Shown: positions 1 through 64,000 of the stretch, piece by piece | Numbering within the stretch: position 1 is the first letter of the stretch | Layout: each line of letters starts with the position of its first letter | Source of the DNA: a virus | IMG/VR virus record: IMGVR_UViG_3300034069_001731 | Span: 2,811 to 66,810 of that record | Reading direction: 5' to 3' (one strand) | Length of the DNA stretch: 64,000 nt | Program-made: the position numbers and the translations under genes | The notes under the pieces: model-generated | What the model was told of the DNA's origin: nothing | Seen by the model: only the letters and a program-made list of their open reading frames with translations | Database searches by the model: none

Positions 1-2
1 GG

Positions 3-491
3 CTCCGCTGGGCCAACTACGACGGCTTCGCCATCTCGCTGCGGCAGGGAAAGACCAAGACCGACGTCTTCATTCCCTGCACGACGCAGCTGCGGGACGC
101 GCTCGATGCCCGAAAGGCCGCGCTGGTTTCCGGAAACCGCCGGGCCGAGGATCTTGGCGACGAGACGATCCTGCTGAACACCGAGGGCAATCCGTGGACC
201 AAGTCGGCATTCCGTTCGGCCTGGGACCGGGCGTTTGAAAAAACCCGGATCGATGACGACATCCACTTCCACGATCTCAGGGGCACCGCGGTGACCCGAC
301 TTGCCGAAGCGAGCTGCACGGTTCCGGAGATCGCGACGATCACGGGTCACAGCCTGACGACGGTCACCAAGATCCTGGAGAGGTACCTCGCGCGGTCTCA
401 GACACTGTCGAGGTCGGCCATCTCCAAGTTGCAGGCGTCGATCGATACGGGGAAGAGCGCGGGGCGTGGGGCGGAGGCGCTGTCGAGGTAG
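3..491 (+). CDS. int: Tyrosine recombinase/integrase, C-terminal part (5' end outside window)
   Basis: Frame 3 is open from the window edge: LRWANYDG...QGKT...HFHDLRGTAVTRL...ATITGHS...ILERY, containing the catalytic H-x-x-R, H and Y residues of tyrosine recombinases. Confidence 0.9.
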   Translation, partial: LRWANYDGFAISLRQGKTKTDVFIPCTTQLRDALDARKAALVSGNRRAEDLGDETILLNTEGNPWTKSAFRSAWDRAFEKTRIDDDIHFHDLRGTAVTRLAEASCTVPEIATITGHSLTTVTKILERYLARSQTLSRSAISKLQASIDTGKSAGRGAEALSR

Positions 492-658
492 TTTCCGGGC
501 TCTGGAAACTGCTGGAAACCGAGGTAACCGAACCTTCCGGTACGGCTACGAAAGGTCAGCAATAACAGGGGTTTAATGGTCGGAGTGAGAGGATTCGAAC
601 CTCCGACCCCTAGTCCCCCAGTTTGGTGTCCAACGTTGAAATCATTGGGACAGTTTCC
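491..658. repeat. Candidate integrase arm-type sites (GGAAAC core)
   Basis: CTGGAAAC direct repeat at 502-509 and 512-519; inverted GTTTCC at 491-496 and 653-658, on both sides of the core. Confidence 0.35.
577..621 (-). other. att core (attP-like): 3' half of tRNA-Pro(GGG) from the anticodon loop to CCA
   Basis: Minus strand CTGGGGGACTAGGGGTCGGAGGTTCGAATCCTCTCACTCCGACCA; tRNA similarity stops at the anticodon loop; 86 bp from the integrase stop. Confidence 0.85.
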
Positions 659-806
659 GCCGGGCGACGATGGGTTTCTGTCTCGCACGGCGGGCGCATC
701 TTTGCAATGGCAACGATCCGGACGCTCGAAACCCCGGCCGCCGCTGGCATGGCGGTCGGACAATTTTCAACCCAAGGTGCGGCGCACCGCGACGACCAGG
801 CACCCA

Positions 807-1223
807 GTGACTGACATCATTTCCTTCATCGACCGGAAGGCAGAGCTTGCGAAGCGGCAGCCGCCGGAGATCCTCCCCCACGAGTTCACTCTCCATGTGA
901 TGAGCGATGGCACGCACCGATTCGACACCGGCTTCAGCGGCCCGGTCATCGCCGAGTACGACACCAACCCCGAGGTCCGGCGCCGTATCGCCCATCAGCT
1001 CGAGAACCTGGCGCGCATGCTCCGCGATGAGGCGGAGGAGCTTGACCCCCGCTACGGCAAGGTTGTCGCGGTGCTGCAGGTCCAGGGGGAATGCCAGCTG
1101 TCGCTCTGGCTGACCAACGACGTCGGCGAGGGCGAGAGTGTGGAATGGATCCGGGAGCGTTTCGAGGAAGCCAAGGCCATGGTCCGGCCCCGATCCGCCA
1201 CCGAACCTGCGAACGCGTCATGA
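807..1223 (+). CDS. Hypothetical protein
   Basis: GTG start (MTDIISFIDRKAE...); stop overlaps next ATG; the 576 start in the ORF track lies in the att core and is unlikely. Confidence 0.65.
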   Translation: MTDIISFIDRKAELAKRQPPEILPHEFTLHVMSDGTHRFDTGFSGPVIAEYDTNPEVRRRIAHQLENLARMLRDEAEELDPRYGKVVAVLQVQGECQLSLWLTNDVGEGESVEWIRERFEEAKAMVRPRSATEPANAS

Positions 1224-1456
1224 GCCGGGAACCGATCCGCTCCGCCAAGGTCGAGCGCGACCACACCGGATTCGTCGTCAGCGTCGAGCGAGGCTACAGA
1301 GTTTCGGACGATGCCGCTTCCGAGACACATGGCGTCGATGGCCAGATGGCGTTCATTTCCAGTTCACAAATCCAGTGGAGGTGGGTCGAGGTCTACCGCG
1401 GCTTAGACAAAACTAAGGCATTTTATTTGCGTGACCTCTACCTCAGGAGCGGCTAA
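1220..1456 (+). CDS. Hypothetical protein
   Basis: ATGA-coupled to the upstream gene; MSREPIRSAKVERD... Confidence 0.55.
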   Translation: MSREPIRSAKVERDHTGFVVSVERGYRVSDDAASETHGVDGQMAFISSSQIQWRWVEVYRGLDKTKAFYLRDLYLRSG

Positions 1457-1659
1457 GGAGCGTTGTCTTTGAGGGTCGGGCAGCGCACGATTAGGGCGGG
1501 CCTACACCTCAGACTTTCAGACATTCAAGCGCATTGAACGGAATTGTGCCTTTGATTTCGTTGTAAGGGCTCTTGCCCATAGCAACCCTTGATAGGCGCG
1601 TTTCGGTCCAGGTTGTACCGTCTTGTGGCGTTGTGGGTTCTAGGGGCAAGGGCGTAGCA

Positions 1660-2073
1660 ATGAGTGAACTGTCTCCGAAGGAAGCGGGTTATGCGGCCGA
1701 GAGTGTCGGCCTGTCGTCGGTCCTGATCAGGTTGCGCGAGGCCATGCAGATCCTGTCGAACAAGGAGGGATACGAGGACCTCGATGAGGATGAGAAGAAC
1801 GCCATCGCCGAGAAGGCGATCGCCCTCATCCCTGTCAACCTCCACGTCCGGCTACCGAGCGGCCTGAACCTTGAGGAACCCCTGCGGTTCAACCCAGCTT
1901 CCCCGGTCGCCATCTTGCAGTTTCCGTCGAGGATCATGGGCATCCTGGATGAGGCCGGCGTATCGCTGATCGGCGATCTCGAGGTTGTCACGGACTCAAA
2001 GCTCGTCGACCATCACGGGATGACGATGGGAGAGATCAACATCATCCGCCGCGTCGTTCCGCATCGACCGTGA
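1660..2073 (+). CDS. Protein with C-terminal RNA polymerase alpha-CTD-like domain
   Basis: PVAILQFPSRIMGILDEAGVSLIGDLEVVTDSKLVDHHGMTMGEINIIRRVV aligns without gaps to the RpoA CTD pattern ([52 protein letters not shown]). Confidence 0.6.
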   Translation: MSELSPKEAGYAAESVGLSSVLIRLREAMQILSNKEGYEDLDEDEKNAIAEKAIALIPVNLHVRLPSGLNLEEPLRFNPASPVAILQFPSRIMGILDEAGVSLIGDLEVVTDSKLVDHHGMTMGEINIIRRVVPHRP

Positions 2074-2145
2074 CATCGATCCGCTTTCGTGCATAACTGC
2101 GTCCGCGGTTATGCCTGAAAGCGCATGCGAGGAGGTTGGGCAGAA

Positions 2146-2365
2146 ATGAAAAGATGGGCGGCGCGCGTGAACCATCTCACCGAGCAAGGCGACGTCGATG
2201 TCGACTACCACCTCGACGACATCGCCGACGTGGGGGCGATCATCCTCCAAGGACCAAGGACCGGGTGCAAAGAGCATCAAGGGCGTCGTCATCGACCGCA
2301 TCGACGATGACGATCTCACTTCGGTCGAGGACCTGTACCTCCAGGCCCGGGGCGAAGCAGCATAG
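2146..2365 (+). pseudogene. Small gene frameshifted by a 7-bp tandem duplication
   Basis: GGAGG RBS and ATG at 2146; AAGGACC duplicated at 2249-2262; removing one copy gives a 70-aa ORF ending ...QGPGAKSIKGVVIDRIDDDDLTSVEDLYLQARGEAA-TAG. Confidence 0.6.
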
Positions 2366-2426
2366 GTCGTGAGGGCGTTGACACGCCCTGATATTTGCAC
2401 GAAACGAAATCGCTAGGAGAGCGTGA

Positions 2427-2948
2427 ATGCAAAGCTGGGATCAGTTCTATCTCGACCTCGCGAGGTTCGTTGCAGAGCGGCGATCGAAGGACCCATCGAC
2501 TAAGGTCGGCGCCGTCATCGTTCGCCCCGACAAGACGGTCGTCAGCATGGGCTTCAACGGCTTCGCCCGCGGCCTCCCGGACTTCCCGGAGCTGTACGCC
2601 GACCGCGACTTCAAGATCGCGACCGTGGTGCATGCCGAGGAAAACGCGATCCTGACGGCCCGTGAGCGGCTCCGCGGCTGCACCATCTACGTCTCGTCGC
2701 TGCCGCCCTGCGCCCATTGCGCCTCGCTGATCATCCAAGCCGGGCTCGCCAGGGTCGTCTGCTACGACCTCGAGATCCCGGAGCGCTGGGCCGTGAACAT
2801 GGACTGGTCGCGCCGCAACCTGATGTCGGCCGGCGTGATGGTGTCCTCGATCGATCCAGACACAGGCGCCGAGGTGTCGGGCTACGCCTCGAAGTGGGCG
2901 AGGACCCCTATCTTCGCCCCCACCCACACCGCGGTGGAGTGCTGCTGA
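2427..2948 (+). CDS. dCMP deaminase (ComEB/T4 Cd family)
   Basis: SKDPSTKVGAVIV, GFNG, HAEENA and PCAHC zinc motifs. Confidence 0.92.
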   Translation: MQSWDQFYLDLARFVAERRSKDPSTKVGAVIVRPDKTVVSMGFNGFARGLPDFPELYADRDFKIATVVHAEENAILTARERLRGCTIYVSSLPPCAHCASLIIQAGLARVVCYDLEIPERWAVNMDWSRRNLMSAGVMVSSIDPDTGAEVSGYASKWARTPIFAPTHTAVECC

Positions 2949-3535
2949 TGGCGCTCGGGACGGCCATGGCCGGCGGCGGCCTCGCGGAGAACCGCCAAGC
3001 CAACGACTTCTACGCCACCCCTCCCAGTGTCACCCGCGCCCTCCTGGTGGCCAAGAGCTTCGGTCCCGTCATCCATGAGCCGGCCTGCGGGAACGGCGCC
3101 ATGGCGATGGTCATGCAGCTGGCGGGCTACAGCGTGATCTCGACCGACATCAACCCGTTGGGCTTCGGCCGCCGGGCCGACTTCTTCGACATCAAGGAGC
3201 CGCTCGCCGAGGACATCGTGACGAACCCGCCCTTCAAGGAAGCGGTGCGGTTCATCCGCCACGGCCTCGGGACGCTCAAGGCGCGCCGCATGGCGCTGAT
3301 GCTGAAGAGCACGTTCTGGCACGCCAAGGCGCGGGCGGCGCTCTTCGACGAGTTCCGGCCGGCCGCCATCCACCCTCTGCTGTGGCGCCCCGACTTCCTG
3401 AGCCAGGGCAGGCCCACGATGGAGATGATGTGGGTGGTCTGGGATCGAGACCATGTCGGCGACCCCATCTACCGGCCCCTGCCCCGGCCGGCGGATCCTG
3501 CCGAACCCGAGCTTCCGGTACCCGCGGCGGCATAG
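2948..3535 (+). CDS. Orphan DNA amino-methyltransferase (likely N6-adenine)
   Basis: DFYATP, EPACGNG (motif I variant), STDI and IVTNPPF (motif IV). Confidence 0.8.
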   Translation: MALGTAMAGGGLAENRQANDFYATPPSVTRALLVAKSFGPVIHEPACGNGAMAMVMQLAGYSVISTDINPLGFGRRADFFDIKEPLAEDIVTNPPFKEAVRFIRHGLGTLKARRMALMLKSTFWHAKARAALFDEFRPAAIHPLLWRPDFLSQGRPTMEMMWVVWDRDHVGDPIYRPLPRPADPAEPELPVPAAA

Positions 3536-3548
3536 CTGCGTCCGGAGT

Positions 3549-3564
3549 GTTGCACGAATTCAAA
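3549..3564 (+). promoter_or_regulatory. Operator-like motif upstream of RNA ligase
   Basis: GTTGC-ACGAAT-TCAAA. Confidence 0.55.
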
Positions 3565-3578
3565 TGCATGGAGCTGAG

Positions 3579-4778
3579 ATGAGCACGTTCGAAGTTTCCG
3601 TCGTCCGGGTCACCGGAGTCGAAGATCATCCCAACGCGGATCGGCTGTCGCTGATCAACTTCCGCGGCTACACCACCATTTCGGCGAAGCTCGATGACGG
3701 CGGCCACCGCTACGCCGTCGGCGACCTCGTCGTTTACGTGCCGGAGCAGGCGATCGTGCCCGACGCGCTGCTGCGAGACGGCTTCTGGGATCCGATCAAG
3801 GACCGGCCCATCCTGGGTGGGTCGAACTACAACCGGGTGAAAGCGATCAAGCTGCGAGGCGTCGTCAGCCAGGGCATCATGTTCCCTGTCGATACCTCCT
3901 CGGTCGTCCCCAACGGGTTCGAGGGCGCCGTCTTCAACGGCTCCGAGATGAAGTTCGTAGCCGAGGGCGACGACGTCGCCGAGCACCTCGGCATCGTGAA
4001 GTACGAGCCCGCCCTGACGCCGGCCTTCCGCCGCCTCATCGCCGGCAACGTGTTCGACCTCGGCACCTACAACACGATCAGCTTCGACCTCGACAACTTC
4101 CAGAAGTACCCCTTCCTCCTGGACAACCCCGAGGAGGAGATCGTCCTCACGGAGAAGCTCCACGGCACCAACTGCCAGGTCGCCTACCTGCCCGGCCACA
4201 GCGAGCACGTCGGCTTCCTGGATCGTCCGCTCTTCGTCGGGTCCAAGGGGCAGTCGGCCAAGGGGCTCATGTTCAAGAACGACCACACCTCGGAGAAGAA
4301 CGTCTACGTCGACACCACCGTCCGCTCCGGGATCGCGGAGCGGTTCATGGACGTCTGCGACAGCCGCTGCGAGTATTTCAACGAGCCCTGCTACCTGCTC
4401 GGCGAGGTGATAGGCGAAGGTGTCCAGGACCTCGGCTATGGCGAGAGCGCGCCCACCTTCCGGGCCTTCGGCATGTACGTCGGAAAGCCGCGCGGCGCCG
4501 GCGGCCGCTGGCTGGACCGGGACGAGTTCGAGGACGTCTGTGCCGCTGCGGATATCCCGATGGCGCCGGTAGTCGCCCGCGGCAAGTGGGGCGCCATCGA
4601 GCCGAAGCTGTCCCTCTACCGGGACGGCAAGACGGTGACGGACGGCAACCACATCCGCGAGGGTGTCGTGATCGTGCCGGCGAAGGAGCGCAACCACTTC
4701 CGCTTCGGGCGCGTCGCGTTGAAGCACGTCAGCCCCGACTACCTGACCCGCAAGGGGAACGTCACCGAATTCGCGTGA
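3579..4778 (+). CDS. ATP-dependent RNA ligase, DRB0094/Rnl2-like family
   Basis: N-terminal HPNADRL and RVKAIKLRGVVSQG; motif I TEKLHGTN; GEVIG, FRAF, REGVV and LKHVSPDYL. Confidence 0.88.
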   Translation: MSTFEVSVVRVTGVEDHPNADRLSLINFRGYTTISAKLDDGGHRYAVGDLVVYVPEQAIVPDALLRDGFWDPIKDRPILGGSNYNRVKAIKLRGVVSQGIMFPVDTSSVVPNGFEGAVFNGSEMKFVAEGDDVAEHLGIVKYEPALTPAFRRLIAGNVFDLGTYNTISFDLDNFQKYPFLLDNPEEEIVLTEKLHGTNCQVAYLPGHSEHVGFLDRPLFVGSKGQSAKGLMFKNDHTSEKNVYVDTTVRSGIAERFMDVCDSRCEYFNEPCYLLGEVIGEGVQDLGYGESAPTFRAFGMYVGKPRGAGGRWLDRDEFEDVCAAADIPMAPVVARGKWGAIEPKLSLYRDGKTVTDGNHIREGVVIVPAKERNHFRFGRVALKHVSPDYLTRKGNVTEFA

Positions 4779-5123
4779 CCGCCCCGAACCATTCGACCCC
4801 CAGCGGGTTATGAATTCATGCGCAAGGCCGGCCGATTTAGCCCTTGTGTTGTGCATGAATAAGGACTAGTTTCATTCCTGCAAATGACGCAGCTGGCAAC
4901 GACAGCTGCCGATGCACCTAGAAGTCCCCCGTATAGGGGCTCTGCTATACTGTATCCACTCATCGGAATGCCGAGAACCACGTCCGGGATCATCGCAATC
5001 CTGGGATTTCTAATCGCGATATTACAGGTCTACGGCACCTCATCGCTCCCTCGATCTGATCAAAACGCCTCTCCGAGTGCGCCCGGGGAAGCATCGACAA
5101 TTCACATTCGAAGAGGCTCATCC

Positions 5124-6779
5124 ATGTCCGCCATAAACCCGGCCGATGCCTTCCGCGGCGACGGCACCAAGCCCAACATGCCCGCCGGGCAGCAGACCAC
5201 GACGCTTCCGACGTTCGCCTACGGCGGCTTCGGCATCGGTGACGACGAGGCCACTGCCGCGGCGTCCCAGGGTTCACTCAAGGTCGCCGCCTGGCAGATC
5301 GACATGGTCTTCGGCGGCGCGAACGTGCGCGGCGGCCGGCAGAACGGCTACTTCACCACGGCGCAGAACGCTGCAACCGCGGCAGACAACTTCGACCGCA
5401 ACTACGTCGGCATGCAGGGCGTCGCGGTGACCTACTCGGGCGACGGCGGCTCACGGTCGGCCCCGAAGGGTGCCTATTTCGCGATGAGTGGTCTGGCTGA
5501 GGTCGGACCGAACGTGACGGGCGTGTTCAACCTGACATCGTCCGAGTTCAACACGATCCTCGCGCAGGGATCCGACGTCAGCCTGAACTTCGGCATTCAG
5601 ATCGCCAGCCAGAACGCTTCGCGCGGTGTCGGAAGCGACGCTGCGATCCAGGTGGGCATGCTCGGCGGCGGTAACGTCACCTGGGGCACAGGCATTCTGT
5701 TTTCCGACGGCAACGGCGGCGTGCCGCTCGGAACCGATAGTGACGCTATCGGGTTCAAGAACGTCCCTGGTGTGCGCTACGGCCTGAACTGCATTGGCGT
5801 TACGCTGACTGGCGCTGCTGTGGCCACAAACAACATGGACCTGGGTGATGGCGCCCTGATCATTCGCTCATCCAACGCAGCCGTCATCATAGGCAACCCT
5901 ACGGCTCAGAACACCCCTTACATCGACCTCTACACCGGCCAGAACGGCGGAGCTACCTCGGCCGTCCGCATGATCGCCTCAGGTGGCACTGGCGCCTACA
6001 ACGGCAACCTGTCAATCCAGAGCCAGGCGCTGTTCACGGGATCCGTATTGCCGGACAGCGATGGTTCGCGGCAGTTGGGCGGCCCGAGCAACCGGTGGTC
6101 CGGTGTTTGGAGCACGTCGGGCACCATTCATACGTCCGACGCTCGCCAGAAGGAGAACGTCGCGGACGTCGACACCGACTTCGCCGTCGAGATGCTCAAC
6201 AGCGTCGCGCCGCGGACCTTCAAGTGGAAGGACCAGGCGGAGGAGACCAAGCGGATCGTCCACAAGGTCCGCAAGCAGCGCACCGAGATGCAGACCTTCG
6301 ATGAGGTCGTGCGCGAGGTGCAGGTGGTCAACGGCGTCGAAGTGGCCGTCGAGACCAAGAAGCAGGTCCAGCGCGAGGTTCCTGTGACGCGGGCTATTCC
6401 CGTACTCGACGAGAACGGCCAGCAGATCGTCGACGTGACTCCGGCCAAGTGGCACGAGGGCAGGATGATCGCCCCCGAGGTGTCGCGCCCGCGGGTTCAC
6501 CATGTCGAGGTGATGGACGACGCCGAGGAGGTGCAGGAGTTCGTAACGCCGGCCAAGGCCAACGTGCGGACCCACTACGGCTTCGTGGCCCAGGAGGTCG
6601 AGGCCGCGGTGCAGGGCGCGGGTCGCACCACGACGGACTTCGCGGGTCTCATCAAGGACGAGGAGACCGGCATCTACGGCCTGCGCATGGATCAGATGGT
6701 GCCGCTGCTGTGGGCCGTCGTTCGCGAGCAGCAGAAGGAGCTGGCTGCACTCAAGGCGGCCCTGCCCGCCAAGGGTTGA
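5124..6779 (+). CDS. Tailspike/fibre-like protein with C-terminal intramolecular chaperone (peptidase S74)
   Basis: Gly-rich beta-type body followed by TSDARQKEN...FKWK...HYGFVAQEV...YGLRMDQMVPLLWAVVRE and a coiled coil. Confidence 0.85.
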   Translation: MSAINPADAFRGDGTKPNMPAGQQTTTLPTFAYGGFGIGDDEATAAASQGSLKVAAWQIDMVFGGANVRGGRQNGYFTTAQNAATAADNFDRNYVGMQGVAVTYSGDGGSRSAPKGAYFAMSGLAEVGPNVTGVFNLTSSEFNTILAQGSDVSLNFGIQIASQNASRGVGSDAAIQVGMLGGGNVTWGTGILFSDGNGGVPLGTDSDAIGFKNVPGVRYGLNCIGVTLTGAAVATNNMDLGDGALIIRSSNAAVIIGNPTAQNTPYIDLYTGQNGGATSAVRMIASGGTGAYNGNLSIQSQALFTGSVLPDSDGSRQLGGPSNRWSGVWSTSGTIHTSDARQKENVADVDTDFAVEMLNSVAPRTFKWKDQAEETKRIVHKVRKQRTEMQTFDEVVREVQVVNGVEVAVETKKQVQREVPVTRAIPVLDENGQQIVDVTPAKWHEGRMIAPEVSRPRVHHVEVMDDAEEVQEFVTPAKANVRTHYGFVAQEVEAAVQGAGRTTTDFAGLIKDEETGIYGLRMDQMVPLLWAVVREQQKELAALKAALPAKG

Positions 6780-6825
6780 TCGGCAGACGATGACTCCCCG
6801 GGCGCGCCCGGAGAGTTCCCGCTTC

Positions 6826-6853
6826 AGGGGCTGGCCGAAGGCTGGCCCCTTTC
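6826..6853 (+). terminator. Putative intrinsic terminator
   Basis: AGGGGCTGGCC-GAA-GGCTGGCCCCT hairpin with a short T run after the tailspike gene. Confidence 0.45.
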
Positions 6854-7152
6854 GCTGTCCGGCGATGGTCGGTCGAACAATGGCCTCGCCTCAGGAGCAC
6901 AGCAATCGCTTCCGCGGATCGTGGATGGCCATCGAGACTGATCAGCTTAGGCTAGGCGTCGTGCTGCGATCACACCCGCTGCCGGGAGGAGAACTGCAAA
7001 GGCTTGCACAAATTTCGACTACGGGATGGTCCTATCCATGGTCATCGAAAATCTTCTCCTCTGAACCGCCGCGTGTGCGTATAAGCAAATCGCCGTTCGC
7101 GCGCTACGCCGCGGGAGCGCAAAGGCTTTGAGCGCAGAGGGATGCAAACCCC

Positions 7153-7848
7153 ATGGCAGAGTTCCACTTCGTCGAGGACTACCAGAACTACGTGCGCGGT
7201 CTGATGGCGGCCCACCCCATCGACGAGGCTATGAGTCTGGCGGTTGGCGGAAGCTACGATCGGATCGGCGACATCGAGGCCGAGATCGTGAGCCACTTCG
7301 GGCTTCGCTCCGGACACGCCGCTGTCGACCTCGGCTGCGGCAGCGGCCGGCTGGCGCATGCACTCGGGAAGCGCCTGGAGATCGACTACACCGGCCTTGA
7401 CGTCGTCCAGGAGCTGCTCGACTACGCCACGACGAAGTGCCCGGCGAACTACGACTTCGTCCTGAACCAGAAGCTGTCGCTGCCGCTGCAGGACCGGTCG
7501 GTCGATTACGCCTTCGCCTTTAGCGTGTTCACCCACCTGCTGCATGCCGAGACCTACCTCTACCTCGAGGAGATGTTCCGCTGCCTTAAACCAGGCGGCA
7601 AGGTGGTATGCTCCTTCCTTGAGTTCAACCTGCCATTCCACTGGTCGGTCTTCGAGGCCACGATCGAGCAGCAACGCACCAGCGCGAAGCCGCATCTGAA
7701 CCAGTTCGTGGAGCGTGTCCAGTTCCAGGCCTTCGCCGACCACATCGGCTTCGCTGAGGTGGCGTTCCTGGATGGGAGCGCGGCGCCGTGGCCGTCGGGT
7801 CAGGCCCTGGGCCAGTCCGTGGCCGTGTTCACGAAGGCCGCAGCCTAG
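7153..7848 (+). CDS. Class I SAM-dependent methyltransferase (small-molecule/glycan type)
   Basis: VDLGCGSGRLA, YTGLDV, FSVFTHL and LKPGG motifs. Confidence 0.88.
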   Translation: MAEFHFVEDYQNYVRGLMAAHPIDEAMSLAVGGSYDRIGDIEAEIVSHFGLRSGHAAVDLGCGSGRLAHALGKRLEIDYTGLDVVQELLDYATTKCPANYDFVLNQKLSLPLQDRSVDYAFAFSVFTHLLHAETYLYLEEMFRCLKPGGKVVCSFLEFNLPFHWSVFEATIEQQRTSAKPHLNQFVERVQFQAFADHIGFAEVAFLDGSAAPWPSGQALGQSVAVFTKAAA

Positions 7849-7857
7849 AGGTGCGCG

Positions 7858-8220
7858 ATGGTGACCTTGGCGGTCGTAGGAGTCAGAGATGTCTGGGGCC
7901 GGGAATTCGACGACTCCCGCTTCGTGGCGTCCGAGCTGTCCCGGTACCGAGAATGGATCGAGGAGGTCATCTCGGGCGGCGCCCGCGGAACCGATCGCAT
8001 GGCGATCCGCTGGGCGAAGCGGCAGGGACTCAGGACTCGTGAGCTGCTGCCGGACATCGCCCGCTACGGCAGCCCGCTCGCGATGTTCGTCCGCAACCAC
8101 CAGATCGGCGACGCCTGCGATCTCATGGTTGCGTTCTGGGACGGCCGGTCGTCAGGGACGCGGGACGCCATCGATTATTGCGAGCGGCTCGACAAGCCGG
8201 TCGAGGTCATCCAGATCTAG
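7858..8220 (+). CDS. SLOG-family protein (YspA/DUF2493-like)
   Basis: LAVVGxR, VISGGARGTD, RNHQI and VAFWDGRSSGTRDAI. Confidence 0.8.
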   Translation: MVTLAVVGVRDVWGREFDDSRFVASELSRYREWIEEVISGGARGTDRMAIRWAKRQGLRTRELLPDIARYGSPLAMFVRNHQIGDACDLMVAFWDGRSSGTRDAIDYCERLDKPVEVIQI

Positions 8221-8229
8221 GAGGTGACG

Positions 8230-8697
8230 ATGAGGAACACGATCGTGTCTGGGGTGACGGCCGCGTGTCTGCTGGCGGTCTCGGCGCTGCCGGCGGCGGC
8301 TGATCCAGTGCTGCAGGATGCCTATGCGTACCCGCGCCTGACGCTCGAGGAGAGTGACTTCCCGGCGAACTGGCCGCTGGAGGACAAGAACTCGCGTGCC
8401 GCTGGCTTCGTGCCGAGCGATGTCGTCGATGTCCAGGTGGCGGCACCGAAGGGTGTCGGCGACAAGGTCGCCATCCGGGGCTTCATGGCGGTCATCAAGC
8501 CCGGCCTCGCCGCGATGTCGAACCGGAGGGATGGATCGAATGCCATCCTCGTGGACTTCCGGCACGCCGGCGTCATGAACAAGTCCAACATCCTGAACGA
8601 ATGCTCGGACCAGACCTTCAAGTGCATCCTGCAGATCCGCGGCACGCTCGCGGCGGCGGCGGACGGATCGGACAGCGTGGTTCTGATCGCGGAATGA
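8230..8697 (+). CDS. Secreted hypothetical protein
   Basis: GGAGG RBS; signal peptide MRNTIVSGVTAACLLAVSALPAAA. Confidence 0.7.
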   Translation: MRNTIVSGVTAACLLAVSALPAAADPVLQDAYAYPRLTLEESDFPANWPLEDKNSRAAGFVPSDVVDVQVAAPKGVGDKVAIRGFMAVIKPGLAAMSNRRDGSNAILVDFRHAGVMNKSNILNECSDQTFKCILQIRGTLAAAADGSDSVVLIAE

Positions 8698-8757
8698 GAG
8701 TGCCCCCGGCCGTGTAGCACCGGCCGAGGGGCTTGCTTCGTTGCCAACGAAGATGGG

Positions 8758-9438
8758 TCAGGCGCCCGGGTGTTCCCGGAGCTTGCCGAAGAGTCCGACA
8801 GCGACGACGCCGATGGCGCCGAGGGCTGCGGCGATCATGCCAGTCGAGATCTGCACGGCCGGGAAGCGGGTCATCAGGTCGGCCAGGAGCGGGTCCTCGA
8901 TCATCAGGCTGACGGCGACGTAGCCGAGCAGCGCCGCACCGAGCCACACCATCCAGGGGAACTGGTCGACGACGGCCTTGATCACCGCGGCGCCGCCGAT
9001 CACGAACGGGATCGCCAGAACGATGCCGGCGACGAGTAGGGCGTAGTTGCCCTTTGCGAGGGCTGCCACGGCCATCACGTTGTCGAGGCTCATCGATGCG
9101 TCTGCGATCGCGATCGCCGTCACGGCGGCACACAGGGTGCCTGCCGCTGGCTTCTCGTCGTCGTCGCCATCCTCACCGAGGACGAGCTTGGCCGCGATGA
9201 CCAGAAGGGCGATGCCGCCGAGGATGCGCAGGCCGGAGACGCCGAGCAGGAAGGATGCGGCGCCGGCCATGAGCAGGCGGAGCACGATGGCCCCGACCGC
9301 CCCCAGCACCAGGCCGACCCGCTGCTGGGCCGCCGGCAGCGTCCGGCAGACCAGCGCGATCACGACCGCGTTGTCTCCCGACAGCAGCAGGTCGATCCAG
9401 ATGATCCCGATTAGGGAGGCGATCAGGGTCCAGTCCAT
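8758..9438 (-). CDS. terC: TerC-family (YjbE-like) integral membrane protein
   Basis: IDLLLSGDNAVVIAL, GAIVLR and DASMSLDNVMAVA; multiple TM helices. Confidence 0.9.
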   Translation of the reverse strand: MDWTLIASLIGIIWIDLLLSGDNAVVIALVCRTLPAAQQRVGLVLGAVGAIVLRLLMAGAASFLLGVSGLRILGGIALLVIAAKLVLGEDGDDDEKPAAGTLCAAVTAIAIADASMSLDNVMAVAALAKGNYALLVAGIVLAIPFVIGGAAVIKAVVDQFPWMVWLGAALLGYVAVSLMIEDPLLADLMTRFPAVQISTGMIAAALGAIGVVAVGLFGKLREHPGA

Positions 9439-9450
9439 CTCAGCCTCCGA

Positions 9451-9891
9451 TCAGCCGAGGAGCTTGTCGGCGTCGAGGCCGAGCGCGTCCGCGATCTTGT
9501 CGAGGGCGGCCTTCTCCGGGGCGCCGAGGCCGTTGGAGTTGCCGTCCGTGGTGTCGGCGGCGATCAGGAAAATGTCCTGGCGCAGCTCGACCGGGCGGCT
9601 GGCGAGCGCCTCGATGGCGCGGGTGTTCTGGATGCGGCCGGAGCGGGTCTGGGCGCGGTCGAGCGCGGCGGCGACCTCCTCCTCGATCTTGGACGGGGTG
9701 TAGGACCCGGACAGGGTCTTGTTGTTCTTCATGCCGGCGATGGCGGCCTTGACCTCGGCGTCCTCGACCTTGCCGTCGGCGGCGACGACGTTGGCGGCGG
9801 CCGACGCCGCGGCGTGCAGGAAGGTAGCGTCGCCGGAATAGTTGGCGATGGCGCGATCAGCTGCGGCGAAAAGGTTGCGGAACAGACCCAT
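9451..9891 (-). CDS. terB: TerB-family protein
   Basis: AANVVAADGKVEDAE and ADxxDG...EKAALDKIADALG. Confidence 0.8.
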   Translation of the reverse strand: MGLFRNLFAAADRAIANYSGDATFLHAAASAAANVVAADGKVEDAEVKAAIAGMKNNKTLSGSYTPSKIEEEVAAALDRAQTRSGRIQNTRAIEALASRPVELRQDIFLIAADTTDGNSNGLGAPEKAALDKIADALGLDADKLLG

Positions 9892-9932
9892 GGTGATCCC
9901 CTCGAGAGCGTGAAAGTCCTCTCACTAAATGC

Positions 9933-9963
9933 AAAAGCCCACCCGGGTCTCCGGATGGGCTTT
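9933..9963 (-). terminator. Intrinsic terminator between tmRNA region and terB
   Basis: AAAGCCCATCCGG-AGAC-CCGGGTGGGCTTTT hairpin with T run. Confidence 0.7.
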
Positions 9964-9986
9964 CATGCAAATCAGAGATCAGCATC

Positions 9987-10069
9987 CACGCGCCCCGCCC
10001 TATGGGTTGCCTCGTCCCGAGACGGATGTGCGACTGCACGAAGGCTGCAGTCCAAGGGACGAACGCGTG
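9987..10069 (-). ncRNA. Candidate structured RNA element (unknown family)
   Basis: Nested helices CACGCG/CGCGTG, TCGTCCC/GGGACGA and GACTGCA/TGCAGTC in non-coding sequence. Confidence 0.45.
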
Positions 10070-10075
10070 AAACTT

Positions 10076-10440
10076 GGTGGTGAGGAGCCGAAGCTCCCCT
10101 TGTTGTGATACGCGCCCACCGCGCGCCCGGTGCCTCAAGCTGCGAGCAGCTGGCGGTCCGAGGAGAAGTTGTCGTTGACACTTCAGGGTTTAGCTTATTT
10201 CGCGGCCAACCGAGATAACTCGCCTCGACTTCCTGCTCTCGTCAATCCTATTTCGCCCCCATCAGAAGCACACGAGGCCGAATTAACCCCCTCTTGTTGA
10301 AGCCAGTGGCGGGCAACCCTGCCTGGCCCTCATGTGCTCGTGGTGGAGGCGCCGGGGTGCTGCCCCCCGGGTCCGATAAGCATTCCTTCTCGGGTCAACG
10401 TCGTCTGACCCCGATGTAGCAGCCCGCATCGGGGAGCACA
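10076..10440 (-). ncRNA. ssrA: Two-piece (circularly permuted) tmRNA; outer ends approximate
   Basis: Acceptor piece ends GGACCCGGGGGGCAGCACCCCGGCGCCTCCACCA at 10341; 80-nt self-pairing spacer; coding piece starts GGGGGCGAAATAGG at 10260 (G3-U70 pair); tag frame GTC AAC GAC AAC TTC...CTC GCA GCT TGA at 10179-10135. Confidence 0.92.
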
Positions 10441-10456
10441 AGCGCATTTGTGCAAA
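10441..10456 (-). promoter_or_regulatory. Operator-like motif between tmRNA and nadM
   Basis: TTTGC-ACAAAT-GCGCT. Confidence 0.5.
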
Positions 10457-10527
10457 ACAGCGCTTGCGTCGGCATCCTTTTTGGCCGATACGGGTTCCCA
10501 CATTATCACGAATGCGCAGGAGGCTTG

Positions 10528-11613
10528 ATGCCCGCGATCGATGACCAGCGAGACGTCGACATGTGCGTCTTCATCGGGCGGTTCCGGCCGTTCCACAACG
10601 GCCACCTCTTCGTGGTGCGCGAGGCGCTCCGTCAGGCCAAGGTCCTCAAGATCCTGGTCGGATCGGCCAACCAGCCCCGGAGCCTTCGCAACCCCTTCAC
10701 CTTCCACGAGGTGCGGGAGATGATCTTCCGGTCGCTGACGCCCAGCGAGGCCTGCCGGGTCCACATCACGCCTCTTGAGGATGCGGACTATTCCGACGAA
10801 CTCTGGGTGCAGAGCGTGCAGTCGGCCGTGGGCGAAATGGTCCGCGCGCTCTACGGCGACAAGCCATTCCCCCGCGTCTCACTCATCGGCTACGCGAAAG
10901 ATCACACCTCATACTATCTCAAGCTGTTCCCGCAGTGGGCGTCGATCGGGGTGCCGCAGCACAAGACGCTGTCGGCGACGACGTTCCGGGAGGCGCTGTT
11001 CAAGGACTTCGGGCCGGACGGCTCCTTCATGCAGGGCGTAGACACCAGGGACCTGCCAGTCGGCACGTTCGAGTTCCTGACCGAGCAGTTCATCGGTACG
11101 CCGGCTTGGTGCGCGCTGGTCAAGGAGGCGGAAGCCGTCGAGGCCTACAAGGCGCAGTTCGCCGCCCTGCCCTACCCGCCGATCTTCGTGACGGTCGACA
11201 CCGTGGTCATCCAGTCCGGCCACGTCCTGATGATCAAGCGCGGCAAGAACCCGGGCGCCGGTCTCTGGGCGCTTCCCGGCGGCTACCTCAACGCCGACGA
11301 GCCCATTTCGGCCGGCTGGGTGCGGGAACTCGAAGAGGAGACCGGTCTCGTCTCGACCATCGGGGAACGCGCGGTGCGCGGATCACACGTCGCCACCAGC
11401 GTCTTCGACAACCCGCACCGCGATGACCGCGGTCGCATGATCACCCACGCGCACCTCGTCCACCTGCCACCCGGCCAGCTGCCGGCGGTCAAAGGCATGG
11501 ACGACGCGGTCGACGCGACGTGGATCCCTCTCGCTGCGCTCGACCGCCGCACGATCTTCGCCGATCATTACAGCATAATTCGCTCAATGGTAGCAAAGTC
11601 CCTCCAGTTCTGA
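10528..11613 (+). CDS. nadM: Bifunctional NMN adenylyltransferase / ADP-ribose pyrophosphatase (NadM-Nudix, NatV-like)
   Basis: GRFRPFHNGH (HxGH), GSAN, RNPF, LSAT and an intact Nudix box GYLNADEPISAGWVRELEEETGL. Confidence 0.93.
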   Translation: MPAIDDQRDVDMCVFIGRFRPFHNGHLFVVREALRQAKVLKILVGSANQPRSLRNPFTFHEVREMIFRSLTPSEACRVHITPLEDADYSDELWVQSVQSAVGEMVRALYGDKPFPRVSLIGYAKDHTSYYLKLFPQWASIGVPQHKTLSATTFREALFKDFGPDGSFMQGVDTRDLPVGTFEFLTEQFIGTPAWCALVKEAEAVEAYKAQFAALPYPPIFVTVDTVVIQSGHVLMIKRGKNPGAGLWALPGGYLNADEPISAGWVRELEEETGLVSTIGERAVRGSHVATSVFDNPHRDDRGRMITHAHLVHLPPGQLPAVKGMDDAVDATWIPLAALDRRTIFADHYSIIRSMVAKSLQF

Positions 11614-11623
11614 AGGCACACCT

Positions 11624-13261
11624 ATGTCGCACAACGGACTCACCACCGATCAGGCCAAGGCCGTCTGGGGCCCCGGCGAGCCCTCCTTCGAGCGCCACTC
11701 CGAGCGCTTCGAGCAGGTGAAGGCGGAGCGCAACGACGACACCACCATCGCCCTCGCCTGCGAGAAGCAGCGACTGAAGTTCCAGCAGGACAGCATCCGG
11801 CCGTCGCACGGGCTCGACACCTACGTCGCCGCGAAGCACGCCCCGGTCGCCCTGCTCCGCCACACCCTGGGCTTCAACAACCCGCTGCTCGACGTCGACA
11901 GCTACAAGGTCAGCCACAGCTACCAGTACCCGCCCGGCACCGAGCAGGTCTACAGCTACATCGAGTCTCGAGGCGGCGAGTTCGACAGCACGTTGTTCTT
12001 CGGCCTGCAGGTCTACCTGAAGCGCTGGCTCGCGAAGCCGATCAACCACGCCCAGATCCAGGAAGCCTCGGACTTCTACGAGGCGCACGGCGAGCCGTTC
12101 GACCGGACCATGTGGGATCACATCCTGGAGGCCCACGACGGCTTCCTGCCGATCGAGATCCGCGCCCTGCCCGAGGGCATCGTCGTCCCCGTCGGGACGG
12201 TGCTGGTGACGGTCACCAACACGGATTCGAAGTGCGCCGCCCTGGTCAGCTTTCTCGAGACGGCGCTGCTGCGCGCGGTCTGGTACCCGACCACGATCGC
12301 GACGCTGTCGCGGGAATGCAAGGTGCTGCTGAAGCGCGCCTTCGACCGCACGTCGGACGATCCCGCCGGCCTCGCGTTCAAGCTGCACGACTTCGGCGCC
12401 CGCGGCGTCTCCAGCCAGGAGTCTGCGGCGCTCGGCGGCATGGCCCACCTCATCAACTTCATGGGGTCCGACACCGTGTCCGGCATCCTCGCCGCGAACG
12501 AATACTACGGCGAGGCGATGGCCGGCTTCTCGATCCCGGCGTCGGAGCACTCCACCATCACGTCGTGGGGTCGCGACCACGAGGTCGATGCCTACCGGAA
12601 CATGCTGCAGATGTTCGGCGGCGGCCAGCTCGTGGCCAACGTGTCCGACAGCTACGACATCGACTACGCCGTGAGCGAGATTTTCGGCAAGGAGCTGCGC
12701 CAGGAGATCCTCGACATGGAGGCGACTCTGGTGGTGCGCCCCGACTCCGGCGACCCGGTCACGACTCCGATCCGTGTCGTCAAGATGCTCGACCACGCCT
12801 TCGGCCACACCGTGAACAGCAAGGGCTACAAGGTCCTGAACCCGAAGGTACGGGTGCTGCAGGGCGACGGCATCACCCTGTCGACGATCGGCCGCATCAT
12901 CTACTCGCTGACGGAACTCGAGGGCTACTCCATCGACAACCTCAGCTTCGGCATGGGCGGCGGCCTGCTCCAGCAGGTCAACCGGGACACGCAGAAGTTC
13001 GCGATGAAGTGCTCAGCGGTGAAGGTGGATGGCGTCTGGCGCGACGTCTACAAGGCCCCGGCCGGCCAGCCCGACAAGCGGTCCAAGCGCGGCCGGTTCC
13101 AGGTGGTCTCGAACGGCGCCCGCGGCTGGGATGTCGTGGCGGCCGACGACACCACGATCAACAAGGGCATGCTTCAGCCGGTCTGGTGCGACGGCAAGCT
13201 GAAGGCCGACGTCACCTTCAAGTTCGTCCGCGCCATGGCCGCGTCGTCCTTCAACGGCTGA
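11624..13261 (+). CDS. nadV: Nicotinamide phosphoribosyltransferase (NAMPT/NadV) with about 84-aa N-terminal extension
   Basis: LDVDSYK, YIESRGG, ETALLRAVWYPTT, LHDFGARG, SIPASEHS, VSDSYD, VRPDSGDP and QGDG. Confidence 0.95.
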   Translation: MSHNGLTTDQAKAVWGPGEPSFERHSERFEQVKAERNDDTTIALACEKQRLKFQQDSIRPSHGLDTYVAAKHAPVALLRHTLGFNNPLLDVDSYKVSHSYQYPPGTEQVYSYIESRGGEFDSTLFFGLQVYLKRWLAKPINHAQIQEASDFYEAHGEPFDRTMWDHILEAHDGFLPIEIRALPEGIVVPVGTVLVTVTNTDSKCAALVSFLETALLRAVWYPTTIATLSRECKVLLKRAFDRTSDDPAGLAFKLHDFGARGVSSQESAALGGMAHLINFMGSDTVSGILAANEYYGEAMAGFSIPASEHSTITSWGRDHEVDAYRNMLQMFGGGQLVANVSDSYDIDYAVSEIFGKELRQEILDMEATLVVRPDSGDPVTTPIRVVKMLDHAFGHTVNSKGYKVLNPKVRVLQGDGITLSTIGRIIYSLTELEGYSIDNLSFGMGGGLLQQVNRDTQKFAMKCSAVKVDGVWRDVYKAPAGQPDKRSKRGRFQVVSNGARGWDVVAADDTTINKGMLQPVWCDGKLKADVTFKFVRAMAASSFNG

Positions 13262-13281
13262 CTGACGACCCGAACGTGGTG

Positions 13282-13309
13282 AAGGCCGGGTCCTCGCGGA
13301 TCCGGCCTT
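13282..13309. terminator. Bidirectional hairpin terminator, copy 1 of an identical 28-bp repeat
   Basis: AAGGCCGGGTCCTCGCGGATCCGGCCTT. Confidence 0.75.
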
Positions 13310-13394
13310 TGAACGTTTGGTTTGCTATGTCGAGTAGCCCGATCTTAAGCTGCCACACACATTCTGCCGCCCACAAAGACGGAGGTCGGCTGAG

Positions 13395-13592
13395 ATGACG
13401 CGCAATATGTGGATCGCCTTCGGCATCGCCGGGCTGCTGCTGGTCGGCTACAAGGCAACGTCGGGCCCTCAGAGCTACGAGGAATGCATGCTCGACACCT
13501 GGAAGAAGCAGAACATGAAGGCCATGGGCGCTGCCTATGTCATCATGGATGATCGGATCTCAACGATCTGTCGGTCGAAGTTCCCCTTATGA
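13395..13592 (+). CDS. Small membrane-anchored hypothetical protein
   Basis: GGAGG RBS; N-terminal hydrophobic segment; two Cys; flanked by the 28-bp repeats. Confidence 0.65.
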   Translation: MTRNMWIAFGIAGLLLVGYKATSGPQSYEECMLDTWKKQNMKAMGAAYVIMDDRISTICRSKFPL

Positions 13593-13594
13593 GA

Positions 13595-13622
13595 AAGGCC
13601 GGGTCCTCGCGGATCCGGCCTT
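13595..13622. terminator. Bidirectional hairpin terminator, copy 2, at the convergence of + and - transcription
   Basis: Identical to 13282-13309. Confidence 0.75.
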
Positions 13623-13663
13623 CTCTTTGAGCTTATCGAGCTTTGCGAGTTTATCGGCCGGCT

Positions 13664-14290
13664 TCAGGCCGCCGCGGACAGCCTCCGGAAGCCGGCGCGC
13701 TGCATGACGATATCGACCTCGTCGTAGAGCTTCTGCAGCGTGCCGTCGTTGACCACCACGTACTCGGCGACCACGAGATCGGTGCGCTCCGACGGGTGGG
13801 CGCCCCACAGCAGGCCGGTGAGGCGGTACAAGGTGCGACCCCACCACTTCGTGAAGCTCGCCGGCCCGACGCCGGGGCGCTCGATGTGGATGACGAAGCC
13901 GCCGAGGTCTTGAATCACGTCCCGCTCGTTGGGGAACCGGACGGAGTCGTTGATCGCGATGTCTTCCGAGGATGCCACGGCGTGCTTCCAGGCGCCGGTC
14001 CACAGCGTGTCCGACACCTTCTGGCGGCCCCACTCGGTGCCGAGCGTGATCTGCAGCTGGCGCGGCGTCTTGCCGAACTCGGGGACCACAGTCTCCTTCA
14101 GCTTGCCCTCGAGGTAGACCGCCGTGGTGGCGTCGTCGATGCCGTAGGCGGCGAAGAGCGGCCGCAGCATGGCTCGGAGCGGCTCCGCGATGTGCCGGCG
14201 CCTGAAGCCATATGCTCGCTCCAGATAGGTCGCCACGGCGGATTTGCCGGATCCGGCGAACCCGGACAGCCCGATCGCTTTGGTGTTCAT
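13664..14290 (-). CDS. Deoxynucleotide monophosphate kinase (T4 gp1-like)
   Basis: P-loop GFAGSGKS, AEPLR, TPRQLQITLGTEWGR and DSVRFPNE. Confidence 0.9.
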   Translation of the reverse strand: MNTKAIGLSGFAGSGKSAVATYLERAYGFRRRHIAEPLRAMLRPLFAAYGIDDATTAVYLEGKLKETVVPEFGKTPRQLQITLGTEWGRQKVSDTLWTGAWKHAVASSEDIAINDSVRFPNERDVIQDLGGFVIHIERPGVGPASFTKWWGRTLYRLTGLLWGAHPSERTDLVVAEYVVVNDGTLQKLYDEVDIVMQRAGFRRLSAAA

Positions 14291-14294
14291 GGTG

Positions 14295-14759
14295 TCAGCC
14301 TGCGAGAAGAGAGATGGTGTGGTCGAGCGCTTCGCCGAGCGTCGAGAACCGCCAGCCGGCGATCTGATCGACGAGCGCGTGTTCGTGCGGATTGCTGCCG
14401 TCGCCCTCCATGACGACGATGACCGGCCGACGGGCGGCGTCGGCCCATGCCATCTCAGCGACGGTGCCGATCGAGACGGCTGTGGCGCCGTGGAGGTTGA
14501 CGACGAGGGCGTCGGAGGTGGAGGCGTCGAGGCGGTTCTGGGTCACCACGGACTTCGGGGTGATGGTCGGCCTCAGGGCGGACTCGGCTTCCAGTGTCTT
14601 GGAGAACCTCTTGTCGGCCGGCATGAACAGGGTGTCGCGCAGCGGCGAGATCCCGCGGATGCCGTGTTCTGACAGCCGCTGCTTCGCCCAGAGGCGCCAC
14701 ATCGTGGCTTGCTTCAACGTCAGCCCGGCGATAGGCCCGGCGAGATAGACCGACTTCAT
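14295..14759 (-). CDS. Nucleoside 2-deoxyribosyltransferase-like protein
   Basis: VYLAGPI, ISPL, SDALVVNL and SIGTVAEMAWA. Confidence 0.8.
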   Translation of the reverse strand: MKSVYLAGPIAGLTLKQATMWRLWAKQRLSEHGIRGISPLRDTLFMPADKRFSKTLEAESALRPTITPKSVVTQNRLDASTSDALVVNLHGATAVSIGTVAEMAWADAARRPVIVVMEGDGSNPHEHALVDQIAGWRFSTLGEALDHTISLLAG

Positions 14760-14789
14760 GGACGAACCTCGTGTGGGTTCGACCTAGCA

Positions 14790-14805
14790 TTTGCATTCGT
14801 GAAAA
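14790..14805 (-). promoter_or_regulatory. Operator-like motif upstream of the NDT-like gene
   Basis: TTTTC-ACGAAT-GCAAA. Confidence 0.55.
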
Positions 14806-14820
14806 GCAATGCGCGAATGC

Positions 14821-15378
14821 TCAGCCGTCCTTGGGCGGCAGGGCGGCCTGCGCGGGCTCCGCGAAGTGATAGGGCGTCGGCTGTGTCGGCCGGCCATCGC
14901 CGGCGGTGCCCGGGTGTCCGGTTCCCTTGCCGGCGCCCTGCCCGTCCTGGCCGCCCTCCTTCATCGAGAAGCCGAACTTCTCACCGCCGTGCGTCTTGGC
15001 GTGCTGCTCCTGGGCGCGCTTCAGGGCGTCCATGAGGTCTTGGCTTGCCGGGAAGCTGTAGAGGCGCGGCTCCGCGCCCTTGCCCTCCTGCAACGTCAGC
15101 ACGACCCGCCCGTCGCCGAACGGCGTCGCCGACAGAACCACGGCGCCGTCACCCTTGAGATCGGGCCGGCTCCAGCCTGGGATGATGCCGACCGGCTTCG
15201 CAGATCCGGTCACGGCGTCGAGCCCGACGTAGGCGACCATGAGGCTCAGGGCCACGGTGAGCGGCGTCACGAAGCGCCAGCGCGACGGCGACCGAGCCGC
15301 GATAGCCGCGGTGGACAGCGTCGTCAGGGCGAAGGCGCCGCTGAGCAGGAAGAAGGTGTCGGGCGCCATGGCGATCAC
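14821..15378 (-). CDS. Membrane protein, third gene of the MotA/ExbB-like module
   Basis: Two N-terminal TM segments; GTG start overlaps the upstream TGA. Confidence 0.7.
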   Translation of the reverse strand: MIAMAPDTFFLLSGAFALTTLSTAAIAARSPSRWRFVTPLTVALSLMVAYVGLDAVTGSAKPVGIIPGWSRPDLKGDGAVVLSATPFGDGRVVLTLQEGKGAEPRLYSFPASQDLMDALKRAQEQHAKTHGGEKFGFSMKEGGQDGQGAGKGTGHPGTAGDGRPTQPTPYHFAEPAQAALPPKDG

Positions 15379-15971
15379 TGCATCATGGAGGACAGGAGGT
15401 GGTTCACGCTCGACGGCACGAGCTTGCCGGTGTCGTCGAGCCGGAAGTCGACCATCGTGGTCTCGTCACCGGCGTGCAGCACCGTGCTGCCCCTGATCGG
15501 TGCGATCACGGGATCGGCCTGGGGCCAGGCGACCTCGATCGAAACCGGAGCGTCCGGTGAGGATCCGTCGGCGACGTGGGAGCCGTAGTAGACGGCGTTG
15601 AACGTCCAGGCACCCGGGGTCAGGGAACGGGAGCAGATCGTCTCGAAGTGGTGGCTCGTGGTGTCGCCGTCATTGCCCATGTCGTCGCGCAGCAGATCCA
15701 TGTCCTTGCCCGACTTGTGCTTGTAGAAGACCACCTCGCCGGCCGGGTTGCGCGCCCAGAGGTCGAGGTCGACGTCGAGGGCATCGGGCCACTGCAGCGT
15801 CGCACACATCCGCCCCGGGTTGATGCCGGCCTGGCCGGCCGTCTCAGCCTTCAGGTGCGGCAGCATCGCCTGCAGCGCGAACATGGCGGCGAAGATGAAC
15901 ATGGCGTTGAAGAGGGTGTCGACGAACGCGATCCACGTCCCCTCGGCATCATCGTCGTTGAACAGCACCAT
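15375..15971 (-). CDS. MotB/ExbD-like single-TM protein with YfaP/DUF2135-like periplasmic domain
   Basis: TWIAFVDTLFNAMF TM segment with an intramembrane Asp; LQWPDALDVDLDLW motif; TAATG overlap with the upstream gene. Confidence 0.65.
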   Translation of the reverse strand: MVLFNDDDAEGTWIAFVDTLFNAMFIFAAMFALQAMLPHLKAETAGQAGINPGRMCATLQWPDALDVDLDLWARNPAGEVVFYKHKSGKDMDLLRDDMGNDGDTTSHHFETICSRSLTPGAWTFNAVYYGSHVADGSSPDAPVSIEVAWPQADPVIAPIRGSTVLHAGDETTMVDFRLDDTGKLVPSSVNHLLSSMMQ

Positions 15972-16594
15972 TAGAACGTCCCCCGATCGGAGCCGAGCGC
16001 GACGATGGATTGCAGCTCGCGGTCCGTGAGGTCTCCGGCCTTTCGCACGGGCGTCGCCGACCAGGCGCCACCGACGTCCTGCGTCATCAGCACGGAGTCG
16101 AGCCGCGCGAGCCGGCGCACCGACCAGCCCTGGATGAACACCATGATCTCGACCCAGAGCTTCGCGACGATGCCGACCAGTGTCGCGTTGAAGGCGGTCT
16201 TCATCGACGCCTTCATGGCGTTCAGCGTCGCCGTGATCCCGTCGGCGTTGGCAACGGAGCTGTCGGCCGCCATGTGGCTGACGAAGATCGACAGCCCGAC
16301 CAGCGTCCCGCAGAGGCCGAGGTAGAGGAAGACCTTGGCCTTGAGAAAGTTCGGGAAGGCCATGGCGGCCTCGATGGCGTGCTCGTCGTGCTGGTCCATC
16401 CGGTCGAACCGGTAGGTCTGCCACGTCGCATAGACGATGACCCCGACCAGCAGGGCGGCCGACACCCAGGTCAGCCGGCTGGCGTCCTCGACGAAGATGT
16501 TCTGGACGAGACCGAAGGCCCAGGCCATGCCGAGCGCGCCGAGGGCTGCCGTGTTGAACAGGGCGAGGTACAGGGACGTGATGTAGCGCGGCAT
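15971..16594 (-). CDS. MotA/TolQ/ExbB proton-channel family protein
   Basis: LGLCGTLVGL and TAFNATLVGI TM motifs; four predicted TM segments. Confidence 0.8.
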   Translation of the reverse strand: MPRYITSLYLALFNTAALGALGMAWAFGLVQNIFVEDASRLTWVSAALLVGVIVYATWQTYRFDRMDQHDEHAIEAAMAFPNFLKAKVFLYLGLCGTLVGLSIFVSHMAADSSVANADGITATLNAMKASMKTAFNATLVGIVAKLWVEIMVFIQGWSVRRLARLDSVLMTQDVGGAWSATPVRKAGDLTDRELQSIVALGSDRGTF

Positions 16595-16620
16595 TGGATC
16601 TTCCTCAGGGTCTCGAGGTA

Positions 16621-16636
16621 TTTGCATTCGTGCGCA
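16621..16636 (-). promoter_or_regulatory. Operator-like motif upstream of the MotA/ExbB-like gene
   Basis: TGCGC-ACGAAT-GCAAA. Confidence 0.55.
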
Positions 16637-16643
16637 GGTCGGG

Positions 16644-18623
16644 TCAGGCCGACGCCACGCTGAGTCGCGGTTTGTCCGCCCGGAAGCGGCCATCCTGGAG
16701 CGTGATGATGGCGCGCTGGCCGTCCGGGTAGTGGACGACGTGCGCGACGGCCCAGCTCGACGGGCCCTTGTTGTAGCCCTGGTGCAGGTTCATGCACCCG
16801 GCGACGTAGCAGCCCTCGGCGATCTCCGGGCTGTGCTTGTCGGCGATGGTCATCTTGCGGCCGGTCCGCATGAACCCCTGCACGGTGCCCTTGGACCCGT
16901 TGGTGCCGCGGAAGCCGTGATGACCGATCTCGATGCCGTCGAGCAGCCGGCTGGTGCCGTCGTAGGCCCACTCCACCTCTTCGGCGCTGCCGATGTAGGT
17001 GGTCAGCAGGGCGTGCTGCAGCAGCGAGAAACGCGGGGTCGGCAGCGCCAAGTCGAGCGCCTGGGCGACGGCTTCGCGATGACGCATGTAGGCGGTCTCG
17101 AGCCGAAGCCCAAGCATCGTATTGGCGCCGTCGTTTCGGTACCGCCCTTCCCTGACCCAGCGCTCCAGACCGATGTCGTGGTTCGATTCCACCACGATCG
17201 TCTTGCGGTCGGGGCTGTGCAGCGACAGCAGGAAGTCGCCGACGTCGCCGATTTCTTCCGACACCGAGTCCCTGCCCCGGATCGCCAGCTCGTAGCTGTA
17301 GGCGGAGTCGCCGAGGTGGTGGTGGTTGCGGGTCTCGTTGTCGAAGATGTCGTGCAGCACGACATGATGCGGGTTCAGGGTGTCGAGCAGGCTGCCCTTG
17401 TTGCGCACCGTGTGGCCGGGTGCGAAGCCGAAGGTCGCCAGGCTGTTCAGGGGATCGAGCTTGCGCAGGTGGACGTCGCCGGCCACCAGGGCCGCGGCGC
17501 GGTGCCCGGTCGTGACAACGCCGCCCGCGACACGGCGGTCGAGGTCGTAGAAGGAGCCATCCTCGTTGGCGGTCAGCTGACGGCAGAACACGCGGGAGCG
17601 CTCGTCGAACTCGACGAGGACGGCGCCGATCACCTGGTGGAAGAGCGACTTGATGCCGGCCTTGCGCGGGATGATCTTGGGCTTCGTCACCATGCCGGTC
17701 GTCATGACCTGGTGCGCCTGCTCGTTCGGATCCGTGGACGGGACCGACTTCAGCTGGCGCTTCGCATGCGGGAACACGGCCCACCGGTTGCGGCTGTAGG
17801 TCATGAGGTCGGACACCGGCTGCGACGCCGTGACGATCGTGTTCATCTCGCCGGCGAAGACGAAGTCGTCACCGACCGCGAGCTGCCCGAAGCACAGGTG
17901 CGGATGCAGCTCGACGGGGTAGTCGCGGGCCGCCGTGTTGGTCTCCGACCACCAGGACGTCTCGTAGGTCAGCGGGCCGACGACGATCTCGGCGCCGACG
18001 TGCAGCGCGAAAGCCTGGAGGTTCTGCCAGAAGGCCTCGTGCAGCTGGCCATCGTTCTGGGCCGCGGTGAAGATGAAGCGGCGGCCGGCCGCGTTGAGCA
18101 CGGGTTCGACGGTCAGCGTTTCGCTGAGCCAGGTCCTCGGGGTCGAGGCTTTGCGCTCGTATTCGCCGGTCCGCTTGTTGAACCGGCGCTTCATCGTGGT
18201 GTCGACCACGATGGCGGATGTGTTGTTGACGGGATAGTCGGATGACGTGACCAGCGTGACGATCTCGGCGCGCAGGTGGCGGGCGCGAGCGTCCAGGTCC
18301 TCGGGGACCTCTTCGATCACCACTTCGGGGATCGGCTTCACCCACGCGACATCCGAGGTCTGGGGTGGCGTGAAATCGGGGGCGTCACCGGAGTAGAGGC
18401 TCCAGTTCGGCAGAACGTACATGCGGCCGGTCTTGCGGCGGCGCTCCTCGTCCCGGATCCACCGGGCGTAGGTTCCGGACACCTTGCCGTCGGCCTTGTC
18501 GGCCTTCTCGGTCGCAGACCCCTTGCCGACGAGCAAGCGCAGCGGACCGTAGCCTTCCCGCAGAAAGGACTCGATCAGCTCGGCGCGGCGCAGGCGTTCG
18601 TCGAGGCTCAGCGGCTGGTACAT
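16644..18623 (-). CDS. Large metallophosphoesterase-fold phage protein (tentatively T5 A1-like)
   Basis: AGDVH, LHDIFD, VESNHD, HHGFRG and DKHS metal-binding-type motifs; the A1 assignment is from recollection only. Confidence 0.55.
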   Translation of the reverse strand: MYQPLSLDERLRRAELIESFLREGYGPLRLLVGKGSATEKADKADGKVSGTYARWIRDEERRRKTGRMYVLPNWSLYSGDAPDFTPPQTSDVAWVKPIPEVVIEEVPEDLDARARHLRAEIVTLVTSSDYPVNNTSAIVVDTTMKRRFNKRTGEYERKASTPRTWLSETLTVEPVLNAAGRRFIFTAAQNDGQLHEAFWQNLQAFALHVGAEIVVGPLTYETSWWSETNTAARDYPVELHPHLCFGQLAVGDDFVFAGEMNTIVTASQPVSDLMTYSRNRWAVFPHAKRQLKSVPSTDPNEQAHQVMTTGMVTKPKIIPRKAGIKSLFHQVIGAVLVEFDERSRVFCRQLTANEDGSFYDLDRRVAGGVVTTGHRAAALVAGDVHLRKLDPLNSLATFGFAPGHTVRNKGSLLDTLNPHHVVLHDIFDNETRNHHHLGDSAYSYELAIRGRDSVSEEIGDVGDFLLSLHSPDRKTIVVESNHDIGLERWVREGRYRNDGANTMLGLRLETAYMRHREAVAQALDLALPTPRFSLLQHALLTTYIGSAEEVEWAYDGTSRLLDGIEIGHHGFRGTNGSKGTVQGFMRTGRKMTIADKHSPEIAEGCYVAGCMNLHQGYNKGPSSWAVAHVVHYPDGQRAIITLQDGRFRADKPRLSVASA

Positions 18624-19408
18624 CAGCGCGCCGCCACGGTGGTGTTCGGGGAGCCGAACTCGGGCAGCCCGGCCTTGGCCAGGAAGCTGCGCACGGTCGA
18701 CATCTGGATGACGATGCCCATGTGGGGGACGCCGCCGCCCTGGGTGGTCTCGATGGCTTCCGGAACGCCGAACAGCACGTAGTGGCCGCCGCGGCGGACA
18801 TAGGCGCCGCCGCCCGAGTTGCCGCCGATGATGGGCGCCGAGATCATGGTGTGCATCTCGGCGCCACCCTCGCCGTCGCCGACCGTCTCGAGCGACGCCA
18901 GCCCTTCCGTGATGAAGGGTCGGTTGCCGAGACCGCCGCCGGCCGCGTAGACGGACTCGGTCATGTCGACTTGGTCGTCCGGGCCGATGAAGCGCGCGGG
19001 CTCGGCCGAGAACTCGGGGTCGTCGATCCTGATGAGGGCGAGGTCGTGCGTGGCGTCGTCAGCCACCAGCGTCGCCGTCGCGATGAGCGGCAGCGCGTTC
19101 CGGCGGCCCTTGATGAACAGCCAGTTCCGGACCACGACGTCGAGCGGCCCGACCTGTCCGGCCTCGGCCATCTTCTGTTCCGCCGGGGCGAGGACGTGGT
19201 GGTTGGTCAGAATGAAGGTGCCGTCCGGGCCGCTGTGGACCACGGTTCCTGACCCGCGGGCCGGCGGGGCATCGATGCGGAAGCTCGGGTTCAGCATGTC
19301 GAACTTGCGGAGCGTGATGTCGTCCTTGGGGCCGAAGGCCGCGTAGGCCGAAACTCCCAGGACCGCGACGCAGGCCGCGACTGTGCTGTTGATGAGCTTG
19401 TTCCGCAT
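18623..19408 (-). CDS. Secreted trypsin-like serine protease
   Basis: Signal peptide; GSG, TNHHV (His), HDLALI (Asp) and GGNSGGG (Ser). Confidence 0.88.
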   Translation of the reverse strand: MRNKLINSTVAACVAVLGVSAYAAFGPKDDITLRKFDMLNPSFRIDAPPARGSGTVVHSGPDGTFILTNHHVLAPAEQKMAEAGQVGPLDVVVRNWLFIKGRRNALPLIATATLVADDATHDLALIRIDDPEFSAEPARFIGPDDQVDMTESVYAAGGGLGNRPFITEGLASLETVGDGEGGAEMHTMISAPIIGGNSGGGAYVRRGGHYVLFGVPEAIETTQGGGVPHMGIVIQMSTVRSFLAKAGLPEFGSPNTTVAAR

Positions 19409-19446
19409 CGGTGGTATCCCCTTCTGCCGTCGGGCGTAGCACAGGT

Positions 19447-19484
19447 TTTGCAGAAAAGCAAATCCTGTGCTGCATTCGCGCAAA
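19447..19484. promoter_or_regulatory. Two operator-like motifs upstream of the protease gene
   Basis: TTTGC-AGAAAA-GCAAA (19447-19462) and GCTGC-ATTCGC-GCAAA (19469-19484). Confidence 0.6.
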
Positions 19485-19982
19485 TCAGAAGGTAGCGCGA
19501 GGGCTGGGGATGGTCGGAACATCGACCGGAACGAGCCAGAAACTCCGCCACCCGGCGAACCAGATCTTGATGTTGAGGTCGAACCGCTCGTCGGCCTTGG
19601 CATCATACGGCAGCTTCACGCACAGATCGCGCGCGATGCCTTCGCCGACGGGGCGGGCACCGTTGCGATGCCAGGGCTGGCCGGTGTCGCGGTTGATGAG
19701 GTCGGGGAACGTCCGGTCGCCGGTGCCGGGACGGTCGAGGAGAACATCCACGTTTTCGAGGCGGGCGAGCCGGTGCTTGTCACCGGTCCAGCGGAAGCAG
19801 ATCTGATCGCTGTCGCGAGTGACCGTGGCAGCGTCGATCTGGATGTTGTCGATGACGGGGTCCAGGTATGACTCGACCCGGCCCCCGAACAGGGTGCTGA
19901 GGCAAATGACGAGCGCCACCATGGCCCCGGTCAGCCAGGTCAGCGCGACCGTCAGCAGGACATGCCTGCCGCGGTCAGTCAT
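19485..19982 (-). CDS. Membrane-anchored hypothetical protein of the lysis cassette
   Basis: N-terminal TM segment; overlaps the upstream gene. Confidence 0.7.
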   Translation of the reverse strand: MTDRGRHVLLTVALTWLTGAMVALVICLSTLFGGRVESYLDPVIDNIQIDAATVTRDSDQICFRWTGDKHRLARLENVDVLLDRPGTGDRTFPDLINRDTGQPWHRNGARPVGEGIARDLCVKLPYDAKADERFDLNIKIWFAGWRSFWLVPVDVPTIPSPRATF

Positions 19983-20352
19983 CGAGGCGGCTCCGCTTGG
20001 TCACCACCTGCACGACCGACAGGATCTTGGTGTCGATGTTGCGCATGGTGTGTTCGACCGTTTCCATGCGGCGCCCGATGCCGTCGATCAGGGCGCCGAA
20101 GGTCTTGCCGATGCGCTCCTCCATCCGCTCGAGGTCGTCGCGGCGGACGTAGGTTTCGGAGATGTGGAGCTGGTGCTTGGAGAAGGCGGCGTCGATGGCG
20201 ACGACCTTCACTTCCAGCTCGCAATGACGCTTGATCATCTCCCCGACCTGGTACCGCTGGAGGAAGTAGTTGCCCACGAACCCAGAGATGAGGACGGCGA
20301 GGGTGATGATCGTCCCGTAGCCGAAGCTGGGATCAAAGGTGATGGGGGACAT
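19975..20352 (-). CDS. TM plus coiled-coil protein (lysis-associated)
   Basis: MSPITFDPSFGYGTIITLAVLISG...; GGAGG RBS. Confidence 0.7.
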   Translation of the reverse strand: MSPITFDPSFGYGTIITLAVLISGFVGNYFLQRYQVGEMIKRHCELEVKVVAIDAAFSKHQLHISETYVRRDDLERMEERIGKTFGALIDGIGRRMETVEHTMRNIDTKILSVVQVVTKRSRLDD

Positions 20353-20360
20353 CAGTCCTC

Positions 20361-20798
20361 CTATTTGGAGAAAATGCGACGGATCGCCGGAACAGCGACC
20401 GTCACGCCGGCGGCCCCGAGGAGCACGCTGGTCTCGATGGACGCTTGGGCGTCCGGAAGGGCGGCGACACGCCAGGAGCCGACGACGTGGCCGAAGCTCG
20501 GGACCGAGTCCAAGGCGATCGCACCGAAGTGGTAGAGGCAGACGGCGAAGAGCGCCGGCAGCATCCACTCTGTCCAGGGCGACAGCCGATCAGCGGCGCG
20601 TTGCGCGGCGATCAGCTTGTCGGTCTCGAGCTTGTTCTGGAGGACGGCCAGGTTGACCTGGGTGTCGGCGGCGACGTCCGTGTTGTGGGTCTGGACCGCC
20701 GTGTTCTGCTTCGCGACCTCGTAGTCGATCAGCTTGCTGGCGAGGCCGGGGATCTTGGTGAGGACCGCGGACATGCCCGAGAGGAGAAAGCCGAGCAT
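20361..20798 (-). CDS. Holin-like membrane protein
   Basis: N-terminal amphipathic segment, coiled coil, two C-terminal hydrophobic segments and basic end RRIFSK; TGATG overlap. Confidence 0.55.
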   Translation of the reverse strand: MLGFLLSGMSAVLTKIPGLASKLIDYEVAKQNTAVQTHNTDVAADTQVNLAVLQNKLETDKLIAAQRAADRLSPWTEWMLPALFAVCLYHFGAIALDSVPSFGHVVGSWRVAALPDAQASIETSVLLGAAGVTVAVPAIRRIFSK

Positions 20799-21028
20799 CA
20801 GTTCGTAGCCTCGGTGGTGGTGGGAACGCCCTGGGGCGTGGTGGTGATCATCCGCAGCCCGGCAAAGATGATCGCCATGGCGACCATCACGACGCCGATC
20901 TTGTCGCCGGGGACGCCGATGTCGGTGAGGGCCTGCTTGACGTCGAGGTCGTGCAGGAGGTCGGCCATGCCGACCAGAAAGAATGCGGCTGAGACGAGGT
21001 GGGTGCGCAGCCCTTTGAGCCTGCTCAT
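20798..21028 (-). CDS. Small two-TM holin-like protein
   Basis: 76 aa with two hydrophobic helices, directly after the endolysin. Confidence 0.55.
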   Translation of the reverse strand: MSRLKGLRTHLVSAAFFLVGMADLLHDLDVKQALTDIGVPGDKIGVVMVAMAIIFAGLRMITTTPQGVPTTTEATN

Positions 21029-21031
21029 GGT

Positions 21032-21682
21032 TCAAGCCTTTCGGGCGAGGGACTTCAGGAGGGCGCCGACGAAGCTGAAGAAGCTCGGCTTCACCGCGGC
21101 GACCGGGGTGGTCGCGACGGCGGGCGCCGGAGCGGCGACGGGAGTGATCACAGGGCTCGTGGGAGCCGCGCTGGCGGGCTTCGCAGCCGCGGGGACAGCA
21201 GGAGCCACGATGGGCTTGGCGTCCGTGGTGGGCCGCGGCAGGGCCTTGGTGTAGGGCGTCAGGAACTGGAGGCGTTCCGCTTCGCGCCGGGTGATCAGGA
21301 CCTTGTCCTTCTCCCACATCGAGAAGGCATCCGCGGCGCCCTTGCGGTCACCGGCGTTGAGCTTGCGCACCACGGTGGAGTGGGCGACCCCGAACTGGCC
21401 GATGTTATAGCAGAGGCTCACGAGCGCATCGAACTCGTGGTCCTCGAGCGGCACCGTCACGCAGTCGCGCACGGTGGCCTCATATTTGGCGAGGTCGTGC
21501 GAGAACAGCGCATCGGCCTGGGCCTGGGTCAGGGTGACGCCGGCTGCCGGGATCGGGGCGCCGGCCGCGGCCGTATGGCCGACGCCGATCGTCCAGACGC
21601 CCTTGGAGTCGCGGTACGCGACGAGCCTCTCACCCTCACGGATTTCGAGAACGGCGCGCCCGATCGGGCTGGTGATTTGCAT
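21032..21682 (-). CDS. Endolysin, GH24 lysozyme with Pro/Ala linker and amphipathic C-terminus
   Basis: EGERLVAYRDSKGVWTIGVGHT (E-x8-D-x5-T triad) and FDALVSLCYNIG. Confidence 0.93.
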   Translation of the reverse strand: MQITSPIGRAVLEIREGERLVAYRDSKGVWTIGVGHTAAAGAPIPAAGVTLTQAQADALFSHDLAKYEATVRDCVTVPLEDHEFDALVSLCYNIGQFGVAHSTVVRKLNAGDRKGAADAFSMWEKDKVLITRREAERLQFLTPYTKALPRPTTDAKPIVAPAVPAAAKPASAAPTSPVITPVAAPAPAVATTPVAAVKPSFFSFVGALLKSLARKA

Positions 21683-21708
21683 TCGGGTGTCCTTTGAATT
21701 CGTGCAAA
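21676..21708 (-). promoter_or_regulatory. Operator-like motifs at the endolysin start
   Basis: TTTGC-ACGAAT-TCAAA (21693-21708) plus a half-site over the ATG. Confidence 0.55.
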
Positions 21709-21715
21709 GCCGGAG

Positions 21716-22825
21716 TCACGAAGCACCGCTGCCCGTGGGCTCGGGGTCGCCCGGTCGGACAAGGTTGCCGTCGTCGATCTGTTCGGAAAAGTCCTCGCCG
21801 GTGCCGGGATCGATCAGTTCCAGCATCGTCGCGATGCCCCCATCCTTGGTATAGGTGTGGGTTGCCGTCTTGATCATGTAAGATCCATCGACGCCATCCC
21901 TAGTGGCGGAGATGACCAGCGTAGAGCCGCCGCGGATCGACGGGTCGCCCTTCGCGAGCGACAGCTGGCCGGTCCGGAAGCCGCGGTTCAGGGCGCCCAT
22001 CTTGGCATCGACGCCGGCCTGGGCTTCGTCCTTGGTCGCGAAGATCCGCTTGATCATGAAGGGCACGGTGGAGTCGGTGTAGGGCGCCGCCGTCGAGTTC
22101 AGCCACACCTTCTCGTGCTTGTCGGCGTCCCAGTAGGCGCCGCGCACCTTGCTGTAGCTGGTGCGGTTCTTCTCCGAGATCTGGAAGGTCGCGATGTCCT
22201 CGCCCGTGATGGCGACGCCGCCGATGAAGCTGCCCGACGCACTGTCGCCGGTGCCGCGCGCAGTGAAGGAGAGTTTGCCGGACCCGAAGTGGGCCATGCC
22301 GTTGTAGCGGCGCTCCAACTCCTGCAGCAGATGCATCGACGAGGAGTGCTGGTTCAGGTAGGCGATGGCCCGGCTGCCGAGCGTGGGGTCGACAGCGGCG
22401 CCGACGCCGGCTGCCTGCGCGATGCCCTGGATGATCTTGTCAAGGGTCTCGCCGGCGTGGGCGGCGATGATCGGCGCCTTGGACGCGTTGGTGAAGCCGA
22501 GAGAATGGCCGATAAGGCGCATCGTCTTCGGCGGATACAGGTAGTCCGTCTCCATGATCTCGAAGTCGCCCTGGCTGTAGACGCCGGTTTCGAGATATCC
22601 GAGCGCGAGGTCGATCCGGTCGCCGGAACCTGCCTTGTTGTTCGGCGACGCGATGAGCCAGTCACGGTCATCGAGCGTGATGTCGATCGTGTCGCCCTCG
22701 CCGCCGGACGACTTTGATTCCACCTTGATCGTGGTGACGCGATCATTGAAGTGACCGGTGATGTCGTCGCCGTCCTTGTAGATCACATAGATCGGCGTGT
22801 AGCCGAGAGCAGCCGTGTAGCTCAT
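21716..22825 (-). CDS. Baseplate hub (P2 gpD/late control D family)
   Basis: DTIDITLDD, LALGY, Q-SSMHLLQELERRY and YSKVRGAYWD; conserved position. Confidence 0.85.
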   Translation of the reverse strand: MSYTAALGYTPIYVIYKDGDDITGHFNDRVTTIKVESKSSGGEGDTIDITLDDRDWLIASPNNKAGSGDRIDLALGYLETGVYSQGDFEIMETDYLYPPKTMRLIGHSLGFTNASKAPIIAAHAGETLDKIIQGIAQAAGVGAAVDPTLGSRAIAYLNQHSSSMHLLQELERRYNGMAHFGSGKLSFTARGTGDSASGSFIGGVAITGEDIATFQISEKNRTSYSKVRGAYWDADKHEKVWLNSTAAPYTDSTVPFMIKRIFATKDEAQAGVDAKMGALNRGFRTGQLSLAKGDPSIRGGSTLVISATRDGVDGSYMIKTATHTYTKDGGIATMLELIDPGTGEDFSEQIDDGNLVRPGDPEPTGSGAS

Positions 22826-22835
22826 GGAGGTCCGA

Positions 22836-23054
22836 TTATTGGAACAGCTGGATCTGCTTGATGATCTTGATGCTGGTCGGAGGGATGTAAGGCAGAGTGA
22901 TCATCAGCCCTTCACTGAGAAGAATGGGCTGCTCCTCGATGCCTGGATTGGCGTTAATCACGGTCTCGACTTCGCCGTTCGCCACCGATCCGTAATGTGC
23001 GAAGCAGATCCGGTCGAGGCGGTCGTTGACCTTGGTGATGACGGTCTCGGTCAG
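22836..23054 (-). CDS. Tail protein X (P2 gpX/LysM-like), apparent CTG start; absent from the ORF track
   Basis: NDRLDRICFAHYG...VETVINANPGI...GLMITLP matches gpX; GAGGA lies 7 nt before CTG; no in-frame ATG upstream of the motif. Confidence 0.8.
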   Translation of the reverse strand: MTETVITKVNDRLDRICFAHYGSVANGEVETVINANPGIEEQPILLSEGLMITLPYIPPTSIKIIKQIQLFQ

Positions 23055-23081
23055 GGCTGATTCCTCGCTGGTGATCGGCGA

Positions 23082-23651
23082 TCAGCCGAGGAGGTTGAAC
23101 GTGGTCCCGTCGGCGCTGGCGGTGCCCTGCGGAGTCGGCTGGGCCGGCAGTGTCTCTGCGGACGGCGGTGCCACGGCACCAGCTATGATGCCGCTGTTGA
23201 GGTCGTCGCCGTAGAGCACCAGCTCCATCGTGAAGTCGATCTTCATCGGGACACCGTCTCCGGTGTAGAGGAAGTTGTTCTTGCGCAGCGCGCGGATCAT
23301 GTAGTTCCCGACCTTGGTGCCGGAGTAGGCGAGTCCCGAGGTCAGGCTGATGTCCTGCACCATGCTGGGCGAGAACTGCGTCACCATGAGCGGCTTGCCG
23401 GCGCGCAGCGCGTTCCGGATCTGCTCCATGGTGTCGATGCCGCCGAACTGGTACGGGAACAGGCGGCCGTGGATCGAGATCGTCTCCTCACCGGGGCCGG
23501 TGAACTGGATGGCGTTGTCCCGCCCGAGCCGGCCCTGCGACGGCAGCGTCGCCACCATGTCGCGAGACAGCGTCTCGAAGGCCGGCGTGTCGGTGCCGGG
23601 ATAGGGGCGGTAGAACAGGATGTCGCCGATCGACATCATGACCTGTCCCAT
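23082..23651 (-). CDS. Tail protein U (P2 gpU family)
   Basis: MMSIGDILF...GRLG...QFTGPGEETISIHGRLFP...KIDFTMELVLY. Confidence 0.85.
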   Translation of the reverse strand: MGQVMMSIGDILFYRPYPGTDTPAFETLSRDMVATLPSQGRLGRDNAIQFTGPGEETISIHGRLFPYQFGGIDTMEQIRNALRAGKPLMVTQFSPSMVQDISLTSGLAYSGTKVGNYMIRALRKNNFLYTGDGVPMKIDFTMELVLYGDDLNSGIIAGAVAPPSAETLPAQPTPQGTASADGTTFNLLG

Positions 23652-23706
23652 GAGGTCTCCTCGGAGTTGAAATGAAAAAGGGGAGGGGTGATCCCCTCCC
23701 CGGTCG

Positions 23707-26700
23707 TCAGCCGACGTCGTGATCGACGTCGTGGACTCGCGTCGACATGTGGCGGTCCATCTCGCGCCCCACGGACCTCGCGTGCTGGTCCGGGTCCGAG
23801 ACCTGGCTGTAGAAGTTCAGGTGGTGGTGGTGATGAACTTCCTTGGTGGCTGCGGAACCACCGCCGGCCGAGCCGCCGGCATCAGGGCTGTCGCCCGCCC
23901 CGTTCTCGGCGTCGCGATGCGCCGTGGGACGGTCGGAGGTCGGAACGCGCTTGGCGATCTCCTCCGGAGTCTTGGCGTCGCCGAGGCTCTTGGGAACCTT
24001 GGCGGTCACCTGCTTCGCCGCGGCGGTCACGGCCTCGTTGGACCGGCGGAGATCGGCGATCATGCCGACCTTCTCCCAGTTCATCGAGACCTTGTCGCCG
24101 TAGTTGCCGGAGACCATCTGGACAGCAGTGATGTTGCCATCCTTGTCCGTCTTGGTCTTGCCGGTGGCGAAGCCGACGTGACCGACGTGATCGCCGTGGC
24201 TCTCCTCGATCACATCACCCTTCTGCACGTCCTTGTTGTCGACGTGCTGGCCCCATCCGCTGAAGGACCGGGCCATGGCGGAGCCGGAACCCTTGATCCC
24301 GGACTTCGCCAGCGTCCCGTTCACGAAGTCGGCGCACCATTCGCCGGCATGCATGATGTGCTTCAGGGACGTCGCGGCCTGGCGCTCGTTGTAGCCCATC
24401 ATCCCCATGGCCGAGTCGACCGCGTCACCCTGGCGGCCGGAGCCGCCCGGGGACACGCCGCTCGGCGCCGAGTTGTCGACCGTGGCGCCGCCGGGCGTGC
24501 CGGCAAAGGCCGTGTCAGCGAACTTGTCGCGCGAAGCGTAGTTCTTCACGCCAGCCCGCTCGAAGGACTGCTCCCAGGCCCGGACCGCACCCTTGCGGGT
24601 CGTCTGGCCCTTGACGGCGAGGATGGCCCTCGCGGTCTCGGGATCCCCTTCGGTGAGGTAGCGCCAGGACGCTTCGTCCGAGGTCGGGTTGAGGTTGTGA
24701 GCCTTGGTCCAGGACTCGAACGCCCTGCGGCGCGGTCCCGTCCACTGCGCCCAGCCGACGCCGCCCTTGGCCGACGCCTGACCACCTTCATGATAGGCCG
24801 TGAAGCCGGCCGACTCGTGACCGAGGTTGCCGACAACGCCGGCTGCCTGCTCACGGGTGAGGCCGTACTTCTTCATCAGCCCGTCCATGATGACGGGGGC
24901 CTTGGCGGCGAACTTCGATCCCATCTTGCCGAGCGACACCTTGGGGCCGATCTCTCGGGCGTCTCCGGTGCCGGGGGTCGATCCACCATGGCCGTAGCGC
25001 ATGTTGGGCGTCCCGCCGCCGATGGCGCCGCCGACGCGGCCGTGTCGCAGGTTCGGGCGTTCGTCGCCACCGCCACCGCCTCCGGAACCGGCGTCACCGC
25101 CAGCACCGCCGAGCGAAGCCGTCTGCAGCAGCATCCTGATGGCCTGCAGCTCGATCTTGAGGTCGCGGACGGCCCTTTCGGTGCCGACCGTGGCGTCCTT
25201 GATCGCGAGGCCGGCGCCGGATGGCAGGTACTCCTGTCGGCTCATCGCCCCGGGACGGAAGCTCGACGCATCACCGACGGCGCCGCCCGTCGCGAAGAGC
25301 GGGATCGGACGGCCAGCGTTGAGGGCTTCGAGCACCGGCAGATTGCGGGCGGTCGCGGCGGCGTTCACGACGAACTCGCCGTTGGACACCCGGGCCACGA
25401 TGGAGTCGGAACGACCACCACCGGGACCCGAGATGAGACCGCCGTCGGCGAAGTGCATCACCCGCCGCGCGGTCTCGAAGAAGCCGGGCTGCGGCATCTG
25501 CGGGCCCTGCTGGAGCTGGCGCATCTGCTCCGGCGACAGGAACTCGTGCCAGGTTTCTGGCTGATCCCGCCGAGAGGGCGGGACCTGCTTCAGGAGGTCG
25601 TTCCTGATCACCGTGTCGGGACGGCCGCCGGTGCCGCGGATGGTGCCTTCGGCCATGGGCGACGGGGCGCCGAAGCCGAAGAACTCCTTGATGCCCTCCC
25701 AGTTCATGACCGTGACGCCGATCACAGCTGCGGCAGCGACAGCACCGATGGTGATCGGAGCTGCTGCGATCGCGGCGGCGATGCCGGCGCCGAGGGCGGC
25801 GAAGCCCCCTGCCCCAGCTGCGGCGCCACCCGCGGTACCCGCGGCTTCCGTGAGGCCCGCAATGGCGCCGAGCGCCTTGATGCCGGTGAAGACGTCCTTG
25901 ATCAGCAGGAGACCGTTGGTCACTGCCGACATGATGCCGATGACCGGCGACAGCAGATGCAGGGCCGCCGAGAGTCCGAGGATCTCGGTCGCCCACCGCC
26001 CCATGGTCTCGGCATCGCCGGACCCGGACAGCTTCGCGATCATGTCGAAGGCCCAGTGCATGTCATCGAAGAGGGACCGGATCCCCTCACCGACGCCCCG
26101 GAGGAAGTCGGCGACGGCGTGGCCCTTGAAGCCCTCGGCGAGGTCGAGGATGGCCTTCTTGATGTCGCGGATGCCGAGGCCGTCGATGAAGGCCTGCACA
26201 GCCTCACGCACCTTGCCGCGGACATCGTCACTCGTCAGGCTGGCCGTGATCTGCGTCCAGGCTTCAGAGATCGGAGCCAGGACGAGATCCTTGATCGGCT
26301 CGCCGATCTGGTAGTCGATGACCTTCATACCGGCTTCGAGTCGGCCGAGCATGACGCTCATGCTCTTCGACCAGATCTCCCACTTCTCGGTGAGGTAGTC
26401 CTGGCCGTCGGCCTGCTTCGACAGCTCGCGGGCCTTCTCGATGTACTTCTTGGAGCCCTCGGGATCCGCCGCGATTTCAGCCGCGGCAGCACCGGCGCCT
26501 TCGCCGAAGCCGGCGCCCTGCATGATCAGCTTGGCCTTGTCGGGCCCGAGTTTCCCGACGCGTCCAAAGAAGTCGATGATGCCCGCGGCGCCGGATTTCA
26601 GCGCCTGGGTCATCGCCTGGATGTTGTCGTAGCCGAGGTCCTTGGGGGCGTTAGCGAGTGCCGCGCCCTGCGGGTTCGTGATGGGATCGTAGCTGTTGAG

Positions 26701-28461
26701 GGCCGAGAAGTATTTGCCCTCGAGGTTCGGCGCCACCTCGGAGATCTGGCCGAGGATGCGGGCGTCGTACTGACCGGTCCGGGCACCCTTACCGCCGAAC
26801 AGGGCGGCGAGGCCCATGGTGTCGTACTGATCGAGGCCCAGCTCCTTGCCGCGACCGATACCACCCGCCGCCAGGAACTCGTCCGACTTCTGGGCAGTCA
26901 TGCCGCCGTAGTTGGACATGCCGGCGTCGACGTTCAGGAACTTGCGGATCCCGTCGGCGTTCGTGATCTCCTTGGTGGACACCAGCTGCTGGATGGCTTC
27001 CGCCATGTTGTGAGCCAGCTTTTCGGAGTCCTCACCCATGGCGCCGGCCGCCTTGGGGATCATGTCCATCATGTCCTTCGACATCGCTTCCGGGACGCCG
27101 GAACGGATGGACTCGGACACGATGTCGATGAGGTGGTCGGCATCGACGCCGTATTTCAGGCTGGCGTTCATGGCGCCGCGGTTCAGCTCGTTCGAGTCCG
27201 CGCTGATCACGCTCCGCGGAGTGCCCTGCTTGAAGCCGAACATCTCGTACTTGGTCTTGGCGGTGTCCTGCGTCAGCGTGCTCTTCATGACACGGGACAG
27301 CTCGAGCAGCGCCGTCGTCATCGACGCCATGGCCAGGAAGGCCGGCGAGGTGAAGAACGGGTGCGACATCGAGTGGATGCCGTGGCGGATGTGCTTGCCG
27401 GCACTCTTGGCGCTGCCCCAGGCCTTGCCCTTGGCGGCGTTGTAGAGGCGCTCCCGGGCGTTGGCCTTGATCTTTTCTTCGGCGGCCCGGCGCTTGGCCG
27501 CGGCCTCTTCGGACCGGACGCGCATGCGCTCGAGGCGCTCGCTGCGCTCCATGATCCGCATCTGCCGGTTCAGCGGCCCGTATGTCGCCTTGTCCTTGGC
27601 GGCGGCGGCGCGCTTCTCAGCGGCCTCGGTGCCACGACGGATCCGGTTCTTGGACCTGAACGCGGTGAAGCCCTTGCTCAGGGCGAGATCTTCCTGACGC
27701 TTCGCGAGGGCATCCTGCCTGCGCTGAGCGGACTCCGTGGTCCGTTTGATGCGGGCGCTGGTGCGATAGCCGGTGAAGCCGCTGCGCATCGCGGCGTCGC
27801 TGTCGCGCTGCTCCTTGGCTTCGGAGCGGCGGCGGATCCCCATGCGGAGACGGCCGTTGCGGAAGACCGACGCATCGACGTACCCGGTGCGGGCGGAGCG
27901 GCCGGCCTTGCGTTCCTCGACCTCGCGGGCTTTGGCGATCTCGAGCTGCGCCGACAGGCGGCGGCGATGTTCGCGGGTGCGCGCGACGGCGAGTTCGGAC
28001 TCCTTGTCGCCGATCTGTTCCAGAAGGTCGACCTCGGCCCCGTGGGCCCGGTTGACCATGACCTGGGCGGCACGCTGCGCCTTCAGCATGTCGACGGCGG
28101 CCTTCTTTAGCTTCACCTGGCCGCCAGTGACGGATCCGAGCGTGCTGTCGAGCTTGTTGAGGCCGGCATTGAGGTCGGACGCCCACTTGTTGAAGGTGCC
28201 GCCCTCGACGTGGCGCTTGGCTTCCTTGAGCTTGCTGTTCAGCCCCTTGTCGAGGTTGACCCCGAGGGTCTTCACGGCCTTGTTGATGTTGCCGAACTGC
28301 TCGACCGACTTCAGGCTCGGGGCGATGTTGGAAACCTTCTGGGCTTCCTTCAGTCGCCGGGTCAGCCCGATGATCTCGCGATCGGTCTTCGAGAATGCCG
28401 CCTCGGTATGCGAGGAGGCGGCGATCTCGAGTTCCATCCTCAGGTTGTTGCTGTCGCTCAC
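23707..28461 (-). CDS. Tape measure protein with phage-tail lysozyme and CHAP/NlpC-like domains
   Basis: 1584 aa Ala/Gly-rich; FADGG..SGPG..RSDSI.ARVSNGEFV; AAGVVGNLGHES...GWAQWTG; WCADFV...GHVGF...GNY. Confidence 0.92.
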   Translation of the reverse strand: MSDSNNLRMELEIAASSHTEAAFSKTDREIIGLTRRLKEAQKVSNIAPSLKSVEQFGNINKAVKTLGVNLDKGLNSKLKEAKRHVEGGTFNKWASDLNAGLNKLDSTLGSVTGGQVKLKKAAVDMLKAQRAAQVMVNRAHGAEVDLLEQIGDKESELAVARTREHRRRLSAQLEIAKAREVEERKAGRSARTGYVDASVFRNGRLRMGIRRRSEAKEQRDSDAAMRSGFTGYRTSARIKRTTESAQRRQDALAKRQEDLALSKGFTAFRSKNRIRRGTEAAEKRAAAAKDKATYGPLNRQMRIMERSERLERMRVRSEEAAAKRRAAEEKIKANARERLYNAAKGKAWGSAKSAGKHIRHGIHSMSHPFFTSPAFLAMASMTTALLELSRVMKSTLTQDTAKTKYEMFGFKQGTPRSVISADSNELNRGAMNASLKYGVDADHLIDIVSESIRSGVPEAMSKDMMDMIPKAAGAMGEDSEKLAHNMAEAIQQLVSTKEITNADGIRKFLNVDAGMSNYGGMTAQKSDEFLAAGGIGRGKELGLDQYDTMGLAALFGGKGARTGQYDARILGQISEVAPNLEGKYFSALNSYDPITNPQGAALANAPKDLGYDNIQAMTQALKSGAAGIIDFFGRVGKLGPDKAKLIMQGAGFGEGAGAAAAEIAADPEGSKKYIEKARELSKQADGQDYLTEKWEIWSKSMSVMLGRLEAGMKVIDYQIGEPIKDLVLAPISEAWTQITASLTSDDVRGKVREAVQAFIDGLGIRDIKKAILDLAEGFKGHAVADFLRGVGEGIRSLFDDMHWAFDMIAKLSGSGDAETMGRWATEILGLSAALHLLSPVIGIMSAVTNGLLLIKDVFTGIKALGAIAGLTEAAGTAGGAAAGAGGFAALGAGIAAAIAAAPITIGAVAAAAVIGVTVMNWEGIKEFFGFGAPSPMAEGTIRGTGGRPDTVIRNDLLKQVPPSRRDQPETWHEFLSPEQMRQLQQGPQMPQPGFFETARRVMHFADGGLISGPGGGRSDSIVARVSNGEFVVNAAATARNLPVLEALNAGRPIPLFATGGAVGDASSFRPGAMSRQEYLPSGAGLAIKDATVGTERAVRDLKIELQAIRMLLQTASLGGAGGDAGSGGGGGGDERPNLRHGRVGGAIGGGTPNMRYGHGGSTPGTGDAREIGPKVSLGKMGSKFAAKAPVIMDGLMKKYGLTREQAAGVVGNLGHESAGFTAYHEGGQASAKGGVGWAQWTGPRRRAFESWTKAHNLNPTSDEASWRYLTEGDPETARAILAVKGQTTRKGAVRAWEQSFERAGVKNYASRDKFADTAFAGTPGGATVDNSAPSGVSPGGSGRQGDAVDSAMGMMGYNERQAATSLKHIMHAGEWCADFVNGTLAKSGIKGSGSAMARSFSGWGQHVDNKDVQKGDVIEESHGDHVGHVGFATGKTKTDKDGNITAVQMVSGNYGDKVSMNWEKVGMIADLRRSNEAVTAAAKQVTAKVPKSLGDAKTPEEIAKRVPTSDRPTAHRDAENGAGDSPDAGGSAGGGSAATKEVHHHHHLNFYSQVSDPDQHARSVGREMDRHMSTRVHDVDHDVG

Positions 28462-28473
28462 TTGCGGCTCCCT

Positions 28474-28698
28474 TTACGCGAAGCTGCTCGCGGGGCGAGT
28501 CTTTCGCTTACCTGGTCTGGCGGCATTGTTGTTGGCCTTCGCCTTCTCCTCGAAGACGGATCGAGCCACATCTGCGTGTTCGAAGAAATCCTCGAGCGCT
28601 AGATTGTCGATGGACTCAGGTGGCCAAGGCCATTTCTCGGCCACCGTGTACCAATCGACTTTTAGGCCTCGGAGGCGCTCTTCATGGGCTCCAAAAAA
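28474..28698 (-). CDS. Tail assembly chaperone E' extension (-1 frameshift product)
   Basis: The -1 frame after TTTTTTG reads FGAHEERL...KWPWPPESIDNLALEDFF (GpE'-like). Confidence 0.8.
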   Translation of the reverse strand, partial: FFGAHEERLRGLKVDWYTVAEKWPWPPESIDNLALEDFFEHADVARSVFEEKAKANNNAARPGKRKTRPASSFA

Positions 28699-28934
28699 TC
28701 CTGGAACCACTTCTGCATCGGAGCGTAGTCGGCGAGATCGAGGTCACCGATAACGTGGATCGGCTGGTCCGTCAGATCGGCCAGGACCTGCTGCATCGCC
28801 TGGATGGGGTCGACGTCGATGTTGCGCATGAACTTCTGCATGTCGCGCACCTTGGCGCGGCGGCCGGTGAGGACGCTGATGTTCTGGCCCTCGCGGACGA
28901 CAGGGTACTGCAGGTTGAACGTGGTCGTGGTCAT
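28662..28934 (-). CDS. Tail assembly chaperone (P2 gpE-like)
   Basis: LQYPV...RRAKVRDM...IGDLDLADY; lies between tube and tape measure genes. Confidence 0.88.
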   Translation of the reverse strand: MTTTTFNLQYPVVREGQNISVLTGRRAKVRDMQKFMRNIDVDPIQAMQQVLADLTDQPIHVIGDLDLADYAPMQKWFQDFLEPMKSASEA

Positions 28935-28964
28935 TGGGATGTTCGTTTCTTGGGGTTCGGGAAG

Positions 28965-28991
28965 AAAAAACCCCGCCTGATCAGGGCGGGG
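28965..28991 (-). terminator. Intrinsic terminator after tail tube gene
   Basis: CCCCGCCCTGATCAGGCGGGGTTTTTT. Confidence 0.8.
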
Positions 28992-29020
28992 TGGAGTTGA
29001 GGTCAGCAGCTAGACTGCGC

Positions 29021-29551
29021 TTAGGCGGTGAAGCCGGTGTTGTTGCGCGACGTCTGCATGATGTCGGTGCCGTTCACGAGGAACTTGTTGCCGTAGATGT
29101 CGACGTCCATCACGGTCACACCGGCGATGATGTGCTTGAATGTGTTGATCGCGACCTGGCAGGCATGCTTCACCTGCTTGCCGGGGACGGCGGCGTCGGT
29201 CTTGATCGACTTCAGGGTGCCGTTCATGCCGACCGAGACCGAGGTCTGGACGCCGGTCTGGGTGAAGGCGTTGCCCAGGAAGAGGAAGGGCACGCTCTGC
29301 GAGCCGGCGCCGTAGCCGATGTTCAGCCAGATGTCGGCGTCCCAGGTGAAGAGATCGAAGGAGAAGTCCATCTTCTCCACGCCCATGGGGATCTCGACGG
29401 TGCCGAACATGCCGCCACCGCGGTAGTCCTCCATTTCGAGGTTGAATTCCGGGATCGTGACCGACGGGCACATGCCGATCTTGCCGATACCGTTGATGCT
29501 CACCGTCCAGTCCCGGAGGATGAGGGAGTCGCGAAGATTTGCAGCGGACAT
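29021..29551 (-). CDS. Tail tube protein (P2 FII family)
   Basis: VTIPEF..EMEDYRGGGMFG.VEIPMGVEKM. Confidence 0.92.
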   Translation of the reverse strand: MSAANLRDSLILRDWTVSINGIGKIGMCPSVTIPEFNLEMEDYRGGGMFGTVEIPMGVEKMDFSFDLFTWDADIWLNIGYGAGSQSVPFLFLGNAFTQTGVQTSVSVGMNGTLKSIKTDAAVPGKQVKHACQVAINTFKHIIAGVTVMDVDIYGNKFLVNGTDIMQTSRNNTGFTA

Positions 29552-29647
29552 AGATGTCTCCAGTCGCGCGCCGACGCACCCCGGCATCTCGTGAGAGACG
29601 GGTGTTGCTGTCGGTGCGGACTATGATGGGAAGGTGGACGGGCCGGA

Positions 29648-31087
29648 TTACTGGCCGGTGATGCTCGTCGCGAAGGTCTCGACGAAGCTGTTGTAGTAGT
29701 TCGGGTTGCGCGAGGCCTGGAAGATCAGGTGCTCGAGCGAAGCCGCCGGCTCGATGTCGAAGTTGACGTAGAGTTCACCGCCAGCGAAGGTCGCGGCCGT
29801 GTTCTGCGTCGGGTCGATCCAGCACTTGCCGCCGATCAGGGCGCCACGCTCCACCAGCTGCGCGAGGTAGCTGTTGACGCTGTCCATGATGAAGCGGAGC
29901 AGCGCGTAGCTGAACGGCTTGTCCATGCAGCTGCGCATGGCGGTCTCGAGGCTCTCGTAGACCATGTCGGCAGTACGCCGCACGGACAGCTGAGCCCACA
30001 AATCGTCATCGCCCGTCCCGCGGAGGCCCCAGAACCGGTAGCCATCATCGTGGATGATGGTCGTGACCTGGTTCTCGTTGAGGATGTTCGCTTCGCTGTT
30101 CGCGTCGTTGATCATGTAGTCGATCGGCCGCGCGGGGCCGCCGATGTCGTTGATCACGTTGTTCGAGAACGGGAACCAGAACCCCTTCGCGGCGTCGACC
30201 GCGGCCTGGATGCCGGCGGCGTAGGCGGAGGCCGGGGCCACCACGTAGGCCGACAGGTTGGTGTCGAACTTCAGCACGCCCGGGTCGATGACCATGACAC
30301 GCTGCGAGCCGTAGTCGTCGCGGTACGACACCGAGTCGTTGTAGTTCGTGCCGGGGCCGTCGAGCAGCGCGATGGCGCGGAGGCGATCCACGATGGACGC
30401 CAGGGCGACGCCGACCGGGTTGGCCACATGGCCGAGGGTGGCCGTGGCGACCGCACCCGAGGCGCCCGTGGGGCCGTGGATGGTGATCGTCGGGGCGGCG
30501 CCGGTGTAGCCGAAGCCCGGATCCGAGATCGTGACGCCGACCACGGCACCGCCGACCACGTCGACCGACGCCAGGGCGGTGCGGCCGCCGGCCGGAGCCG
30601 CGGAGACCGTCGCGGTCGTGGTGATGTCGTAGCCGGTGCCGCCGGCCGTCAGGTTGGCCCCGGACACGCCGTTGGTCGGGCGGTCGGAGGTGAAGCCCGG
30701 GGCGACCAGGATCTTCGGGATGATCTTGAGGATCGAGCGGGAGTTCAGGAAGGCCCAGACGCCGGTCTTGGCGACGGGGTCACCGACCAGAGCCGACCAG
30801 CTCTCGGCCTCGCTCGTGCCCTCGGCGACGCGGACCACGACGATGACGGCGGCGCCCTGCGCGAAGATCGCGTTGACGGCGTCGAGCAGCGTGCCGGTCT
30901 TGCCGAGCCGGTTGGCCAGGAGGACGTCGGAGAAGATCGCGACCGGGGTGTTCAGGGGGAAGGCCGCAGTGTCGGCGTCGGGCGCCGTACCGATGAGGCC
31001 GATCACCGAGGACTTGACGGTGCTGACGGGCTGGACGCCCGAGGTCAGCTCGATGGTCTCGATGCCGTGGAGGTAGGAAACTGCCAC
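29648..31087 (-). CDS. Tail sheath protein (P2 FI family)
   Basis: YLHGIETIE, IGLIGTAPDAD..FPLNTPV, PKILVAPGF, GYRFWG and SVRRTAD. Confidence 0.95.
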   Translation of the reverse strand: MAVSYLHGIETIELTSGVQPVSTVKSSVIGLIGTAPDADTAAFPLNTPVAIFSDVLLANRLGKTGTLLDAVNAIFAQGAAVIVVVRVAEGTSEAESWSALVGDPVAKTGVWAFLNSRSILKIIPKILVAPGFTSDRPTNGVSGANLTAGGTGYDITTTATVSAAPAGGRTALASVDVVGGAVVGVTISDPGFGYTGAAPTITIHGPTGASGAVATATLGHVANPVGVALASIVDRLRAIALLDGPGTNYNDSVSYRDDYGSQRVMVIDPGVLKFDTNLSAYVVAPASAYAAGIQAAVDAAKGFWFPFSNNVINDIGGPARPIDYMINDANSEANILNENQVTTIIHDDGYRFWGLRGTGDDDLWAQLSVRRTADMVYESLETAMRSCMDKPFSYALLRFIMDSVNSYLAQLVERGALIGGKCWIDPTQNTAATFAGGELYVNFDIEPAASLEHLIFQASRNPNYYNSFVETFATSITGQ

Positions 31088-31102
31088 TGTGTGCTTGGCT
31101 CC

Positions 31103-31136
31103 AAAAAAAAAGCCGCCCCGGGAAGGAGCGGCTTTT
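31103..31136 (-). terminator. Intrinsic terminator upstream of sheath gene
   Basis: AAAAGCCGC...GCGGCTTTTTTTTT. Confidence 0.75.
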
Positions 31137-31200
31137 GGAAGGGGATCTGGGGTTGTGTTTCTCGATCAGCTTTTGCTGATCGTGGAAGGCGGAAGGCTCA

Positions 31201-31647
31201 TCAGAAGATGAAGGTCGGGAAGCCGAAGCCTCTGAGGCGGCGGTACACGCTGGCGTCGCCGTCTTCGCGGTCACTCCCGCGACGCTGCATCGTGCTCGGG
31301 TCGACGGGGTCGATCAGCAGCACGCGCCTGGTGGTCCGGAGACCGCCATCGATCACGAAGATCTGCAGGTGAGCGGGAGGGCGTTTGCGGCCGGCCGGCA
31401 GTGACCGGATCAGGCTCGTGATGTCCTTCGACACGACGACGCGGACGGTGCCGATCTGGTCGGGCACGATGGTCACCGCGGCACTGATGTCGGTTTCGGC
31501 TGGCGTCGTGCCCGGGGGCGCGAAGTAGGCGGCACCGACCGTTTTGCCGGTCAGGTCGAGAGCGTCGCCGGACGGATCCAGCAAGACCTCCGTGAAGACC
31601 CAATCATCTCCGATGAACGGCCGCTGCTCGGAGCAGACGTCGTCCAT
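31201..31647 (-). CDS. Hypothetical protein (BppU N-terminal-like)
   Basis: GDDWVF..VLLD..G.ALDLTG.TV pattern. Confidence 0.55.
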   Translation of the reverse strand: MDDVCSEQRPFIGDDWVFTEVLLDPSGDALDLTGKTVGAAYFAPPGTTPAETDISAAVTIVPDQIGTVRVVVSKDITSLIRSLPAGRKRPPAHLQIFVIDGGLRTTRRVLLIDPVDPSTMQRRGSDREDGDASVYRRLRGFGFPTFIF

Positions 31648-31665
31648 GGTGTCCTTTGGTGAGGG

Positions 31666-31896
31666 TCAGAAGCTCGCGGCGGGTGTCGCGATCTGGATGT
31701 TGGCGGCTGCTGCGGACGACAGCCGGAGCGTGAAGACGAGGGGTGCCGACGGATTGTCGGCGTCGATGACGCCGAGCACGCGGACCTCGCGGACGAAGTT
31801 GCCGTTGCTGTCGGTCGCTATGTCGGTGACGGCGACAGAGCCGGCGCCATCGATCTCGATCTTCTGCTGGATGTTGGAGATGCTGGGCTGTGCCAT
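31666..31896 (-). CDS. Small hypothetical virion-module protein
   Basis: ATG at 31896; beta-rich 76 aa. Confidence 0.65.
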   Translation of the reverse strand: MAQPSISNIQQKIEIDGAGSVAVTDIATDSNGNFVREVRVLGVIDADNPSAPLVFTLRLSSAAAANIQIATPAASF

Positions 31897-31898
31897 GG

Positions 31899-32147
31899 TC
31901 AAATCTCGGTGGTGTAGACGGCACCTTCGCAGTGCCTGATCCACCACTGCGGCCAGGGCACGCGCGCCGCCCAGCCGCCGGAGCGCAGGCTTTCGCCAAT
32001 CCGGGAGCTGATGGTCTGGTAGGCCCTGCCGCCGAGAAGAGCGTTGACGAAGATGTCGAGCCCGATCAGCACCGCGAGGATGTGGCTGTGAGGTGGAAGG
32101 CCGGCAGGGACCGGCTCCGTGATGGTGGCGGTGATCTGCTCCGTCAT
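31899..32147 (-). CDS. Hypothetical protein
   Basis: ATGA-coupled; NALLGG...TISSRIG motif. Confidence 0.7.
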   Translation of the reverse strand: MTEQITATITEPVPAGLPPHSHILAVLIGLDIFVNALLGGRAYQTISSRIGESLRSGGWAARVPWPQWWIRHCEGAVYTTEI

Positions 32148-32653
32148 AGGGCCGCCGCCGCGGTCCAGAGGGCGTCGAGGGCGGCGGCGCTCATGCCGTA
32201 GAGCTGAGCGAGAACCGGAACGATGGCGCTGGAGCGCTGGAAGGACGTCGCCCCGCAGAGCAGCATCCTGGCGGCGAACTGTTGGTCCGTCGGCAGCTTG
32301 GCGACGAGCGTAGCGATGGCCGCGGGAAGGACCCCGGTCTGAACGGCGGCCAGAGCCTCGTCCTGGGTGATCTTGCCCTCGATCGCCAGCTGCTGGAAGA
32401 ATTGGCGGTCCGAGATCGTCTCCGGCACTGCCGCGGGCGGCGGTGGCGGGGAATAGGCGACGAAGCTCTTGCTGGGCTCATCCCACTTGATGTTGGGCTG
32501 CTTCTCGAGAAACAGCATCCACTGATCGTCGCTGATCTCGGTTCCGCCAGCCGGGTAAGCCGGATTGGGTTCGCCGTCGATCGTGAGGGGTCCGTGGATG
32601 TCCTCGGAATAGAACGCCGGCAGGCCGGTGTCGCTGAGGATCATGTACTTCAT
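32144..32653 (-). CDS. Tail fibre assembly chaperone-like protein
   Basis: Follows the fibre gene; EISDDQW, PPPP linker and ISDRQF...LDALW.AAAAL. Confidence 0.7.
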   Translation of the reverse strand: MKYMILSDTGLPAFYSEDIHGPLTIDGEPNPAYPAGGTEISDDQWMLFLEKQPNIKWDEPSKSFVAYSPPPPPAAVPETISDRQFFQQLAIEGKITQDEALAAVQTGVLPAAIATLVAKLPTDQQFAARMLLCGATSFQRSSAIVPVLAQLYGMSAAALDALWTAAAAL

Positions 32654-32657
32654 TGGA

Positions 32658-33848
32658 TCAGTATCCTACTGCGATCCAGCGCGTCGATTGGTTCGCGTAT
32701 CCCGCTGCAGCCGCGTACTGGATGTAGCGAGGGGCGACCGTGAACTGCGATGCTGTGAAGTTGTACGTGGTGTACGCGACGACCTGGTTCCCAGGAGGTG
32801 ACGCATCCGGCGTGAGCACGACGGCCAGCCCCGAATTCGGGAAGGCGATCGGCATTGTGACGACAGTATCGCCGCTGCCGGAGACGCCCGCGTAGCCCCA
32901 CTGGATGATGAGACCGCTCGGCAGCTTCTGGTAACCGTTATTGGCCAGGCTCTTGGTACCGTTGTTGTCGCCCCACAGGTTGCCCATGTCGGACGTGTCG
33001 ATCGTGTACTTGAGGTTGGAGCCGCTCCACCCGAGCTTCACGACGTTGGTCGACTGGCCGACGCCGGTGCCCTGCTGGACGGGCGGGTAGCCGAGGGCGG
33101 CCTGCCGGCTGGTGTCGACCGGATGGACGTGGTCGGCGTGCGCCGCCTGGGGCGACGTGCCGGCCGCAGCCGACCCGTTCATCGCGGGCGCGTTCGATCC
33201 AAGGTTCGAGGCGTCGATGATGGAAGCATCGACCAGCGTCCAGGCCGAAGAGCCGTTGCTTTCGAGCGCGAGATAGGCGCGGGCGGCACCGAGCACGTAG
33301 CTCGTGGCGCCGTTGATGGTATCGGAGCCGGCACGGGCCACCGTGATCGTCTTCGAGGACGAGCAGGCGCCGCTCTCGTCGACTACCGTGAGCTGCACGC
33401 CCGTCGGGTAGGATGCCGCTGAAGGCAGCTGCAGAACACGGGAGGCCGTCAGGCTCGTGATCGCCACGGTGCGGTCGGTGGCCAAGATGGTATAGGCGGC
33501 GTCGGCCACCGCCTTGCGGGCGGAGATCGCGTTCTTGAGGGTCGAGACCGCGTTGTCGGCGTAGCCTTCCGCCGTGGCCACCCCTACCCCGACCGCCGCG
33601 TCCGCGTAGGCGGTCGTGGCGAGGTTGGTGGAGTTGTCCTTGGCCGCCTGCGTCGGCGCCTTCGGGTTGCCGGTGAAGATCGGCGACGCGAGGTAGGCGA
33701 TGCCCTTGAGCAGAGTGGCGACGATGCCGCCGGCGGCGTCGGGGGTGTAGAGGATCGAGTCGGCCTGGTTGATGACCAGCTCGCCGTCGGCGACGCTCGG
33801 GGGTACGGAGCCGCTCGTCTTCGAGCGGCGCATCTGGATCAGGGTCAT
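32658..33848 (-). CDS. Tail fibre protein
   Basis: IQMRRS...DGELVIN; [14 protein letters not shown]; C-terminal [14 protein letters not shown] domain. Confidence 0.88.
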
Positions 33849-33855
33849 GGGGGCC

Positions 33856-35013
33856 TCAGTAGGTGCCGCCGTTGACGTTCGTCGCGAGTGACGCCGTCTG
33901 GCAGACCACGGTCCACTTCGAGGCGCCGTCGCTCATCAGGGTGACCTGCCCATAGGCGGACGAGATGACGTAGGTCGTGGCGCCGTTGATGAGGTCGGAA
34001 CCGCTGACGGCCACGGTGATGGTGTTGGTGCCGGAGCAGTTGCCCGAGCTGTCGCCGATCTGGACCTCGGCACCGGCGGCCATGGAGGCTGCGGCGACCA
34101 GGGTCAGAACGCGGGCTGCGCTGATCGACGTGTACTGGGCGTTGTAGTCGGTCGACAGATGGGTGTAGGCGGTGTCGGCGATCGCAGTGCGGGCGTCGAT
34201 CTTGAGCGTCGCGCGGGCGGCGGCGATCGATACCGACTGCAGCAGGGAGCGCCCGGTCGCGGTGGCGTCGGTGATGTCGGTGGACGACAGCACGACGGCG
34301 CCGATGCGGCCGGCGACCGTGGTCACGGCTTCCTGGGGGCCATCGATCTTGTCCCAGGCGGAGCCGTCGAAGGTGACGATGTCGCCGACCTGGAACTGGC
34401 TGCCCGAGACGCCATCGAGGTAGGACGAGAACGTCAGGGCCGCGCCGCTCGAGATCGCCGCCGTGGTGGCGGTCGACAGCGTGATGGCGATACCGTTGAT
34501 GGCGGTGACCGTGGTGCCGGCTGCGATGCCCGGACCGGTGACGAGATTGCCGACCGCGATGCCGCTGGCCGATGTCACCGAGATGGTCGTGGCGGCGCTC
34601 GAGGCCGCGGCGGAGGTCGTGGTGTTGGTCGCGATGCCCGCGGCCGACACCTTGTAGAAGTAGCCCTTGGTGCCGACGCCCGACAGGATCTGGGGGGCGT
34701 TCGTGGCGGCGTTCCAGGTGCCCTGGAACACCATGGCGCCCGTGATGGAGGCCGGCAGCTGGGCGGCGGGCAGCTTGCCGGAGCTGTCGAGTGTCGCGAC
34801 ACCGGAAGCGACGCCGAGCAGCGAGGCGAGGACGTAGGCCCCGGGCCCGGCGAGCTTGGTGATCGACGTCGCGACGCCGGAGCCGTTGTCGCCGTTGCCG
34901 AAGTAGAGGATGCCATCGACGGCGTTCCAGGCCATCTCGCCCGAGGCCAGCGACGCCGGAGCGCCGGCCGAGCCCGAGTTGCGGCGCTTGATTTGGATTG
35001 TCTGGTTGGTCAT
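33856..35013 (-). CDS. Second tail fibre / receptor-binding-type protein
   Basis: IQIKR....P..LASGEMA; LDSSGKLP; FQGTWNA.TN.P; shares a module with 32658-33848. Confidence 0.75.
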
Positions 35014-35021
35014 GACGCCTG

Positions 35022-35630
35022 TCAGAAGGTGCCGCCGTCGGACTCCGCGGCGAGGGCGGACGGACCGGCGTAGACGAAGGGAACGTTGTCGGTCTCGACC
35101 GTCGTCGAGTCGTAGACGCCGCCGTCGACCACGGCCGCGGCGAGGATGGGCGGCGAGCTGGGCGACAGCTGCCAGGACGAGAAGGATCCGCTGCCGTAGA
35201 CCTCGACGACGTTGACCACGAGGTTGCCCGTGGTGCGGTCATAGGAGGTGACGAGACCGGCCATCGACATCAGGGCGTTCGACGACAGCGCCGACATCCA
35301 GCGCGCCGGGGCGAACTGGTTGCGCAGCGGGGCGTCGATCACGAAGGTCTTGGTACCGGGCGACAGGTCGAGGGTTGTGCTCGACGTCGCCGAGAAGATG
35401 GCTCCGAGACTGGCGATCTCCGAATAGGCCTGGAAGACCGGCGTCAGCGCGGAGTTGATCCGGTTGAGGCCGACGTCATTCAGGGTATCCACCGCCTTCT
35501 GCCAGTCCGGCATGAAGCTTTCGAGGATCAGGAAGCGGTTGACGATGTAGGTGAAGGCGGCATCGAGAACCGCCTTGTCGAAGGGGGCCGACTCGGAGAT
35601 GTCGAGCGGGGTCGGGAGGTTCGTTGCCAT
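35022..35630 (-). CDS. Baseplate/fibre-associated hypothetical protein
   Basis: Co-oriented within the tail operon; high GC3. Confidence 0.7.
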   Translation of the reverse strand: MATNLPTPLDISESAPFDKAVLDAAFTYIVNRFLILESFMPDWQKAVDTLNDVGLNRINSALTPVFQAYSEIASLGAIFSATSSTTLDLSPGTKTFVIDAPLRNQFAPARWMSALSSNALMSMAGLVTSYDRTTGNLVVNVVEVYGSGSFSSWQLSPSSPPILAAAVVDGGVYDSTTVETDNVPFVYAGPSALAAESDGGTF

Positions 35631-35646
35631 GTCGGCTCGGGACCCC

Positions 35647-35856
35647 TCAGACCTTGATCGCGCCGGCTGCCTTCAGCGACTCCAGCGTCGGGGTATCGAC
35701 GACGTGCTCGCTGCCGCGCCGGAACTCGTGGCCGTTGATGGTGACCGTCACGAGGATGACCACCGTCGTGTAGCCGGTGAGGTCGAGCGCCGGGACCACA
35801 GGTCCCAGCGTCAGGGTGGCGGCGAGCTTCGCCGCCGCGGTGTTGGTGTTGGTCAC
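35647..35856 (-). CDS. Small hypothetical protein
   Basis: GTG overlaps the upstream TGA; MTNTNTAAAKL...AAGAIKV (69 aa). Confidence 0.6.
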   Translation of the reverse strand: MTNTNTAAAKLAATLTLGPVVPALDLTGYTTVVILVTVTINGHEFRRGSEHVVDTPTLESLKAAGAIKV

Positions 35857-38150
35857 AGGCAATAGTCCTTGATCCAGGCGCCGTGGAACGGGATCAGCGC
35901 GGAGGTCGTGGTGGCGACCGTGAGCACCTTCCAGGACGACACAGCGGCGCCGAGGTTGAAGAGGTACGTGACCTCCACACCGCCGTCGGGCGTGGTGACC
36001 GTGGTCATGCTCGAGGGGGCGGTCTGCGTTGTGTAGCCAGCCCCGGTCAGGAGCTTCACGCCGGCCGAGTGGTAGGCGGCGTTGAAGCTTTCGTAGCGCT
36101 CGATGACACCGATCGTGGCCGACGGGACCGTCGGGGTGCGCGGCAGCTTCGGCCACACATGGGCGAGAGCCTTGGCGGGCAGCGACACCGTCGCGATCGA
36201 AGCCGAGAGCCCGAGGGCCGGCATCATGTCCGGGGTCCCCGTGAAGGTCGCCCGCAGCGGCACCAGGGCCGGCAGCGTGCCGCCGGCGTTGAGCTGGCTC
36301 ACCGTGGTGGCGTTCAGCGGCACCCAGACGCCGTTCAGCTGGATCTCGTAGATCAGCGAGGTCGAGGTCGGGGCGATCGTCGGAGCCTGGATGTCGATGG
36401 CGGACATGCCGCCGGCGAGCTGCAGGTTCGACAGCTGGATGGACACCGTCGAGTTGGTGAACTGGCAGCCGTAGAACGACATGCACAGGTGCTTGGTGAG
36501 GTCGCCGGACGCGAAGCCCGACGGCGACAGGGCGAAGAACGTCCCCTGCGGGAAGTTGACGCCGTCCGTCGTCGCGATCTGGTGGGCACCGGTCGTGACG
36601 ATGCCGTAGGACACCTTCTGGCCGGCCGAGAGCAGGATCGGCGTGGTCAGCGAGAACACGTTCTCGACGCCGGCCTTGAGGTTGGCGTAGGGCACCGTCA
36701 CGGTCCCGATCACCAGCGAGGGCTCCGGGGTGGCGTTGTCGTTGGCGTCGCAGATGACGAGCGTGATGTCGCCCTGGCTGTCGAGCGAACCGAGGTTGAT
36801 GCCGACGGCATCGATCCACTGGTCCTGGCCGACGAGGACCGACTCGAACATGTGGAAGCCGGGCAGCGTCTGCGGAGCCGAAACCACGGCGCCCCAGTAG
36901 GTCGACGCCACCGTGTCGGTCCAGTATTCCTGGAGCCGGACGTAGAGGTGGGTGTTGTCGATGCCGGCCGCCTGCTGCTGGGCGAGCGTCGCGTTGATGT
37001 CGACCGAGGCCTTGTAGGTCTCGCCGTCGGGCAGCGTGAAGATCGAGGTCAGCGGGTTGTAGGTGCCGGAGCCCCAGAACGCGGAGTTTGAGCACACCGT
37101 GAACGCCGTGCCGTAGCGGGTGCGGGTCGAGGTCGTGGTCTGCTGGGCGTAGTTGACCGTGTTGTAGGTGTAGCTGTTCGCCGACACCGAGCTGGTCTGC
37201 GGGCCCGTCGACTGCCGCTTGTAGCGGGTGTAGGCCGGGAGCAGCGTGCCGCCCTTCACGACGCCATGCGTCTCGAAGGGGTTGAAGAGGTTCAGCACCG
37301 AGGTCTGGATGTTGGCCCAAGGGAACCGGATGCCTTCGGACACGATGCAGTTCGACAGCGGGTTCGCGAGGTCGGAGTTCGACCCGTCGAGCAGGTAGTC
37401 GCAGGAGCTGGCGGCCGACGTCGTCGGGATGCCGACCTTGGCGTCGAGGGTGCCGATGGCGAGCAGCATCTGCGTGATCGTCGCCTGGCTGGTCGTGTTC
37501 GACAGCTTGTTGGCGAGGGCGGCGAGGCCCGACGCGATGGTCGTCACCTCAGGGGCGATCTGCGCCTCGAAGGTTTCGAGCGCGGTGACGCGGACGTCGA
37601 GGGCGTCGTTCGACTGCATCGCGTTCGGCGAGTACATCGTGATCGCGGCGACGCCCGTCGTGGTGAGCAGGATGTCGGCGATCTTGGTGTAGCCGGCCTG
37701 GATCAGCGGGGCCGAGGCGGTCGAGGTCTCGTTGCCGTAGGCGAACGACACGTTGGCGACGCGCAGCGAGGTCAGCGCCACAGCCTGGGGCTGCGACTGG
37801 CCGGTGTCCTGATTGATCAGGAACTCGCGCTCCGTCACGTTGCCCTGCTGGACGGAGCCGAGCAGCAGCACCGACACGATCTTCTGGCCAGCCACCGGCA
37901 GCGTCGCCAGGAAGTCCTGGGTCGTCGGGGCGGTCTGGGCGTACTGAATGCCACCGGAGTAGAGCCGACCGGGCGCCACGGTGACGCCGGTCGTCGAGGT
38001 CTTGGCGACCGTGAAGCCGGCGTACTTCTGGTTGGGAGAGACGGTGTCGCCGACGAGGTCGTCGAAGGTCTGCTTGACGCCGGCCTGGAGGTTGTTGAAG
38101 TCGGCCGGATCGATATCCATGCCGGGGTAGAAGATAACGGTGCTTTCCAT
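35853..38150 (-). CDS. Large baseplate / fibre-attachment protein
   Basis: 765 aa, beta-rich, directly after gpI. Confidence 0.7.
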   Translation of the reverse strand: MESTVIFYPGMDIDPADFNNLQAGVKQTFDDLVGDTVSPNQKYAGFTVAKTSTTGVTVAPGRLYSGGIQYAQTAPTTQDFLATLPVAGQKIVSVLLLGSVQQGNVTEREFLINQDTGQSQPQAVALTSLRVANVSFAYGNETSTASAPLIQAGYTKIADILLTTTGVAAITMYSPNAMQSNDALDVRVTALETFEAQIAPEVTTIASGLAALANKLSNTTSQATITQMLLAIGTLDAKVGIPTTSAASSCDYLLDGSNSDLANPLSNCIVSEGIRFPWANIQTSVLNLFNPFETHGVVKGGTLLPAYTRYKRQSTGPQTSSVSANSYTYNTVNYAQQTTTSTRTRYGTAFTVCSNSAFWGSGTYNPLTSIFTLPDGETYKASVDINATLAQQQAAGIDNTHLYVRLQEYWTDTVASTYWGAVVSAPQTLPGFHMFESVLVGQDQWIDAVGINLGSLDSQGDITLVICDANDNATPEPSLVIGTVTVPYANLKAGVENVFSLTTPILLSAGQKVSYGIVTTGAHQIATTDGVNFPQGTFFALSPSGFASGDLTKHLCMSFYGCQFTNSTVSIQLSNLQLAGGMSAIDIQAPTIAPTSTSLIYEIQLNGVWVPLNATTVSQLNAGGTLPALVPLRATFTGTPDMMPALGLSASIATVSLPAKALAHVWPKLPRTPTVPSATIGVIERYESFNAAYHSAGVKLLTGAGYTTQTAPSSMTTVTTPDGGVEVTYLFNLGAAVSSWKVLTVATTTSALIPFHGAWIKDYCL

Positions 38151-38164
38151 GAAGGAATTCAGTC

Positions 38165-39427
38165 CTACTTGACTTTGATGACCTCGCCCAAGGTAAACGA
38201 GCCAAGAGAAGGCCCGTCGCTCAGCTGAACTGGTCGGTAGATCAGTGTGTCGACAAGGATAGTATCGCGGAGCGACTTGGAGACACTGATCGCGGTCAGC
38301 ACGTCCTGGACGGGCTGCATATCGGCCTTCATCATGAAGCCGGTGTAGAATTTGCCGAAGCGCGACCGAGGCCGCTTCATCGGGACTTCAATGGCAAGTT
38401 CCGCCGTGAACGGGTCGATGCCGAAACGAGCGAAGCCATAGAAGCACTTCGTCTTCTTGCGCAGGTCGAGCAGCGGCTTCGTCGGATCCAGGATCGAAAT
38501 CTGGTCGTAGACGAGGTTGGGGCCGAAGCTGGTCTTCATGAAGCGCTGCCGCTTCGCGCAACCGAGGAAGCTGACGCCGATCGGCGCCGTCCTGGTCTGG
38601 TTGATCCGCAGCGGGGCGACGTCGGTGACCGTGGATCCAGGCGCCACGCTGTACTGCGGGACGCCGCTCGCGCCCGGCTTCAGGTTCACTGCGATGACGT
38701 TGCTCTCGGCATTCGTCGGCTGCATGAAGGCGGTGCCGAAGAACGCCGTGCCGTAGTGGCTGACCGCTTCGGGCGTCGTCGAGATCGTGATGCGCTCCGG
38801 CACGCTGCCGTCGGCCCCGCGCAGCACCTCGTAGGTGGCCGGCGTCTCGACGCCGTTCTCGACGTAGAAGGCCTGGCGCCCCATGAGGTCAAACCCCTGG
38901 GACGTCTGCATGAAGCTGTCGTAGCCGATCGCCGGCTTGTCGTAGAAGGCCTTGGCGGTGCCGGGGCCGCGCGAGAAGAAGGATCGCGCCTTGGGGGCGG
39001 TGCGGCCGGTCAGGAACGGGTAGACCCGGATCTGCGGGAGTCCGTCGAGCCAGGAGAGTCGGGACTGGCCGTCGGCGAAACCGCCGGTGGCGTATGCCCG
39101 CGCCGGCGGCGTGATCGCCCGGACCAGGGTGGCGTCGACCAGCCCGAGGTAGGCTGCGATGCCGGCCTTAGTCCCCTTCATGCGGTGCATGGAGAAGGAT
39201 TCCGCGACGGCCTTGCGCTTCTTCGCCTCCGGCCACTCCGTCTTCCACAGGTCCACCGACATCGACCAGGCGAGGTACGGCAGCAGCGCGAGATCGCAGG
39301 TCCAGGGGTTCCAGAGCCGCCTGATCTCGGAGGTGTCGAGCGCCAGGATCTGCTCGACCTGGTCGGCCAGCGACCGCTCGAAGTCGGTCGCGTTCTTCGG
39401 CAGGATGTTGTCGAGGACACGGGCCAT
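38165..39427 (-). CDS. Baseplate wedge protein I (P2 gpI family) with long C-terminus
   Basis: ILPKNATDFER, LWNPWTC...LLPYLAWSMSVD.W and HRMKGT. Confidence 0.9.
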   Translation of the reverse strand: MARVLDNILPKNATDFERSLADQVEQILALDTSEIRRLWNPWTCDLALLPYLAWSMSVDLWKTEWPEAKKRKAVAESFSMHRMKGTKAGIAAYLGLVDATLVRAITPPARAYATGGFADGQSRLSWLDGLPQIRVYPFLTGRTAPKARSFFSRGPGTAKAFYDKPAIGYDSFMQTSQGFDLMGRQAFYVENGVETPATYEVLRGADGSVPERITISTTPEAVSHYGTAFFGTAFMQPTNAESNVIAVNLKPGASGVPQYSVAPGSTVTDVAPLRINQTRTAPIGVSFLGCAKRQRFMKTSFGPNLVYDQISILDPTKPLLDLRKKTKCFYGFARFGIDPFTAELAIEVPMKRPRSRFGKFYTGFMMKADMQPVQDVLTAISVSKSLRDTILVDTLIYRPVQLSDGPSLGSFTLGEVIKVK

Positions 39428-39430
39428 GGA

Positions 39431-40321
39431 TCAGAACGTCCTGTTGTTGAGGACCTTCACCGAGGCGCCCGTGATGGACACGCAGCCGTCGAGGCCAGGA
39501 ACGAGATCGGTCTTGGGCGAGATCAGCTCGACGCCCTGGACGCCCTCCTGCATCAGCGCCGAATAGATGGCGGAGCGCTCCAGCCCGTAGCCGAGCTTGG
39601 CGACCCGGGCCTGCAGGCTCTTCAGGGCCGCCTGGACCGCCGCGATCACGATGCCCTGGTCGGGACCGGGGTAGAGCGTCAGGTTGGCCTCGATCGTCGT
39701 CGTGATGATCTTGGGCCCGGTGACCGTCAGGGCGTCGGTGAGGACCTTGCGGTTGTCGGCGTTGAGGTAGGTGAGGACGTTGGTGATCTGGCTCGACGTC
39801 GGAGCCGGGGTCGCGATCGAGTTCATGATCGTGACCTTGACCCCGCCCAGCGCGTTGATCTTCATCGCGGACACATCGAAGATCGACGGGTCGGCGGTGC
39901 GGGCGAAGAACCGGTAGGCGCCAGGCGAGCCGGCGGACGAGAAGCTTTCGGGCGACTCGTGGATGCGGATCCGGAAGCGGGTGTCCGACTCCTTGGTGCC
40001 GTCGGCGTTGACGGCGCGGATGACGTTGTAGAAGGCGGCGAGGTTGTCGAGATCGGTGCCGACCGCGAAGGGCAGCATAACGGCGCGGGCGGCGGCATTG
40101 ATGCGCGCCCGGACGATCAGCTCGCCGAAAGCCTCGGTCTCGAGGATGATGTTGAGGGCCGACTGCTCCATGTTCAGCGCGCGGGCCAGAGTCGGCATCG
40201 CAGCGAGGACGCGAGCCTTGTAGCTCGACAGGATGTCCTCGTAGGCGAGCGTCTCGATGACGGCGGGCGGCGGAAGCTGGGAGAAGTCGATGAAGAACGC
40301 GGGATCGTTGTAGTAGGACAT
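39431..40321 (-). CDS. Baseplate protein J
   Basis: LPPP.VIETL.YE.I, A.GTDLDNLAA, ESDTRFR.RI and SSAGSPGAY. Confidence 0.93.
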   Translation of the reverse strand: MSYYNDPAFFIDFSQLPPPAVIETLAYEDILSSYKARVLAAMPTLARALNMEQSALNIILETEAFGELIVRARINAAARAVMLPFAVGTDLDNLAAFYNVIRAVNADGTKESDTRFRIRIHESPESFSSAGSPGAYRFFARTADPSIFDVSAMKINALGGVKVTIMNSIATPAPTSSQITNVLTYLNADNRKVLTDALTVTGPKIITTTIEANLTLYPGPDQGIVIAAVQAALKSLQARVAKLGYGLERSAIYSALMQEGVQGVELISPKTDLVPGLDGCVSITGASVKVLNNRTF

Positions 40322-40365
40322 CCGGCTCAATCGATGCTGGGCAAGCAGCGTCGAGCCTGTATCCC

Positions 40366-40731
40366 TCAGCGAGAGGAATACAGGTTGACCGAAGTGCTCT
40401 TGCTGGTTTGATCAGGGAGGTAGATGCCGTTGACCGTTGCCCGGCAGCTGCCGTCGGCAGCCGGTGTAAAGCTGGTCGTCAGCACCTCATATTCAGGCTC
40501 GTAGTTGTCGATGGCGTTGAACGCGGCGAGGATGCCGAGCGCGAAGGTCGACTGCACCATGGGCTTGTCCATGATGTCGATGAAGTCGCACCCCCACCAT
40601 TCCCGCATGACGCGGGTGTTCAACCGCGTGGTGAGGATCGTCTGGATGGACTGCTCGCAACGCGGCCAGCCCGAGATGAATTCCCCGGTCACGCGGTCGA
40701 CATCGACGATGAGCGAGGCTCTCGTCGACAT
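40366..40731 (-). CDS. Baseplate protein W / gp25-like
   Basis: QSIQTILTT..TRVMR..WG...ID and YEPE. Confidence 0.88.
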   Translation of the reverse strand: MSTRASLIVDVDRVTGEFISGWPRCEQSIQTILTTRLNTRVMREWWGCDFIDIMDKPMVQSTFALGILAAFNAIDNYEPEYEVLTTSFTPAADGSCRATVNGIYLPDQTSKSTSVNLYSSR

Positions 40732-40739
40732 GGTTCGGA

Positions 40740-41111
40740 TCAGCTCTTGGGCGCGTCGGCGGGCTTCGCGTTCGAGGCGGCCTTTGCATCAGCGGCAGCC
40801 TTGGCGTCGGCGGCGGCCTTGGCGTCGGCGGCGGCCTTGGCGTCGGCGGCGGCCTTCGCATCGGCAGCGGCCTTGGCAGCACCAGCGGCGGCGGCCGCGG
40901 CGGCGTCGAGATCGGCCTTCAGCGCGACGCGCTTGCTGAGGACGTGGTACTTGGCCTCCTCGGCGGTCAGCGACAGCACGGTGTCGGCGCTCTGCACGAC
41001 GTGCTGGTAGGCGAACGGCTTCAGCACGACGTAGTCGGCCTTGGCGGGCACAGCGGCCTTGGCGGCAGCGATCTTCGCGGCCCGACGGGCCGACAGGGTG
41101 ATGGCGGGCAT
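40740..41111 (-). CDS. Ala-rich hypothetical protein with AKAAAD repeats
   Basis: High GC3; repeat tract in the C-terminal half. Confidence 0.7.
   Translation of the reverse strand: MPAITLSARRAAKIAAAKAAVPAKADYVVLKPFAYQHVVQSADTVLSLTAEEAKYHVLSKRVALKADLDAAAAAAAGAAKAAADAKAAADAKAAADAKAAADAKAAADAKAASNAKPADAPKS
40779..40875 (-). repeat. 18-bp coding tandem repeat, about 5 copies (AKAAAD); ends approximate
   Basis: GGCGGCCTTGGCGTCGGC units on the + strand. Confidence 0.85.
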
Positions 41112-41152
41112 TGAATTTTCCTGGATGTGGAAGAAGGGATGAGACGGTCGTC

Positions 41153-42808
41153 TCAGGCGCCGTAGCCGCCGAGGCGGTAGGACTTCGTCATGCCCTGGGT
41201 GATGTTCTGCTGGGCGTCGGTCATGCCGCCGAGGCCGGACAGGAAGCCCGAGGCGGCACCGGCGATGCCGGATACCTGGCCGAGCAACCCCTGCACCTTG
41301 CCCTGGGCCGAGGCGCCGGTGAAGATCGGGGCGACCGGGGCCAAGGTGGCGGCCAGGGCGTCCGGATCGATCGCGAAGGCGTCCGACGACAGAGCGGCGG
41401 CATCCGACATCGCGGCGGCGATCAGCACCGACAGGTTCCCGGGGCCGGCGTTGTCGGCGTAGATCGTGGCGAGGTCGTTCATCTTGCTGTTCACCGTGAC
41501 CATGCCGGCCGCGGTCGCCGGGGACAGCGCCGTGATGTCGTTCACAATCCCGGTGACGTCGTCTCCGGATGCGGTGCCGGAGAAGGCAGCCTCGATGGGC
41601 TCGAGAGCCGTCAGCAGCGGCGACAGATCCACGGTGGGCGGCGGCGATGACGCACCGGAGCCATCCGAGGACGACGACGCCGCGGGCGGCACCAGGGTCG
41701 AGGTGATAGTTTGGGCCGACTGCAGGTTCGGTGCGGTGGCGACGGCGGCGTCGCTCGCTCCGGCAAGGCCGGTGATATGCGACAGGGCTCCACCGATCTG
41801 GCCGGAGATGTTGCCGCCGGCGATCGACATCACGGAACCCATGAAGCTGTTTGTGAGCTTCGCTACCGCCTGCTGCAGCGAGAAGGAGACATACTGCTCC
41901 AGCTTGCCGAGAACGCCGTCAGCGGCCTTCTCAAGGCCTTGGGGCTGGTGGTCGAGGAACGGCAGCAGCGCCGCGAGCTGCGGCACCTTCGGCATCGCGA
42001 GGTCGATGATGGACGACATCTGGTCGTGCAGCGCCGCGATGTGATGGGTGTGCTGGGTGACCTCGGCGCGGAGCCCCTGCAGCTGGGCGTTCAGCTCGTG
42101 GGGCAGGTTCCCGCCCCCGGCGGAGCCGCCGGCCGCCGCCTCGGGATCGTTGGTCCCGGTGTTGCGGGTGATCTTGTCCTTGGCGGCTTCCGACACGTTG
42201 GACTGGTCGGTCTTGGTCGTGACGTTCTTCGTCGACAGCGTGTGGTCGTCGGCGGTGTGGACCGTCTTCGAGAACGACTGGGGATCGTCGAGCGAGGGCC
42301 GCGACACCGACCGGCTGTCCGACGTCGCGCTGGTGATCTGGTCGTGCGTCGAGTCGGGCTTCTTGCCCTTGTCGGCGGAAACGCCGGGGTCGTTGTCGGC
42401 CGGCGGCTTCACCTGGATCCGGATCTCGTCCGGGTTGCCCGACGGGCACGGGGTGTCGGGGTTGTTGTGAAAGGCGACGCAGTGGCCCAGCTCGGGCCGG
42501 CCGCCGTGGGTGTGCATCGTCGACCGCTGACCGATGCGCGGCGGGATCACATAGGTGATGGTGCCGTGGCTGTGGGTCGCCCAGGGCAGCCAATCGGACT
42601 GAAAGTTGGGGTCGGTGTCGACGTTCGTGGCGGTCTGGCCTTCGCCGCCGGCCGCGGTCGGCAGTTTGTCGGCGTGGCGCACGTACCAGCGCTTCTTCTC
42701 ATCGTCGAACTTGGTGTCGAAGATGACGCCGTTGTGGGTGGCGTGGTCCTGGGCGGACTCGAGATCCTGGAGGCGGCGCTCGGTGGAATTGATGACGTCG
42801 GAGCGCAT
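41153..42808 (-). CDS. Baseplate assembly/spike protein V-like, with long atypical C-terminus
   Basis: N-terminal OB-fold motifs WLPW and PPRIGQ...GG..ELG; expected position. Confidence 0.7.
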   Translation of the reverse strand: MRSDVINSTERRLQDLESAQDHATHNGVIFDTKFDDEKKRWYVRHADKLPTAAGGEGQTATNVDTDPNFQSDWLPWATHSHGTITYVIPPRIGQRSTMHTHGGRPELGHCVAFHNNPDTPCPSGNPDEIRIQVKPPADNDPGVSADKGKKPDSTHDQITSATSDSRSVSRPSLDDPQSFSKTVHTADDHTLSTKNVTTKTDQSNVSEAAKDKITRNTGTNDPEAAAGGSAGGGNLPHELNAQLQGLRAEVTQHTHHIAALHDQMSSIIDLAMPKVPQLAALLPFLDHQPQGLEKAADGVLGKLEQYVSFSLQQAVAKLTNSFMGSVMSIAGGNISGQIGGALSHITGLAGASDAAVATAPNLQSAQTITSTLVPPAASSSSDGSGASSPPPTVDLSPLLTALEPIEAAFSGTASGDDVTGIVNDITALSPATAAGMVTVNSKMNDLATIYADNAGPGNLSVLIAAAMSDAAALSSDAFAIDPDALAATLAPVAPIFTGASAQGKVQGLLGQVSGIAGAASGFLSGLGGMTDAQQNITQGMTKSYRLGGYGA

Positions 42809-42812
42809 GGGG

Positions 42813-43415
42813 TCAGATCTGCGTGAAGAACTGCAGGTCGGGCGCGATATCGGAGCGCTCCGGGGCTTGCGGCGGCGGACCGATGGCCGCGTTGATGTGG
42901 ACGTTGGGCGGCATCTGCGTGATCAGCTGCCCGGTGGCAGGATCGCTGTAGTACCAGTCGGCGATGGCACGGTTGCCGCCGAAGGTGAGACCGGCGGTCC
43001 ATTCCACGACGCCGAGGGCGACGCCCATGCGCCGCAGCTCCGGCTCGCGCAGGCGCGCCATCCGCATGTTGTTGGGGACCGCGGCGTTGAGGTCGCCGAA
43101 GCGGTTGTAGAAGACGATGTCGGCCACCTTCTCCATGATAGCCCAGAGCGTGGCGTCGGCGTCGCGCGGCGCCGACTGGTCGGCCACGATGACCGACACG
43201 ATCATGTCGAGGCTGGCGTTCTGCTCCCCGGTGGAGTGGGGCAGCATGGGGACGTCGCGCACCGCCACCATGGCGGCGGGGTTCAGGTTCGACCAGGCCT
43301 CGATGTCAGCTTCATCGAAGATGGCGTCGTACCAGTCGACCTGGAGAAGTTCGGGCACGTTGGTCTGGAGGGAGGCGATGACGGAGTCGCGGTAGTTGAC
43401 AACTGCAGACGTCAC
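42813..43415 (-). CDS. Tail terminator/neck protein (Mu gp37-like)
   Basis: Position after the morphogenesis gene; YRDSVIASL and NPAAMVA pattern. Confidence 0.6.
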   Translation of the reverse strand: MTSAVVNYRDSVIASLQTNVPELLQVDWYDAIFDEADIEAWSNLNPAAMVAVRDVPMLPHSTGEQNASLDMIVSVIVADQSAPRDADATLWAIMEKVADIVFYNRFGDLNAAVPNNMRMARLREPELRRMGVALGVVEWTAGLTFGGNRAIADWYYSDPATGQLITQMPPNVHINAAIGPPPQAPERSDIAPDLQFFTQI

Positions 43416-43936
43416 AGTTCACCCTTCTTGATGAAAGCGTTGATTTTCTTGCGGATCATCCGCTTGTTCTCGTCGGAGTAGCCGAGGAACGGCCGAGCCG
43501 GCACGGATTTGCCGGGGATGAAGCCGCTCGTCTCTTCGACGCCGAACTGCATGTACGAGGAGTGCGGCGACCGCGACTTGATCTCGAAGCCCTTGGCCGA
43601 GACGTAGCCGATGTCGATGCCCTTCAGGAGGTCCCCGCTGTCCTGCATGATCGGGAAGTGCATCATCTCGGCGTCCTTGGCGGACATCTTGCCGATGCGG
43701 GCACGGAGCGCGATCGTGGACGGCTTCAGCGGCGCCCAGGGGGTGCCGTCGGGTCCGACCTTGTAGCGGCCGATGCGCTGCTTCACAGCGTTGCGCATAT
43801 AGGTCGCCAGCGCCTTGTTCAGGGGCAGCAGGCCTGACCCACCGGGGCCACCGCCAAGCCGCCCCAGCACCTCGCGCAGGGCGTCCTGGACGTGCTTGGA
43901 CTGGGCGAGGTTCAGCCTGATGCTGACCTGGGGCAT
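43412..43936 (-). CDS. Virion morphogenesis protein (Mu gpG / tail completion S)
   Basis: GPDGTPWAPLKPST, LQ/MQDSGDL, YMQFG and VPARPFLG.S. Confidence 0.88.
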   Translation of the reverse strand: MPQVSIRLNLAQSKHVQDALREVLGRLGGGPGGSGLLPLNKALATYMRNAVKQRIGRYKVGPDGTPWAPLKPSTIALRARIGKMSAKDAEMMHFPIMQDSGDLLKGIDIGYVSAKGFEIKSRSPHSSYMQFGVEETSGFIPGKSVPARPFLGYSDENKRMIRKKINAFIKKGEL

Positions 43937-43945
43937 GAAGCGACC

Positions 43946-44365
43946 TCAGATGCGGTAGGTGCGGATCGAGCGGCCCATGGCCGACTTCTGGGTGTCGGCG
44001 TCGCCGTTGGCCGTGAGGTCCTCGGTCGACAGGCCCAGCGACAGCGTGCCGGCCGCGATCTGCGCCAGCATCTTCAGGGCGTCGTCGTAGCGGAGCCGCA
44101 TCTCGGGGGTACGGGTCGTGGGCCCGAGCGGCATCTTGTAGATCGCGATGTCGACGGCGAGTTCGACGAGGACCGGGGGCACCACGGCGAGCGGCAGCGT
44201 GAAGCGGCCACCGAGGTACATGTCGATGATGGATGAGGCGGAGTCGATGCCGCGCTGCACGACCTTGGGGTCGGACACACCGTCAGCCTTGGGGCTCGAG
44301 ATGCGGTTGAACTGCAGCTGGCCGTAGGTGTCGATGATGTCCTGCGCCTCGATATAGGCGCTCAC
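43946..44365 (-). CDS. Head-tail adaptor (Mu gp36/DUF1320)
   Basis: ASSIID.YL..RF.LPL..VP..L...A.DIA.Y; RYDDALKML..IAAG..SLG. Confidence 0.9.
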   Translation of the reverse strand: MSAYIEAQDIIDTYGQLQFNRISSPKADGVSDPKVVQRGIDSASSIIDMYLGGRFTLPLAVVPPVLVELAVDIAIYKMPLGPTTRTPEMRLRYDDALKMLAQIAAGTLSLGLSTEDLTANGDADTQKSAMGRSIRTYRI

Positions 44366-44739
44366 GCCGAGGCCTTGCGGCGACCCTTGGGCGCCTTGGC
44401 GGGTTCGAGTTCGGCGAGGGCGTCCTCGGTCGAGGTCGCGGCGTCGGCGTCGATGTTGGCCGGGAGGACGGGCGCGGCGGGAGCGGCGGGCTCGACCGGG
44501 GCGACGACGACGGGGGCGGCGACCGGGGGCGGCGCGGCGTCCGGAGTGGGGTGGGAGCCACCCTCGAGCAGGGCCTCGAACCCGGTGATATCGGACTTCG
44601 GGAGCGCGTCGGGGATCGGGAGACCGAGGAACAGGGCGTTGCGCTGCGCCTCGATGAGGCGGCGTTCCGGCGTCTTGACGCCGCGCATCTTGGCGAGCGC
44701 CTGGCGCTGCTTCCAGCCGCGGGTATTGGGAGCGTTCAT
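44362..44739 (-). CDS. Hypothetical protein (Pro/Ala-rich)
   Basis: Co-oriented; GTGA overlap. Confidence 0.6.
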   Translation of the reverse strand: MNAPNTRGWKQRQALAKMRGVKTPERRLIEAQRNALFLGLPIPDALPKSDITGFEALLEGGSHPTPDAAPPPVAAPVVVAPVEPAAPAAPVLPANIDADAATSTEDALAELEPAKAPKGRRKASA

Positions 44740-44780
44740 GGGATCACCGTGGGATGCCCGCGCGCGGCGGGCATCTCAGT

Positions 44781-45035
44781 TCAGGAGGCGGAGGGGGCAG
44801 CGCCGAGCGCGACCTGCTTGAAGGAGGTCCCGTCGCTGTAGGCGAGGCAGGGCTGGCCGGCGGCGCCGTTCGACACCTGCACGAACTGCCCCTTGACGGT
44901 GGCGGCGGCGGGCAGTGTCGCGACGGTGTAGACCTTGAGGCCGGCATTGAGCTGGCCGACGAGATCGGCGAACAGCGCGTTGATGGCGGCGGAGCCATTC
45001 TTGCCGACGGCAAGGGTCTTTGCGAAGATGGTCAT
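44781..45035 (-). CDS. Small head-associated (decoration-like) protein
   Basis: YTVATLPAAA...G..V.VSNG....CLAYSDG..F; follows the capsid gene. Confidence 0.6.
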   Translation of the reverse strand: MTIFAKTLAVGKNGSAAINALFADLVGQLNAGLKVYTVATLPAAATVKGQFVQVSNGAAGQPCLAYSDGTSFKQVALGAAPSAS

Positions 45036-45098
45036 GGTCGATCCTTATCTTTCATGCAACCCGAGACGAACCCGGGTTGCACGAATTCGTGAAAAGCC

Positions 45099-46064
45099 TC
45101 AGGCGTTCTTGTGCTTGAAGGCCACGATCTTGATGAGCTTCGGATCGTACACGCGCTGCCAGTTGGCGGGGTTCGCCAGCTCCGCGTTCGAGGCCGTCGG
45201 GCCGGCCGGGGTGCCGACCCACTTGATGCCGCGAATGTGGAGCGCGAACTTGCGCCGGTTGATGATGGCCGTGTAGCCGCCGGCCTTCAGCGGGTCGCGC
45301 CAGGGCTCGACCGGGGTCGGCACGGCACCTTCGGCGTAGCCCACGGCGCCCGGACCGAACAGGTAGGACGTGTAGTTGCCGCTGCCGTCGACCGGCATGA
45401 CGTCGTTCACGATGACGCGCTTGCCCATGTAGAACGGGATCGGGTCACCACCCTCGGACGGGGGGATGAAGTCGATGAGGTCCTGCTCCTCCATGAGGCG
45501 CATCGTGTCCGAGTGGACGGCGACGCAGGACAGATCGGACGCGCGGTCACCGAGGCGGTACTTCGCCTGGATGAAGGCCTGGCCGTCGAACACACCGGCG
45601 CCGTTCGCGAGGCCCGTGATGTCGTAGACGTTCTGCGACATGGACGGGGAGCCCATGGTGCCGGCGGTCAGCGACAGGAGGACCTTCTGCATCTGGCGGC
45701 CCCAGTAGGCGCCGAGACGGCCGATGATCACCGGCATCGGATCGGCACCCGACAGGTCGGCGGCGAGATCGGTGCCGCCGTAGGCCTTCACGCGCTCCAG
45801 GATCGTGGACACGTCCTGGCCGGTGCCGACCTTGTCGACGATGATGTCCGTCTCGTCGATGATGGCCTCATCGTTCGCGAGATCGTTGAAGAACGGCATG
45901 TTGACCGTGGTGCCACCCATCTGGGGCATCAGCTGGTCGGTCATGTCCGTGAGGATGCCGGAGGTCCAGAAGCTGGTCTGGACCGTCGACTCCTTGACGA
46001 TGTAGCCCTTCCAGACGTCCGGGATGATCATATCCGAGAGCTGGGTAAAAGTCTGCTGCGACAT
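45099..46064 (-). CDS. Major capsid protein
   Basis: TQLSDMIIP, SFWTSGI, G.TVNMPFFNDL, DLAADLSG.DPM; follows the scaffold gene. Confidence 0.88.
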   Translation of the reverse strand: MSQQTFTQLSDMIIPDVWKGYIVKESTVQTSFWTSGILTDMTDQLMPQMGGTTVNMPFFNDLANDEAIIDETDIIVDKVGTGQDVSTILERVKAYGGTDLAADLSGADPMPVIIGRLGAYWGRQMQKVLLSLTAGTMGSPSMSQNVYDITGLANGAGVFDGQAFIQAKYRLGDRASDLSCVAVHSDTMRLMEEQDLIDFIPPSEGGDPIPFYMGKRVIVNDVMPVDGSGNYTSYLFGPGAVGYAEGAVPTPVEPWRDPLKAGGYTAIINRRKFALHIRGIKWVGTPAGPTASNAELANPANWQRVYDPKLIKIVAFKHKNA

Positions 46065-46085
46065 TGATTTCCTTAGGGGTCCTTA

Positions 46086-46134
46086 CGTTTGCTTTCGGGC
46101 AAACGGCTTGTCAGCGTTTGCTCTCCTGCAAACG
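46086..46134. promoter_or_regulatory. Twin palindromes CGTTTGC-N6-GCAAACG upstream of the capsid gene
   Basis: 46086-46105 and 46115-46134 have identical 7-bp arms and different 6-nt spacers. Confidence 0.7.
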
Positions 46135-46139
46135 ACAGG

Positions 46140-47039
46140 TCAGGCGCCGGCTTCGGCCTTGAGGCGCGCGGCACGAGTTGGGTCCGACTTCGTCATGACC
46201 ATCTGCTTGGTCATGTTCCAACCGGACTTGGAGAAGGGGTTCGAGGGGTCGTTGCCCGCGTTCTGGCGGGCGCCACCACCACCTGCATCGGTGCCGATTC
46301 CGGCCTTGGCGGCGTCGGGCTTGAACAGCACCGCTCGGGTGTTGCGAAGCTCGGCGACGAGGTCGGCGACGCTGAAGGGCACCGACGAGTAGTCGGCGCC
46401 GAGCTTGGTGCGCTCCATGCCGTTGCTGTCGACCACGACGGGTACCAGCTCGCCGTTGACTTCCTTGAGCTTCACGGCGTTGGACGCGATCAGCTCGAGG
46501 GCGTCACGAGCTTCGTCGAGCGGGTTCGCCTTGGCGAGTTCCGTCGCGATGGCGTTGGTCTTGAGGAGCTGCTGGACCTGCTGTTCCCGCTTCGAGAGGC
46601 GGGTCTTGGTGTCCGTCAGCTCGGTCGTGAGCTGGTTCTTCTCGGTGTCGAAAGCGGTCCTGAGCTGGGTCGTCGCGTTCTTGACCTTCTCGGCCGCGAG
46701 CTTGTCGGCCTCGGCGGCCGGGTCGAGGGCGGCGAGGCGCTCGTAGCCGGCGAGCTTGGTCTTGACGTCGGCGGGATCGAGGCCCTCGAACAGAGCGACG
46801 CGATCGAGCGCGGAGCGGGCCGCGGTCGGGTCGATGTTCTCGAAGGGCTTCAGCGCCGTCTTGGCGGTGTCGCGCTCCTGGCGAGCGGCGATCAGCGAGC
46901 TTTGCAGCCCGGTGATGTTCTCGAGGGCATAGCCTTCGACGGGCTCGACCTTCAGGACGAACTTGCCAGCCTTCTCCTCGTAGAGAGGGCGCAGGTTCTC
47001 ATCGACGGACGTGAGGTCCATCACAACAGCTTTCAGCAC
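46140..47039 (-). CDS. Capsid scaffolding protein
   Basis: LKAVV.DL..VDE.LRPLY, coiled coil, GIGT.GG and NPFSK.GWNMTKQ..M.K.DP..A.RLKAEA. Confidence 0.88.
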   Translation of the reverse strand: MLKAVVMDLTSVDENLRPLYEEKAGKFVLKVEPVEGYALENITGLQSSLIAARQERDTAKTALKPFENIDPTAARSALDRVALFEGLDPADVKTKLAGYERLAALDPAAEADKLAAEKVKNATTQLRTAFDTEKNQLTTELTDTKTRLSKREQQVQQLLKTNAIATELAKANPLDEARDALELIASNAVKLKEVNGELVPVVVDSNGMERTKLGADYSSVPFSVADLVAELRNTRAVLFKPDAAKAGIGTDAGGGGARQNAGNDPSNPFSKSGWNMTKQMVMTKSDPTRAARLKAEAGA

Positions 47040-47043
47040 TTGG

Positions 47044-47219
47044 AAACCATCCCGGTTTTGGATTTAGGAGCATCCCGCTCCCGCAAGGTCTCGATCCCCA
47101 TGGCATCCCGCCCGGGGTCGTTGCCGGCAGGTGCCGGCGGTCGTGGCGAGCCGCCCGGAGGCGGCGCGCAAAGGCGAAGGGATGGCGTCGCCCTCAGGCG
47201 ATCTTGGTCTATCCCAGCC
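47044..47219 (-). promoter_or_regulatory. Array of GGGAU-loop hairpins in the scaffold 5' leader
   Basis: AAACC-GGGAT-GGTTT, GGAGC-GGGAT-GCTCC, GGC-GGGAT-GCC and a weaker GGCT-GGGAT-AGACC. Confidence 0.7.
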
Positions 47220-47295
47220 GGCGTCGCGGCTTCGGGACCATTCTTCGCGCTCGAGCGGGGAGGAGGACCCGCGAGCGCATTGTGTTCTTGGATGC

Positions 47296-47331
47296 AAAAA
47301 GGCCCCGCCAGGTGGAACCTGACGAGGCCTT
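47296..47331 (-). terminator. Intrinsic terminator after portal module
   Basis: AAGGCCTCGTCAGG-TTCCA-CCTGGCGGGGCCTTTTT. Confidence 0.75.
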
Positions 47332-47372
47332 CGATGCCCCTGTGAAGGGCCTATGCTGCCGGATGTGACGTG

Positions 47373-47696
47373 TCAGTGTACGGTGTAGTGCTCGTCGAAC
47401 GTCCGTTCCGGGCAGAATTTGATGATGCCTTCGACCGAGTCGAAGAGCATGTAGTCCCCAGGGAGGCTGCTTTCTGCAGAGTCGGGCGTCAGCGCCAGGA
47501 GACCGCCGAGGCGGTCGATCTGGATGGCACCCTCCATCATACGGCTCAGCATCCAATGCGGGACGTCTTCGTCGGCAACCGTCCCGATTGCCGGCACGCG
47601 CCACGCGTGGAATTCCTTACCGTCGGTGTTCTTGCAGATCAAGGCCGCCTCTCCGTTTGCACTTGAACCTCTACAGGATAGACTGTAAAAAGTCAA
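47373..47696 (-). CDS. Hypothetical protein between portal and scaffold genes
   Basis: ORF with lower GC3; ends GDYMLF...CPERTFDEHY. Confidence 0.6.
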   Translation of the reverse strand: MTFYSLSCRGSSANGEAALICKNTDGKEFHAWRVPAIGTVADEDVPHWMLSRMMEGAIQIDRLGGLLALTPDSAESSLPGDYMLFDSVEGIIKFCPERTFDEHYTVH

Positions 47697-47702
47697 TACC
47701 CC

Positions 47703-49391
47703 CTAGTTCTGTGCCTTGGGTCGGGTCTGGCCATTCGGGAAATCCCGATCTTCCTTGGAGCGCGGCTTTGCATCGGGCGTCCCGCCCGCATCAGAACCGC
47801 TTCCATCATCGACCACGGAGATCGTCTTCGTCTGCGCCAGTTCGGCAGCAGCGGCCGGCAGCTTCACCTCGGCTTCGACATCGAAGTCGTCGTCGAGCAT
47901 GTTGAGCCGCACCAGCTCCTTCAGCGCCGATTTGCGCGACAGCAGCCCCTTCGACACCGCGTCGAGGACGGCGGTGATCTTGGACGCCAGCTCGTCGGTG
48001 CCGGAGAAGTTGAAGTTCATCTCCACGCTGACGCGTCTGAAGTCCTCGCCTTTCCAGCGACCGACGTGCTGGATCGCCTTCTCGAGCGAGTCCTTGCACA
48101 CGATCGCGAGGTCGTGGACCACCGAGTTCACCCGGGTCTCAGCCAGGGAGCGCTCGTTCTGCGGCACGTATTGCCGGTTGGTCGCCTGGACCGGGTTCAG
48201 GGCCATCATGTCCATCTGGTACTCGATGGCCGCGATGTCCTTCATGCCGGCGTCGATGGCGTTGCCCTTGGGTTCGACGAAGTACCAGCGCCCCTGCGCG
48301 TCCGGCGAGGTCAGCACCACCCAGGGGCCGATCTCGAAGCCCTTGCCCTCGGGGCCGTCCTCGTCGACGGTGACGCCGGAGGACGCCAGCATGGGGAAGC
48401 GGGCGGAGGACAGGATGTTGCGCTGCTCGCTCGTCGAGCACCAGTGCTCGATCTGCTTGTAGGCGAGGTCCTGGAAGACCGGGCGGACCTGAAAGAGGGC
48501 TTCCTCTTCACCGGCCACCATGGTTTCCAGAGGGACGCGGTCCATGTCGTGGCGCGTTTCCTTGACGAGCTTCCATTCCCCGCCGGCGCCGCCGCTCTGC
48601 GTGATCGGCAGGTAGCGCAGCGGAAGCGGCTGAGTGGTGTAGACGCTGCCACCCTCCCCCAGCATCTGCAGCTGGGTCACCGGGGTGGAGCGTTCCCGCT
48701 CCCAGACCTGGGCGATGAAGGGTTCGACGACATAGATCTGGTCGATGATGACTTCCGAGAAGGTCGTCCGGTTGAAGCCGGTGCGGGTCGTCGAGAACCG
48801 GGCATGGACACAGGCCCGCTCGCCACCCACGGTGTCGAAGTAGGCGGCGAGGAGATCCTCGGCCCGGATGCGACGGAAGAACGGCTGCGGGTTCGCGGCG
48901 CGCTGGGCCGCCAGGTTCGGCAGGTTCGTCGTGGTCGGGTGGTCGACGAGGATGTGGTGGAGGCCGACGTTGACGGCCTCGTTGAAGTGGGTGTGACCGA
49001 CGAGGTGGATGTGGTGACCGGCGCCGTCCGCGTTCCAGGACCAATCCTGGAGATCTTCGGGGGCGTCCTTGAGGTAGACGAGGTTGCGGAACGGCTTCGC
49101 CGATGCGGCATCGACGGCTTCCCGGACCTTGTTGACGCAGGTGGTCTGGTTCAGCCGGTCCTGGTAGCGCGAGTCCGACTCCCGCCGGAACTGCGGCAGG
49201 AACAGCTTGCCCATCTGGCGCATGGTCTCGGTGCCGCCGTAGGTGGCGCGCATCAGCTCGATGCGGGGCATCATGGCGATCGAGGCCGCGGAGCGGGTAC
49301 CCGGGTTCGGCAGCTCGGCGACGGCGTCGGTCGCGCTCCCCATGAGAGGCGCCGGCCCCGCCGTGTTGGTGAAGACGGCGGTGCCGGTCAT
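47703..49391 (-). CDS. Portal protein (DUF4055-type)
   Basis: GGTETMRQMG..FLPQ..RE....YQ.RL; DLAYKQIEHW..TSEQ.NIL; follows TerL. Confidence 0.88.
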   Translation of the reverse strand: MTGTAVFTNTAGPAPLMGSATDAVAELPNPGTRSAASIAMMPRIELMRATYGGTETMRQMGKLFLPQFRRESDSRYQDRLNQTTCVNKVREAVDAASAKPFRNLVYLKDAPEDLQDWSWNADGAGHHIHLVGHTHFNEAVNVGLHHILVDHPTTTNLPNLAAQRAANPQPFFRRIRAEDLLAAYFDTVGGERACVHARFSTTRTGFNRTTFSEVIIDQIYVVEPFIAQVWERERSTPVTQLQMLGEGGSVYTTQPLPLRYLPITQSGGAGGEWKLVKETRHDMDRVPLETMVAGEEEALFQVRPVFQDLAYKQIEHWCSTSEQRNILSSARFPMLASSGVTVDEDGPEGKGFEIGPWVVLTSPDAQGRWYFVEPKGNAIDAGMKDIAAIEYQMDMMALNPVQATNRQYVPQNERSLAETRVNSVVHDLAIVCKDSLEKAIQHVGRWKGEDFRRVSVEMNFNFSGTDELASKITAVLDAVSKGLLSRKSALKELVRLNMLDDDFDVEAEVKLPAAAAELAQTKTISVVDDGSGSDAGGTPDAKPRSKEDRDFPNGQTRPKAQN

Positions 49392-49422
49392 CGGGGGTCC
49401 TTGGTGGTCTCGGCCCCAGGGC

Positions 49423-50880
49423 TCACCAATCCGTGATGGTGGCCTTGCGGGGTCCGATGAGGTTGTTGAAGGCGTCCGAGGTCGCGTCGACCTGGTCGTC
49501 GTGGCTTCCGAGAGGGAAGGTCTCGATCTCCTGGATGAAGGCGTCCTTGAACATCGCGCCGGGCCGCATCAGCACGTTGCCGTTCTCGACCTGGGCGGCG
49601 AAGGCGGAGGCCCGGGTCTCTTTCGAGCCCGACGGCCGCTTCACGGTGACGTTGTATCCGGCGAGCTTGCGGACGAAGTTCTGGCTCTGGTACTTGCCGG
49701 CCTGACCGGGATCTTCGGGCAGCACGATCTTGACCGACTTGCCGTCGTCGGCCGCGGTCTTGAGGATCCTGTCCTCGACCTGGGCGGCGGAGCCGCGGAA
49801 GCGGATGATGTCCTCGATGTAGAAGCGGCCATCGGTGCCGCGGCTCATCAGGGTGCCAACCGTGTAGTCGCCCTTCGACGAGGCGGCGAGATCCCAGGCG
49901 CGGACGCGGGTGCGGCGCGAGGGGATATCGGTCCATTCCTTGAACCAGGCGCCGCGGAACATGCCGCCTTCGAGCGCGATCGGGCGCTGCTGGTACATGG
50001 CGGACCAGGAGCGCTCGCCCATGACGTCCTGCTTCTCCAGCAGGGTGCCGAGCGAGAAGCGGTTCGGCGCCAGGGGTTCGTCGGGGAAGCGACCCAGGGG
50101 ATCACCAGGCACCCTGCCCTCGGAGTCGAGGATGTAGGCGCCGTCTTCGCCCTTGAGCGGCTCCGGCAGCGCCGGCAGGCGCAACACCTTCCAGGGGCGC
50201 CCCTTCCCCTCGGCCTGCAGCTTCAGAAGCCGGCCGGCGAGGTCGTCGTGGTGCCACCGGGTCAGGGTGAGAATGATGGCCGACTTCTCCTGAAGTCGGG
50301 TGAACACGACGTCCGTGTACCAGTCCCAGTGCTTCTGGCGGATGGTCGGCGAGTCGGCTTCGGAGCGATCCTTGATGGGATCGTCGATGAGGAAGACGTT
50401 GGCGCCGCGGCCCGTGGTGGCCGAACCGACGCCGACGGCGAAGTAGGTGCCGCCGCCATCGATGGCCCACTCGTCGTTGGAGCGGTTGTCGGAGCGGATC
50501 TTCACATGCGGGAAGAGCCGACCGAACTCCTTGCCCTCGATGATGTCGCGGACGTTGCGGCCGAAGCCGGCGGCGAAGTCGGCGTTGTAGGAGGCCGAGA
50601 TGATCTTGCGGTTCGGGTTCCGCGCCATGGCGTAGGCGGGAAAGCGTCGCGTCGACAGCTCCGACTTCCCGTGCTGGGGAGGCGCGAAGATCATGAGGCG
50701 ATCGTTCTCGCCCCGCTCCACCTCCTCCAGGGCGTCGGCCACCATGCGGTGGAAGCGGTCGGCGGTGTAGCCTGGCATGGTGTATTCGGAGAAGGGGATC
50801 AGCCCTTCACGGGAGCGCTTGCGGGCAAGCAGCTCCGCGGTGGCGTCCGCGAGGGACACCGGAAGGTATTCAGCCGACAT
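49423..50880 (-). CDS. terL: Terminase large subunit
   Basis: Walker A APPQHGKS, Walker B FLIDDP, TRWHHDDL, AWDLA and HDDQVDA. Confidence 0.96.
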   Translation of the reverse strand: MSAEYLPVSLADATAELLARKRSREGLIPFSEYTMPGYTADRFHRMVADALEEVERGENDRLMIFAPPQHGKSELSTRRFPAYAMARNPNRKIISASYNADFAAGFGRNVRDIIEGKEFGRLFPHVKIRSDNRSNDEWAIDGGGTYFAVGVGSATTGRGANVFLIDDPIKDRSEADSPTIRQKHWDWYTDVVFTRLQEKSAIILTLTRWHHDDLAGRLLKLQAEGKGRPWKVLRLPALPEPLKGEDGAYILDSEGRVPGDPLGRFPDEPLAPNRFSLGTLLEKQDVMGERSWSAMYQQRPIALEGGMFRGAWFKEWTDIPSRRTRVRAWDLAASSKGDYTVGTLMSRGTDGRFYIEDIIRFRGSAAQVEDRILKTAADDGKSVKIVLPEDPGQAGKYQSQNFVRKLAGYNVTVKRPSGSKETRASAFAAQVENGNVLMRPGAMFKDAFIQEIETFPLGSHDDQVDATSDAFNNLIGPRKATITDW

Positions 50881-50913
50881 CGGGGGCTCCGTGAGCCCCC
50901 GTGGTCAGGTCGG

Positions 50914-51462
50914 CTACTTGGTGGTGGGGTTGGACGGCGTGGTGACACCGGCGGAGGCCAGGATCGCGAGCAGCTGCTCTTCGCTCATCTCGTTGGCGGG
51001 CTTCGACACCGTGGCGTCGATGTTCTGGACGTCCTTCTGACCCAGCATGTTCTTGCCGAGGAAGATCGCCATGATCTGGTTCTTTTCCGCGAGCTTGAAC
51101 TGCATCGAGCGCAGCTTCACCTTCGCGACGCTCATGCCGTCGTCCCAGGCTTCCCGGGCTTCGGGGTGGCTGTGGAACAGGTGCGACAGCGCCGCGACGG
51201 TGACGCCGAGCACGGCGGCGCATTCGACCTGCGAGCAGGCCAGCCGGGCGCATTCGCCGATGACCTGCAAGGTGTCAGCGTCGGGCGTCAGGGCGGCGCG
51301 GCGCTTCTTGTGCAGGTGGATGTCGTCGATGATGCTTTCGGGCTCCTGACGCTCCTCCGGCTTCGGCTTCGGCGGCCGGCCGCGGGGGCGCTTCGGTTCA
51401 TCCGACTTCGGCTTCGGTGGGCGGCCTCGCCTGCGGGGCTCACCCGCATGGTGCGAGGTCAT
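50914..51462 (-). CDS. terS: Terminase small subunit (putative), two N-terminal AT-hooks
   Basis: Directly upstream of TerL; RRGRPPKPK and PRGRPPKPK; AIFLGKNMLGQKD. Confidence 0.75.
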   Translation of the reverse strand: MTSHHAGEPRRRGRPPKPKSDEPKRPRGRPPKPKPEERQEPESIIDDIHLHKKRRAALTPDADTLQVIGECARLACSQVECAAVLGVTVAALSHLFHSHPEAREAWDDGMSVAKVKLRSMQFKLAEKNQIMAIFLGKNMLGQKDVQNIDATVSKPANEMSEEQLLAILASAGVTTPSNPTTK

Positions 51463-51465
51463 GGT

Positions 51466-51618
51466 TCAGGTCCCTCTGGCGCGCAGGCCGTTGCGGCGGG
51501 CGCGGTTGTTGCGCTGCAGGATGCGGAAGGCCTGGTCGGCCGGCGTCTCACCGGGGCCCTTCTGGGCGCTTCCGATGTCGACCGGGATCTGGGGCAGCGG
51601 CTTGTCGGTGGTCTTCAA
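51466..51618 (-). CDS. Small basic hypothetical protein (50 aa), not in the ORF track
   Basis: TTG start overlaps the upstream TGA; high GC3; ends 4 nt before terS. Confidence 0.5.
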   Translation of the reverse strand: MKTTDKPLPQIPVDIGSAQKGPGETPADQAFRILQRNNRARRNGLRARGT

Positions 51619-51869
51619 TGGATGGTCGGTCCCTCGTAGTCGATCTGAACCGACAGATACCGGCGGTCCAGGGTGTCGGCGTGGACCTTGCAGACCGCGT
51701 ATTCGGCGTCCTCGATGTCGTCGACCGGATAGCCGTCCTCATCGATGAACTCGGTGATGGGCGACTCGAACAGCGACGGCAGGACCCGGCGGCCGGCCTC
51801 GTACATGGGCATCACCACGAGGTTGCGATGCAGATCGACCTGGTGCGTCAGGGTGTCATCGTCGCCCAT
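51615..51869 (-). CDS. Hypothetical protein
   Basis: GGAG RBS; acidic 84 aa. Confidence 0.65.
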   Translation of the reverse strand: MGDDDTLTHQVDLHRNLVVMPMYEAGRRVLPSLFESPITEFIDEDGYPVDDIEDAEYAVCKVHADTLDRRYLSVQIDYEGPTIH

Positions 51870-51889
51870 CGCGCTCCCTCGTGGTTTTG

Positions 51890-53185
51890 TCAGCTCCGGC
51901 CGATGCCGGAATAGGTGAACCCCGCCGCGCGTGCGGCCTCGGGGCTGATGATGTTGCGGAGGTCGACGAGGACCTCACCGCCGCCCATGGCGGCGCGCAG
52001 GGTCTTGAGATCGAGCGCCGCGAACTCGGGCCACTCCGTCGCGATGACGACGGCATCGGCGAAGGCCGCGGCGCCGATCGCGCTGTCGCAGAACACGACG
52101 CCGTCGAGGCACCGCGCGGCATTGCGCATGCCCTTGGGGTCGTAGACGTCGATGTCGGCGCCGGCTTCCTGGAGAACGTCGATGATGTCGATGGCGGGGC
52201 TGGCCCGCATGTCGTCGGTGCCGGCCTTGAAGGTCAGCCCGAGGATCGCGATGCGTTTCCCGACGACGTCGCCGCCGCAGGCCTCAATCACCTTGTAGCC
52301 CATGGCGCGCTTGCGGGCATCGTTGACGGCGATCGTGGTGTCGATGAGGGCGACGGGCGTTTCGACGTCCTGGGCCATCCTGACGAGCGCCAGGGTGTCC
52401 TTGGGGAAGCAGGAACCGCCGAACCCGGGCCCTGGGGACAGGAACAGGTCGCCGATGCGCGGATCGCGGCCGATGCCGTCGACCACCCCCTCGATCGAGG
52501 CCCCGAAGGCCTCGCAGAGGTCTGAAATCTCGTTCACGAAGGCCAGCTTCATCGCCAGAAAGGCGTTGGCGGCGTATTTGGTCAGCTCCGAGGTGCGACG
52601 ATCGACCTCGACGAGCAGCGGGAGCTGCTTTGCGTAGACCTCGCGCATCACTGCGAAGGCGAGGGGCGACTCGGCGCCGATCACGACGCGATCGGGGGTC
52701 CAGAAGTCGGTGATCGCCGAGCCTTCCCGGAGGAATTCGGGGTTCGAGACCACATCGACGGTCCCGTTCGGGGCGATGTCGAGCATGGCGGCGAGGACGC
52801 GGTCGCCGGTGCCGACCGGAACGGTCGATTTCACGACGACGACGCGGTGGTCGGCCGGAACGGCGGCGATCTGGCGGGCGACGGACATCACGGCGCTGAG
52901 ATCGGCGCGACCATCATGTCCCTCGGGCGTCCCGACGGCGATGAAGGTGACCTGGGAGGCTGCGACGGCCATGGCGAGGTCGGACGTGAAGGAGAGGCGG
53001 CCTGCGGCGACGTTTTGCGCCACCAGCTCGGCGAGTCCGGGCTCGTAAATCGGCATCCGGCCGGCCTTGAGGTCGGCGATGCGGGCGTTGTAGCTGTCGA
53101 CGGCGATCACGGTGTGGCCGGCCTCGGCGAGGCAGGCGCCAGACACCAGACCGACGTAGCCGGCGCCGATCATGGCGATCCGCAT
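51890..53185 (-). CDS. ugd: UDP-glucose 6-dehydrogenase
   Basis: GAGYVG, IAVGTP, KSTVPVGT, NPEFLREG, KYAANAFLA, GFGGSCFPKD and FKAGTDDMR. Confidence 0.96.
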   Translation of the reverse strand: MRIAMIGAGYVGLVSGACLAEAGHTVIAVDSYNARIADLKAGRMPIYEPGLAELVAQNVAAGRLSFTSDLAMAVAASQVTFIAVGTPEGHDGRADLSAVMSVARQIAAVPADHRVVVVKSTVPVGTGDRVLAAMLDIAPNGTVDVVSNPEFLREGSAITDFWTPDRVVIGAESPLAFAVMREVYAKQLPLLVEVDRRTSELTKYAANAFLAMKLAFVNEISDLCEAFGASIEGVVDGIGRDPRIGDLFLSPGPGFGGSCFPKDTLALVRMAQDVETPVALIDTTIAVNDARKRAMGYKVIEACGGDVVGKRIAILGLTFKAGTDDMRASPAIDIIDVLQEAGADIDVYDPKGMRNAARCLDGVVFCDSAIGAAAFADAVVIATEWPEFAALDLKTLRAAMGGGEVLVDLRNIISPEAARAAGFTYSGIGRS

Positions 53186-53202
53186 TGGGGGTTCTCCGAC
53201 CC

Positions 53203-53544
53203 TCAGAGGGCCCATTCGATGATGAATTCGGCCATGACGCGGATCTCGTTCAGCGTCATCGCGTCGGGATCCGCGACCGCCCGTTCGGCGATGGCGTAGA
53301 TCTCGTCGCGACTCAGAGCGAAGAGCGAAAGCGGCGCTCCCTGGGGACGCTCCGCAGGGCCAGTGAAGACGGGAGGGGCGGTCACGAGGTGTTCCGCCGG
53401 CGCGCCGACGCGCTTCATCGCGGCGACGAGGTTGGTGCGGACACCGTCTCCGAGAGCATCGATCTCGCGCAGCGAGACCCGGTTGAGAACGAGGTAGGCG
53501 ATCTCGTCGAAGACGTTCTGTTCCGCCTCGGTGAGGTGGTTCAT
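53203..53544 (-). CDS. Hypothetical protein
   Basis: Coupled ORF, helical. Confidence 0.6.
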   Translation of the reverse strand: MNHLTEAEQNVFDEIAYLVLNRVSLREIDALGDGVRTNLVAAMKRVGAPAEHLVTAPPVFTGPAERPQGAPLSLFALSRDEIYAIAERAVADPDAMTLNEIRVMAEFIIEWAL

Positions 53545-53687
53545 AGCCAGGATCCGATGGCGACGCCCATACGCTCCACGAGGAGGACGTATCCGGCGAG
53601 GAAGAGGCCGATCACCGTGATGGCGACGACCATGAGAAGGGCATCGAGGGCGGCGGCAGCGGCCCGCCGCGCGATGGCGGCGATCAC
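53541..53687 (-). CDS. Small membrane peptide (48 aa)
   Basis: GTG/TGA overlaps on both sides; hydrophobic LLMVVAITVIGLFLAGYVLLV. Confidence 0.45.
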   Translation of the reverse strand: MIAAIARRAAAAALDALLMVVAITVIGLFLAGYVLLVERMGVAIGSWL

Positions 53688-53791
53688 GGCCAGACCTCGA
53701 ACTCGAGCAGCGCCTTGCGGCGGCGCGGGGCCGGTCGCGGCGCCGGCGTCATGAAGAGCCAGGCCGCGATCGCGATGCAGAACCGGGTCAC
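53684..53791 (-). CDS. Small peptide (35 aa)
   Basis: GTG start overlaps the glycosyltransferase TGA. Confidence 0.35.
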   Translation of the reverse strand: MTRFCIAIAAWLFMTPAPRPAPRRRKALLEFEVWP

Positions 53792-54708
53792 AGGACGGTG
53801 GCGTCCTCGTTGCGGTCTGCGAAGTAGGCCATCATGTCCCGCTTCAGCGCCGGCTTGTTGCCGGTCAGCTCGTAGAGCCCCGCGGTGTTGACCTTGAGGT
53901 CGGTGGCGGGATCGAAGGCATGCTTCACCAGGATGTCCCAGCGGGACACGTAGGCGCGATCCTTCTTGGCTCCGTGGAACTTGTGGCTGATCGTGCCACC
54001 GATGTAGCCGAGGCCGCCCGCGATGTGCTGCTCGGCGCGGCGCATCCAGTTCATGATCGGGGCCTTGTAGCCTTCCGAGATCTTGCCGGGCACCGACAGG
54101 TGGGCCTTGCCGACGAGGGCGAGGGCCATATGGTGGTCGGCGGCGCCGAGGGCCGCGGTGTCGAGCAGACCACCGACGCCTTCGAGGGCCTGTCGGGTGG
54201 CGGCCCAGGCGTAGCCGGGGTGCGCGAAGGTGTATCCCTTGCCCATCTTGTCGATGGTGTCGGGCGCCTTGATCCACTGCCGCCCGAACGAGTGGTGGAG
54301 ATCGATGTGCTCGCCCTTGGGGCCGAGATCGTAGCAGTGCTCCCAGGGCTGGACGAAGCCGTAGTGCTGGAGCGCGTAGACCGTCTCCTCGGCCCAGTCC
54401 GGGTTCATGAACTCGATGTCGCCGTCGATCCAGGCGACATACTTCCAGTCCCGCGGCAGCCGCGAGATGGCGATGTTGATGAGCCGCTCCTTGTTCCAGA
54501 CCGGGGTCTGGCCGTAGACGCCGATGTGGTCGACGCCCTCGATGTCGTCGAGGGCGAACGGGATGTCCCCGAACGCCGACTCGATGATGTGGAGCCTGAC
54601 GCCCGACTCCAGCATGTGCTGGGCGAAGCGCCGCATGTTGATGCCGTGGCTCTTGAAGCGACGGATGTTGAAGGAAGGCGTGATGACGTGCAGTAGGTCG
54701 GATCGCAT
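53788..54708 (-). CDS. GT-A fold glycosyltransferase-like protein
   Basis: WNKERLINIA, YVAWIDGDIEF (DxD), HPGYAWA, GAADHHMA and HKFHG. Confidence 0.7.
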   Translation of the reverse strand: MRSDLLHVITPSFNIRRFKSHGINMRRFAQHMLESGVRLHIIESAFGDIPFALDDIEGVDHIGVYGQTPVWNKERLINIAISRLPRDWKYVAWIDGDIEFMNPDWAEETVYALQHYGFVQPWEHCYDLGPKGEHIDLHHSFGRQWIKAPDTIDKMGKGYTFAHPGYAWAATRQALEGVGGLLDTAALGAADHHMALALVGKAHLSVPGKISEGYKAPIMNWMRRAEQHIAGGLGYIGGTISHKFHGAKKDRAYVSRWDILVKHAFDPATDLKVNTAGLYELTGNKPALKRDMMAYFADRNEDATVL

Positions 54709-54731
54709 CTCAGCCTCCTCGCTGTTTTGCG

Positions 54732-55781
54732 TTAGTGGATCTCCCCGGTATCGGGGTCGAGCAGCAGTTTTTCACCGAGGATGCCGGCGTTGTTCCGGAT
54801 GACATCTTCGATCCGGCGGGCCACATCGGGGTTCAACCGCAGGAATTGCTTCGCGTTGTCGCGGCCCTGGCCAATGCGCTGCTCCCCGTAGGAGAACCAG
54901 GCACCGCCCTTCTTCACGACGCCAGCGGTGACACCGAGGTCGAGCAGTTCGCCCTCCTTCGAGATGCCCTCACCGAACATGATGTCGAACTCGATCACCT
55001 TGAACGGCGGCGCCAGCTTGTTCTTCACGACCTTGACGCGGGTCATGTTGCCGGTGACCTCGGCCTTGTCCTTGATCGCTTCCGCCTTGCGGATGTCGAG
55101 CCGGATCGAGGCGTAGAACTTCAGGGCGTTGCCGCCCGTGGTCGTCTCCGGCGACCCGTACATGACGCCGATCTTGTGCCGGATCTGGTTGATGAAGATC
55201 ACCAGGGTGTTCGACTTCGAGATGGCGCCGGTCAGCTTGCGGAGCGCCTGGCTCATGAGACGAGCCTGGAGACCGGGGTTCTGGTCGCCCATCTCGCCTT
55301 CGAGTTCCTTCTTCGGCGTCAGCGCCGCGACGGAGTCGATGATGAGGACGTCGACAGCGTTCGACCGGATCATGGTGTCGGCGATCTCGAGCGCCTGCTC
55401 CCCGGTGTCGGGCTGCGAGACCGCGAGTTCGGGGACGTTGACCCCGAGGCGGCTGGCGTAGATCGGGTCAAGCGCATGTTCGGCGTCGATGAAGGCGCAG
55501 AGGCCGCCGAGCTTCTGGGCTTCGGCGATGACGTGCAGGGTCAAGGTCGTCTTGCCCGACGACTCCGGCCCGTAGATCTCGACGATGCGGCCCTTGGGGA
55601 GGCCGCCGATGCCGAGCGCGATATCGAGGCCCAGCGACCCCGTCGAGATAACGTCGACGGGCTCCACCGGGCTGTCGCCCAGCATCATCACGGAGCCTTC
55701 CCCGTGGGCGCGCTTGATCTGCGCCATCGCCGCGAGCAGGTTGGCCTTCTTGGCGTCGGTCGTCTTGGTCTGGGCGGCCAT
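54732..55781 (-). CDS. recA: Recombinase RecA (bacterial, alpha-type)
   Basis: [24 protein letters not shown] and [23 protein letters not shown]. Confidence 0.97.
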
Positions 55782-55786
55782 GGTGT

Positions 55787-56101
55787 TCAGCTCTCCATCG
55801 CGGAGAGATCCGGGGACCTCCCCCGGTTGTCGGTGATCTCGAGTGGCCGGCGGAGAGCGACTTCCCATCCCGGGAAGGCTTCGATCGCGCCGACGATCAG
55901 CGGGCGCAGCACATGCGACACCCAGAGGTGATGGTCTTCGATGATGTCGCCCGTCGGCCGGCCGAGAACGGCCTTGGCGTAGCGGCGCGTCACCGGCTCG
56001 CCGTAGACGGCGATGTCCCAGCTCGCGGGCTCGAAGCCCTTCATCCAGCGTGCCAGGGCGGCACCATGGGCGCGCGATGACGCCACGAGCAGGGCTTTCA
56101 C
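55787..56101 (-). CDS. Hypothetical protein
   Basis: GTG overlaps the upstream TGA; [13 protein letters not shown]... Confidence 0.55.
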
Positions 56102-56472
56102 GAGAACTGCCCCTCGCAGCGGAGGTCGTGGGCGAGGCGCTCGCGGCGCCGGATGGCGATAGCCTCCCAGATCGGGTCCAGGAATTCCGGGTTGTCGCGC
56201 ATCATGCCGATCAGCCCGGTCGCGATGCAGGCGACGGCCGACTCCTCGTCGGTGCTGTCGCCGAGGTTCGAGAAGCGCCAGATCGCATGTAGGATCTCGT
56301 GCAGGTAGGTGTCGACGAGCTGGATTGGCTCCTGCCCCATGTCGACAACGATGTCCGAGGTCTTGCCCAGAAACAGGCCGAGCAGGTCCTCCGGCAGCGG
56401 CACACCCTCGCGGTTCACCGTGACATCGAAGGGTCCGATGCGCAGCGACGAGGGCAGGAAGACCTTTTGCAT
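56098..56472 (-). CDS. HExxH metallopeptidase-like phage protein
   Basis: [12 protein letters not shown]...DEESAV..IATG. Confidence 0.7.
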
Positions 56473-56512
56473 TCGTGAAGCTCCTTGCCCGACTGTTTTG
56501 CATTCGCGCAAA
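56466..56512 (-). promoter_or_regulatory. Two operator-like motifs upstream of the HExxH-recA unit
   Basis: TTTGC-GCGAAT-GCAAA (56497-56512) and GCTTC-ACGAAT-GCAAA (56466-56481). Confidence 0.6.
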
Positions 56513-56525
56513 GAAAAGTCAAGGT

Positions 56526-56604
56526 TGGTAGCGGAGGTAGGATTTGAACCTACGATCTTCGGTGCATGAAACCGACGGGGACGACCTGACTCCCCTACTC
56601 CGTC
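56526..56604 (-). tRNA. tRNA-Met/Ile2 (CAU), atypical
   Basis: Full cloverleaf with TTCAAAT T-loop and encoded CCA; anticodon loop TT-CAT-GC; A2:C71 mismatch. Confidence 0.8.
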
Positions 56605-56611
56605 ACACTTG

Positions 56612-57367
56612 TCACGGCGTCTGGAGCTGGGCGAGATCCGCCCTGAGCGCGTCCATATCGAACCCCTCGGGGCTCACACCGTTGTTCAGCATCTCCTCCG
56701 ACACGTAGGCCACCGCCTCGTCGGAGTAGCAGTTGAAGAAGTCCATGGTCACGTTCTGGACCTTGCCCCAGGTCACGACGCGAAAGAGGCCGTTCTGGCG
56801 GCCGATGAGCGGGGTGTAGTGGCCGCCCACCGTGTAGGCGCCCTCGACGACATCCCAGGGCTGGCCGGCCTGGAACTGGGGCTGGGCCGTGTTGGGGATC
56901 TGCCAGCCGATGCCGACGGCGCCGAAGAGGTACGCGGCGACCGCGAGTTCCTGGAGGTTGTCGGACTGGATCTGCAGGTAGGCGGCGATCGTGTGCCGGT
57001 TGCCGGCGCTGTCGACCACACCGGTGGTGCGGCGGTACTCGGCTGCCTGGAGAAGGTCGGTACCCTGGTCTGTGCTGGGATCGTTCGGGTCGTAGCCCGT
57101 CGCTGCCGAGTAGTCCGAGAGCACGTTGGCCGTGGTGAAGGTGGCCGTGTTGCCGCCTTCCCGGTTCCAGATCATGGTCTCGTGGGCGGCGCCGGCCCAG
57201 ACACAGTCGCCGGTGCGTTCGTTGCCGAGCACACCCCAGCCGCTGACGAGGCCGCCGTGGCCGAAGTTGGCGGGCGGCGTCGGCAGAGATGAGGCCTTGA
57301 GGTAGGTGCTCATCTTGAGCTTCATCGCACCCGGGCGAGCGGGCTTCTTGCCGTACTTGAAAGTCAT
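56612..57367 (-). CDS. Papain-like cysteine peptidase (putative)
   Basis: GNERTGDCVWAG (Cys), GGHY (His) and VTWG. Confidence 0.65.
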   Translation of the reverse strand: MTFKYGKKPARPGAMKLKMSTYLKASSLPTPPANFGHGGLVSGWGVLGNERTGDCVWAGAAHETMIWNREGGNTATFTTANVLSDYSAATGYDPNDPSTDQGTDLLQAAEYRRTTGVVDSAGNRHTIAAYLQIQSDNLQELAVAAYLFGAVGIGWQIPNTAQPQFQAGQPWDVVEGAYTVGGHYTPLIGRQNGLFRVVTWGKVQNVTMDFFNCYSDEAVAYVSEEMLNNGVSPEGFDMDALRADLAQLQTP

Positions 57368-57411
57368 CGGTGGCCTTAGGTGCCCTAAAAAGGGGAGTCA
57401 TGGGCTCGAAT

Positions 57412-57486
57412 TGGCTGCCCCGGCAGGGATCGAACCTGCGACGCGCGGTTCTTCAAACCGCCGCTCTACCTCTGAGCTACTGGGCA
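57412..57486 (-). tRNA. tRNA-Phe (GAA)
   Basis: Cloverleaf; loop TT-GAA-GA; CCA encoded. Confidence 0.88.
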
Positions 57487-57487
57487 A

Positions 57488-57563
57488 TGGCTCCGGGTCC
57501 AGGGCTCGAACCTGGGACCTTCGCGTCCAGAGCGCGACGTTGTACCAGCTCAACTAACCCGGA
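57488..57563 (-). tRNA. tRNA-Gln (CUG)
   Basis: Cloverleaf; loop CT-CTG-GA; U1-A72, G73, CCA. Confidence 0.9.
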
Positions 57564-57583
57564 AAACCTGGAAACTGGAAATC

Positions 57584-57673
57584 TGGAGGAAAGAGTGGGA
57601 TTCGAACCCACGGAAGCCTCGCGGCCCCAGCGGTTTTCGAGACCGCCGCCTTCAGCCTCTCGGCCACCTTTCC
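57584..57673 (-). tRNA. tRNA-Ser (CGA)
   Basis: Long variable arm; loop CT-CGA-AA; CCA. Confidence 0.9.
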
Positions 57674-57681
57674 TCGAACTC

Positions 57682-57755
57682 TGGCACCGGCCGTAGGGAT
57701 CGAACCCACCTCTCGCGGGTTGGAGCCGCGGGCCCAGCCACTAGACCAGACCGAT
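57682..57755 (-). tRNA. tRNA-Trp (CCA)
   Basis: Cloverleaf rich in G-U pairs; loop CT-CCA-AC; G73, CCA. Confidence 0.82.
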
Positions 57756-57845
57756 GCGATGCCCGTTCGGGCAAGATCTATCGCACGGCGTCGGGGTACA
57801 TCCGCCCGGCACCGCGCTCTGCCACTTCGACCAAAAGACGGTCGA

Positions 57846-58394
57846 TCAGCGACCACTCGGGCCAGTCGGCCCATTCAGTCCAGGGGGCAGGTAAGTCGTG
57901 CCTGCGCCTGTTGGGCCATTGCTCCAAGAAGCGCCGACTGGTCCAACCAGCCACGCCGGCTCCAAGGGAACGTTCGACGTCGCCCGACGTCCGTTGGGCA
58001 AAAGGCGGGGAGCATTCCGGTCGAGCCACGCCTTGAAGCTTAACGGCCGTGCCTCGGCCAGGAAGGTTACGGCAGCGATCGAGGTCTGAGGGACCGTCGA
58101 CAGATCGATCCGAGACGGTGTGGCGTTCGGCTCCGCATAGACCGCATCGATGTCGATGGGAAAATCGGTGCCGATCTCGACCCTCTCAGTCCAAGGCTCC
58201 GCTGGTCCACCTGCCTCGGCGATCTCGATCTCATCGATCGCGCGGACCGCGTCCCAGGCATTCTTCGCGACGATCTGCGTGTCGTCGTCGTCTCCATTGG
58301 TTTCAGCCAGGGTGCGGCCGTCGGCCAGCTCGTGGAGCTGGTAGGCGCCATACCGGAGAACTTGTCGATGCGGACCTGGAACTCGCTTCACCAT
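57846..58394 (-). CDS. Hypothetical protein, paralog of 59398-59889 (true C-terminus may lie in the 57778 frame)
   Basis: Shared Y.AY..H...DG...AE.....DDTQ.V motif. Confidence 0.65.
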   Translation of the reverse strand: MVKRVPGPHRQVLRYGAYQLHELADGRTLAETNGDDDDTQIVAKNAWDAVRAIDEIEIAEAGGPAEPWTERVEIGTDFPIDIDAVYAEPNATPSRIDLSTVPQTSIAAVTFLAEARPLSFKAWLDRNAPRLLPNGRRATSNVPLEPAWLVGPVGASWSNGPTGAGTTYLPPGLNGPTGPSGR

Positions 58395-58439
58395 GGCATG
58401 TCTCCCATATCAGGGAGACACACCCATCGGAGGTCACTG

Positions 58440-58754
58440 TCAAGACCTCCCAGCCTTGAGCTGCAACTCTTCCTCCATCATCAGCGGGGTCTCGTAGACC
58501 GCTCCGCATGAGATGCTGTCGGCCTTGCCGCGCCTCGGGCAGCTCGGGGTCACCAAGCTCAAGAGGTGGGGCAGCACGACGTTGCCGTGGGCCGCGATGA
58601 GTTCGCGGATCGGCACCGTTGCGCTGAAGCCGCAGGGGGCACAAACGATGGTGACCTCATCGCGTTGCAGCGCGAGGAGGTCTGAAAGACGATGGCCGGT
58701 GTAGCGGTAAGTGTCGGTCAAGGGCTTCGAATCAGCGACGCTCACTCCCACCAC
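58440..58754 (-). CDS. Small zinc-ribbon-like protein
   Basis: CAPC...CPRRG...SCGAVY. Confidence 0.7.
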   Translation of the reverse strand: MVGVSVADSKPLTDTYRYTGHRLSDLLALQRDEVTIVCAPCGFSATVPIRELIAAHGNVVLPHLLSLVTPSCPRRGKADSISCGAVYETPLMMEEELQLKAGRS

Positions 58755-59326
58755 TGACGAGGCACGAAAATCGCAGCGACAGCTGTGCCGCCCAAAAGTG
58801 GAATAGCGACGGGTGTTGCTACCACTGCTGCGACAGCTCCAAGGGCTCCGCCGGCCATTACGATCATGGTCCGCACCTGGAAGCGCTTGGCGCGCCTCGC
58901 CTCGTCAACCGCCTCGATCTGCTTCCGGAGCTTCTCCTCTGCTTCCCTCTCCGCGGAGTAACGCGTAAAATTCGGCGTGCAGTCGAAGCTGTTGTCAGCC
59001 ACGGTGGAAATGAGCATCAGGGCAGAGCTGGCGAAGACACGGCGACCGTCTCGTTCGTCTCGATCAAAGTAAGGCGGCACACGGACCACACGATCCGTAT
59101 TGGCGACGACATCCTTAATCCAAACATCATCACGGCCAGCGGTGCCGTATTTCTCGTGCTCTTCAAGCTTCTTGATCGCGCGAAAAACCGACCAGAATTC
59201 AGGACCTTCAAGATCGGTGAGGTCTTCAGCGTACTTCGAGACCGCGACGGTCTTGCCCAGCTGGGGCTGAATCAGCCAATTTCCGATCTCGTAATTGGCT
59301 TTACCATCCTCGGGATCGTATGCCAT
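58742..59326 (-). CDS. Lower-GC hypothetical protein with C-terminal TM anchor
   Basis: AT-rich codons; hydrophobic C-terminus. Confidence 0.7.
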   Translation of the reverse strand: MAYDPEDGKANYEIGNWLIQPQLGKTVAVSKYAEDLTDLEGPEFWSVFRAIKKLEEHEKYGTAGRDDVWIKDVVANTDRVVRVPPYFDRDERDGRRVFASSALMLISTVADNSFDCTPNFTRYSAEREAEEKLRKQIEAVDEARRAKRFQVRTMIVMAGGALGAVAAVVATPVAIPLLGGTAVAAIFVPRQWWE

Positions 59327-59397
59327 CAGCCCCTCCCATCATGGGGCTGAGTATGACCGGGGTTTTCGTCCCAGACAAGGGACGACGGACGATGAAT

Positions 59398-59889
59398 TTA
59401 TGCGCTGACAACCCACTCGCGCACCCCCAGCTCGACGGTCGTGTCGGTCCACGAGAAGCGGCGCTCGATCTCGCTCGGCATCAGGGTCCAGAGCATGTTG
59501 TTCGCGAGAGCCTTCTCGATGGTCAACTCGCTGTGCGAGTTCGCCAGGAGGATTTCCCGTGTCGCCTGAGCGCTGATCTCGACGTGCATCGGGGCGGGCG
59601 GCGCTATAGGCGCGCTCCGGACCGGCTCCGCGGACGGCAGATAGACGATTTCGTCGGGCGCGTTCAGGTATCGCATCGCCCAGTCGGGGATGTCGGGCAT
59701 CTGGAGGTCGCCGAGGTCGGCGAGAAGGTCGAGAGCCGCGAACAGCTCCGGGAGATCGCGGGACACGAACTGCGTGTCGTCGTTCTGGTCTTCCGGTTCG
59801 GCGATCCAGGTGCCGTCATCGCCCTGATGGACGGTGTAGGCGGCGTAGTGGATCGCAAACTTCAGTCTCGGATCAGCCACTTCAGCCAT
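59398..59889 (-). CDS. Hypothetical protein, paralog of 57846-58394
   Basis: HYAAYTVHQGDDGTWIAEPEDQNDDTQFV. Confidence 0.72.
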   Translation of the reverse strand: MAEVADPRLKFAIHYAAYTVHQGDDGTWIAEPEDQNDDTQFVSRDLPELFAALDLLADLGDLQMPDIPDWAMRYLNAPDEIVYLPSAEPVRSAPIAPPAPMHVEISAQATREILLANSHSELTIEKALANNMLWTLMPSEIERRFSWTDTTVELGVREWVVSA

Positions 59890-59965
59890 GAACGCCCCCG
59901 GGGAGCGATGATCATAGCGCGCCGCAGCCTGACGGCAACGACCTAATTTAGCTCATCCACAGAAA

Positions 59966-60125
59966 TGGCTCGGCTGGGGATGTCCACCCCTTCCCTGCTG
60001 GGCCGTCCAGCGCCTGGCTGCGCGAGGAGGACACGGCGTATCCGCCTGGTGTGTCCAACAGTGCCAGCACGAGGGAATATGCCTCCCGGATACGGGATCC
60101 TGCAGTGATCGTTCTCGTGGCCCAA
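59966..60125 (-). ncRNA. Candidate novel structured RNA immediately downstream of tRNA-Asn
   Basis: Helices TTGGGC/GCCCAG, CACGAG/CTCGTG, TCCCG-TATC-CGGGA, GGACAC..GGCG-GATA-CGCC-GTGTCC and GGGG-TGGACAT-CCCC; ends GAGCCA. Confidence 0.5.
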
Positions 60126-60127
60126 TG

Positions 60128-60203
60128 TGGCTGCCCGACCAGGAATCGAACCTGGAACCACCTCGTTAACAGCGAGGCGCTCTACCTGTTGAGCTATCAG
60201 ACA
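60128..60203 (-). tRNA. tRNA-Asn (GUU)
   Basis: Cloverleaf; loop CT-GTT-AA; G73, CCA. Confidence 0.92.
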
Positions 60204-60263
60204 CCGAAGCGGACCGTGTGGGAGACAATCATCTCCAACCACACCATTCCGCAGCGTAGAGGG

Positions 60264-60292
60264 TTTATACCAGCTGTGTTCATTTTTGTCAA
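60264..60292 (-). promoter_or_regulatory. Near-consensus sigma70 promoter for the tRNA-Asn unit
   Basis: TTGACA (60292-60287), 17 nt spacer, TATAAA (60269-60264). Confidence 0.85.
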
Positions 60293-60324
60293 CCCCCTCT
60301 TTTCGGGGGAAGTCAAGCGCCGTT

Positions 60325-60792
60325 TCAGCCCCGGGCTGCGGCAATTTGTGCCCGGAGTCGCGCTTCCTGGATCCTGGCCTCACCCCAGCCTTCGACCACG
60401 GCCGCCATCTCGTGCTGATCGAAGGTCGATACGTTGGTGGCCCGTATCGCGACCTTGAAGACGTCGTCCATGGCGACCACCGGGACGTCGTACCATCCGT
60501 GCCCGATGAGCTTGTTGGCCTTGGTCAGGAGTCGGATGCATTCCCCTTCGAGCTGGAAGGCGAGCAACGACGGCGCCCACAGGATCCGCTGGATCTTCAG
60601 CGTCTCCGGGTTGCCGTGCTGCAGCTCCATGACGCGACGGCGCGGGTCCGGGGTGACGCCGAGCTTCACCGGCCACTGCTTCGGGGCCGACAGCGCATAG
60701 ACCGCACTGTAGCCGTCGACCTCATGGAGGCCATGATCGTCACCGGCGAACCAGGTGATGTCCGACGACCTCCGCTTCAGTCCCTTCGCCAT
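60325..60792 (-). CDS. GIY-YIG-like nuclease (T5orf172/MUG113 type)
   Basis: AVYAL......VKLGVT.DP.RR..ELQHGNPE.L; E......L and GWY. Confidence 0.75.
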   Translation of the reverse strand: MAKGLKRRSSDITWFAGDDHGLHEVDGYSAVYALSAPKQWPVKLGVTPDPRRRVMELQHGNPETLKIQRILWAPSLLAFQLEGECIRLLTKANKLIGHGWYDVPVVAMDDVFKVAIRATNVSTFDQHEMAAVVEGWGEARIQEARLRAQIAAARG

Positions 60793-61019
60793 GGGCTGTC
60801 CTCCCCGTACCGCTTGATGTGCCGACTCCTGGGCTTCCCATCGGCATCGAGGACGTCGCGATCGTCGCGCAGGACGTGGATCTGGCCGAGCCCGTTGGCG
60901 AAGAGCTGCAGGAGATCCACGAGTTCCGGGATCGTTGCGTCAGGCTTGATGTCGACCACGACCTCCACCCAGGGATCGGGCGCCTCGGGTGCGACGACGC
61001 GCTTCGAGAACCAGCTCAT
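60777..61019 (-). CDS. Hypothetical protein
   Basis: ATGA-coupled; MSWFSKRVV... Confidence 0.55.
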   Translation of the reverse strand: MSWFSKRVVAPEAPDPWVEVVVDIKPDATIPELVDLLQLFANGLGQIHVLRDDRDVLDADGKPRSRHIKRYGEDSPWRRD

Positions 61020-61315
61020 CGGGTCATCCCTTCGATGATCGCGTCGGCGACGCGTTCGGAGTGCTGCATCTGCTTGACCCAAGTCCTCCACTCCTTGTTG
61101 TAGTACCGGACCGCGACCTCGACCGGCGCCTGGTTCCAGTGGACCTGGCGGTCCTGGACGGCGTCATCGACGATGACGAGGTGGCCCCAATGGACCGGAC
61201 GGTCGCCGAACCACTCGATCTTGCCGGGCTCGGAGCCGTCGGTGTGGAGGCAGATCTCTCCCCAGATGTCGGAGTGCATCCAGCACACCCCTTTGAGGTC
61301 CTTGGCGGTGATCAT
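61016..61315 (-). CDS. Hypothetical Trp-rich protein
   Basis: ATGA-coupled; high GC3. Confidence 0.6.
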   Translation of the reverse strand: MITAKDLKGVCWMHSDIWGEICLHTDGSEPGKIEWFGDRPVHWGHLVIVDDAVQDRQVHWNQAPVEVAVRYYNKEWRTWVKQMQHSERVADAIIEGMTR

Positions 61316-61641
61316 GGTGTCGCTCCGTCGATGAGGGCGGCCACGAGCGCGGCCGGCGGGACGTGGCGGCCTTCGGCGTGGTCGAAGATGCGCAGCCGCA
61401 GCCGGCGCAGGTACCGGTCCTGGGCCGTCGAGGCGTCGATGATGGAGAACCGGTTCCGGACGTAGGGCCGCAGTTCCCGCATCGCGATCGCGATGCCGCG
61501 CTCCGTGCTGACGAAGTCGCGGCCGGCGCGGGCCGCTTCCTCCGACACGATGGACCGGATCCGGTCGAACAGGAGATCACCCTGGCGCCGATGCTCCATG
61601 GCGCGCAGGACGTCGTCGAAGCTCTGGCCCGACTCGATCAC
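61312..61641 (-). CDS. Hypothetical protein
   Basis: GTG overlaps the upstream TGA; MIESGQSFDDVL... Confidence 0.6.
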   Translation of the reverse strand: MIESGQSFDDVLRAMEHRRQGDLLFDRIRSIVSEEAARAGRDFVSTERGIAIAMRELRPYVRNRFSIIDASTAQDRYLRRLRLRIFDHAEGRHVPPAALVAALIDGATP

Positions 61642-62036
61642 AGCACCACGACCGAGTTGAACCGGTGGCGGTAGTCCTTGAGCCACTGCGTCGCCTTCTC
61701 GAGGAACCCGCGATCCATGGCGACGGAACAGATCATGACGAGCTTGTCGAAGCGACGGCCCGTCAGGGCGTCGCCGATCACGATGGGCGTCCAGCGGTCG
61801 CGATCGAGCCCGAAGGCCCGGATGAACCGCTCCGCGTCGGGGCGGTGCTCGCACAGGACCGCGTTGACCGGCAGCGGCATGTGGGCCATCCGCGGGGACA
61901 CCGCGGGGTGAACCATCAGCTCGTCCAGCTCGGCGCGCGACACGGACTCGGCCATGCCGGGGAAGTCGAGCACGGTGCCGTTCGGGACCGGATCGGGATT
62001 GGCGGAGGCGCTCAGCATGCCGGCCATGGCGGTCAC
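61638..62036 (-). CDS. Hypothetical protein
   Basis: Coupled ORF; IVIGDALTGRRFDKLV. Confidence 0.6.
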   Translation of the reverse strand: MTAMAGMLSASANPDPVPNGTVLDFPGMAESVSRAELDELMVHPAVSPRMAHMPLPVNAVLCEHRPDAERFIRAFGLDRDRWTPIVIGDALTGRRFDKLVMICSVAMDRGFLEKATQWLKDYRHRFNSVVVL

Positions 62037-62218
62037 TTCTTCTTCGAGGTGCCGGCAGCGACGCGGCTCAGGGCGGCGGCCTTCTGACCGGCGTGCTTCT
62101 GCACGGCGCTCATGCGGCTGCGGTCGGCCCGGATGGCGTCAGCGCGGGTCAGGGTGTCGAGGTCGGACTCGGTGCGCCACTGCTTCTGCTCGGCGCTCAT
62201 TCGGGGTGCTTTGGCCAT
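62033..62218 (-). CDS. Small basic hypothetical protein
   Basis: MAKAPRMSAEQKQWRTESDLDTL..A..I.AD..R. Confidence 0.6.
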   Translation of the reverse strand: MAKAPRMSAEQKQWRTESDLDTLTRADAIRADRSRMSAVQKHAGQKAAALSRVAAGTSKKK

Positions 62219-62232
62219 GGGGGTCTCGGGTG

Positions 62233-62604
62233 TTATTCGAGGCCGAGCTTGGTGCGGGTCTCGAGGTCGGCGGTGGCGGGGTCGATCGCCCGGAACTCCG
62301 ACACGAGGTCGAAGGGCGCCGGGGGCCGATGCGGCGGGATACCGGACCGGTGCGCGAAGGCGGTGACGTGGGCGAAGGGCTTGTGGTGCGGGACCGGAGC
62401 TTTCGGCATCGGGACGCCGAGGGCATCGTGAATCCTGGCGCGGGCGGCGGCGACGCAGTCCTCGAAGGCTTCGATCGACCGGGTGGCGCCGGCGGGACCG
62501 GGAAGCAGGCTGATGTCGACCTGCATGCGGAAGAAGGGGTCGTTCAGTTCGGGCATGATGACGTCTCGGTGATCCCCGATGGCCCACAAATCGCGGGGCA
62601 TCAT
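62233..62604 (-). CDS. Hypothetical protein
   Basis: High GC3 ORF. Confidence 0.55.
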   Translation of the reverse strand: MMPRDLWAIGDHRDVIMPELNDPFFRMQVDISLLPGPAGATRSIEAFEDCVAAARARIHDALGVPMPKAPVPHHKPFAHVTAFAHRSGIPPHRPPAPFDLVSEFRAIDPATADLETRTKLGLE

Positions 62605-62703
62605 CCAAGCTGATATTCATTGAGTGCGAAGCACTCGCGATTTTTTTTCCAGAGGAGGTTGTGACTACATTGTGGCAGTCCGCCTCCAACACTGTGGCTG
62701 ATC

Positions 62704-62997
62704 TCAGCCGCAGCTGTGTTTTTCGGTCCCGAGGGCGACCAGAAGCCCTGCCGTGAAGGCGATGGTGTCGCCCAGAGCCTTGTCATCGGCGTCGAGCATC
62801 TCCACGATCTCGAGGTCGAGGGCGCTGACGGCACCAGCGATGCGCTCCGGAAGGGCGCCCAGGGGCAGCGGGACGCGGTCGGACGCGGTGCTGTCGATCA
62901 CCGCGGCAGCGAGGCAGACGGAGATGATTGCCGGGGTGCGCTCGTATCCTTCGGCGACGAAGCCGAAGCGCTGCATGAGCTTCTCGTAGGTCGACAT
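62704..62997 (-). CDS. Small helical protein, paralog array member 4
   Basis: TGATG-coupled start MSTYEKLMQRFG; ends GLLVALGTE. Confidence 0.65.
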   Translation of the reverse strand: MSTYEKLMQRFGFVAEGYERTPAIISVCLAAAVIDSTASDRVPLPLGALPERIAGAVSALDLEIVEMLDADDKALGDTIAFTAGLLVALGTEKHSCG

Positions 62998-63272
62998 CAG
63001 TTGTGCCATTCCGTTGTGAGGCAGCTCAGCATGCCGAGCACCGTGGCCATCAGGGTGAGGTTGAGGTTGGCATCGAGGCGAAGGCGCCTCAGATCCTCGG
63101 GCGGCAGCGACGCGAAGCCCGCGTTGACCGCTTGATCGATCGTCTGCGCGGTGTCTGCCTTCATGGCATCGAGACCGGCGGAGCAGATCTGCACCGCGAT
63201 ATCGAGACCCTTGTTGTGCCGGTCCGGCATGATGCCGAAGCGCTTCCGGAGCCGGTTCAAACGCTCCGTCAC
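62997..63272 (-). CDS. Small helical protein, paralog array member 3
   Basis: LRKRFGI...GMLSCLTTE. Confidence 0.65.
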   Translation of the reverse strand: MTERLNRLRKRFGIMPDRHNKGLDIAVQICSAGLDAMKADTAQTIDQAVNAGFASLPPEDLRRLRLDANLNLTLMATVLGMLSCLTTEWHN

Positions 63273-63553
63273 GAGGCGGCCCCTTCCGTGGTCAGGGCTT
63301 CCAGCATGCCGCAGCTGATCGCCCAGACGAGTTCGCGGAACGGTTTGTCGATCGCCATCATGATGGTGAGCTGCCGGTCCCGATCCGGGAGACGGTTCAT
63401 GACGGCCTCCATGGCTTCCGGGAACTCGCTCGACGTCGATGCGATCTCGTCCATCGTCATCGCGGCGAGCAGCGTCGCGTATCCCTTGGCTGACCTGTCG
63501 TTGGACGACGTGATCTTGAAGCGGGCCTGGAGCTTGGTGAGAGTCTTGGACAT
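63269..63553 (-). CDS. Small helical protein, paralog array member 2
   Basis: LQARFKI...GMLEALTTE. Confidence 0.65.
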   Translation of the reverse strand: MSKTLTKLQARFKITSSNDRSAKGYATLLAAMTMDEIASTSSEFPEAMEAVMNRLPDRDRQLTIMMAIDKPFRELVWAISCGMLEALTTEGAAS

Positions 63554-63563
63554 CGGGGTCCCC

Positions 63564-63797
63564 TCAGGCTTCGGTGCTGAGCATCATGGCGATGCCCATG
63601 GCGACGCCGCGGTTGAATTGGTACGAGGTCGGCGGCATCCCGCGGACGGCGTCGAAACCGTCCTCGAGCGGGCTCTGGACGGCCGCGATGTCGGTATCCA
63701 TCGCAGCCGACGCGATCCGGGCCGCCACCACGATCGGGTCGGTCTCGTGGTGTCCCTCGAGTCCGAGGCGCTTCAGGAGCGCGGCGGCCCGCTCCAT
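63564..63797 (-). CDS. Small helical protein, paralog array member 1
   Basis: LLKRLGL...GIAMMLSTE. Confidence 0.65.
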   Translation of the reverse strand: MERAAALLKRLGLEGHHETDPIVVAARIASAAMDTDIAAVQSPLEDGFDAVRGMPPTSYQFNRGVAMGIAMMLSTEA

Positions 63798-64000
63798 CAG
63801 CTCTTCGCCACGGTCGCGGCGGCGGTCGCCGGGGACAGCACCCCCGAGGACGCAGCGGCGGCCACCACGGGATCGATGCCAGCGGCCACCTGGGCGGCGG
63901 GGCTCAGGGCGGCGGCGGGCGCGGCCACGGCGGACGGGAGGGCCACGGTGGCGACGGGCGCCACAGGGGCGACGGGCGCCACGGGGGCCACGGGCGCCAC
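63797..64000 (-). CDS. C-terminal part of an Ala/Pro/Val-rich protein with VAP repeats (5' end outside window)
   Basis: Frame open to the window edge; 9-bp VAP repeat units near 63940-64000; TGATG overlap. Confidence 0.6.
   Translation of the reverse strand: MAPVAPVAPVAPVAPVATVALPSAVAAPAAALSPAAQVAAGIDPVVAAAASSGVLSPATAAATVAKS

Follow-up and report, generated by a model that had tools for sequence, protein, structure and literature searches.

Ion-driven motors of the 5:2 type power flagella, gliding, Ton uptake, Tol-Pal envelope maintenance and the Zorya defence, and all such systems known to us are cellular. We likewise know of no characterised A subunit, the channel-forming partner in these motors, that does not use or possess a cytoplasmic domain. 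For the Zorya motor, Thr147 and Ser184 of ZorA have been described as the ion filter and Asp26 of ZorB as the essential aspartate (PMC11946911). Beside TolQ-like genes, 'transpore helices' have been described that bear an Asp and are fused to periplasmic domains other than OmpA (PMC12204202), and no description of phage-borne copies was found either there or in PMC12505986. The subject here is a trio of minus-strand coding frames, A, B and C, at positions 14821–16594 of a window of 64,000 nucleotides (positions 2,811 to 66,810 of the IMG/VR record IMGVR_UViG_3300034069_001731) that derives from a myovirus of Alphaproteobacteria. In our judgement the phage probably carries, in this trio, its copy of a three-protein system that forms a widespread, unnamed branch of the MotA/ExbB–MotB/ExbD ion-driven motor superfamily and works along the lines proposed below. 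No published account of it was found in the literature on phage-encoded MotA/ExbB/TolQ, MotA-like phage genes, DUF2135 or anti-Zorya, in agreement with an earlier sequence-only reading of this DNA, which knew of no described function for such a phage module.

That reading had seen three coupled membrane genes, and codon analysis of all three frames bears it out with strong codon-position GC bias and high GC3. Gene A (15971–16594, minus strand; 207 aa) is preceded by a GAGGAAG ribosome-binding site at 16600–16606 and is followed on the same strand by gene B (15375–15971; 198 aa) and gene C (14821–15378; 185 aa from GTG 15378, or 182 aa from ATG 15369). The stop of A and the start of B overlap as TAATG at 15969–15973, as had been claimed. 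The second claimed overlap, GTGA between B and C, is present only if C starts at GTG 15378, and it is lost with the public gene call (P0012), which has C starting at ATG 15369, five bases past the B stop. With either start of C the three genes are tightly coupled. The idea that they are chance ORFs or decaying genes forming no functional unit has on its side only that B and C lack family matches. Set against the codon bias and hundreds to thousands of full-length homologues with conserved gene order, we give it next to no credence, the homologue and synteny data having already refuted it.

A promoter-like 12-mer, TTTGCATTCGTG (CACGAATGCAAA in gene sense), is located at 16621–16632 on the minus strand, 27 nt upstream of the A start. 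At up to 2 mismatches it occurs 11 times in the window where 2.75 occurrences are expected, and none of 100 shuffles reached 11. Nine of the 11 copies sit 10–40 nt upstream of start codons, that of the gene following the trio included, and it is therefore a phage-wide promoter-like element. The operator-like site earlier credited to the operon is thus real as a motif and, with 11 copies across the window, not private to the operon. A second copy (14790–14801, minus strand), just past C and before a nucleoside deoxyribosyltransferase-like gene, marks the downstream edge of the cassette.

Product A had been assigned to the MotA/ExbB superfamily, and deeper comparison upholds this. The single sequence matches the ZorA model of NCBIfam (E 6e-7) and gives 19.9 bits (E 6.5e-4) with Pfam MotA_ExbB (PF01618), below the curated cutoff of 22.9. 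Seven of 10 members of the A family match PF01618, and a Skermanella homologue passes that cutoff with 35.2 bits. When a profile of 88 sequences was compared with solved structures, the top of its list held only A subunits of 5:2 motors: MotA (1.9e-7), ZorA (6e-7), TolQ (1e-4), ExbB (2e-4) and then PomA (to 3e-3). A smaller profile of 10 sequences had ZorA as its top structure match, and 4-sequence profiles gave nothing useful against the PDB, deeper ones being required. The Atlas model of A has TM values of 0.73/0.82 to the viral MotA_ExbB (PF01618) cluster, and the AF2 monomer (pLDDT 54) was too poor for a fold search. From these profile comparisons we take A to be a remote but real relative of MotA, TolQ and ExbB. 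Both of the channel motifs attributed to it are present: LGLCGTLVG at residues 92–100 in TM3 (16295–16321, minus strand), whose Thr97 aligns to Thr147 of the ZorA ion filter, and AFNATLVG at residues 134–141 in TM4 (16172–16195, minus strand), whose Thr138 aligns to ZorA Ser184 and is conserved in at least 90% of the 88 sequences. The protein is a minimal one of four TM helices. Hydrophobic TM windows give a cytoplasmic loop of only ~26 aa between TM2 and TM3 and a C-tail of ~50 aa, and no sizeable cytoplasmic domain, be it a torque interface, an ExbB-type bundle or a ZorA-type tail, lies between or after the helices.

The architecture described earlier for B is likewise all there: an acidic N-terminus, a single TM helix (aa 14–37) and, near its cytoplasmic end, Asp18 within AFVDTLF (codon 15918–15920, minus strand) at the MotB/ZorB position, a candidate proton-carrying residue. 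Asp18 aligns to ZorB Asp26. It is invariant in four close homologues and at least 90% conserved among 140, drawn from a family for which exhaustive HMMER searching gave 1540 clusters. ZorB is the sole motor B subunit matched, weakly and at its N-terminus (E 0.16); matches of MotB_plug to three of the 140 homologues are also weak (best E 0.0087), and Pfam gave no ExbD match for B, nor any OmpA-like or TolR/ExbD-type periplasmic domain in B or the 140 homologues.

Beyond the membrane, residues ~50–198 (15378–15824, minus strand) are predicted to form a periplasmic beta-sandwich with invariant W61, D68, D70, D96 and E110, which may bind Ca2+. A YfaP/DUF2135-like domain had been suggested at this place. 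The protein of the window itself has no Pfam match, DUF2135 (PF09906) included, and the suggestion draws weak support from 10 of the 140 relatives, in which DUF2135 matches stay below threshold (best E 1.3e-4). The family also matches the Tk-SP jelly-roll in sequence (E 0.018). In the VIA comparison with structures, the best overall Z for the B model, 7.0 to the TerD homologue 2qz7, falls in a range that the tool calls common, and 2kxt (6.1) and 3afg (5.6) come after it; DUF2135/PPC are the nearest named Atlas clusters of the ectodomain (0.80–0.81, a lead only). The AF2 monomer, of low confidence (pLDDT 61.6), has an all-beta ectodomain, for which Foldseek against the PDB returned generic beta-sandwiches and no match at E<=0.001. 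As modelled, then, the outer domain of B is a TerD/PPC/DUF2135-like beta-sandwich and not an OmpA or ExbD domain.

C was correctly read as two TM segments (aa 6–24 and 37–57 by TM windows) with a soluble part behind them. Its layout is a TM hairpin, a small beta-rich periplasmic domain, a helix and a Gly/Pro-rich tail, which ends in the proline motif PYHFAEPAQAALPPK (14830–14874, minus strand; family consensus FYxxPQPxxPxK, with P172 near-invariant). Neither Pfam nor a PDB profile search produced relatives. The candidature of C as a TonB/TolA-like transducer, put forward in the same reading, did not survive: with two TMs, no His/SHLS-type helix (neither TM segment contains His) and no TonB_C or TolA domain in 68 homologues or among the PDB profile search results, it is ruled out on sequence. 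A weak lead of another kind comes from collinear DUF4131 matches in eight of the 68 homologues, at 17.8 bits with a threshold of 31.6, DUF4131 being the N-terminal module of ComEC. NCBIfam held nothing for B or C, PADLOC yielded weak ZorA-core matches alone and nothing for B or C, and A, B and C are without a family in PHROGs, as are the homologues in phage 16-3, RHph_N34 and a T4-like contig. Prediction of an A4B2 complex (A 1–165, B 1–55, with alignments) scored 0.15 relative to a mark of 0.32, a result that bears neither way on binding.

The three genes travel together. Of 65 phage-context loci, 52 contain A, B and C together, contig ends or a divergent form of A of 136–160 aa accounting for the apparent exceptions, and of 80 bacterial loci, 75 do. 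The earlier reading had named an Asp that varies among homologues and genes that do not occur together as grounds for its own refutation, and it comes through on both counts. The phages concerned are T4-like, jumbo, 16-3-like and A1-bearing, with viral loci of 34–68% GC; Sinorhizobium phage 16-3 has the trio as p038–p042. The module had been taken for a specifically phage-owned one, which is just half right: at least 588 loci in bacteria carry the same trio, most of them on chromosomes of Alphaproteobacteria (Azospirillum, Skermanella, Geminicoccaceae, Stellaceae and others), and at least one has a non-prophage context. Azospirillum and its relatives have it as a chromosomal operon in two paralogous copies, and its inheritance in bacteria appears to be vertical. 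Word-indexed searches found only two or three relatives each and greatly understated the family size compared with exhaustive HMMER. tblastx synteny of the bacterial loci was noisy at this GC content and was relied on within Azospirillum only.

Might the phage copies serve to disturb the motors of the host rather than to run one? A stripped-down A and B could mix or compete with host 5:2 motors (the Zorya sensor, Tol-Pal, Ton or the trio on the host chromosome itself) and poison them, which would serve the phage against host defence or in taking over the cell. ZorA stands second only to MotA for the full A profile and first for the 10-sequence one, ZorB is the one motor B subunit that B matches, and A and B are without output domains (the ZorA tail, the peptidoglycan-binding domain). 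Moreover, phage copies are shorter than bacterial ones and the cassette adjoins early-type genes and an NAD-salvage pair. However, phages keep the whole trio, C and the elaborate periplasmic domain of B included, with invariant acidic residues, which argues for an autonomous machine over a truncated decoy. The phage sequences in the B tree, moreover, are deep and diverse and not recent captures of host genes. We regard interference as unlikely.

The upstream neighbour of the trio, outside the conserved module, is a T5 A1-like 'DNA transfer protein' gene (16644–18623, minus strand; phrog_1745, E 2.6e-153) that by blastn matches the A1 genes of Bradyrhizobium and Rhizobium phages. Next to it is a trypsin-like serine protease gene (18623–19606, minus strand; Pfam Trypsin_2) whose product has an N-terminal hydrophobic anchor or signal. 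Other neighbours are genes of nucleotide metabolism, the early-type genes and the NAD-salvage pair, and a lysozyme gene and small membrane proteins are encoded 1.4–3 kb upstream. In the nearest phage, BDU-MI-1, A1 is flanked by the promoter-like 12-mer and is directly followed by a 155-aa gene, with neither trio nor protease. Because of this, and of the copy of the promoter-like motif at both of its edges, the trio here counts as an accessory cassette beside the A1-like gene and the periplasmic protease. A homologous protease gene is the immediate upstream neighbour of A in 13 viral loci, is inside the module in L037 and L038, and has p036 as its counterpart in phage 16-3. The association extends to just about one viral locus in five and to none of 80 bacterial ones, and the periplasmic trypsin-like protease is likely to be a functional associate of the trio.

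The position beside A1 invites the thought that trio and A1-like protein together help phage DNA across the periplasm and inner membrane, by pulling it or letting it through, with C as a ComEC-like TM hairpin plus OB-type domain. In this phage and in L003, as probably also in two short contigs, A1 has the trio directly downstream of it, and the collinear DUF4131 matches of C point the same way. Those matches, however, are far below threshold, most trio phages (the T4-like phages, 16-3, the jumbo phage) have no adjoining A1 and neither do the bacteria, and genes made after infection would come too late for first entry unless transfer were a two-step process as in T5. A role in DNA entry strikes us as very improbable.

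The reading that we favour, of a phage-borne motor, would run as follows. A would be the ring-shaped channel subunit in the inner membrane of the host, presumably in the 5:2 proportion of its relatives, with the Asp18 helix of B inserted into the ring as a proton-carrying axle, and proton flow past Asp18, Thr97 and Thr138 would cause ring and axle to move relative to one another, perhaps by rotation. Since A is without a cytoplasmic output domain, the work would be delivered to the periplasm, and the candidate deliverers are the acidic beta-sandwich of B and C with its two TMs and proline-rich tail. The cassette, carrying its own copy of the phage promoter-like motif, would have been acquired along with the periplasmic trypsin-like protease, with which the motor may co-operate. 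Most likely it would serve to remodel the envelope of the host, or to keep watch on it, in an energised process while infection proceeds.

Because A has no cytoplasmic domain such as characterised A subunits possess, the complex could also be a gated channel and not a motor. An A–B channel of this sort might, at a set moment, let the proton-motive force run down in order to time lysis, to keep out the DNA of superinfecting phage or to shut off the host, with C and the beta-sandwich as the gate. MotAB and ExbBD leak protons when unplugged, A offers scarcely any cytoplasmic domain for pushing against, and the lysozyme gene and small membrane proteins upstream would suit such an office. A harmful leak would nevertheless be unexpected as a vertically inherited, two-copy chromosomal operon in Azospirillum and its relatives, and the conserved large periplasmic domains suggest an external partner. 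We would give a timed leak a small chance and hold to the motor.

What would a working motor mean? It would be the first such machine brought along by viruses, and would imply an energised periplasmic step of infection outside current models, together with an unstudied bacterial envelope system. The broad proposition, that in many lineages phages have a proton-driven force generator of the 5:2 type as part of their own equipment, often with a co-acquired periplasmic protease, and use it to work mechanically on the envelope of the host they infect, and that the same machine is an unrecognised alphaproteobacterial envelope system alongside Tol and Ton, is one that we offer tentatively, as a possibility that may well prove wrong. 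Were it true, receptors or the tethers between outer membrane and wall might, for example, be pulled on or cleared. The trio adds to the motor superfamily a compact branch in which both the periplasmic head and the third subunit are new. It is conserved in Alphaproteobacteria that abound in soil and water, as well as in phages of very different kinds, and with both phage 16-3 and Azospirillum brasilense as carriers it is open to experiment.

Among the described systems the Zorya ZorA–ZorB core (PDB 8QYD; PMC11946911) is close in several respects: among solved chains only MotA matches the full A profile better than ZorA does, both A proteins have four TMs with the Thr/Ser ion-filter positions kept, and B, in its acidic N-terminus, helix and Asp, aligns with the region of ZorB Asp26. 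Unlike Zorya, the trio lacks the long cytoplasmic tail of ZorA and the peptidoglycan-binding domain of ZorB, and has a third membrane subunit, C, with no ZorC, ZorD or other effector genes nearby. It is also phage-borne and, in bacteria, apparently inherited vertically rather than in defence islands. MotA–MotB and PomA–PomB share the four-TM topology, MotA (8GQY, E 1.9e-7) heads the list of the A family profile, and there are the few MotB_plug matches, whereas the torque-generating cytoplasmic domain, the OmpA-like domain and the flagellar context are all missing from the trio.

With TolQ–TolR–TolA and ExbB–ExbD–TonB the likeness is of composition. Each is a three-gene set in which a channel and a one-helix Asp subunit are joined by another membrane protein whose periplasmic part is extended and rich in proline, the output being into the periplasm, as it would be for the trio, and the A profile matches TolQ (1e-4) and ExbB (2e-4). 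They differ in that A of the trio has four TMs instead of three and no cytoplasmic bundle, that the ectodomain of B is a predicted beta-sandwich and not of the TolR/ExbD fold, and that C, a protein of two TMs, is without an SHLS/His helix and without a TonB_C or TolA domain. In pairing a TolR/MotB-like Asp helix that bears a non-canonical periplasmic domain with a TolQ/MotA-like gene, the trio resembles the TolQ-like motors with TPH-vWA partners and the 'generic ion transporters' with DUF appendages (PMC12204202; PMC12505986). It departs from the TPH-vWA systems in that the domain is a putative TerD/PPC/DUF2135-like sandwich and not a vWA domain, and in its possession of an extra subunit with two TMs.

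Three head-to-tail frames on the minus strand, each with a strong third-position GC bias, make up the membrane-gene trio: A (15971-16594, 207 aa), B (15375-15971, 198 aa) and C (14821-15378 from a GTG at 15378; the public gene call starts at an ATG at 15369, giving 182 aa). The sequence-only reading had them translationally coupled. A TAATG is common to A and B, and the GTGA overlap of B with C holds if the GTG is the start of C and disappears with the publicly called ATG.

Taken alone, window A scores 19.9 bits against Pfam MotA_ExbB, below the 22.9 cutoff, and gives weak ZorA matches; what settles its identity is family context, that is homologues, profile and structure match, and not the window protein by itself. 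MotA_ExbB is matched independently by 7 of 10 A homologues, and the Skermanella aerolata orthologue, at 35.2 bits, exceeds the curated cutoff. An 88-homologue profile run against PDB sequences finds MotA (1.9e-7), ZorA (6e-7), TolQ (1e-4), ExbB (2e-4) and also PomA, with no other kind of protein in that range except the designed helical TMH4C4. The ESM Atlas model of A matches a 181-aa viral cluster (TM 0.73/0.82), 95% of whose members carry PF01618. A is thus, as had been proposed, a MotA/ExbB relative. Both anticipated channel motifs are there, LGLCGTLVG (residues 92-100) and AFNATLVG (134-141), and HMM alignments place Thr97 on ZorA Thr147 and Thr138 on ZorA Ser184, the residues that form the ion-selectivity filter next to ZorB Asp26 (PMC11946911). 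The TM2-TM3 loop is about 26 residues, and A has no substantial cytoplasmic domain.

For B, a word-indexed search returned 2 relatives and an exhaustive HMMER search 1540 clusters at E<=1e-3, of which 958 reach E<=1e-10; almost all are full length, 185-225 aa. Its layout is the expected one, an acidic N-terminus and a single hydrophobic helix (aa 14-37) bearing Asp18, with an all-beta region after it. The Asp, to which the sequence-only reading had given the proton-carrying position, is at least 90% conserved in a 140-member alignment, in which the outer-domain residues W61, D68, D70, D96 and E110 show no variation. The family profile aligns with the N-terminus of ZorB (residues 14-62), Asp on Asp26, at E 0.16, and three of the 140 members match MotB_plug. 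The DUF2135-like label given to the outer domain is fair but unproven, the matches being of a weak, sub-threshold type in 10 of the 140 (best E 1.3e-4); in sequence the domain also matches, at E 0.018, the beta-jelly-roll that Ca2+ stabilises in Tk-SP, a subtilisin-like protease of Thermococcus. For the AF2 model, whose confidence is modest (pLDDT 62 overall and about 70 for the sandwich), the best structural matches are Ca2+-binding sandwiches of the TerD type (Z 7.0 and 6.1) and the Tk-SP domain (Z 5.6, 30% identity over 79 residues); matches in this range of Z may be generic. Given the conservation, profile and model matches, B reads as an acidic beta-sandwich, rather than an OmpA or ExbD domain, carried on a MotB/ZorB-like Asp helix. 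In other Pseudomonadota (sampled genomes G201, G244, G256, G154, G364 and G314) the sandwich (profile positions about 50-176) is also matched within long open frames (about 1000-1300 aa), which may be large YfaP/DUF2135-type proteins.

C homologues are present wherever B homologues are. As described earlier, two hydrophobic segments precede a soluble part, here made up of a beta-rich domain of small size, then a helix, then a tail rich in Gly and Pro. In the family consensus the TM hairpin has a loop of basic character (W-x-R-R); beyond it come the periplasmic block GIYLWL...EPRxYxLPW, a helix and a conserved C-terminal FYxxPQPxxPxK (PYHFAEPAQAALPPK in the window). No relative was found in Pfam, PDB or PHROG, and the suggestion of a TonB/TolA-like transducer is not borne out by sequence, no TonB/TolA hallmark being present in C. 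Collinear matches to DUF4131, the ComEC N-terminal module, in 8 of 68 homologues are far sub-threshold (best 17.8 versus 31.6 bits), a likeness to be taken as a lead only.

The window lies on a 72-kb IMG/VR viral contig of about 60% estimated completeness. It codes for portal, large terminase, major head protein, tail sheath, tail fibre and a 659-aa T5 A1 homologue (phrog_1745, E 2.6e-153); among cultured phages, Bradyrhizobium phage BDU-MI-1 is nearest to it in DNA, A1-bearing Rhizobium phages coming next. From these genes and relatives, and at 66% GC, the phage is a high-GC myovirus of an alphaproteobacterium. Elsewhere in it, a NUDIX plus cytidylyltransferase-like protein (10450-11613, +) adjoins a nicotinamide phosphoribosyltransferase (NAMPT_N plus NAPRTase; 11624-13261, +), an NAD+ salvage pair which we take to resemble the Nampt plus NMNAT/Nudix NAD-reconstitution pathway used by phages against NAD-depleting defences. 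Residues 1191-1319 of a 1584-aa protein (23707-28461, -) form a Phage_lysozyme2 domain; the protein is probably a tape measure that incorporates its own wall hydrolase, and a separate lysozyme gene (Phage_lysozyme) lies at 21032-21682.

The ORFs of every fetched locus were searched with HMMs for the three proteins. A lies immediately upstream and C downstream of B in 52 of the 65 phage-context loci having B, and the two flank B in 75 of the best 80 of at least 588 bacterial loci, so that the genes do co-occur. Seven phage loci apparently lacking A have a divergent 4-TM form of 136-160 aa; the remaining exceptions are mostly contig ends, and at one locus (L005) an unrelated gene of 89 aa takes the place of A. 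Carriers are phages of very different kinds, among them A1-bearing myoviruses (the window and the L003 phage), a 347-kb jumbo phage, T4-like phages in which the trio adjoins gp32, UvsW and UvsY, Rhizobium T4-like phage RHph_N34 (gp145-147), and temperate Sinorhizobium phage 16-3 (p038, p040, p042). The GC of viral loci runs from 34 to 68%, and the cultured carriers found are Rhizobium and Sinorhizobium phages only. In 16-3 the trio is split by p039 (L010 3612-3902; 96 aa, soluble) and p041 (4432-4617; 61 aa, membrane), and in jumbo phage IMGVR_UViG_3300020202_000061 four tandem paralogous 2-TM proteins of 77-109 aa (L004 4415-5338) sit directly upstream of it.

The window order is protease, A1, trio, deoxyribosyltransferase-like gene, dNMP kinase; L003 likewise carries protease, A1 and trio, and BDU-MI-1 has A1, a 155-aa gene and dNMP kinase, with neither trio nor protease. 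Help with A1-dependent DNA transfer is a rival role with some support. The protease (18623-19606, -) is a Trypsin_2 serine protease whose N-terminal part includes a hydrophobic segment. In 13 viral loci a homologue immediately precedes A; the 16-3 homologue is p036 (L010 2151-3050), and in one lineage (L037 1242-2342; L038 1506-2609) the protease lies within the trio, in the order C-protease-A-B. It is beside the trio in none of the 80 best bacterial loci. The 'operator-like site' once assigned to the trio is a real 12-mer, CACGAATGCAAA in gene sense, often preceded by TTG, but not a private one: the window has 11 copies at up to two mismatches (2422, 3553, 10507, 14790, 16621, 21676, 21693, 46088, 54726, 56466, 56497) against 2.75 expected, a count reached in 0 of 100 shuffles, and 9 of the 11 have start codons 10-40 nt downstream. 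One copy (16621-16632) is upstream of A and another directly past C, ahead of the next gene, so that the motif marks both edges of the trio; it is enriched in L003, and in BDU-MI-1 it precedes A1 and recurs between that gene and the next. The motif probably serves the phage as a promoter or regulatory element. These gene orders, the edge motifs and the recurrent protease make the phage trio an accessory cassette that repeatedly comes with a protease, either membrane-anchored or secreted.

Contrary to what had been supposed, the cassette is not specifically phage-owned: scanning one genome per species gave those 588 or more bacterial loci, and in Skermanella the trio has a neighbourhood free of phage genes, lying between genes for ABC transporters, a hybrid histidine kinase and a CBS protein. 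The best 80 are all from Alphaproteobacteria (Azospirillum, Skermanella, Stellaceae, Geminicoccaceae, Kiloniellales, Xanthobacteraceae, Roseomonas and others), and in an even phylum sample 20 of 401 genomes match the B profile, some 14 at full length. Azospirillum species have two paralogous trios at separate loci; some alphaproteobacterial genomes have a pair of complete trios on a single contig, separated by 5-7 kb (7184-9079 and 14634-16523 in L115; 7292-9116 and 12752-14848 in L141). In a FastTree of 134 B sequences, approximate given long branches and biased bacterial sampling, the bacterial copies form one short-branched cluster tracking taxonomy, and the phage copies are long-branched and basal, window B grouping with L003 and T4-like contigs; this topology argues against recent capture from a host. 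Vertical conservation in bacteria argues for an envelope housekeeping or stress function over a toxic leak or classic defence island. For the phages, the protease and neighbours of early type point to the envelope being actively modified in the course of infection. A timed proton leak and a decoy aimed at the host's 5:2 motors are rival roles with some support; among the candidate roles the data choose none.

The best-supported reading of the trio is a complex in which ions drive an A ring and a B axle, of the same type as MotAB/ExbBD/TolQR/ZorAB. Homology, conserved residues, architecture and synteny are its observed basis; stoichiometry, rotation, topology and role we infer. Ion flow would move the A ring and the B axle relative to each other and, since A is without a substantial cytoplasmic domain, the output would be periplasmic, through the B sandwich and C. 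We found no description of the trio, phage or bacterial, in the literature. The complex so read has parallels in the 'transpore helix' proteins recently proposed next to TolQ-like genes (PMC12204202) and in the 'generic ion transporters' with their DUF appendages (PMC12505986).

Follow-up and report, generated by a model that had tools for sequence, protein, structure and literature searches.

The window analyzed here, a stretch of 64,000 nucleotides, makes up most of a 72-kb linear virus contig (completeness ~60%); judged by its capsid protein, the nearest relative in culture is Bradyrhizobium phage BDU-MI-1 (51% identity). The head genes lie in one block (Table 1), in which a gap of ~330 nt separates a 107-aa ORF from the head scaffolding gene. 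We took the GTG at 47039 as the scaffold start because homologues begin with MLKAVV; the window's own database record (P0002) places this start 6 codons too late. The scaffold-capsid spacer of the window contains two TTTGC-N6-GCAAA palindromes (46088-46103 and 46117-46132), one copy of which is kept in Bradyrhizobium-phage relatives. The corresponding UUUGC-N6-GCAAA spacer hairpins were dropped as a capsid RNA motif because they recur throughout the window (7 matches vs 0.5 expected), and a genome-wide DNA operator or promoter element is the more likely explanation for them.

Table 1. Head genes, leader hairpins and look-alike features of the window
Feature	Position	Strand	Remarks
GGGAU and GCGAU hairpins upstream of UvsX/RecA-like gene	55796-55877	-	
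Terminase	49423-50880	-	
DUF4055 portal	47703-49391	-	
C-GGGAC-G hairpin, portal 3' end	47772-47790	-	model match, E 0.0025
107-aa ORF	between portal and leader	-	no family assigned
C-GGGAC-G hairpin, within 107-aa ORF	47574-47592	-	
Intrinsic-terminator-like hairpin bounding the leader	47300-47320	-	weak alone
Stable hairpin with anti-SD-like CCUCCUCCC loop, directly after terminator	47247-47278	-	-20.3
GGGAU word without stable stem	47206-47219	-	-0.4; closing-pair probability 0; not counted as member
8-nt complement able to pair with SD hairpin	47179-47186	-	full-leader fold
Third hairpin, C-GGGAU-G loop	47096-47116	-	3 bp + bulged A + 4 bp
Penultimate hairpin, C-GGGAU-G loop	47067-47081	-	5-6 bp; -7.0 kcal/mol; P = 0.87
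Start-proximal hairpin, C-GGGAU-G loop	47044-47058	-	5 bp; -2.6 kcal/mol; holds best SD match
Tandem-hairpin core up to start codon	47037-47085	-	model R1 training member, 43.6 bits
Head scaffolding protein, 299 aa	46140-47039	-	GTG start; PHROG 206, E 1e-34
Major capsid protein, SPP1 gp13-like	45099-46064	-	PHROG 247; next gene downstream of scaffold

The preliminary description of this DNA placed the leader hairpins at the correct coordinates but counted three of them as clean, which holds for the start-proximal and penultimate hairpins only; the third is bulged rather than fully paired, and its 4-bp part includes one G-U pair (-10.1 kcal/mol). A weaker fourth hairpin that had been proposed further upstream does not fold around its GGGAU word. 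The penultimate hairpin has a 5-bp Watson-Crick stem and lies 23 nt upstream of the last loop, and most clade-1 leaders have a third copy, roughly between -60 and -85. As originally described, the last hairpin ends 4 nt ahead of the GTG and covers the SD-like run: upstream of the start, the strongest anti-SD match (-7.4) is given by its loop together with its 3' stem, and this places a cis site of the window where scaffold translation begins. Only 3 of the 118 GGGAT words in the window lie within a stem of at least 4 bp, two of these 3 being in the scaffold leader, and two such hairpins in one leader were obtained in 0 of 5000 dinucleotide shuffles of the window leader. The whole window leader shows no unusual stability (z = -0.93). 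The start-proximal and penultimate hairpins are kept in homologues, where compensatory changes are present, and the conserved core comprises these two alone, about 45 nt, and not the 250-nt leader that had been treated as a unit. The leader had also been said to follow a terminator; a terminator-like hairpin does bound it, but this is weak on its own, with 4 such hairpins in the region vs 2.3 in shuffles.

Several further features of the leader and its surroundings were considered. In a fold of the full leader, the sequence of the last (SD) hairpin pairs instead with an 8-nt complement, and we give this pairing no weight because the complement is not kept in homologues. The stable hairpin with the CCUCCUCCC loop has a weak similarity to ar14 (E 0.15) and is not kept in homologous leaders, of which one other contains a word similar to CCUCCUCCC; an ar14 or cuckoo-type sRNA was rejected, as the score is 21.9 bits vs a gathering score of 58.8 and the CCUCCUCCC loop is single, with no repeats. 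The positions of the two C-GGGAC-G hairpins in the portal and the 107-aa ORF are not kept in relatives, and these hairpins may be extra sites or chance. The copies in the recA leader (55871 and 55801) are absent from the closest relative (L367) and were treated as chance.

Loci gathered by scaffold and capsid homology yielded 81 distinct homologous leaders, many of which are close kin, so that the counts drawn from them overstate the number of independent events. These leaders contain 115 GGGA(U/C/A) hairpins with stems of at least 4 bp, compared with 2.6 in shuffles (maximum, 6), and the density of such hairpins is 10.7 per kb in the leaders vs 0.23 per kb in the flanks; under the same rule, the antisense strand of the homologous leaders gave 0 hairpins. 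Two or more hairpins are present in 50 of the 81, and the distance from GGGA to the start is 5-15 nt in 55 of 59 leaders. A quick-version tree indicates that the two-hairpin state needs about five changes, compatible with few origins. When sites were picked on the 7-mer alone, without a presupposed stem, the next two pairs were canonical in 81/82 and 80/82 sites, with all four Watson-Crick types represented. Further, pairing reaches 96% across 34 aligned tandem cores (slid controls, 27-43%), a figure biased upward by the selection of rows for having stems, and both-sided change is seen in 7 of 9 pairs. Covariation of the stems, previously claimed from the copies of one genome, is not demonstrable from these but is evident across homologues. 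We conclude that the leader hairpins form a conserved RNA structure: their loop is fixed, they are spaced in tandem and they overlap the ribosome-binding region. The absence of hairpins on the antisense strand, an excess of G-U over C-A at pairs 2-4 and the combination of variable stems with a fixed loop led us to reject a DNA operator, and these sequence patterns favour, but do not prove, an RNA rather than a DNA element. Control through an upstream ORF starting at the loop AUG was also rejected, since its frame varies (28/12/7) and the loop U is often C or A. Database calls for L067 (5014-5901) and clade-1 relatives often start at an AUG within the hairpin loop, and such starts add a spurious-looking MPRISGMD extension.

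We then asked where else the element occurs. A covariance model (R1), as had been suggested, scores strongly at scaffold leaders: the window has one strong match, its own training site, and 5 related phages have one strong match per genome, at the scaffold leader. Among 61 Bradyrhizobium and 151 alphaproteobacterial genomes, with 40-101 candidates scored per genome, the sole strong score fell on the scaffold leader of a prophage; apart from it, 210 host genomes yielded nothing comparable. A host regulon or decoy RNA was rejected, as host matches reach at most 27 bits vs 48.9 for the prophage. The best non-prophage look-alike (L327 near 1535, minus strand; 24.5 bits) has three GGGA-loop hairpins with real stems in a predicted host ORF, with no scaffold nearby. 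When viral contigs were scanned for the motif alone, the matches fell in scaffold leaders, in coding sequences (for the most part with stems of 2-3 bp) and at two loci with genuine stems, which sit immediately downstream of PHROG-206 scaffolds and ahead of a PHROG 283 capsid; the examined matches that combine two genuine stems with a gene-boundary position lie beside PHROG-206 genes. The capsid family switches (PHROG 247 or 283) while the scaffold family is constant. Thus, whatever the host or capsid type, the motif goes with a single scaffold family, PHROG 206, which has 5,651 representatives at E <= 0.001. This supports the earlier suggestion of a cis-regulatory RNA family, here one that belongs to the scaffold gene; a lack of hairpins in homologous leaders, named beforehand as a refutation, was not observed. 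At L241 (4425-5150), a GIY-YIG-type homing endonuclease gene lies immediately 3' of a motif-bearing scaffold gene. The tandem-hairpin element is modular and not universal: BP63, S144, Baskent_P4_1, Barton, PAJD-1 and MMDA13 represent lineages that have the scaffold N-terminal domain without the motif. Other hairpins are seen near the start in scaffold lineages without a GNRAN motif (the L006, L029, L074, L179 and L178 leaders), with a GAC loop in L006 and L029, and these are possible alternative operators.

The named hosts of the GGGAH-loop form are all Alphaproteobacteria, which raised the reading that a host factor is involved. This reading is weakened by the distant YuA/M6-type scaffold lineage (gp55 in YuA), a group defined by protein and not by motif that comprises phages of Pseudomonas, Stenotrophomonas, Bordetella and Rhodobacter. 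Its 9 leaders carry 14 G-N-R-A-N hairpins vs 0.5 expected, with a separate SD and with GUGAU, GUGAG, GUGAC, GAGAU or GCGAU loops that lack GGA. Because of these GUGAN, GAGAU and GCGAU hairpins, we define the family loop as G-N-R-A-N; the GGGAU loop of the preliminary description holds for the hairpins of the window but not for the family. Further, Rhodobacter phage RcRudolph (one genome) has the loop of its own scaffold lineage, unlike the other alphaproteobacterial phages. The loop tracks scaffold lineage and not host class or capsid family. In lambda boxB, a hairpin read by a protein, the loop has five bases and incorporates a GNRA sequence. The scaffold-leader loop likewise has five bases based on GNRA, but its register is G-N-R-A-N, and the boxB-like GNRYA register is not enriched.

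GNRA is a stable motif with which the loop begins, and the hairpins could set the translation rate, or the processing and stability of the mRNA, purely by their structure, with no protein ligand and by way of host nucleases or tertiary RNA contacts. Consistent with this are the terminator-like hairpin bounding the leader and the strong same-loop hairpins found at the end of the capsid gene in some loci of clade 2. However, enrichment is seen for loops in which GNRA is followed by one more 3' base but not for plain GNRA tetraloops, of which 0-1 were counted vs 0.6-4.7 expected. The SD hairpin also has little stability (-2.6), and loop position 2 is lineage-specific; we consider control by structure alone improbable.

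The host regulator CsrA/RsmA, or a phage copy of it, binding GGA loops over the SD was considered as well. The GGA of the loop, the C-G closing pair, the tandem spacing and the SD overlap resemble CsrA targets (PMC4347634), the repeated GGA-loop hairpins over the SD recall both CsrA/RsmA leaders and CsrB-type repeats, and 4 of 92 hairpins have an AGGA loop. However, G precedes GGA in the other 88, and the ACA-N-GGA context of the SELEX consensus is absent. No CsrA passed the cut-off in any of 151 Bradyrhizobium genomes, in the 5 named hosts, in 5 near-complete related phages or in this contig (60% complete). GGA is also dispensable in the sister lineages, as Pseudomonas phages of the PHROG-206 scaffold family use loops without it. 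For the GGGAH clade, the CsrA reading is largely refuted, and overall we regard it as very improbable. Tandem hairpins read by a protein are also known as the dual stem-loop motifs of ANTAR proteins (PMC4347634), to which the scaffold leader, with its proposed protein reader, is similar in its tandem arrangement.

Copies of the hairpin are also found beyond the leader. Many relatives have one inside the scaffold coding sequence, at codons 25-26, and the Gly25 codon is GGG in 23 of 32 cases vs 97 of 642 other Gly codons; the window has GGC at Gly25 and neither a coding-region nor a spacer copy. In clade 2 (Ochrobactrum/Brucella, Caulobacter and Phenylobacterium prophages), hairpins are repeated in the scaffold-capsid spacer (29 vs 1.4) and sometimes also follow the capsid gene. 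L192 and L233 carry hairpins only downstream of the scaffold gene, in the scaffold-capsid spacer, with four copies in L233. Long G+C-rich hairpins of 9-12 bp with a GGGAU or GGGAA loop, terminator-like in appearance, are seen 3' of the capsid gene in L174, L133, L128 and L117. We also note that, in clade-2 spacers (L138:3270-3375, L144, L174, L268 and others), a stretch of 10-12 nt directly ahead of the capsid SD is perfectly complementary to the first hairpin, and its sequence covaries between phages; two mutually exclusive folds are possible. A switch of this kind was rejected: a long helix masks the first hairpin in 13 of 16 cases, but when the hairpin is forced to form, the accessibility of the start site changes only slightly and in no consistent direction (up in 9, down in 5 and the same in 2). 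The copies at the capsid gene, whether additional or sole, are not explained by simple autorepression. In an alternative reading, the hairpins would be docking sites and not a switch, tethering scaffold to the scaffold-capsid mRNA so that procapsids begin to assemble on nascent chains, and the copies in leader, coding sequence (Gly25 GGG) and spacer, as well as the spacer-only copies of L233, are consistent with this. Against it, the last hairpin of most leaders lies on the SD or in the ribosome footprint, as for a translational operator, and the window lacks the coding-region and spacer copies, so that docking appears quite improbable.

Overall, the element is best read as a modular RNA operator of 2-4 short hairpins spaced ~18-24 nt apart, with the last on the ribosome-binding site, in which the stems vary freely and the G-N-R-A-N loop is fixed. 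These hairpins most likely let a phage head protein control the amount of scaffold, and the controlling protein is probably the scaffold itself. Post-transcriptional autoregulation of the P22 scaffolding gene was reportedly described in 1985 by Casjens and Adams and by Wyckoff and Casjens, and the N-terminus of the P22 protein is said to have a role in it. The present leader resembles P22 in having a structured translation-initiation region at a scaffold gene and in the proposed logic of repression by free scaffold; it differs in its scaffold family (PHROG 206) and apparently in its repeated hairpins with a defined loop and the pre-capsid copies. In the mechanism that we propose, a loop-recognising phage protein, most likely unassembled scaffolding protein, would bind the tandem hairpins and block ribosome loading, and uptake of scaffold into procapsids would lower the free pool and relieve repression, as in P22. 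With moderate confidence, we interpret the element as an operator through which free scaffold would repress its own translation in the manner of P22. In other lineages, the copies before the capsid gene might, more tentatively, allow the same protein to tune coat synthesis. In a wider version, which we view as unlikely, PHROG-206 scaffolds would read G-N-R-A-N hairpins sequence-specifically and act on the entire head transcript: besides repressing their own start, they would use the coding-region and spacer copies either to govern capsid translation or to tether the mRNA and so seed procapsids, and loop and protein would have changed in step from one lineage to the next.

The scaffold consists of a small N-terminal alpha/beta domain followed by long helices. 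The N-terminal domain is predicted confidently (pLDDT 89.5), with look-alikes only among phage proteins; fold searches of the PDB with the scaffold and with this domain gave no clear match, which implies neither a new fold nor an inability to bind RNA. A homodimer prediction for residues 1-75 scored 0.30 vs a mark of 0.42. The N-terminal 45 residues contain 8 acidic and 5 basic residues, which counts against the scaffold as ligand, and we regard the domain only as a candidate RNA binder because it is net acidic and persists in motif-free lineages. The ligand that controls scaffold, and sometimes capsid, translation might instead be another head-module protein (portal, terminase, capsid or a small unannotated one): the motif is phage-specific, the DUF4055 portal and the terminase are inherited together with the scaffold, which counts against singling out the latter, and clade 2 has extra copies before and after the capsid gene. 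However, the capsid family varies under a constant motif, the small ORF preceding the leader is absent in the motif-bearing L071, and the scaffold gene is always flanked by the motif, making another head protein a rather unlikely ligand.

Structured RNAs before scaffold genes are already a known kind, and scaffold autoregulation has the P22 precedent; a survey of the literature on such autoregulation and on orphan pre-scaffold RNAs yielded no defined operator with a known loop. RF02991, RF03003 and six further candidates have been described before GP20-type scaffold genes (PMC10690425), and, as with these RNAs, a conserved structure lies here directly upstream of a head scaffold gene; several homologues of the window scaffold also carry PF06810. 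For the six candidates, the hosts given by name are Veillonella, Lachnoclostridium, Lysinibacillus and Gemmiger, unlike the Proteobacteria found here, a distinction based on the described hosts. In Rfam searches, GP20-a (RF02991) and GP20-b (RF03003) gave no match at E values up to 10 in the contig and none at the gathering score in homologous loci (5 for GP20-a); no Rfam family reached its gathering score, weak ar14 and RsmW matches lying below it. The family may be among the 10,006 unnamed candidate RNAs of the same study (PMC10690425).

The family offers a 45-nt candidate operator with a five-base putative recognition loop and natural loop variants between lineages, and phages carrying this scaffold family are in culture (YuA, ZC01, PaMx28, RcRudolph and BDU-MI-1). 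It is directly testable because the operator is short and its natural loop variants occur in cultured phages. If true, the proposed control would reveal the means by which phages keep scaffold and coat protein in balance; a small domain that binds RNA and a compact RNA part that responds to protein would also be gained.

Follow-up and report, generated by a model that had tools for sequence, protein, structure and literature searches.

The prohead RNA (pRNA) of phage phi29 carries two complementary loops and is similar in size to the RNA described here. Purine and lysine riboswitches contain junctions braced by kissing loops, and ribozymes typically have a compact conserved core with invariant unpaired purines and a brace whose sequence is free. 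Other structured phage RNAs are found among or beside tRNA genes. RNA C and RNA D of phage T4 (rnaC and rnaD, also termed species 1 and 2 RNAs) are encoded in the tRNA cluster and have no assigned function (PMC3014915; PMC9697503). ROOL and GOLLD are phage or prophage non-coding RNAs (ncRNAs) located near tRNA arrays, with covarying kissing loops, and ROOL was non-essential where tested (PMC12286853; PMC5737381); the covarying loops proved to pair between molecules (PMC12286853). Theta ribozymes, which are HDV-like, are pseudoknotted RNAs encoded just 3' of phage tRNAs (PMC10879173). For the Caulobacter phages Rogue and Colossus, tRNAs were the only RNA elements reported in the genome paper (PMC3556154).

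Locus and setting of the element

The window, i.e. the whole stretch of 64,000 nucleotides that was analysed, comes from a 72-kb virus record that is about 60% complete. The phage is a myovirus, with a tail sheath, both terminase subunits (TerS and TerL) and six tRNAs encoded in the window. We infer an alphaproteobacterial host, since the nearest match of the capsid protein is in Bradyrhizobium phage BDU-MI-1 (51%). The phage also encodes a permuted (two-piece) tmRNA of the alphaproteobacterial type (10134-10409, minus strand).

The element lies on the minus strand, as do the neighbouring features described here. On its 5' side we confirmed a tRNA-Asn(GTT) with encoded CCA (60128-60203), which ends 8 nt ahead of helix P1, and, upstream of it, the near-consensus sigma70 promoter that an earlier sequence-only reading of this DNA had claimed (60264-60292; -35 box at 60287-60292, 17-nt spacer, -10 box at 60264-60269). 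This site, TTGACA-17-TATAAA, has 11 of the 12 consensus bases, and was read directly from the sequence, its last base (A) having caused the promoter scanner to skip it. To judge by its sequence, the promoter probably drives both the tRNA-Asn and the RNA. The leader between promoter and tRNA-Asn (60204-60260) contains a stable hairpin (-25.9 kcal/mol), and a 155-residue open reading frame upstream of the promoter (60325-60792) has no Pfam match and a 33% homolog in G005, a related phage genome described below.

The RNA core is predicted to span 149 nt (59971-60119), its ends being set by comparison with homologs of 148–190 nt. All members can be parsed into three abutting domains. Domain I (60068-60119 in the window; 50–66 nt across members) is a long hairpin with internal loops, closed by the 6-bp helix P1 and ending in the tip loop L1 (60087-60094). 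Domain II (60014-60067; 45–75 nt across members) is a long hairpin closed by the 5-bp helix P3, with a purine-rich bulge near its base and the tip loop L2 (60037-60044). Domain III (59971-60013) is an H-type pseudoknot. It is followed by a 3' flank (59961-59970) that consists of an unconserved GCCA and an AU-rich tract, the latter present in most lineages, and that we regard as a candidate processing site. In the eight bases starting two after helix Pa, A and U make up 72%, compared with 39% for the loci as a whole, a background that includes coding DNA and so inflates the contrast; the flank may form a sharp 3' border like those behind array tRNAs.

Members of the family and their genomic context

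Comparison of sequences makes it nearly certain that we are dealing with a real family of phage RNAs that share this three-domain fold, as the sequence-only reading had anticipated in proposing a new phage ncRNA. The family appears to be an accessory, single-copy and so far uncatalogued ncRNA gene of about 150 bases. It has at least 14 members, and probably more, in about 10 lineages. The 14 sequences analysed are the window copy, those of the Caulobacter phages Rogue, BL10, Colossus and PW, those of four Brevundimonas jumbo phages, and five from uncultured contigs (L175, L174, L212, L311 and L365). The first homolog was retrieved by blastn with the 3' 40 nt (E=8), in an unannotated gap after tRNA-Gly in Rogue, which holds two elements, a skipping-rope RNA and the family homolog. 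Further blastn searches led from Rogue to Colossus and PW, and from Colossus to seven Brevundimonas jumbo phages (84% of the element, E down to 2e-21). The five contigs were found by pattern scans; most uncultured members came from patterns built on the core, whose invariance is partly selected in this way. A model of the 3' core (R1) gives its training members 58–82 bits and also matches L311 (41.8 bits) and L365 (30 bits), which lie outside the training set and show new compensatory pair types; noise in GC-rich DNA reaches about 27 bits, and L365 was accepted by fold and context, not by score.

Strict core patterns, with which only near-consensus copies are detectable, found no true member in 185,579 prokaryote genomes and one new member in metagenomes. 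No member was found in terminase-related loci, where the two closest records are only 30–34% complete. Plasmid matches were rejected as noise, and an exact search with the 3' hairpin returned chance matches only. Where tested, there is one copy per genome. None was found in phiCbK, BL57, BDU-MI-1 or T4, and it is the absence from the first three that leads us to call the family accessory. L311 comes from G005, a complete 109-kb genome that is related to the window's phage, with conserved synteny and a terminase match of 63%, and that has the RNA but no tRNA genes. We found no carrier-specific protein: apart from the terminase, an SLT transglycosylase-like protein is all that the window, G002 and G005 have in common. 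Wherever a host is on record for a member, it belongs to the Caulobacteraceae. The sequence-only reading had recognised no tRNA, SRP, 6S or RNase P motif, and neither motif nor model searches matched any of these; the Rfam search that it had suggested returned nothing over the element at E<=10, and no Rfam 15 family reaches its gathering score there. No description of the family was found in the literature, although 10,006 viral candidate RNAs (PMC10690425) lay outside this comparison and an earlier bulk listing is possible.

The gene lies within a phage tRNA cluster in 8 of about 10 lineages. In the two exceptions, L311 and L212, it is placed between small open reading frames, in L212 with no room for a promoter. 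A tRNA ends 7–8 nt ahead of the RNA in the window, in the Brevundimonas phages (tRNA-Gly where checked) and in L174, and in L175 the RNA ends 7 nt before tRNA-Pro, so that four lineages show a spacing in the style of array members. It lies behind the skipping-rope RNA in Rogue and within the tRNA array in Colossus and L365. Its neighbours (tRNA, promoter or unrelated open reading frames) differ in every lineage.

Several further elements were observed at these loci. The skipping-rope RNA of Rogue (RF02924, 45.8 bits), unannotated, occupies L002:2251-2347 (+), between tRNA-Gly and the new RNA, and another copy was seen at L122:1010-1115. Brevundimonas jumbo phages have an element of about 210 nt with skipping-rope blocks, a long insert and a terminator (L121:1500-1715 (+) and L123:1500-1720 (+)), which Rfam at E<=1 left unmatched in L121. 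A GOLLD-like match (L365:631-1046 (+), 80.9 bits, E 6e-20, under the 150-bit cut-off) adjoins the tRNA array of that member, and the gap that separates the family member from the next gene holds a GC-rich stretch with several hairpins (L365:5271-5400 (-), -47.4 kcal/mol), possibly another ncRNA. Directly 5' of the family member in the phage without tRNAs, L311:1348-1405 (+) has a small three-way-junction fold with no Rfam match. A structured, unannotated stretch of about 100 nt between a promoter and tRNA-Glu (L002:2591-2690 (+), L120:1556-1655 (+)) is common to Rogue and phiCbK, where it is partly annotated as a terminator, and is similar in BL57. In Colossus, the annotated start of gp095 (L118:1510-1812 (+)) overlaps the 3' domain of the RNA, and translation more likely begins at a later ATG, whose ribosome-binding site lies 16 nt beyond the RNA.

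The pseudoknot and the kissing arms

The most conserved part of the RNA is the 3' pseudoknot, which the first reading had overlooked. In domain III we identified, in order, the 5-bp helix S1 (60007-60011 with 59997-60001), a loop of 1–3 nt, helix Pa (4–5 bp; 60002-60005 with 59971-59974), a purine-rich linker (59991-59996), the variable hairpin Pb (59976-59990, with a 7-nt loop in the window copy) and an invariant unpaired A (59975), in what appears from the alignment to be a near-fixed sequence. Pa shows compensatory changes in four of its five pairs. In Pa and Pb taken together, all 117 cells are paired (100%) and five of nine pairs change on both sides, a number reached in 0 of 500 shuffles, although the alignment had been fitted to the model, which biases these counts in its favour; with slid controls the pairing collapses. 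S1 is nearly invariant, with a single one-sided change, and is less firmly shown, the search patterns themselves selecting for its sequence. The sequence-only reading had seen instead a closing helix around both arms. This helix reaches 6 bp in the window copy alone; of 13 homologs, 12 have 2 bp or fewer and the remaining one has 4 bp. Its bases belong to Pa and S1, and by comparison with the homologs they form the pseudoknot helix instead.

Both hairpin arms described by that reading are present, with P1 and P3 varying in sequence among lineages while their pairing is kept, and in all members the two helices follow each other directly, with no spacer. As claimed, the tip loops are complementary; the 4-base match alone is weak (85 of 1000 shuffles), and the 8-nt complementarity between 60087-60094 and 60037-60044 is reached in 0 of 1000 shuffles. 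The homologs bear out the kissing loops. Across lineages the kiss measures 4–8 bp and the loop letters differ while complementarity is kept (GUAUCC/GGAUAC in the window, UGGCC/GGCCA in Rogue, CUUCAG/CUGAAG in L175 and UUGCUG/CAGCAA in L212). In a test on seven loop sets, which leaves out the Colossus and Brevundimonas members, where the automatic picker took a side hairpin, and for which four domain boundaries were set by hand, cognate loops scored 39.5 against a permutation mean of 23.9, and among 5040 permutations only the true assignment reached that score. The switching fold that it had also considered is not conserved, the 8-bp helix being the window copy's version of the kiss.

The lengths of the two arms covary over eight lineages (Spearman 0.80, p 0.018; Pearson 0.63, p 0.10, with L311 as the one outlier), on lengths that were entered manually after deduction of a 14-nt side hairpin. 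In 7 of the 14 sequences the four bases ahead of P1 can also pair with the start of domain III in a 4-bp closing helix, P0; it is held tentative because the Colossus and Brevundimonas groups have only 1–2 bp there. Inspection by eye gave no consistent picture of another pseudoknot linking the bulges of the arms. The overall folding energy of the element is unremarkable (z -0.96), and for this reason support for the fold rests on the homologs. Among these, many indels fall across the element and no frame is evidently conserved, in agreement with the view that the open reading frames called here are shadows.

Possible functions and comparison with known systems

We hypothesize that the RNA is processed to a monomer that acts in trans and whose pseudoknot binds a host factor as a decoy or sponge, a full statement to which we give a probability of roughly 0.4. 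Its broader part, a processed trans-acting RNA, is likely, and trans action is favoured because the neighbours differ in every lineage. The RNA would share a transcript with the tRNAs or small genes beside it and be freed by host nucleases in the manner of array tRNAs, namely by RNase P at a following tRNA and by RNase E-type cuts in the AU-rich flanks. The product may fold compactly as a monomer, its two arms held side by side by the kiss, an arrangement that is favoured by the covarying arm lengths and proposed with less confidence than the release. The pseudoknot would be the working surface, given that the kiss is free in sequence and the pseudoknot nearly fixed. Least certain of all, this core might bind, in trans, a conserved alphaproteobacterial host factor, by analogy most plausibly as a decoy or sponge with a part in translation or in defence against phages. 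A host factor is favoured since no partner encoded by the phages is apparent and the known hosts are without exception Alphaproteobacteria; both the recorded hosts, all Caulobacteraceae, and the alpha-type tmRNA of the window point to this group.

The main rival to the braced monomer is an RNA-only multimer, in which L1 would pair with L2 of the next molecule to give rings, cages or filaments, comparable to small ROOL, GOLLD, manA or phi29 pRNA assemblies; the sequence-only reading had imagined multimers of the pRNA-like kind. P1 and P3 abut without a spacer, and if they stacked coaxially the two loops would face away from each other; the covarying kisses of ROOL and GOLLD, in the same tRNA-array context, are intermolecular (PMC12286853), and cages are possible for RNAs of less than 200 nt (10.64898/2026.07.01.735769). 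Matched arm lengths, however, are unneeded for head-to-tail pairing and lean towards intramolecular contacts, self-complementary loops occur in the Caulobacteraceae group only, the phage has a normal terminase that leaves a pRNA role unneeded, and the fixed core would stay unexplained, so that assembly into multimers seems unlikely, although the geometry can be read either way. A new self-cleaving or processing ribozyme, with a catalytic pseudoknot and the kiss as its brace, which would cut the polycistron or trim tRNA trailers, is distinctly unlikely. The conserved core and brace do resemble typical ribozyme anatomy, and the RNA begins 7–8 nt past the tRNA CCA in three lineages. Phage precedent exists in the theta ribozymes (PMC10879173), but these cut within 5 nt of the tRNA end, and here P1 is 7–8 nt away at best and often much further; tRNA spacing varies, G005 has the RNA without any tRNA, an HDV-like nested double pseudoknot (P3/L3, P1.1) was found in 0 of 14 members with a loose descriptor that had no positive-control validation, and a hammerhead-like motif pair in one of 14. 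Somewhat more adventurous is an activity new to phage RNAs. The invariant pseudoknot could be the core of a new class of ribozyme, or a short natural RNA could assemble head to tail into rings or filaments that display many copies of a host-binding pseudoknot against anti-phage defence; we consider it possible, if doubtful.

Other readings place the function in cis, in tRNA mimicry or in no RNA at all. A ligand-sensing aptamer or nuclease-blocking structure for a downstream message would fit the ribosome-binding site found 10–16 nt downstream in four of nine lineages (Colossus, L174, L212 and L311), the position of the L212 copy and the likeness of kiss-braced arms to the purine and lysine riboswitches. 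Yet the downstream genes are unrelated, a promoter, a tRNA or a long gap follows in Rogue, Marchewka, L175 and L365, no terminator lies immediately 3' of the RNA in the window, and the fold leaves the ribosome-binding site uncovered. Cis action appears quite improbable. The riboswitch arrangement, a regular place 5' of genes related in function together with an expression platform, was not found, since the downstream neighbours differ; SAM-I, SAH, FMN and cobalamin riboswitches, glmS, twister-sister and group I introns failed on both topology and Rfam. The sequence-only reading had also noted a T-arm-sized hairpin and a CCA-like end, and had considered a tRNA-like decoy. The hairpin with its 7-nt loop and the terminal GCCA are there in the window; a tRNA mimic that deceives nucleases or synthetases, with Pa as acceptor stem bearing NCCA, the linker as D-loop and Pb as anticodon or T arm, could also draw on CCA in the same register in L311, on the D-loop-like linker and on an A at position 6 in most 7-nt Pb loops. 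We nevertheless judge it very unlikely: CCA in that register is confined to these two of about 10 lineages and missing in the other eight or so, whose tRNA genes encode CCA, the T-loop motif was found in 0 of 14 members, Pb varies between 13 and 34 nt and has a 6-nt loop in the Brevundimonas phages, and there is no tRNA or YrlA match over the element. The 34-nt Pb of L365 also led us to drop Pb as an anticodon arm. That the element is a chance GC-rich spacer, as folding z-scores near zero and the E=8 of the first Rogue link might suggest, is hardly credible when the three-domain fold and its compensatory changes recur in about 10 lineages, mostly in unannotated gaps.

The family is unusually amenable to experiment. 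Two cultured carriers, Rogue and Colossus, infect the model host Caulobacter CB15, their relatives phiCbK and BL57 without the RNA are natural controls, and seven natural loop pairs offer ready-made swap controls. The fold is common to a myovirus lineage and to the phiCbK-like jumbo siphoviruses, which are unrelated to it, a distribution suggestive of exchange and selection among phages whose hosts are related.

Compared with the described systems, the phi29 pRNA differs in its setting, since the phage of the window, a myovirus, encodes both TerS and TerL, and the RNA described here is accessory and matches no Rfam model. The M23 RNA motif (RF03006) has a hairpin and purine run that resemble S1 and the linker, but is only 53 nt long and lacks the kissing arms; one member reached 24.3 bits against a cut-off of 41.2 bits, and no match was found in the window or seven other loci tested. 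Like the theta ribozymes, the family comprises pseudoknotted phage RNAs that can lie just 3' of tRNAs, but it is larger, with variable tRNA spacing and a different host group. The skipping-rope RNA, directly 5' of the family RNA in the Rogue array, is a separate element with a different fold, apparently kept in BL57, where the new RNA is absent; none was detected in the window's genome record, though controls were also silent there. ROOL and GOLLD measure 550–800 nt with many junctions, against 148–190 nt and three domains here, with no match to their Rfam models. T4 RNA C and RNA D are, like the family, genes of stable-RNA size inside a phage tRNA cluster; they show no sequence or model match to it (at most 4.7 bits, and none genome-wide in T4), and rnaC ends in a true T-arm, which the family lacks. 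On these comparisons, the family resembles T4 RNA C and D, ROOL, GOLLD and the skipping-rope RNA as a non-tRNA resident of phage tRNA arrays, yet is a member of none of them, and it adds a new fold to the RNAs of this kind.
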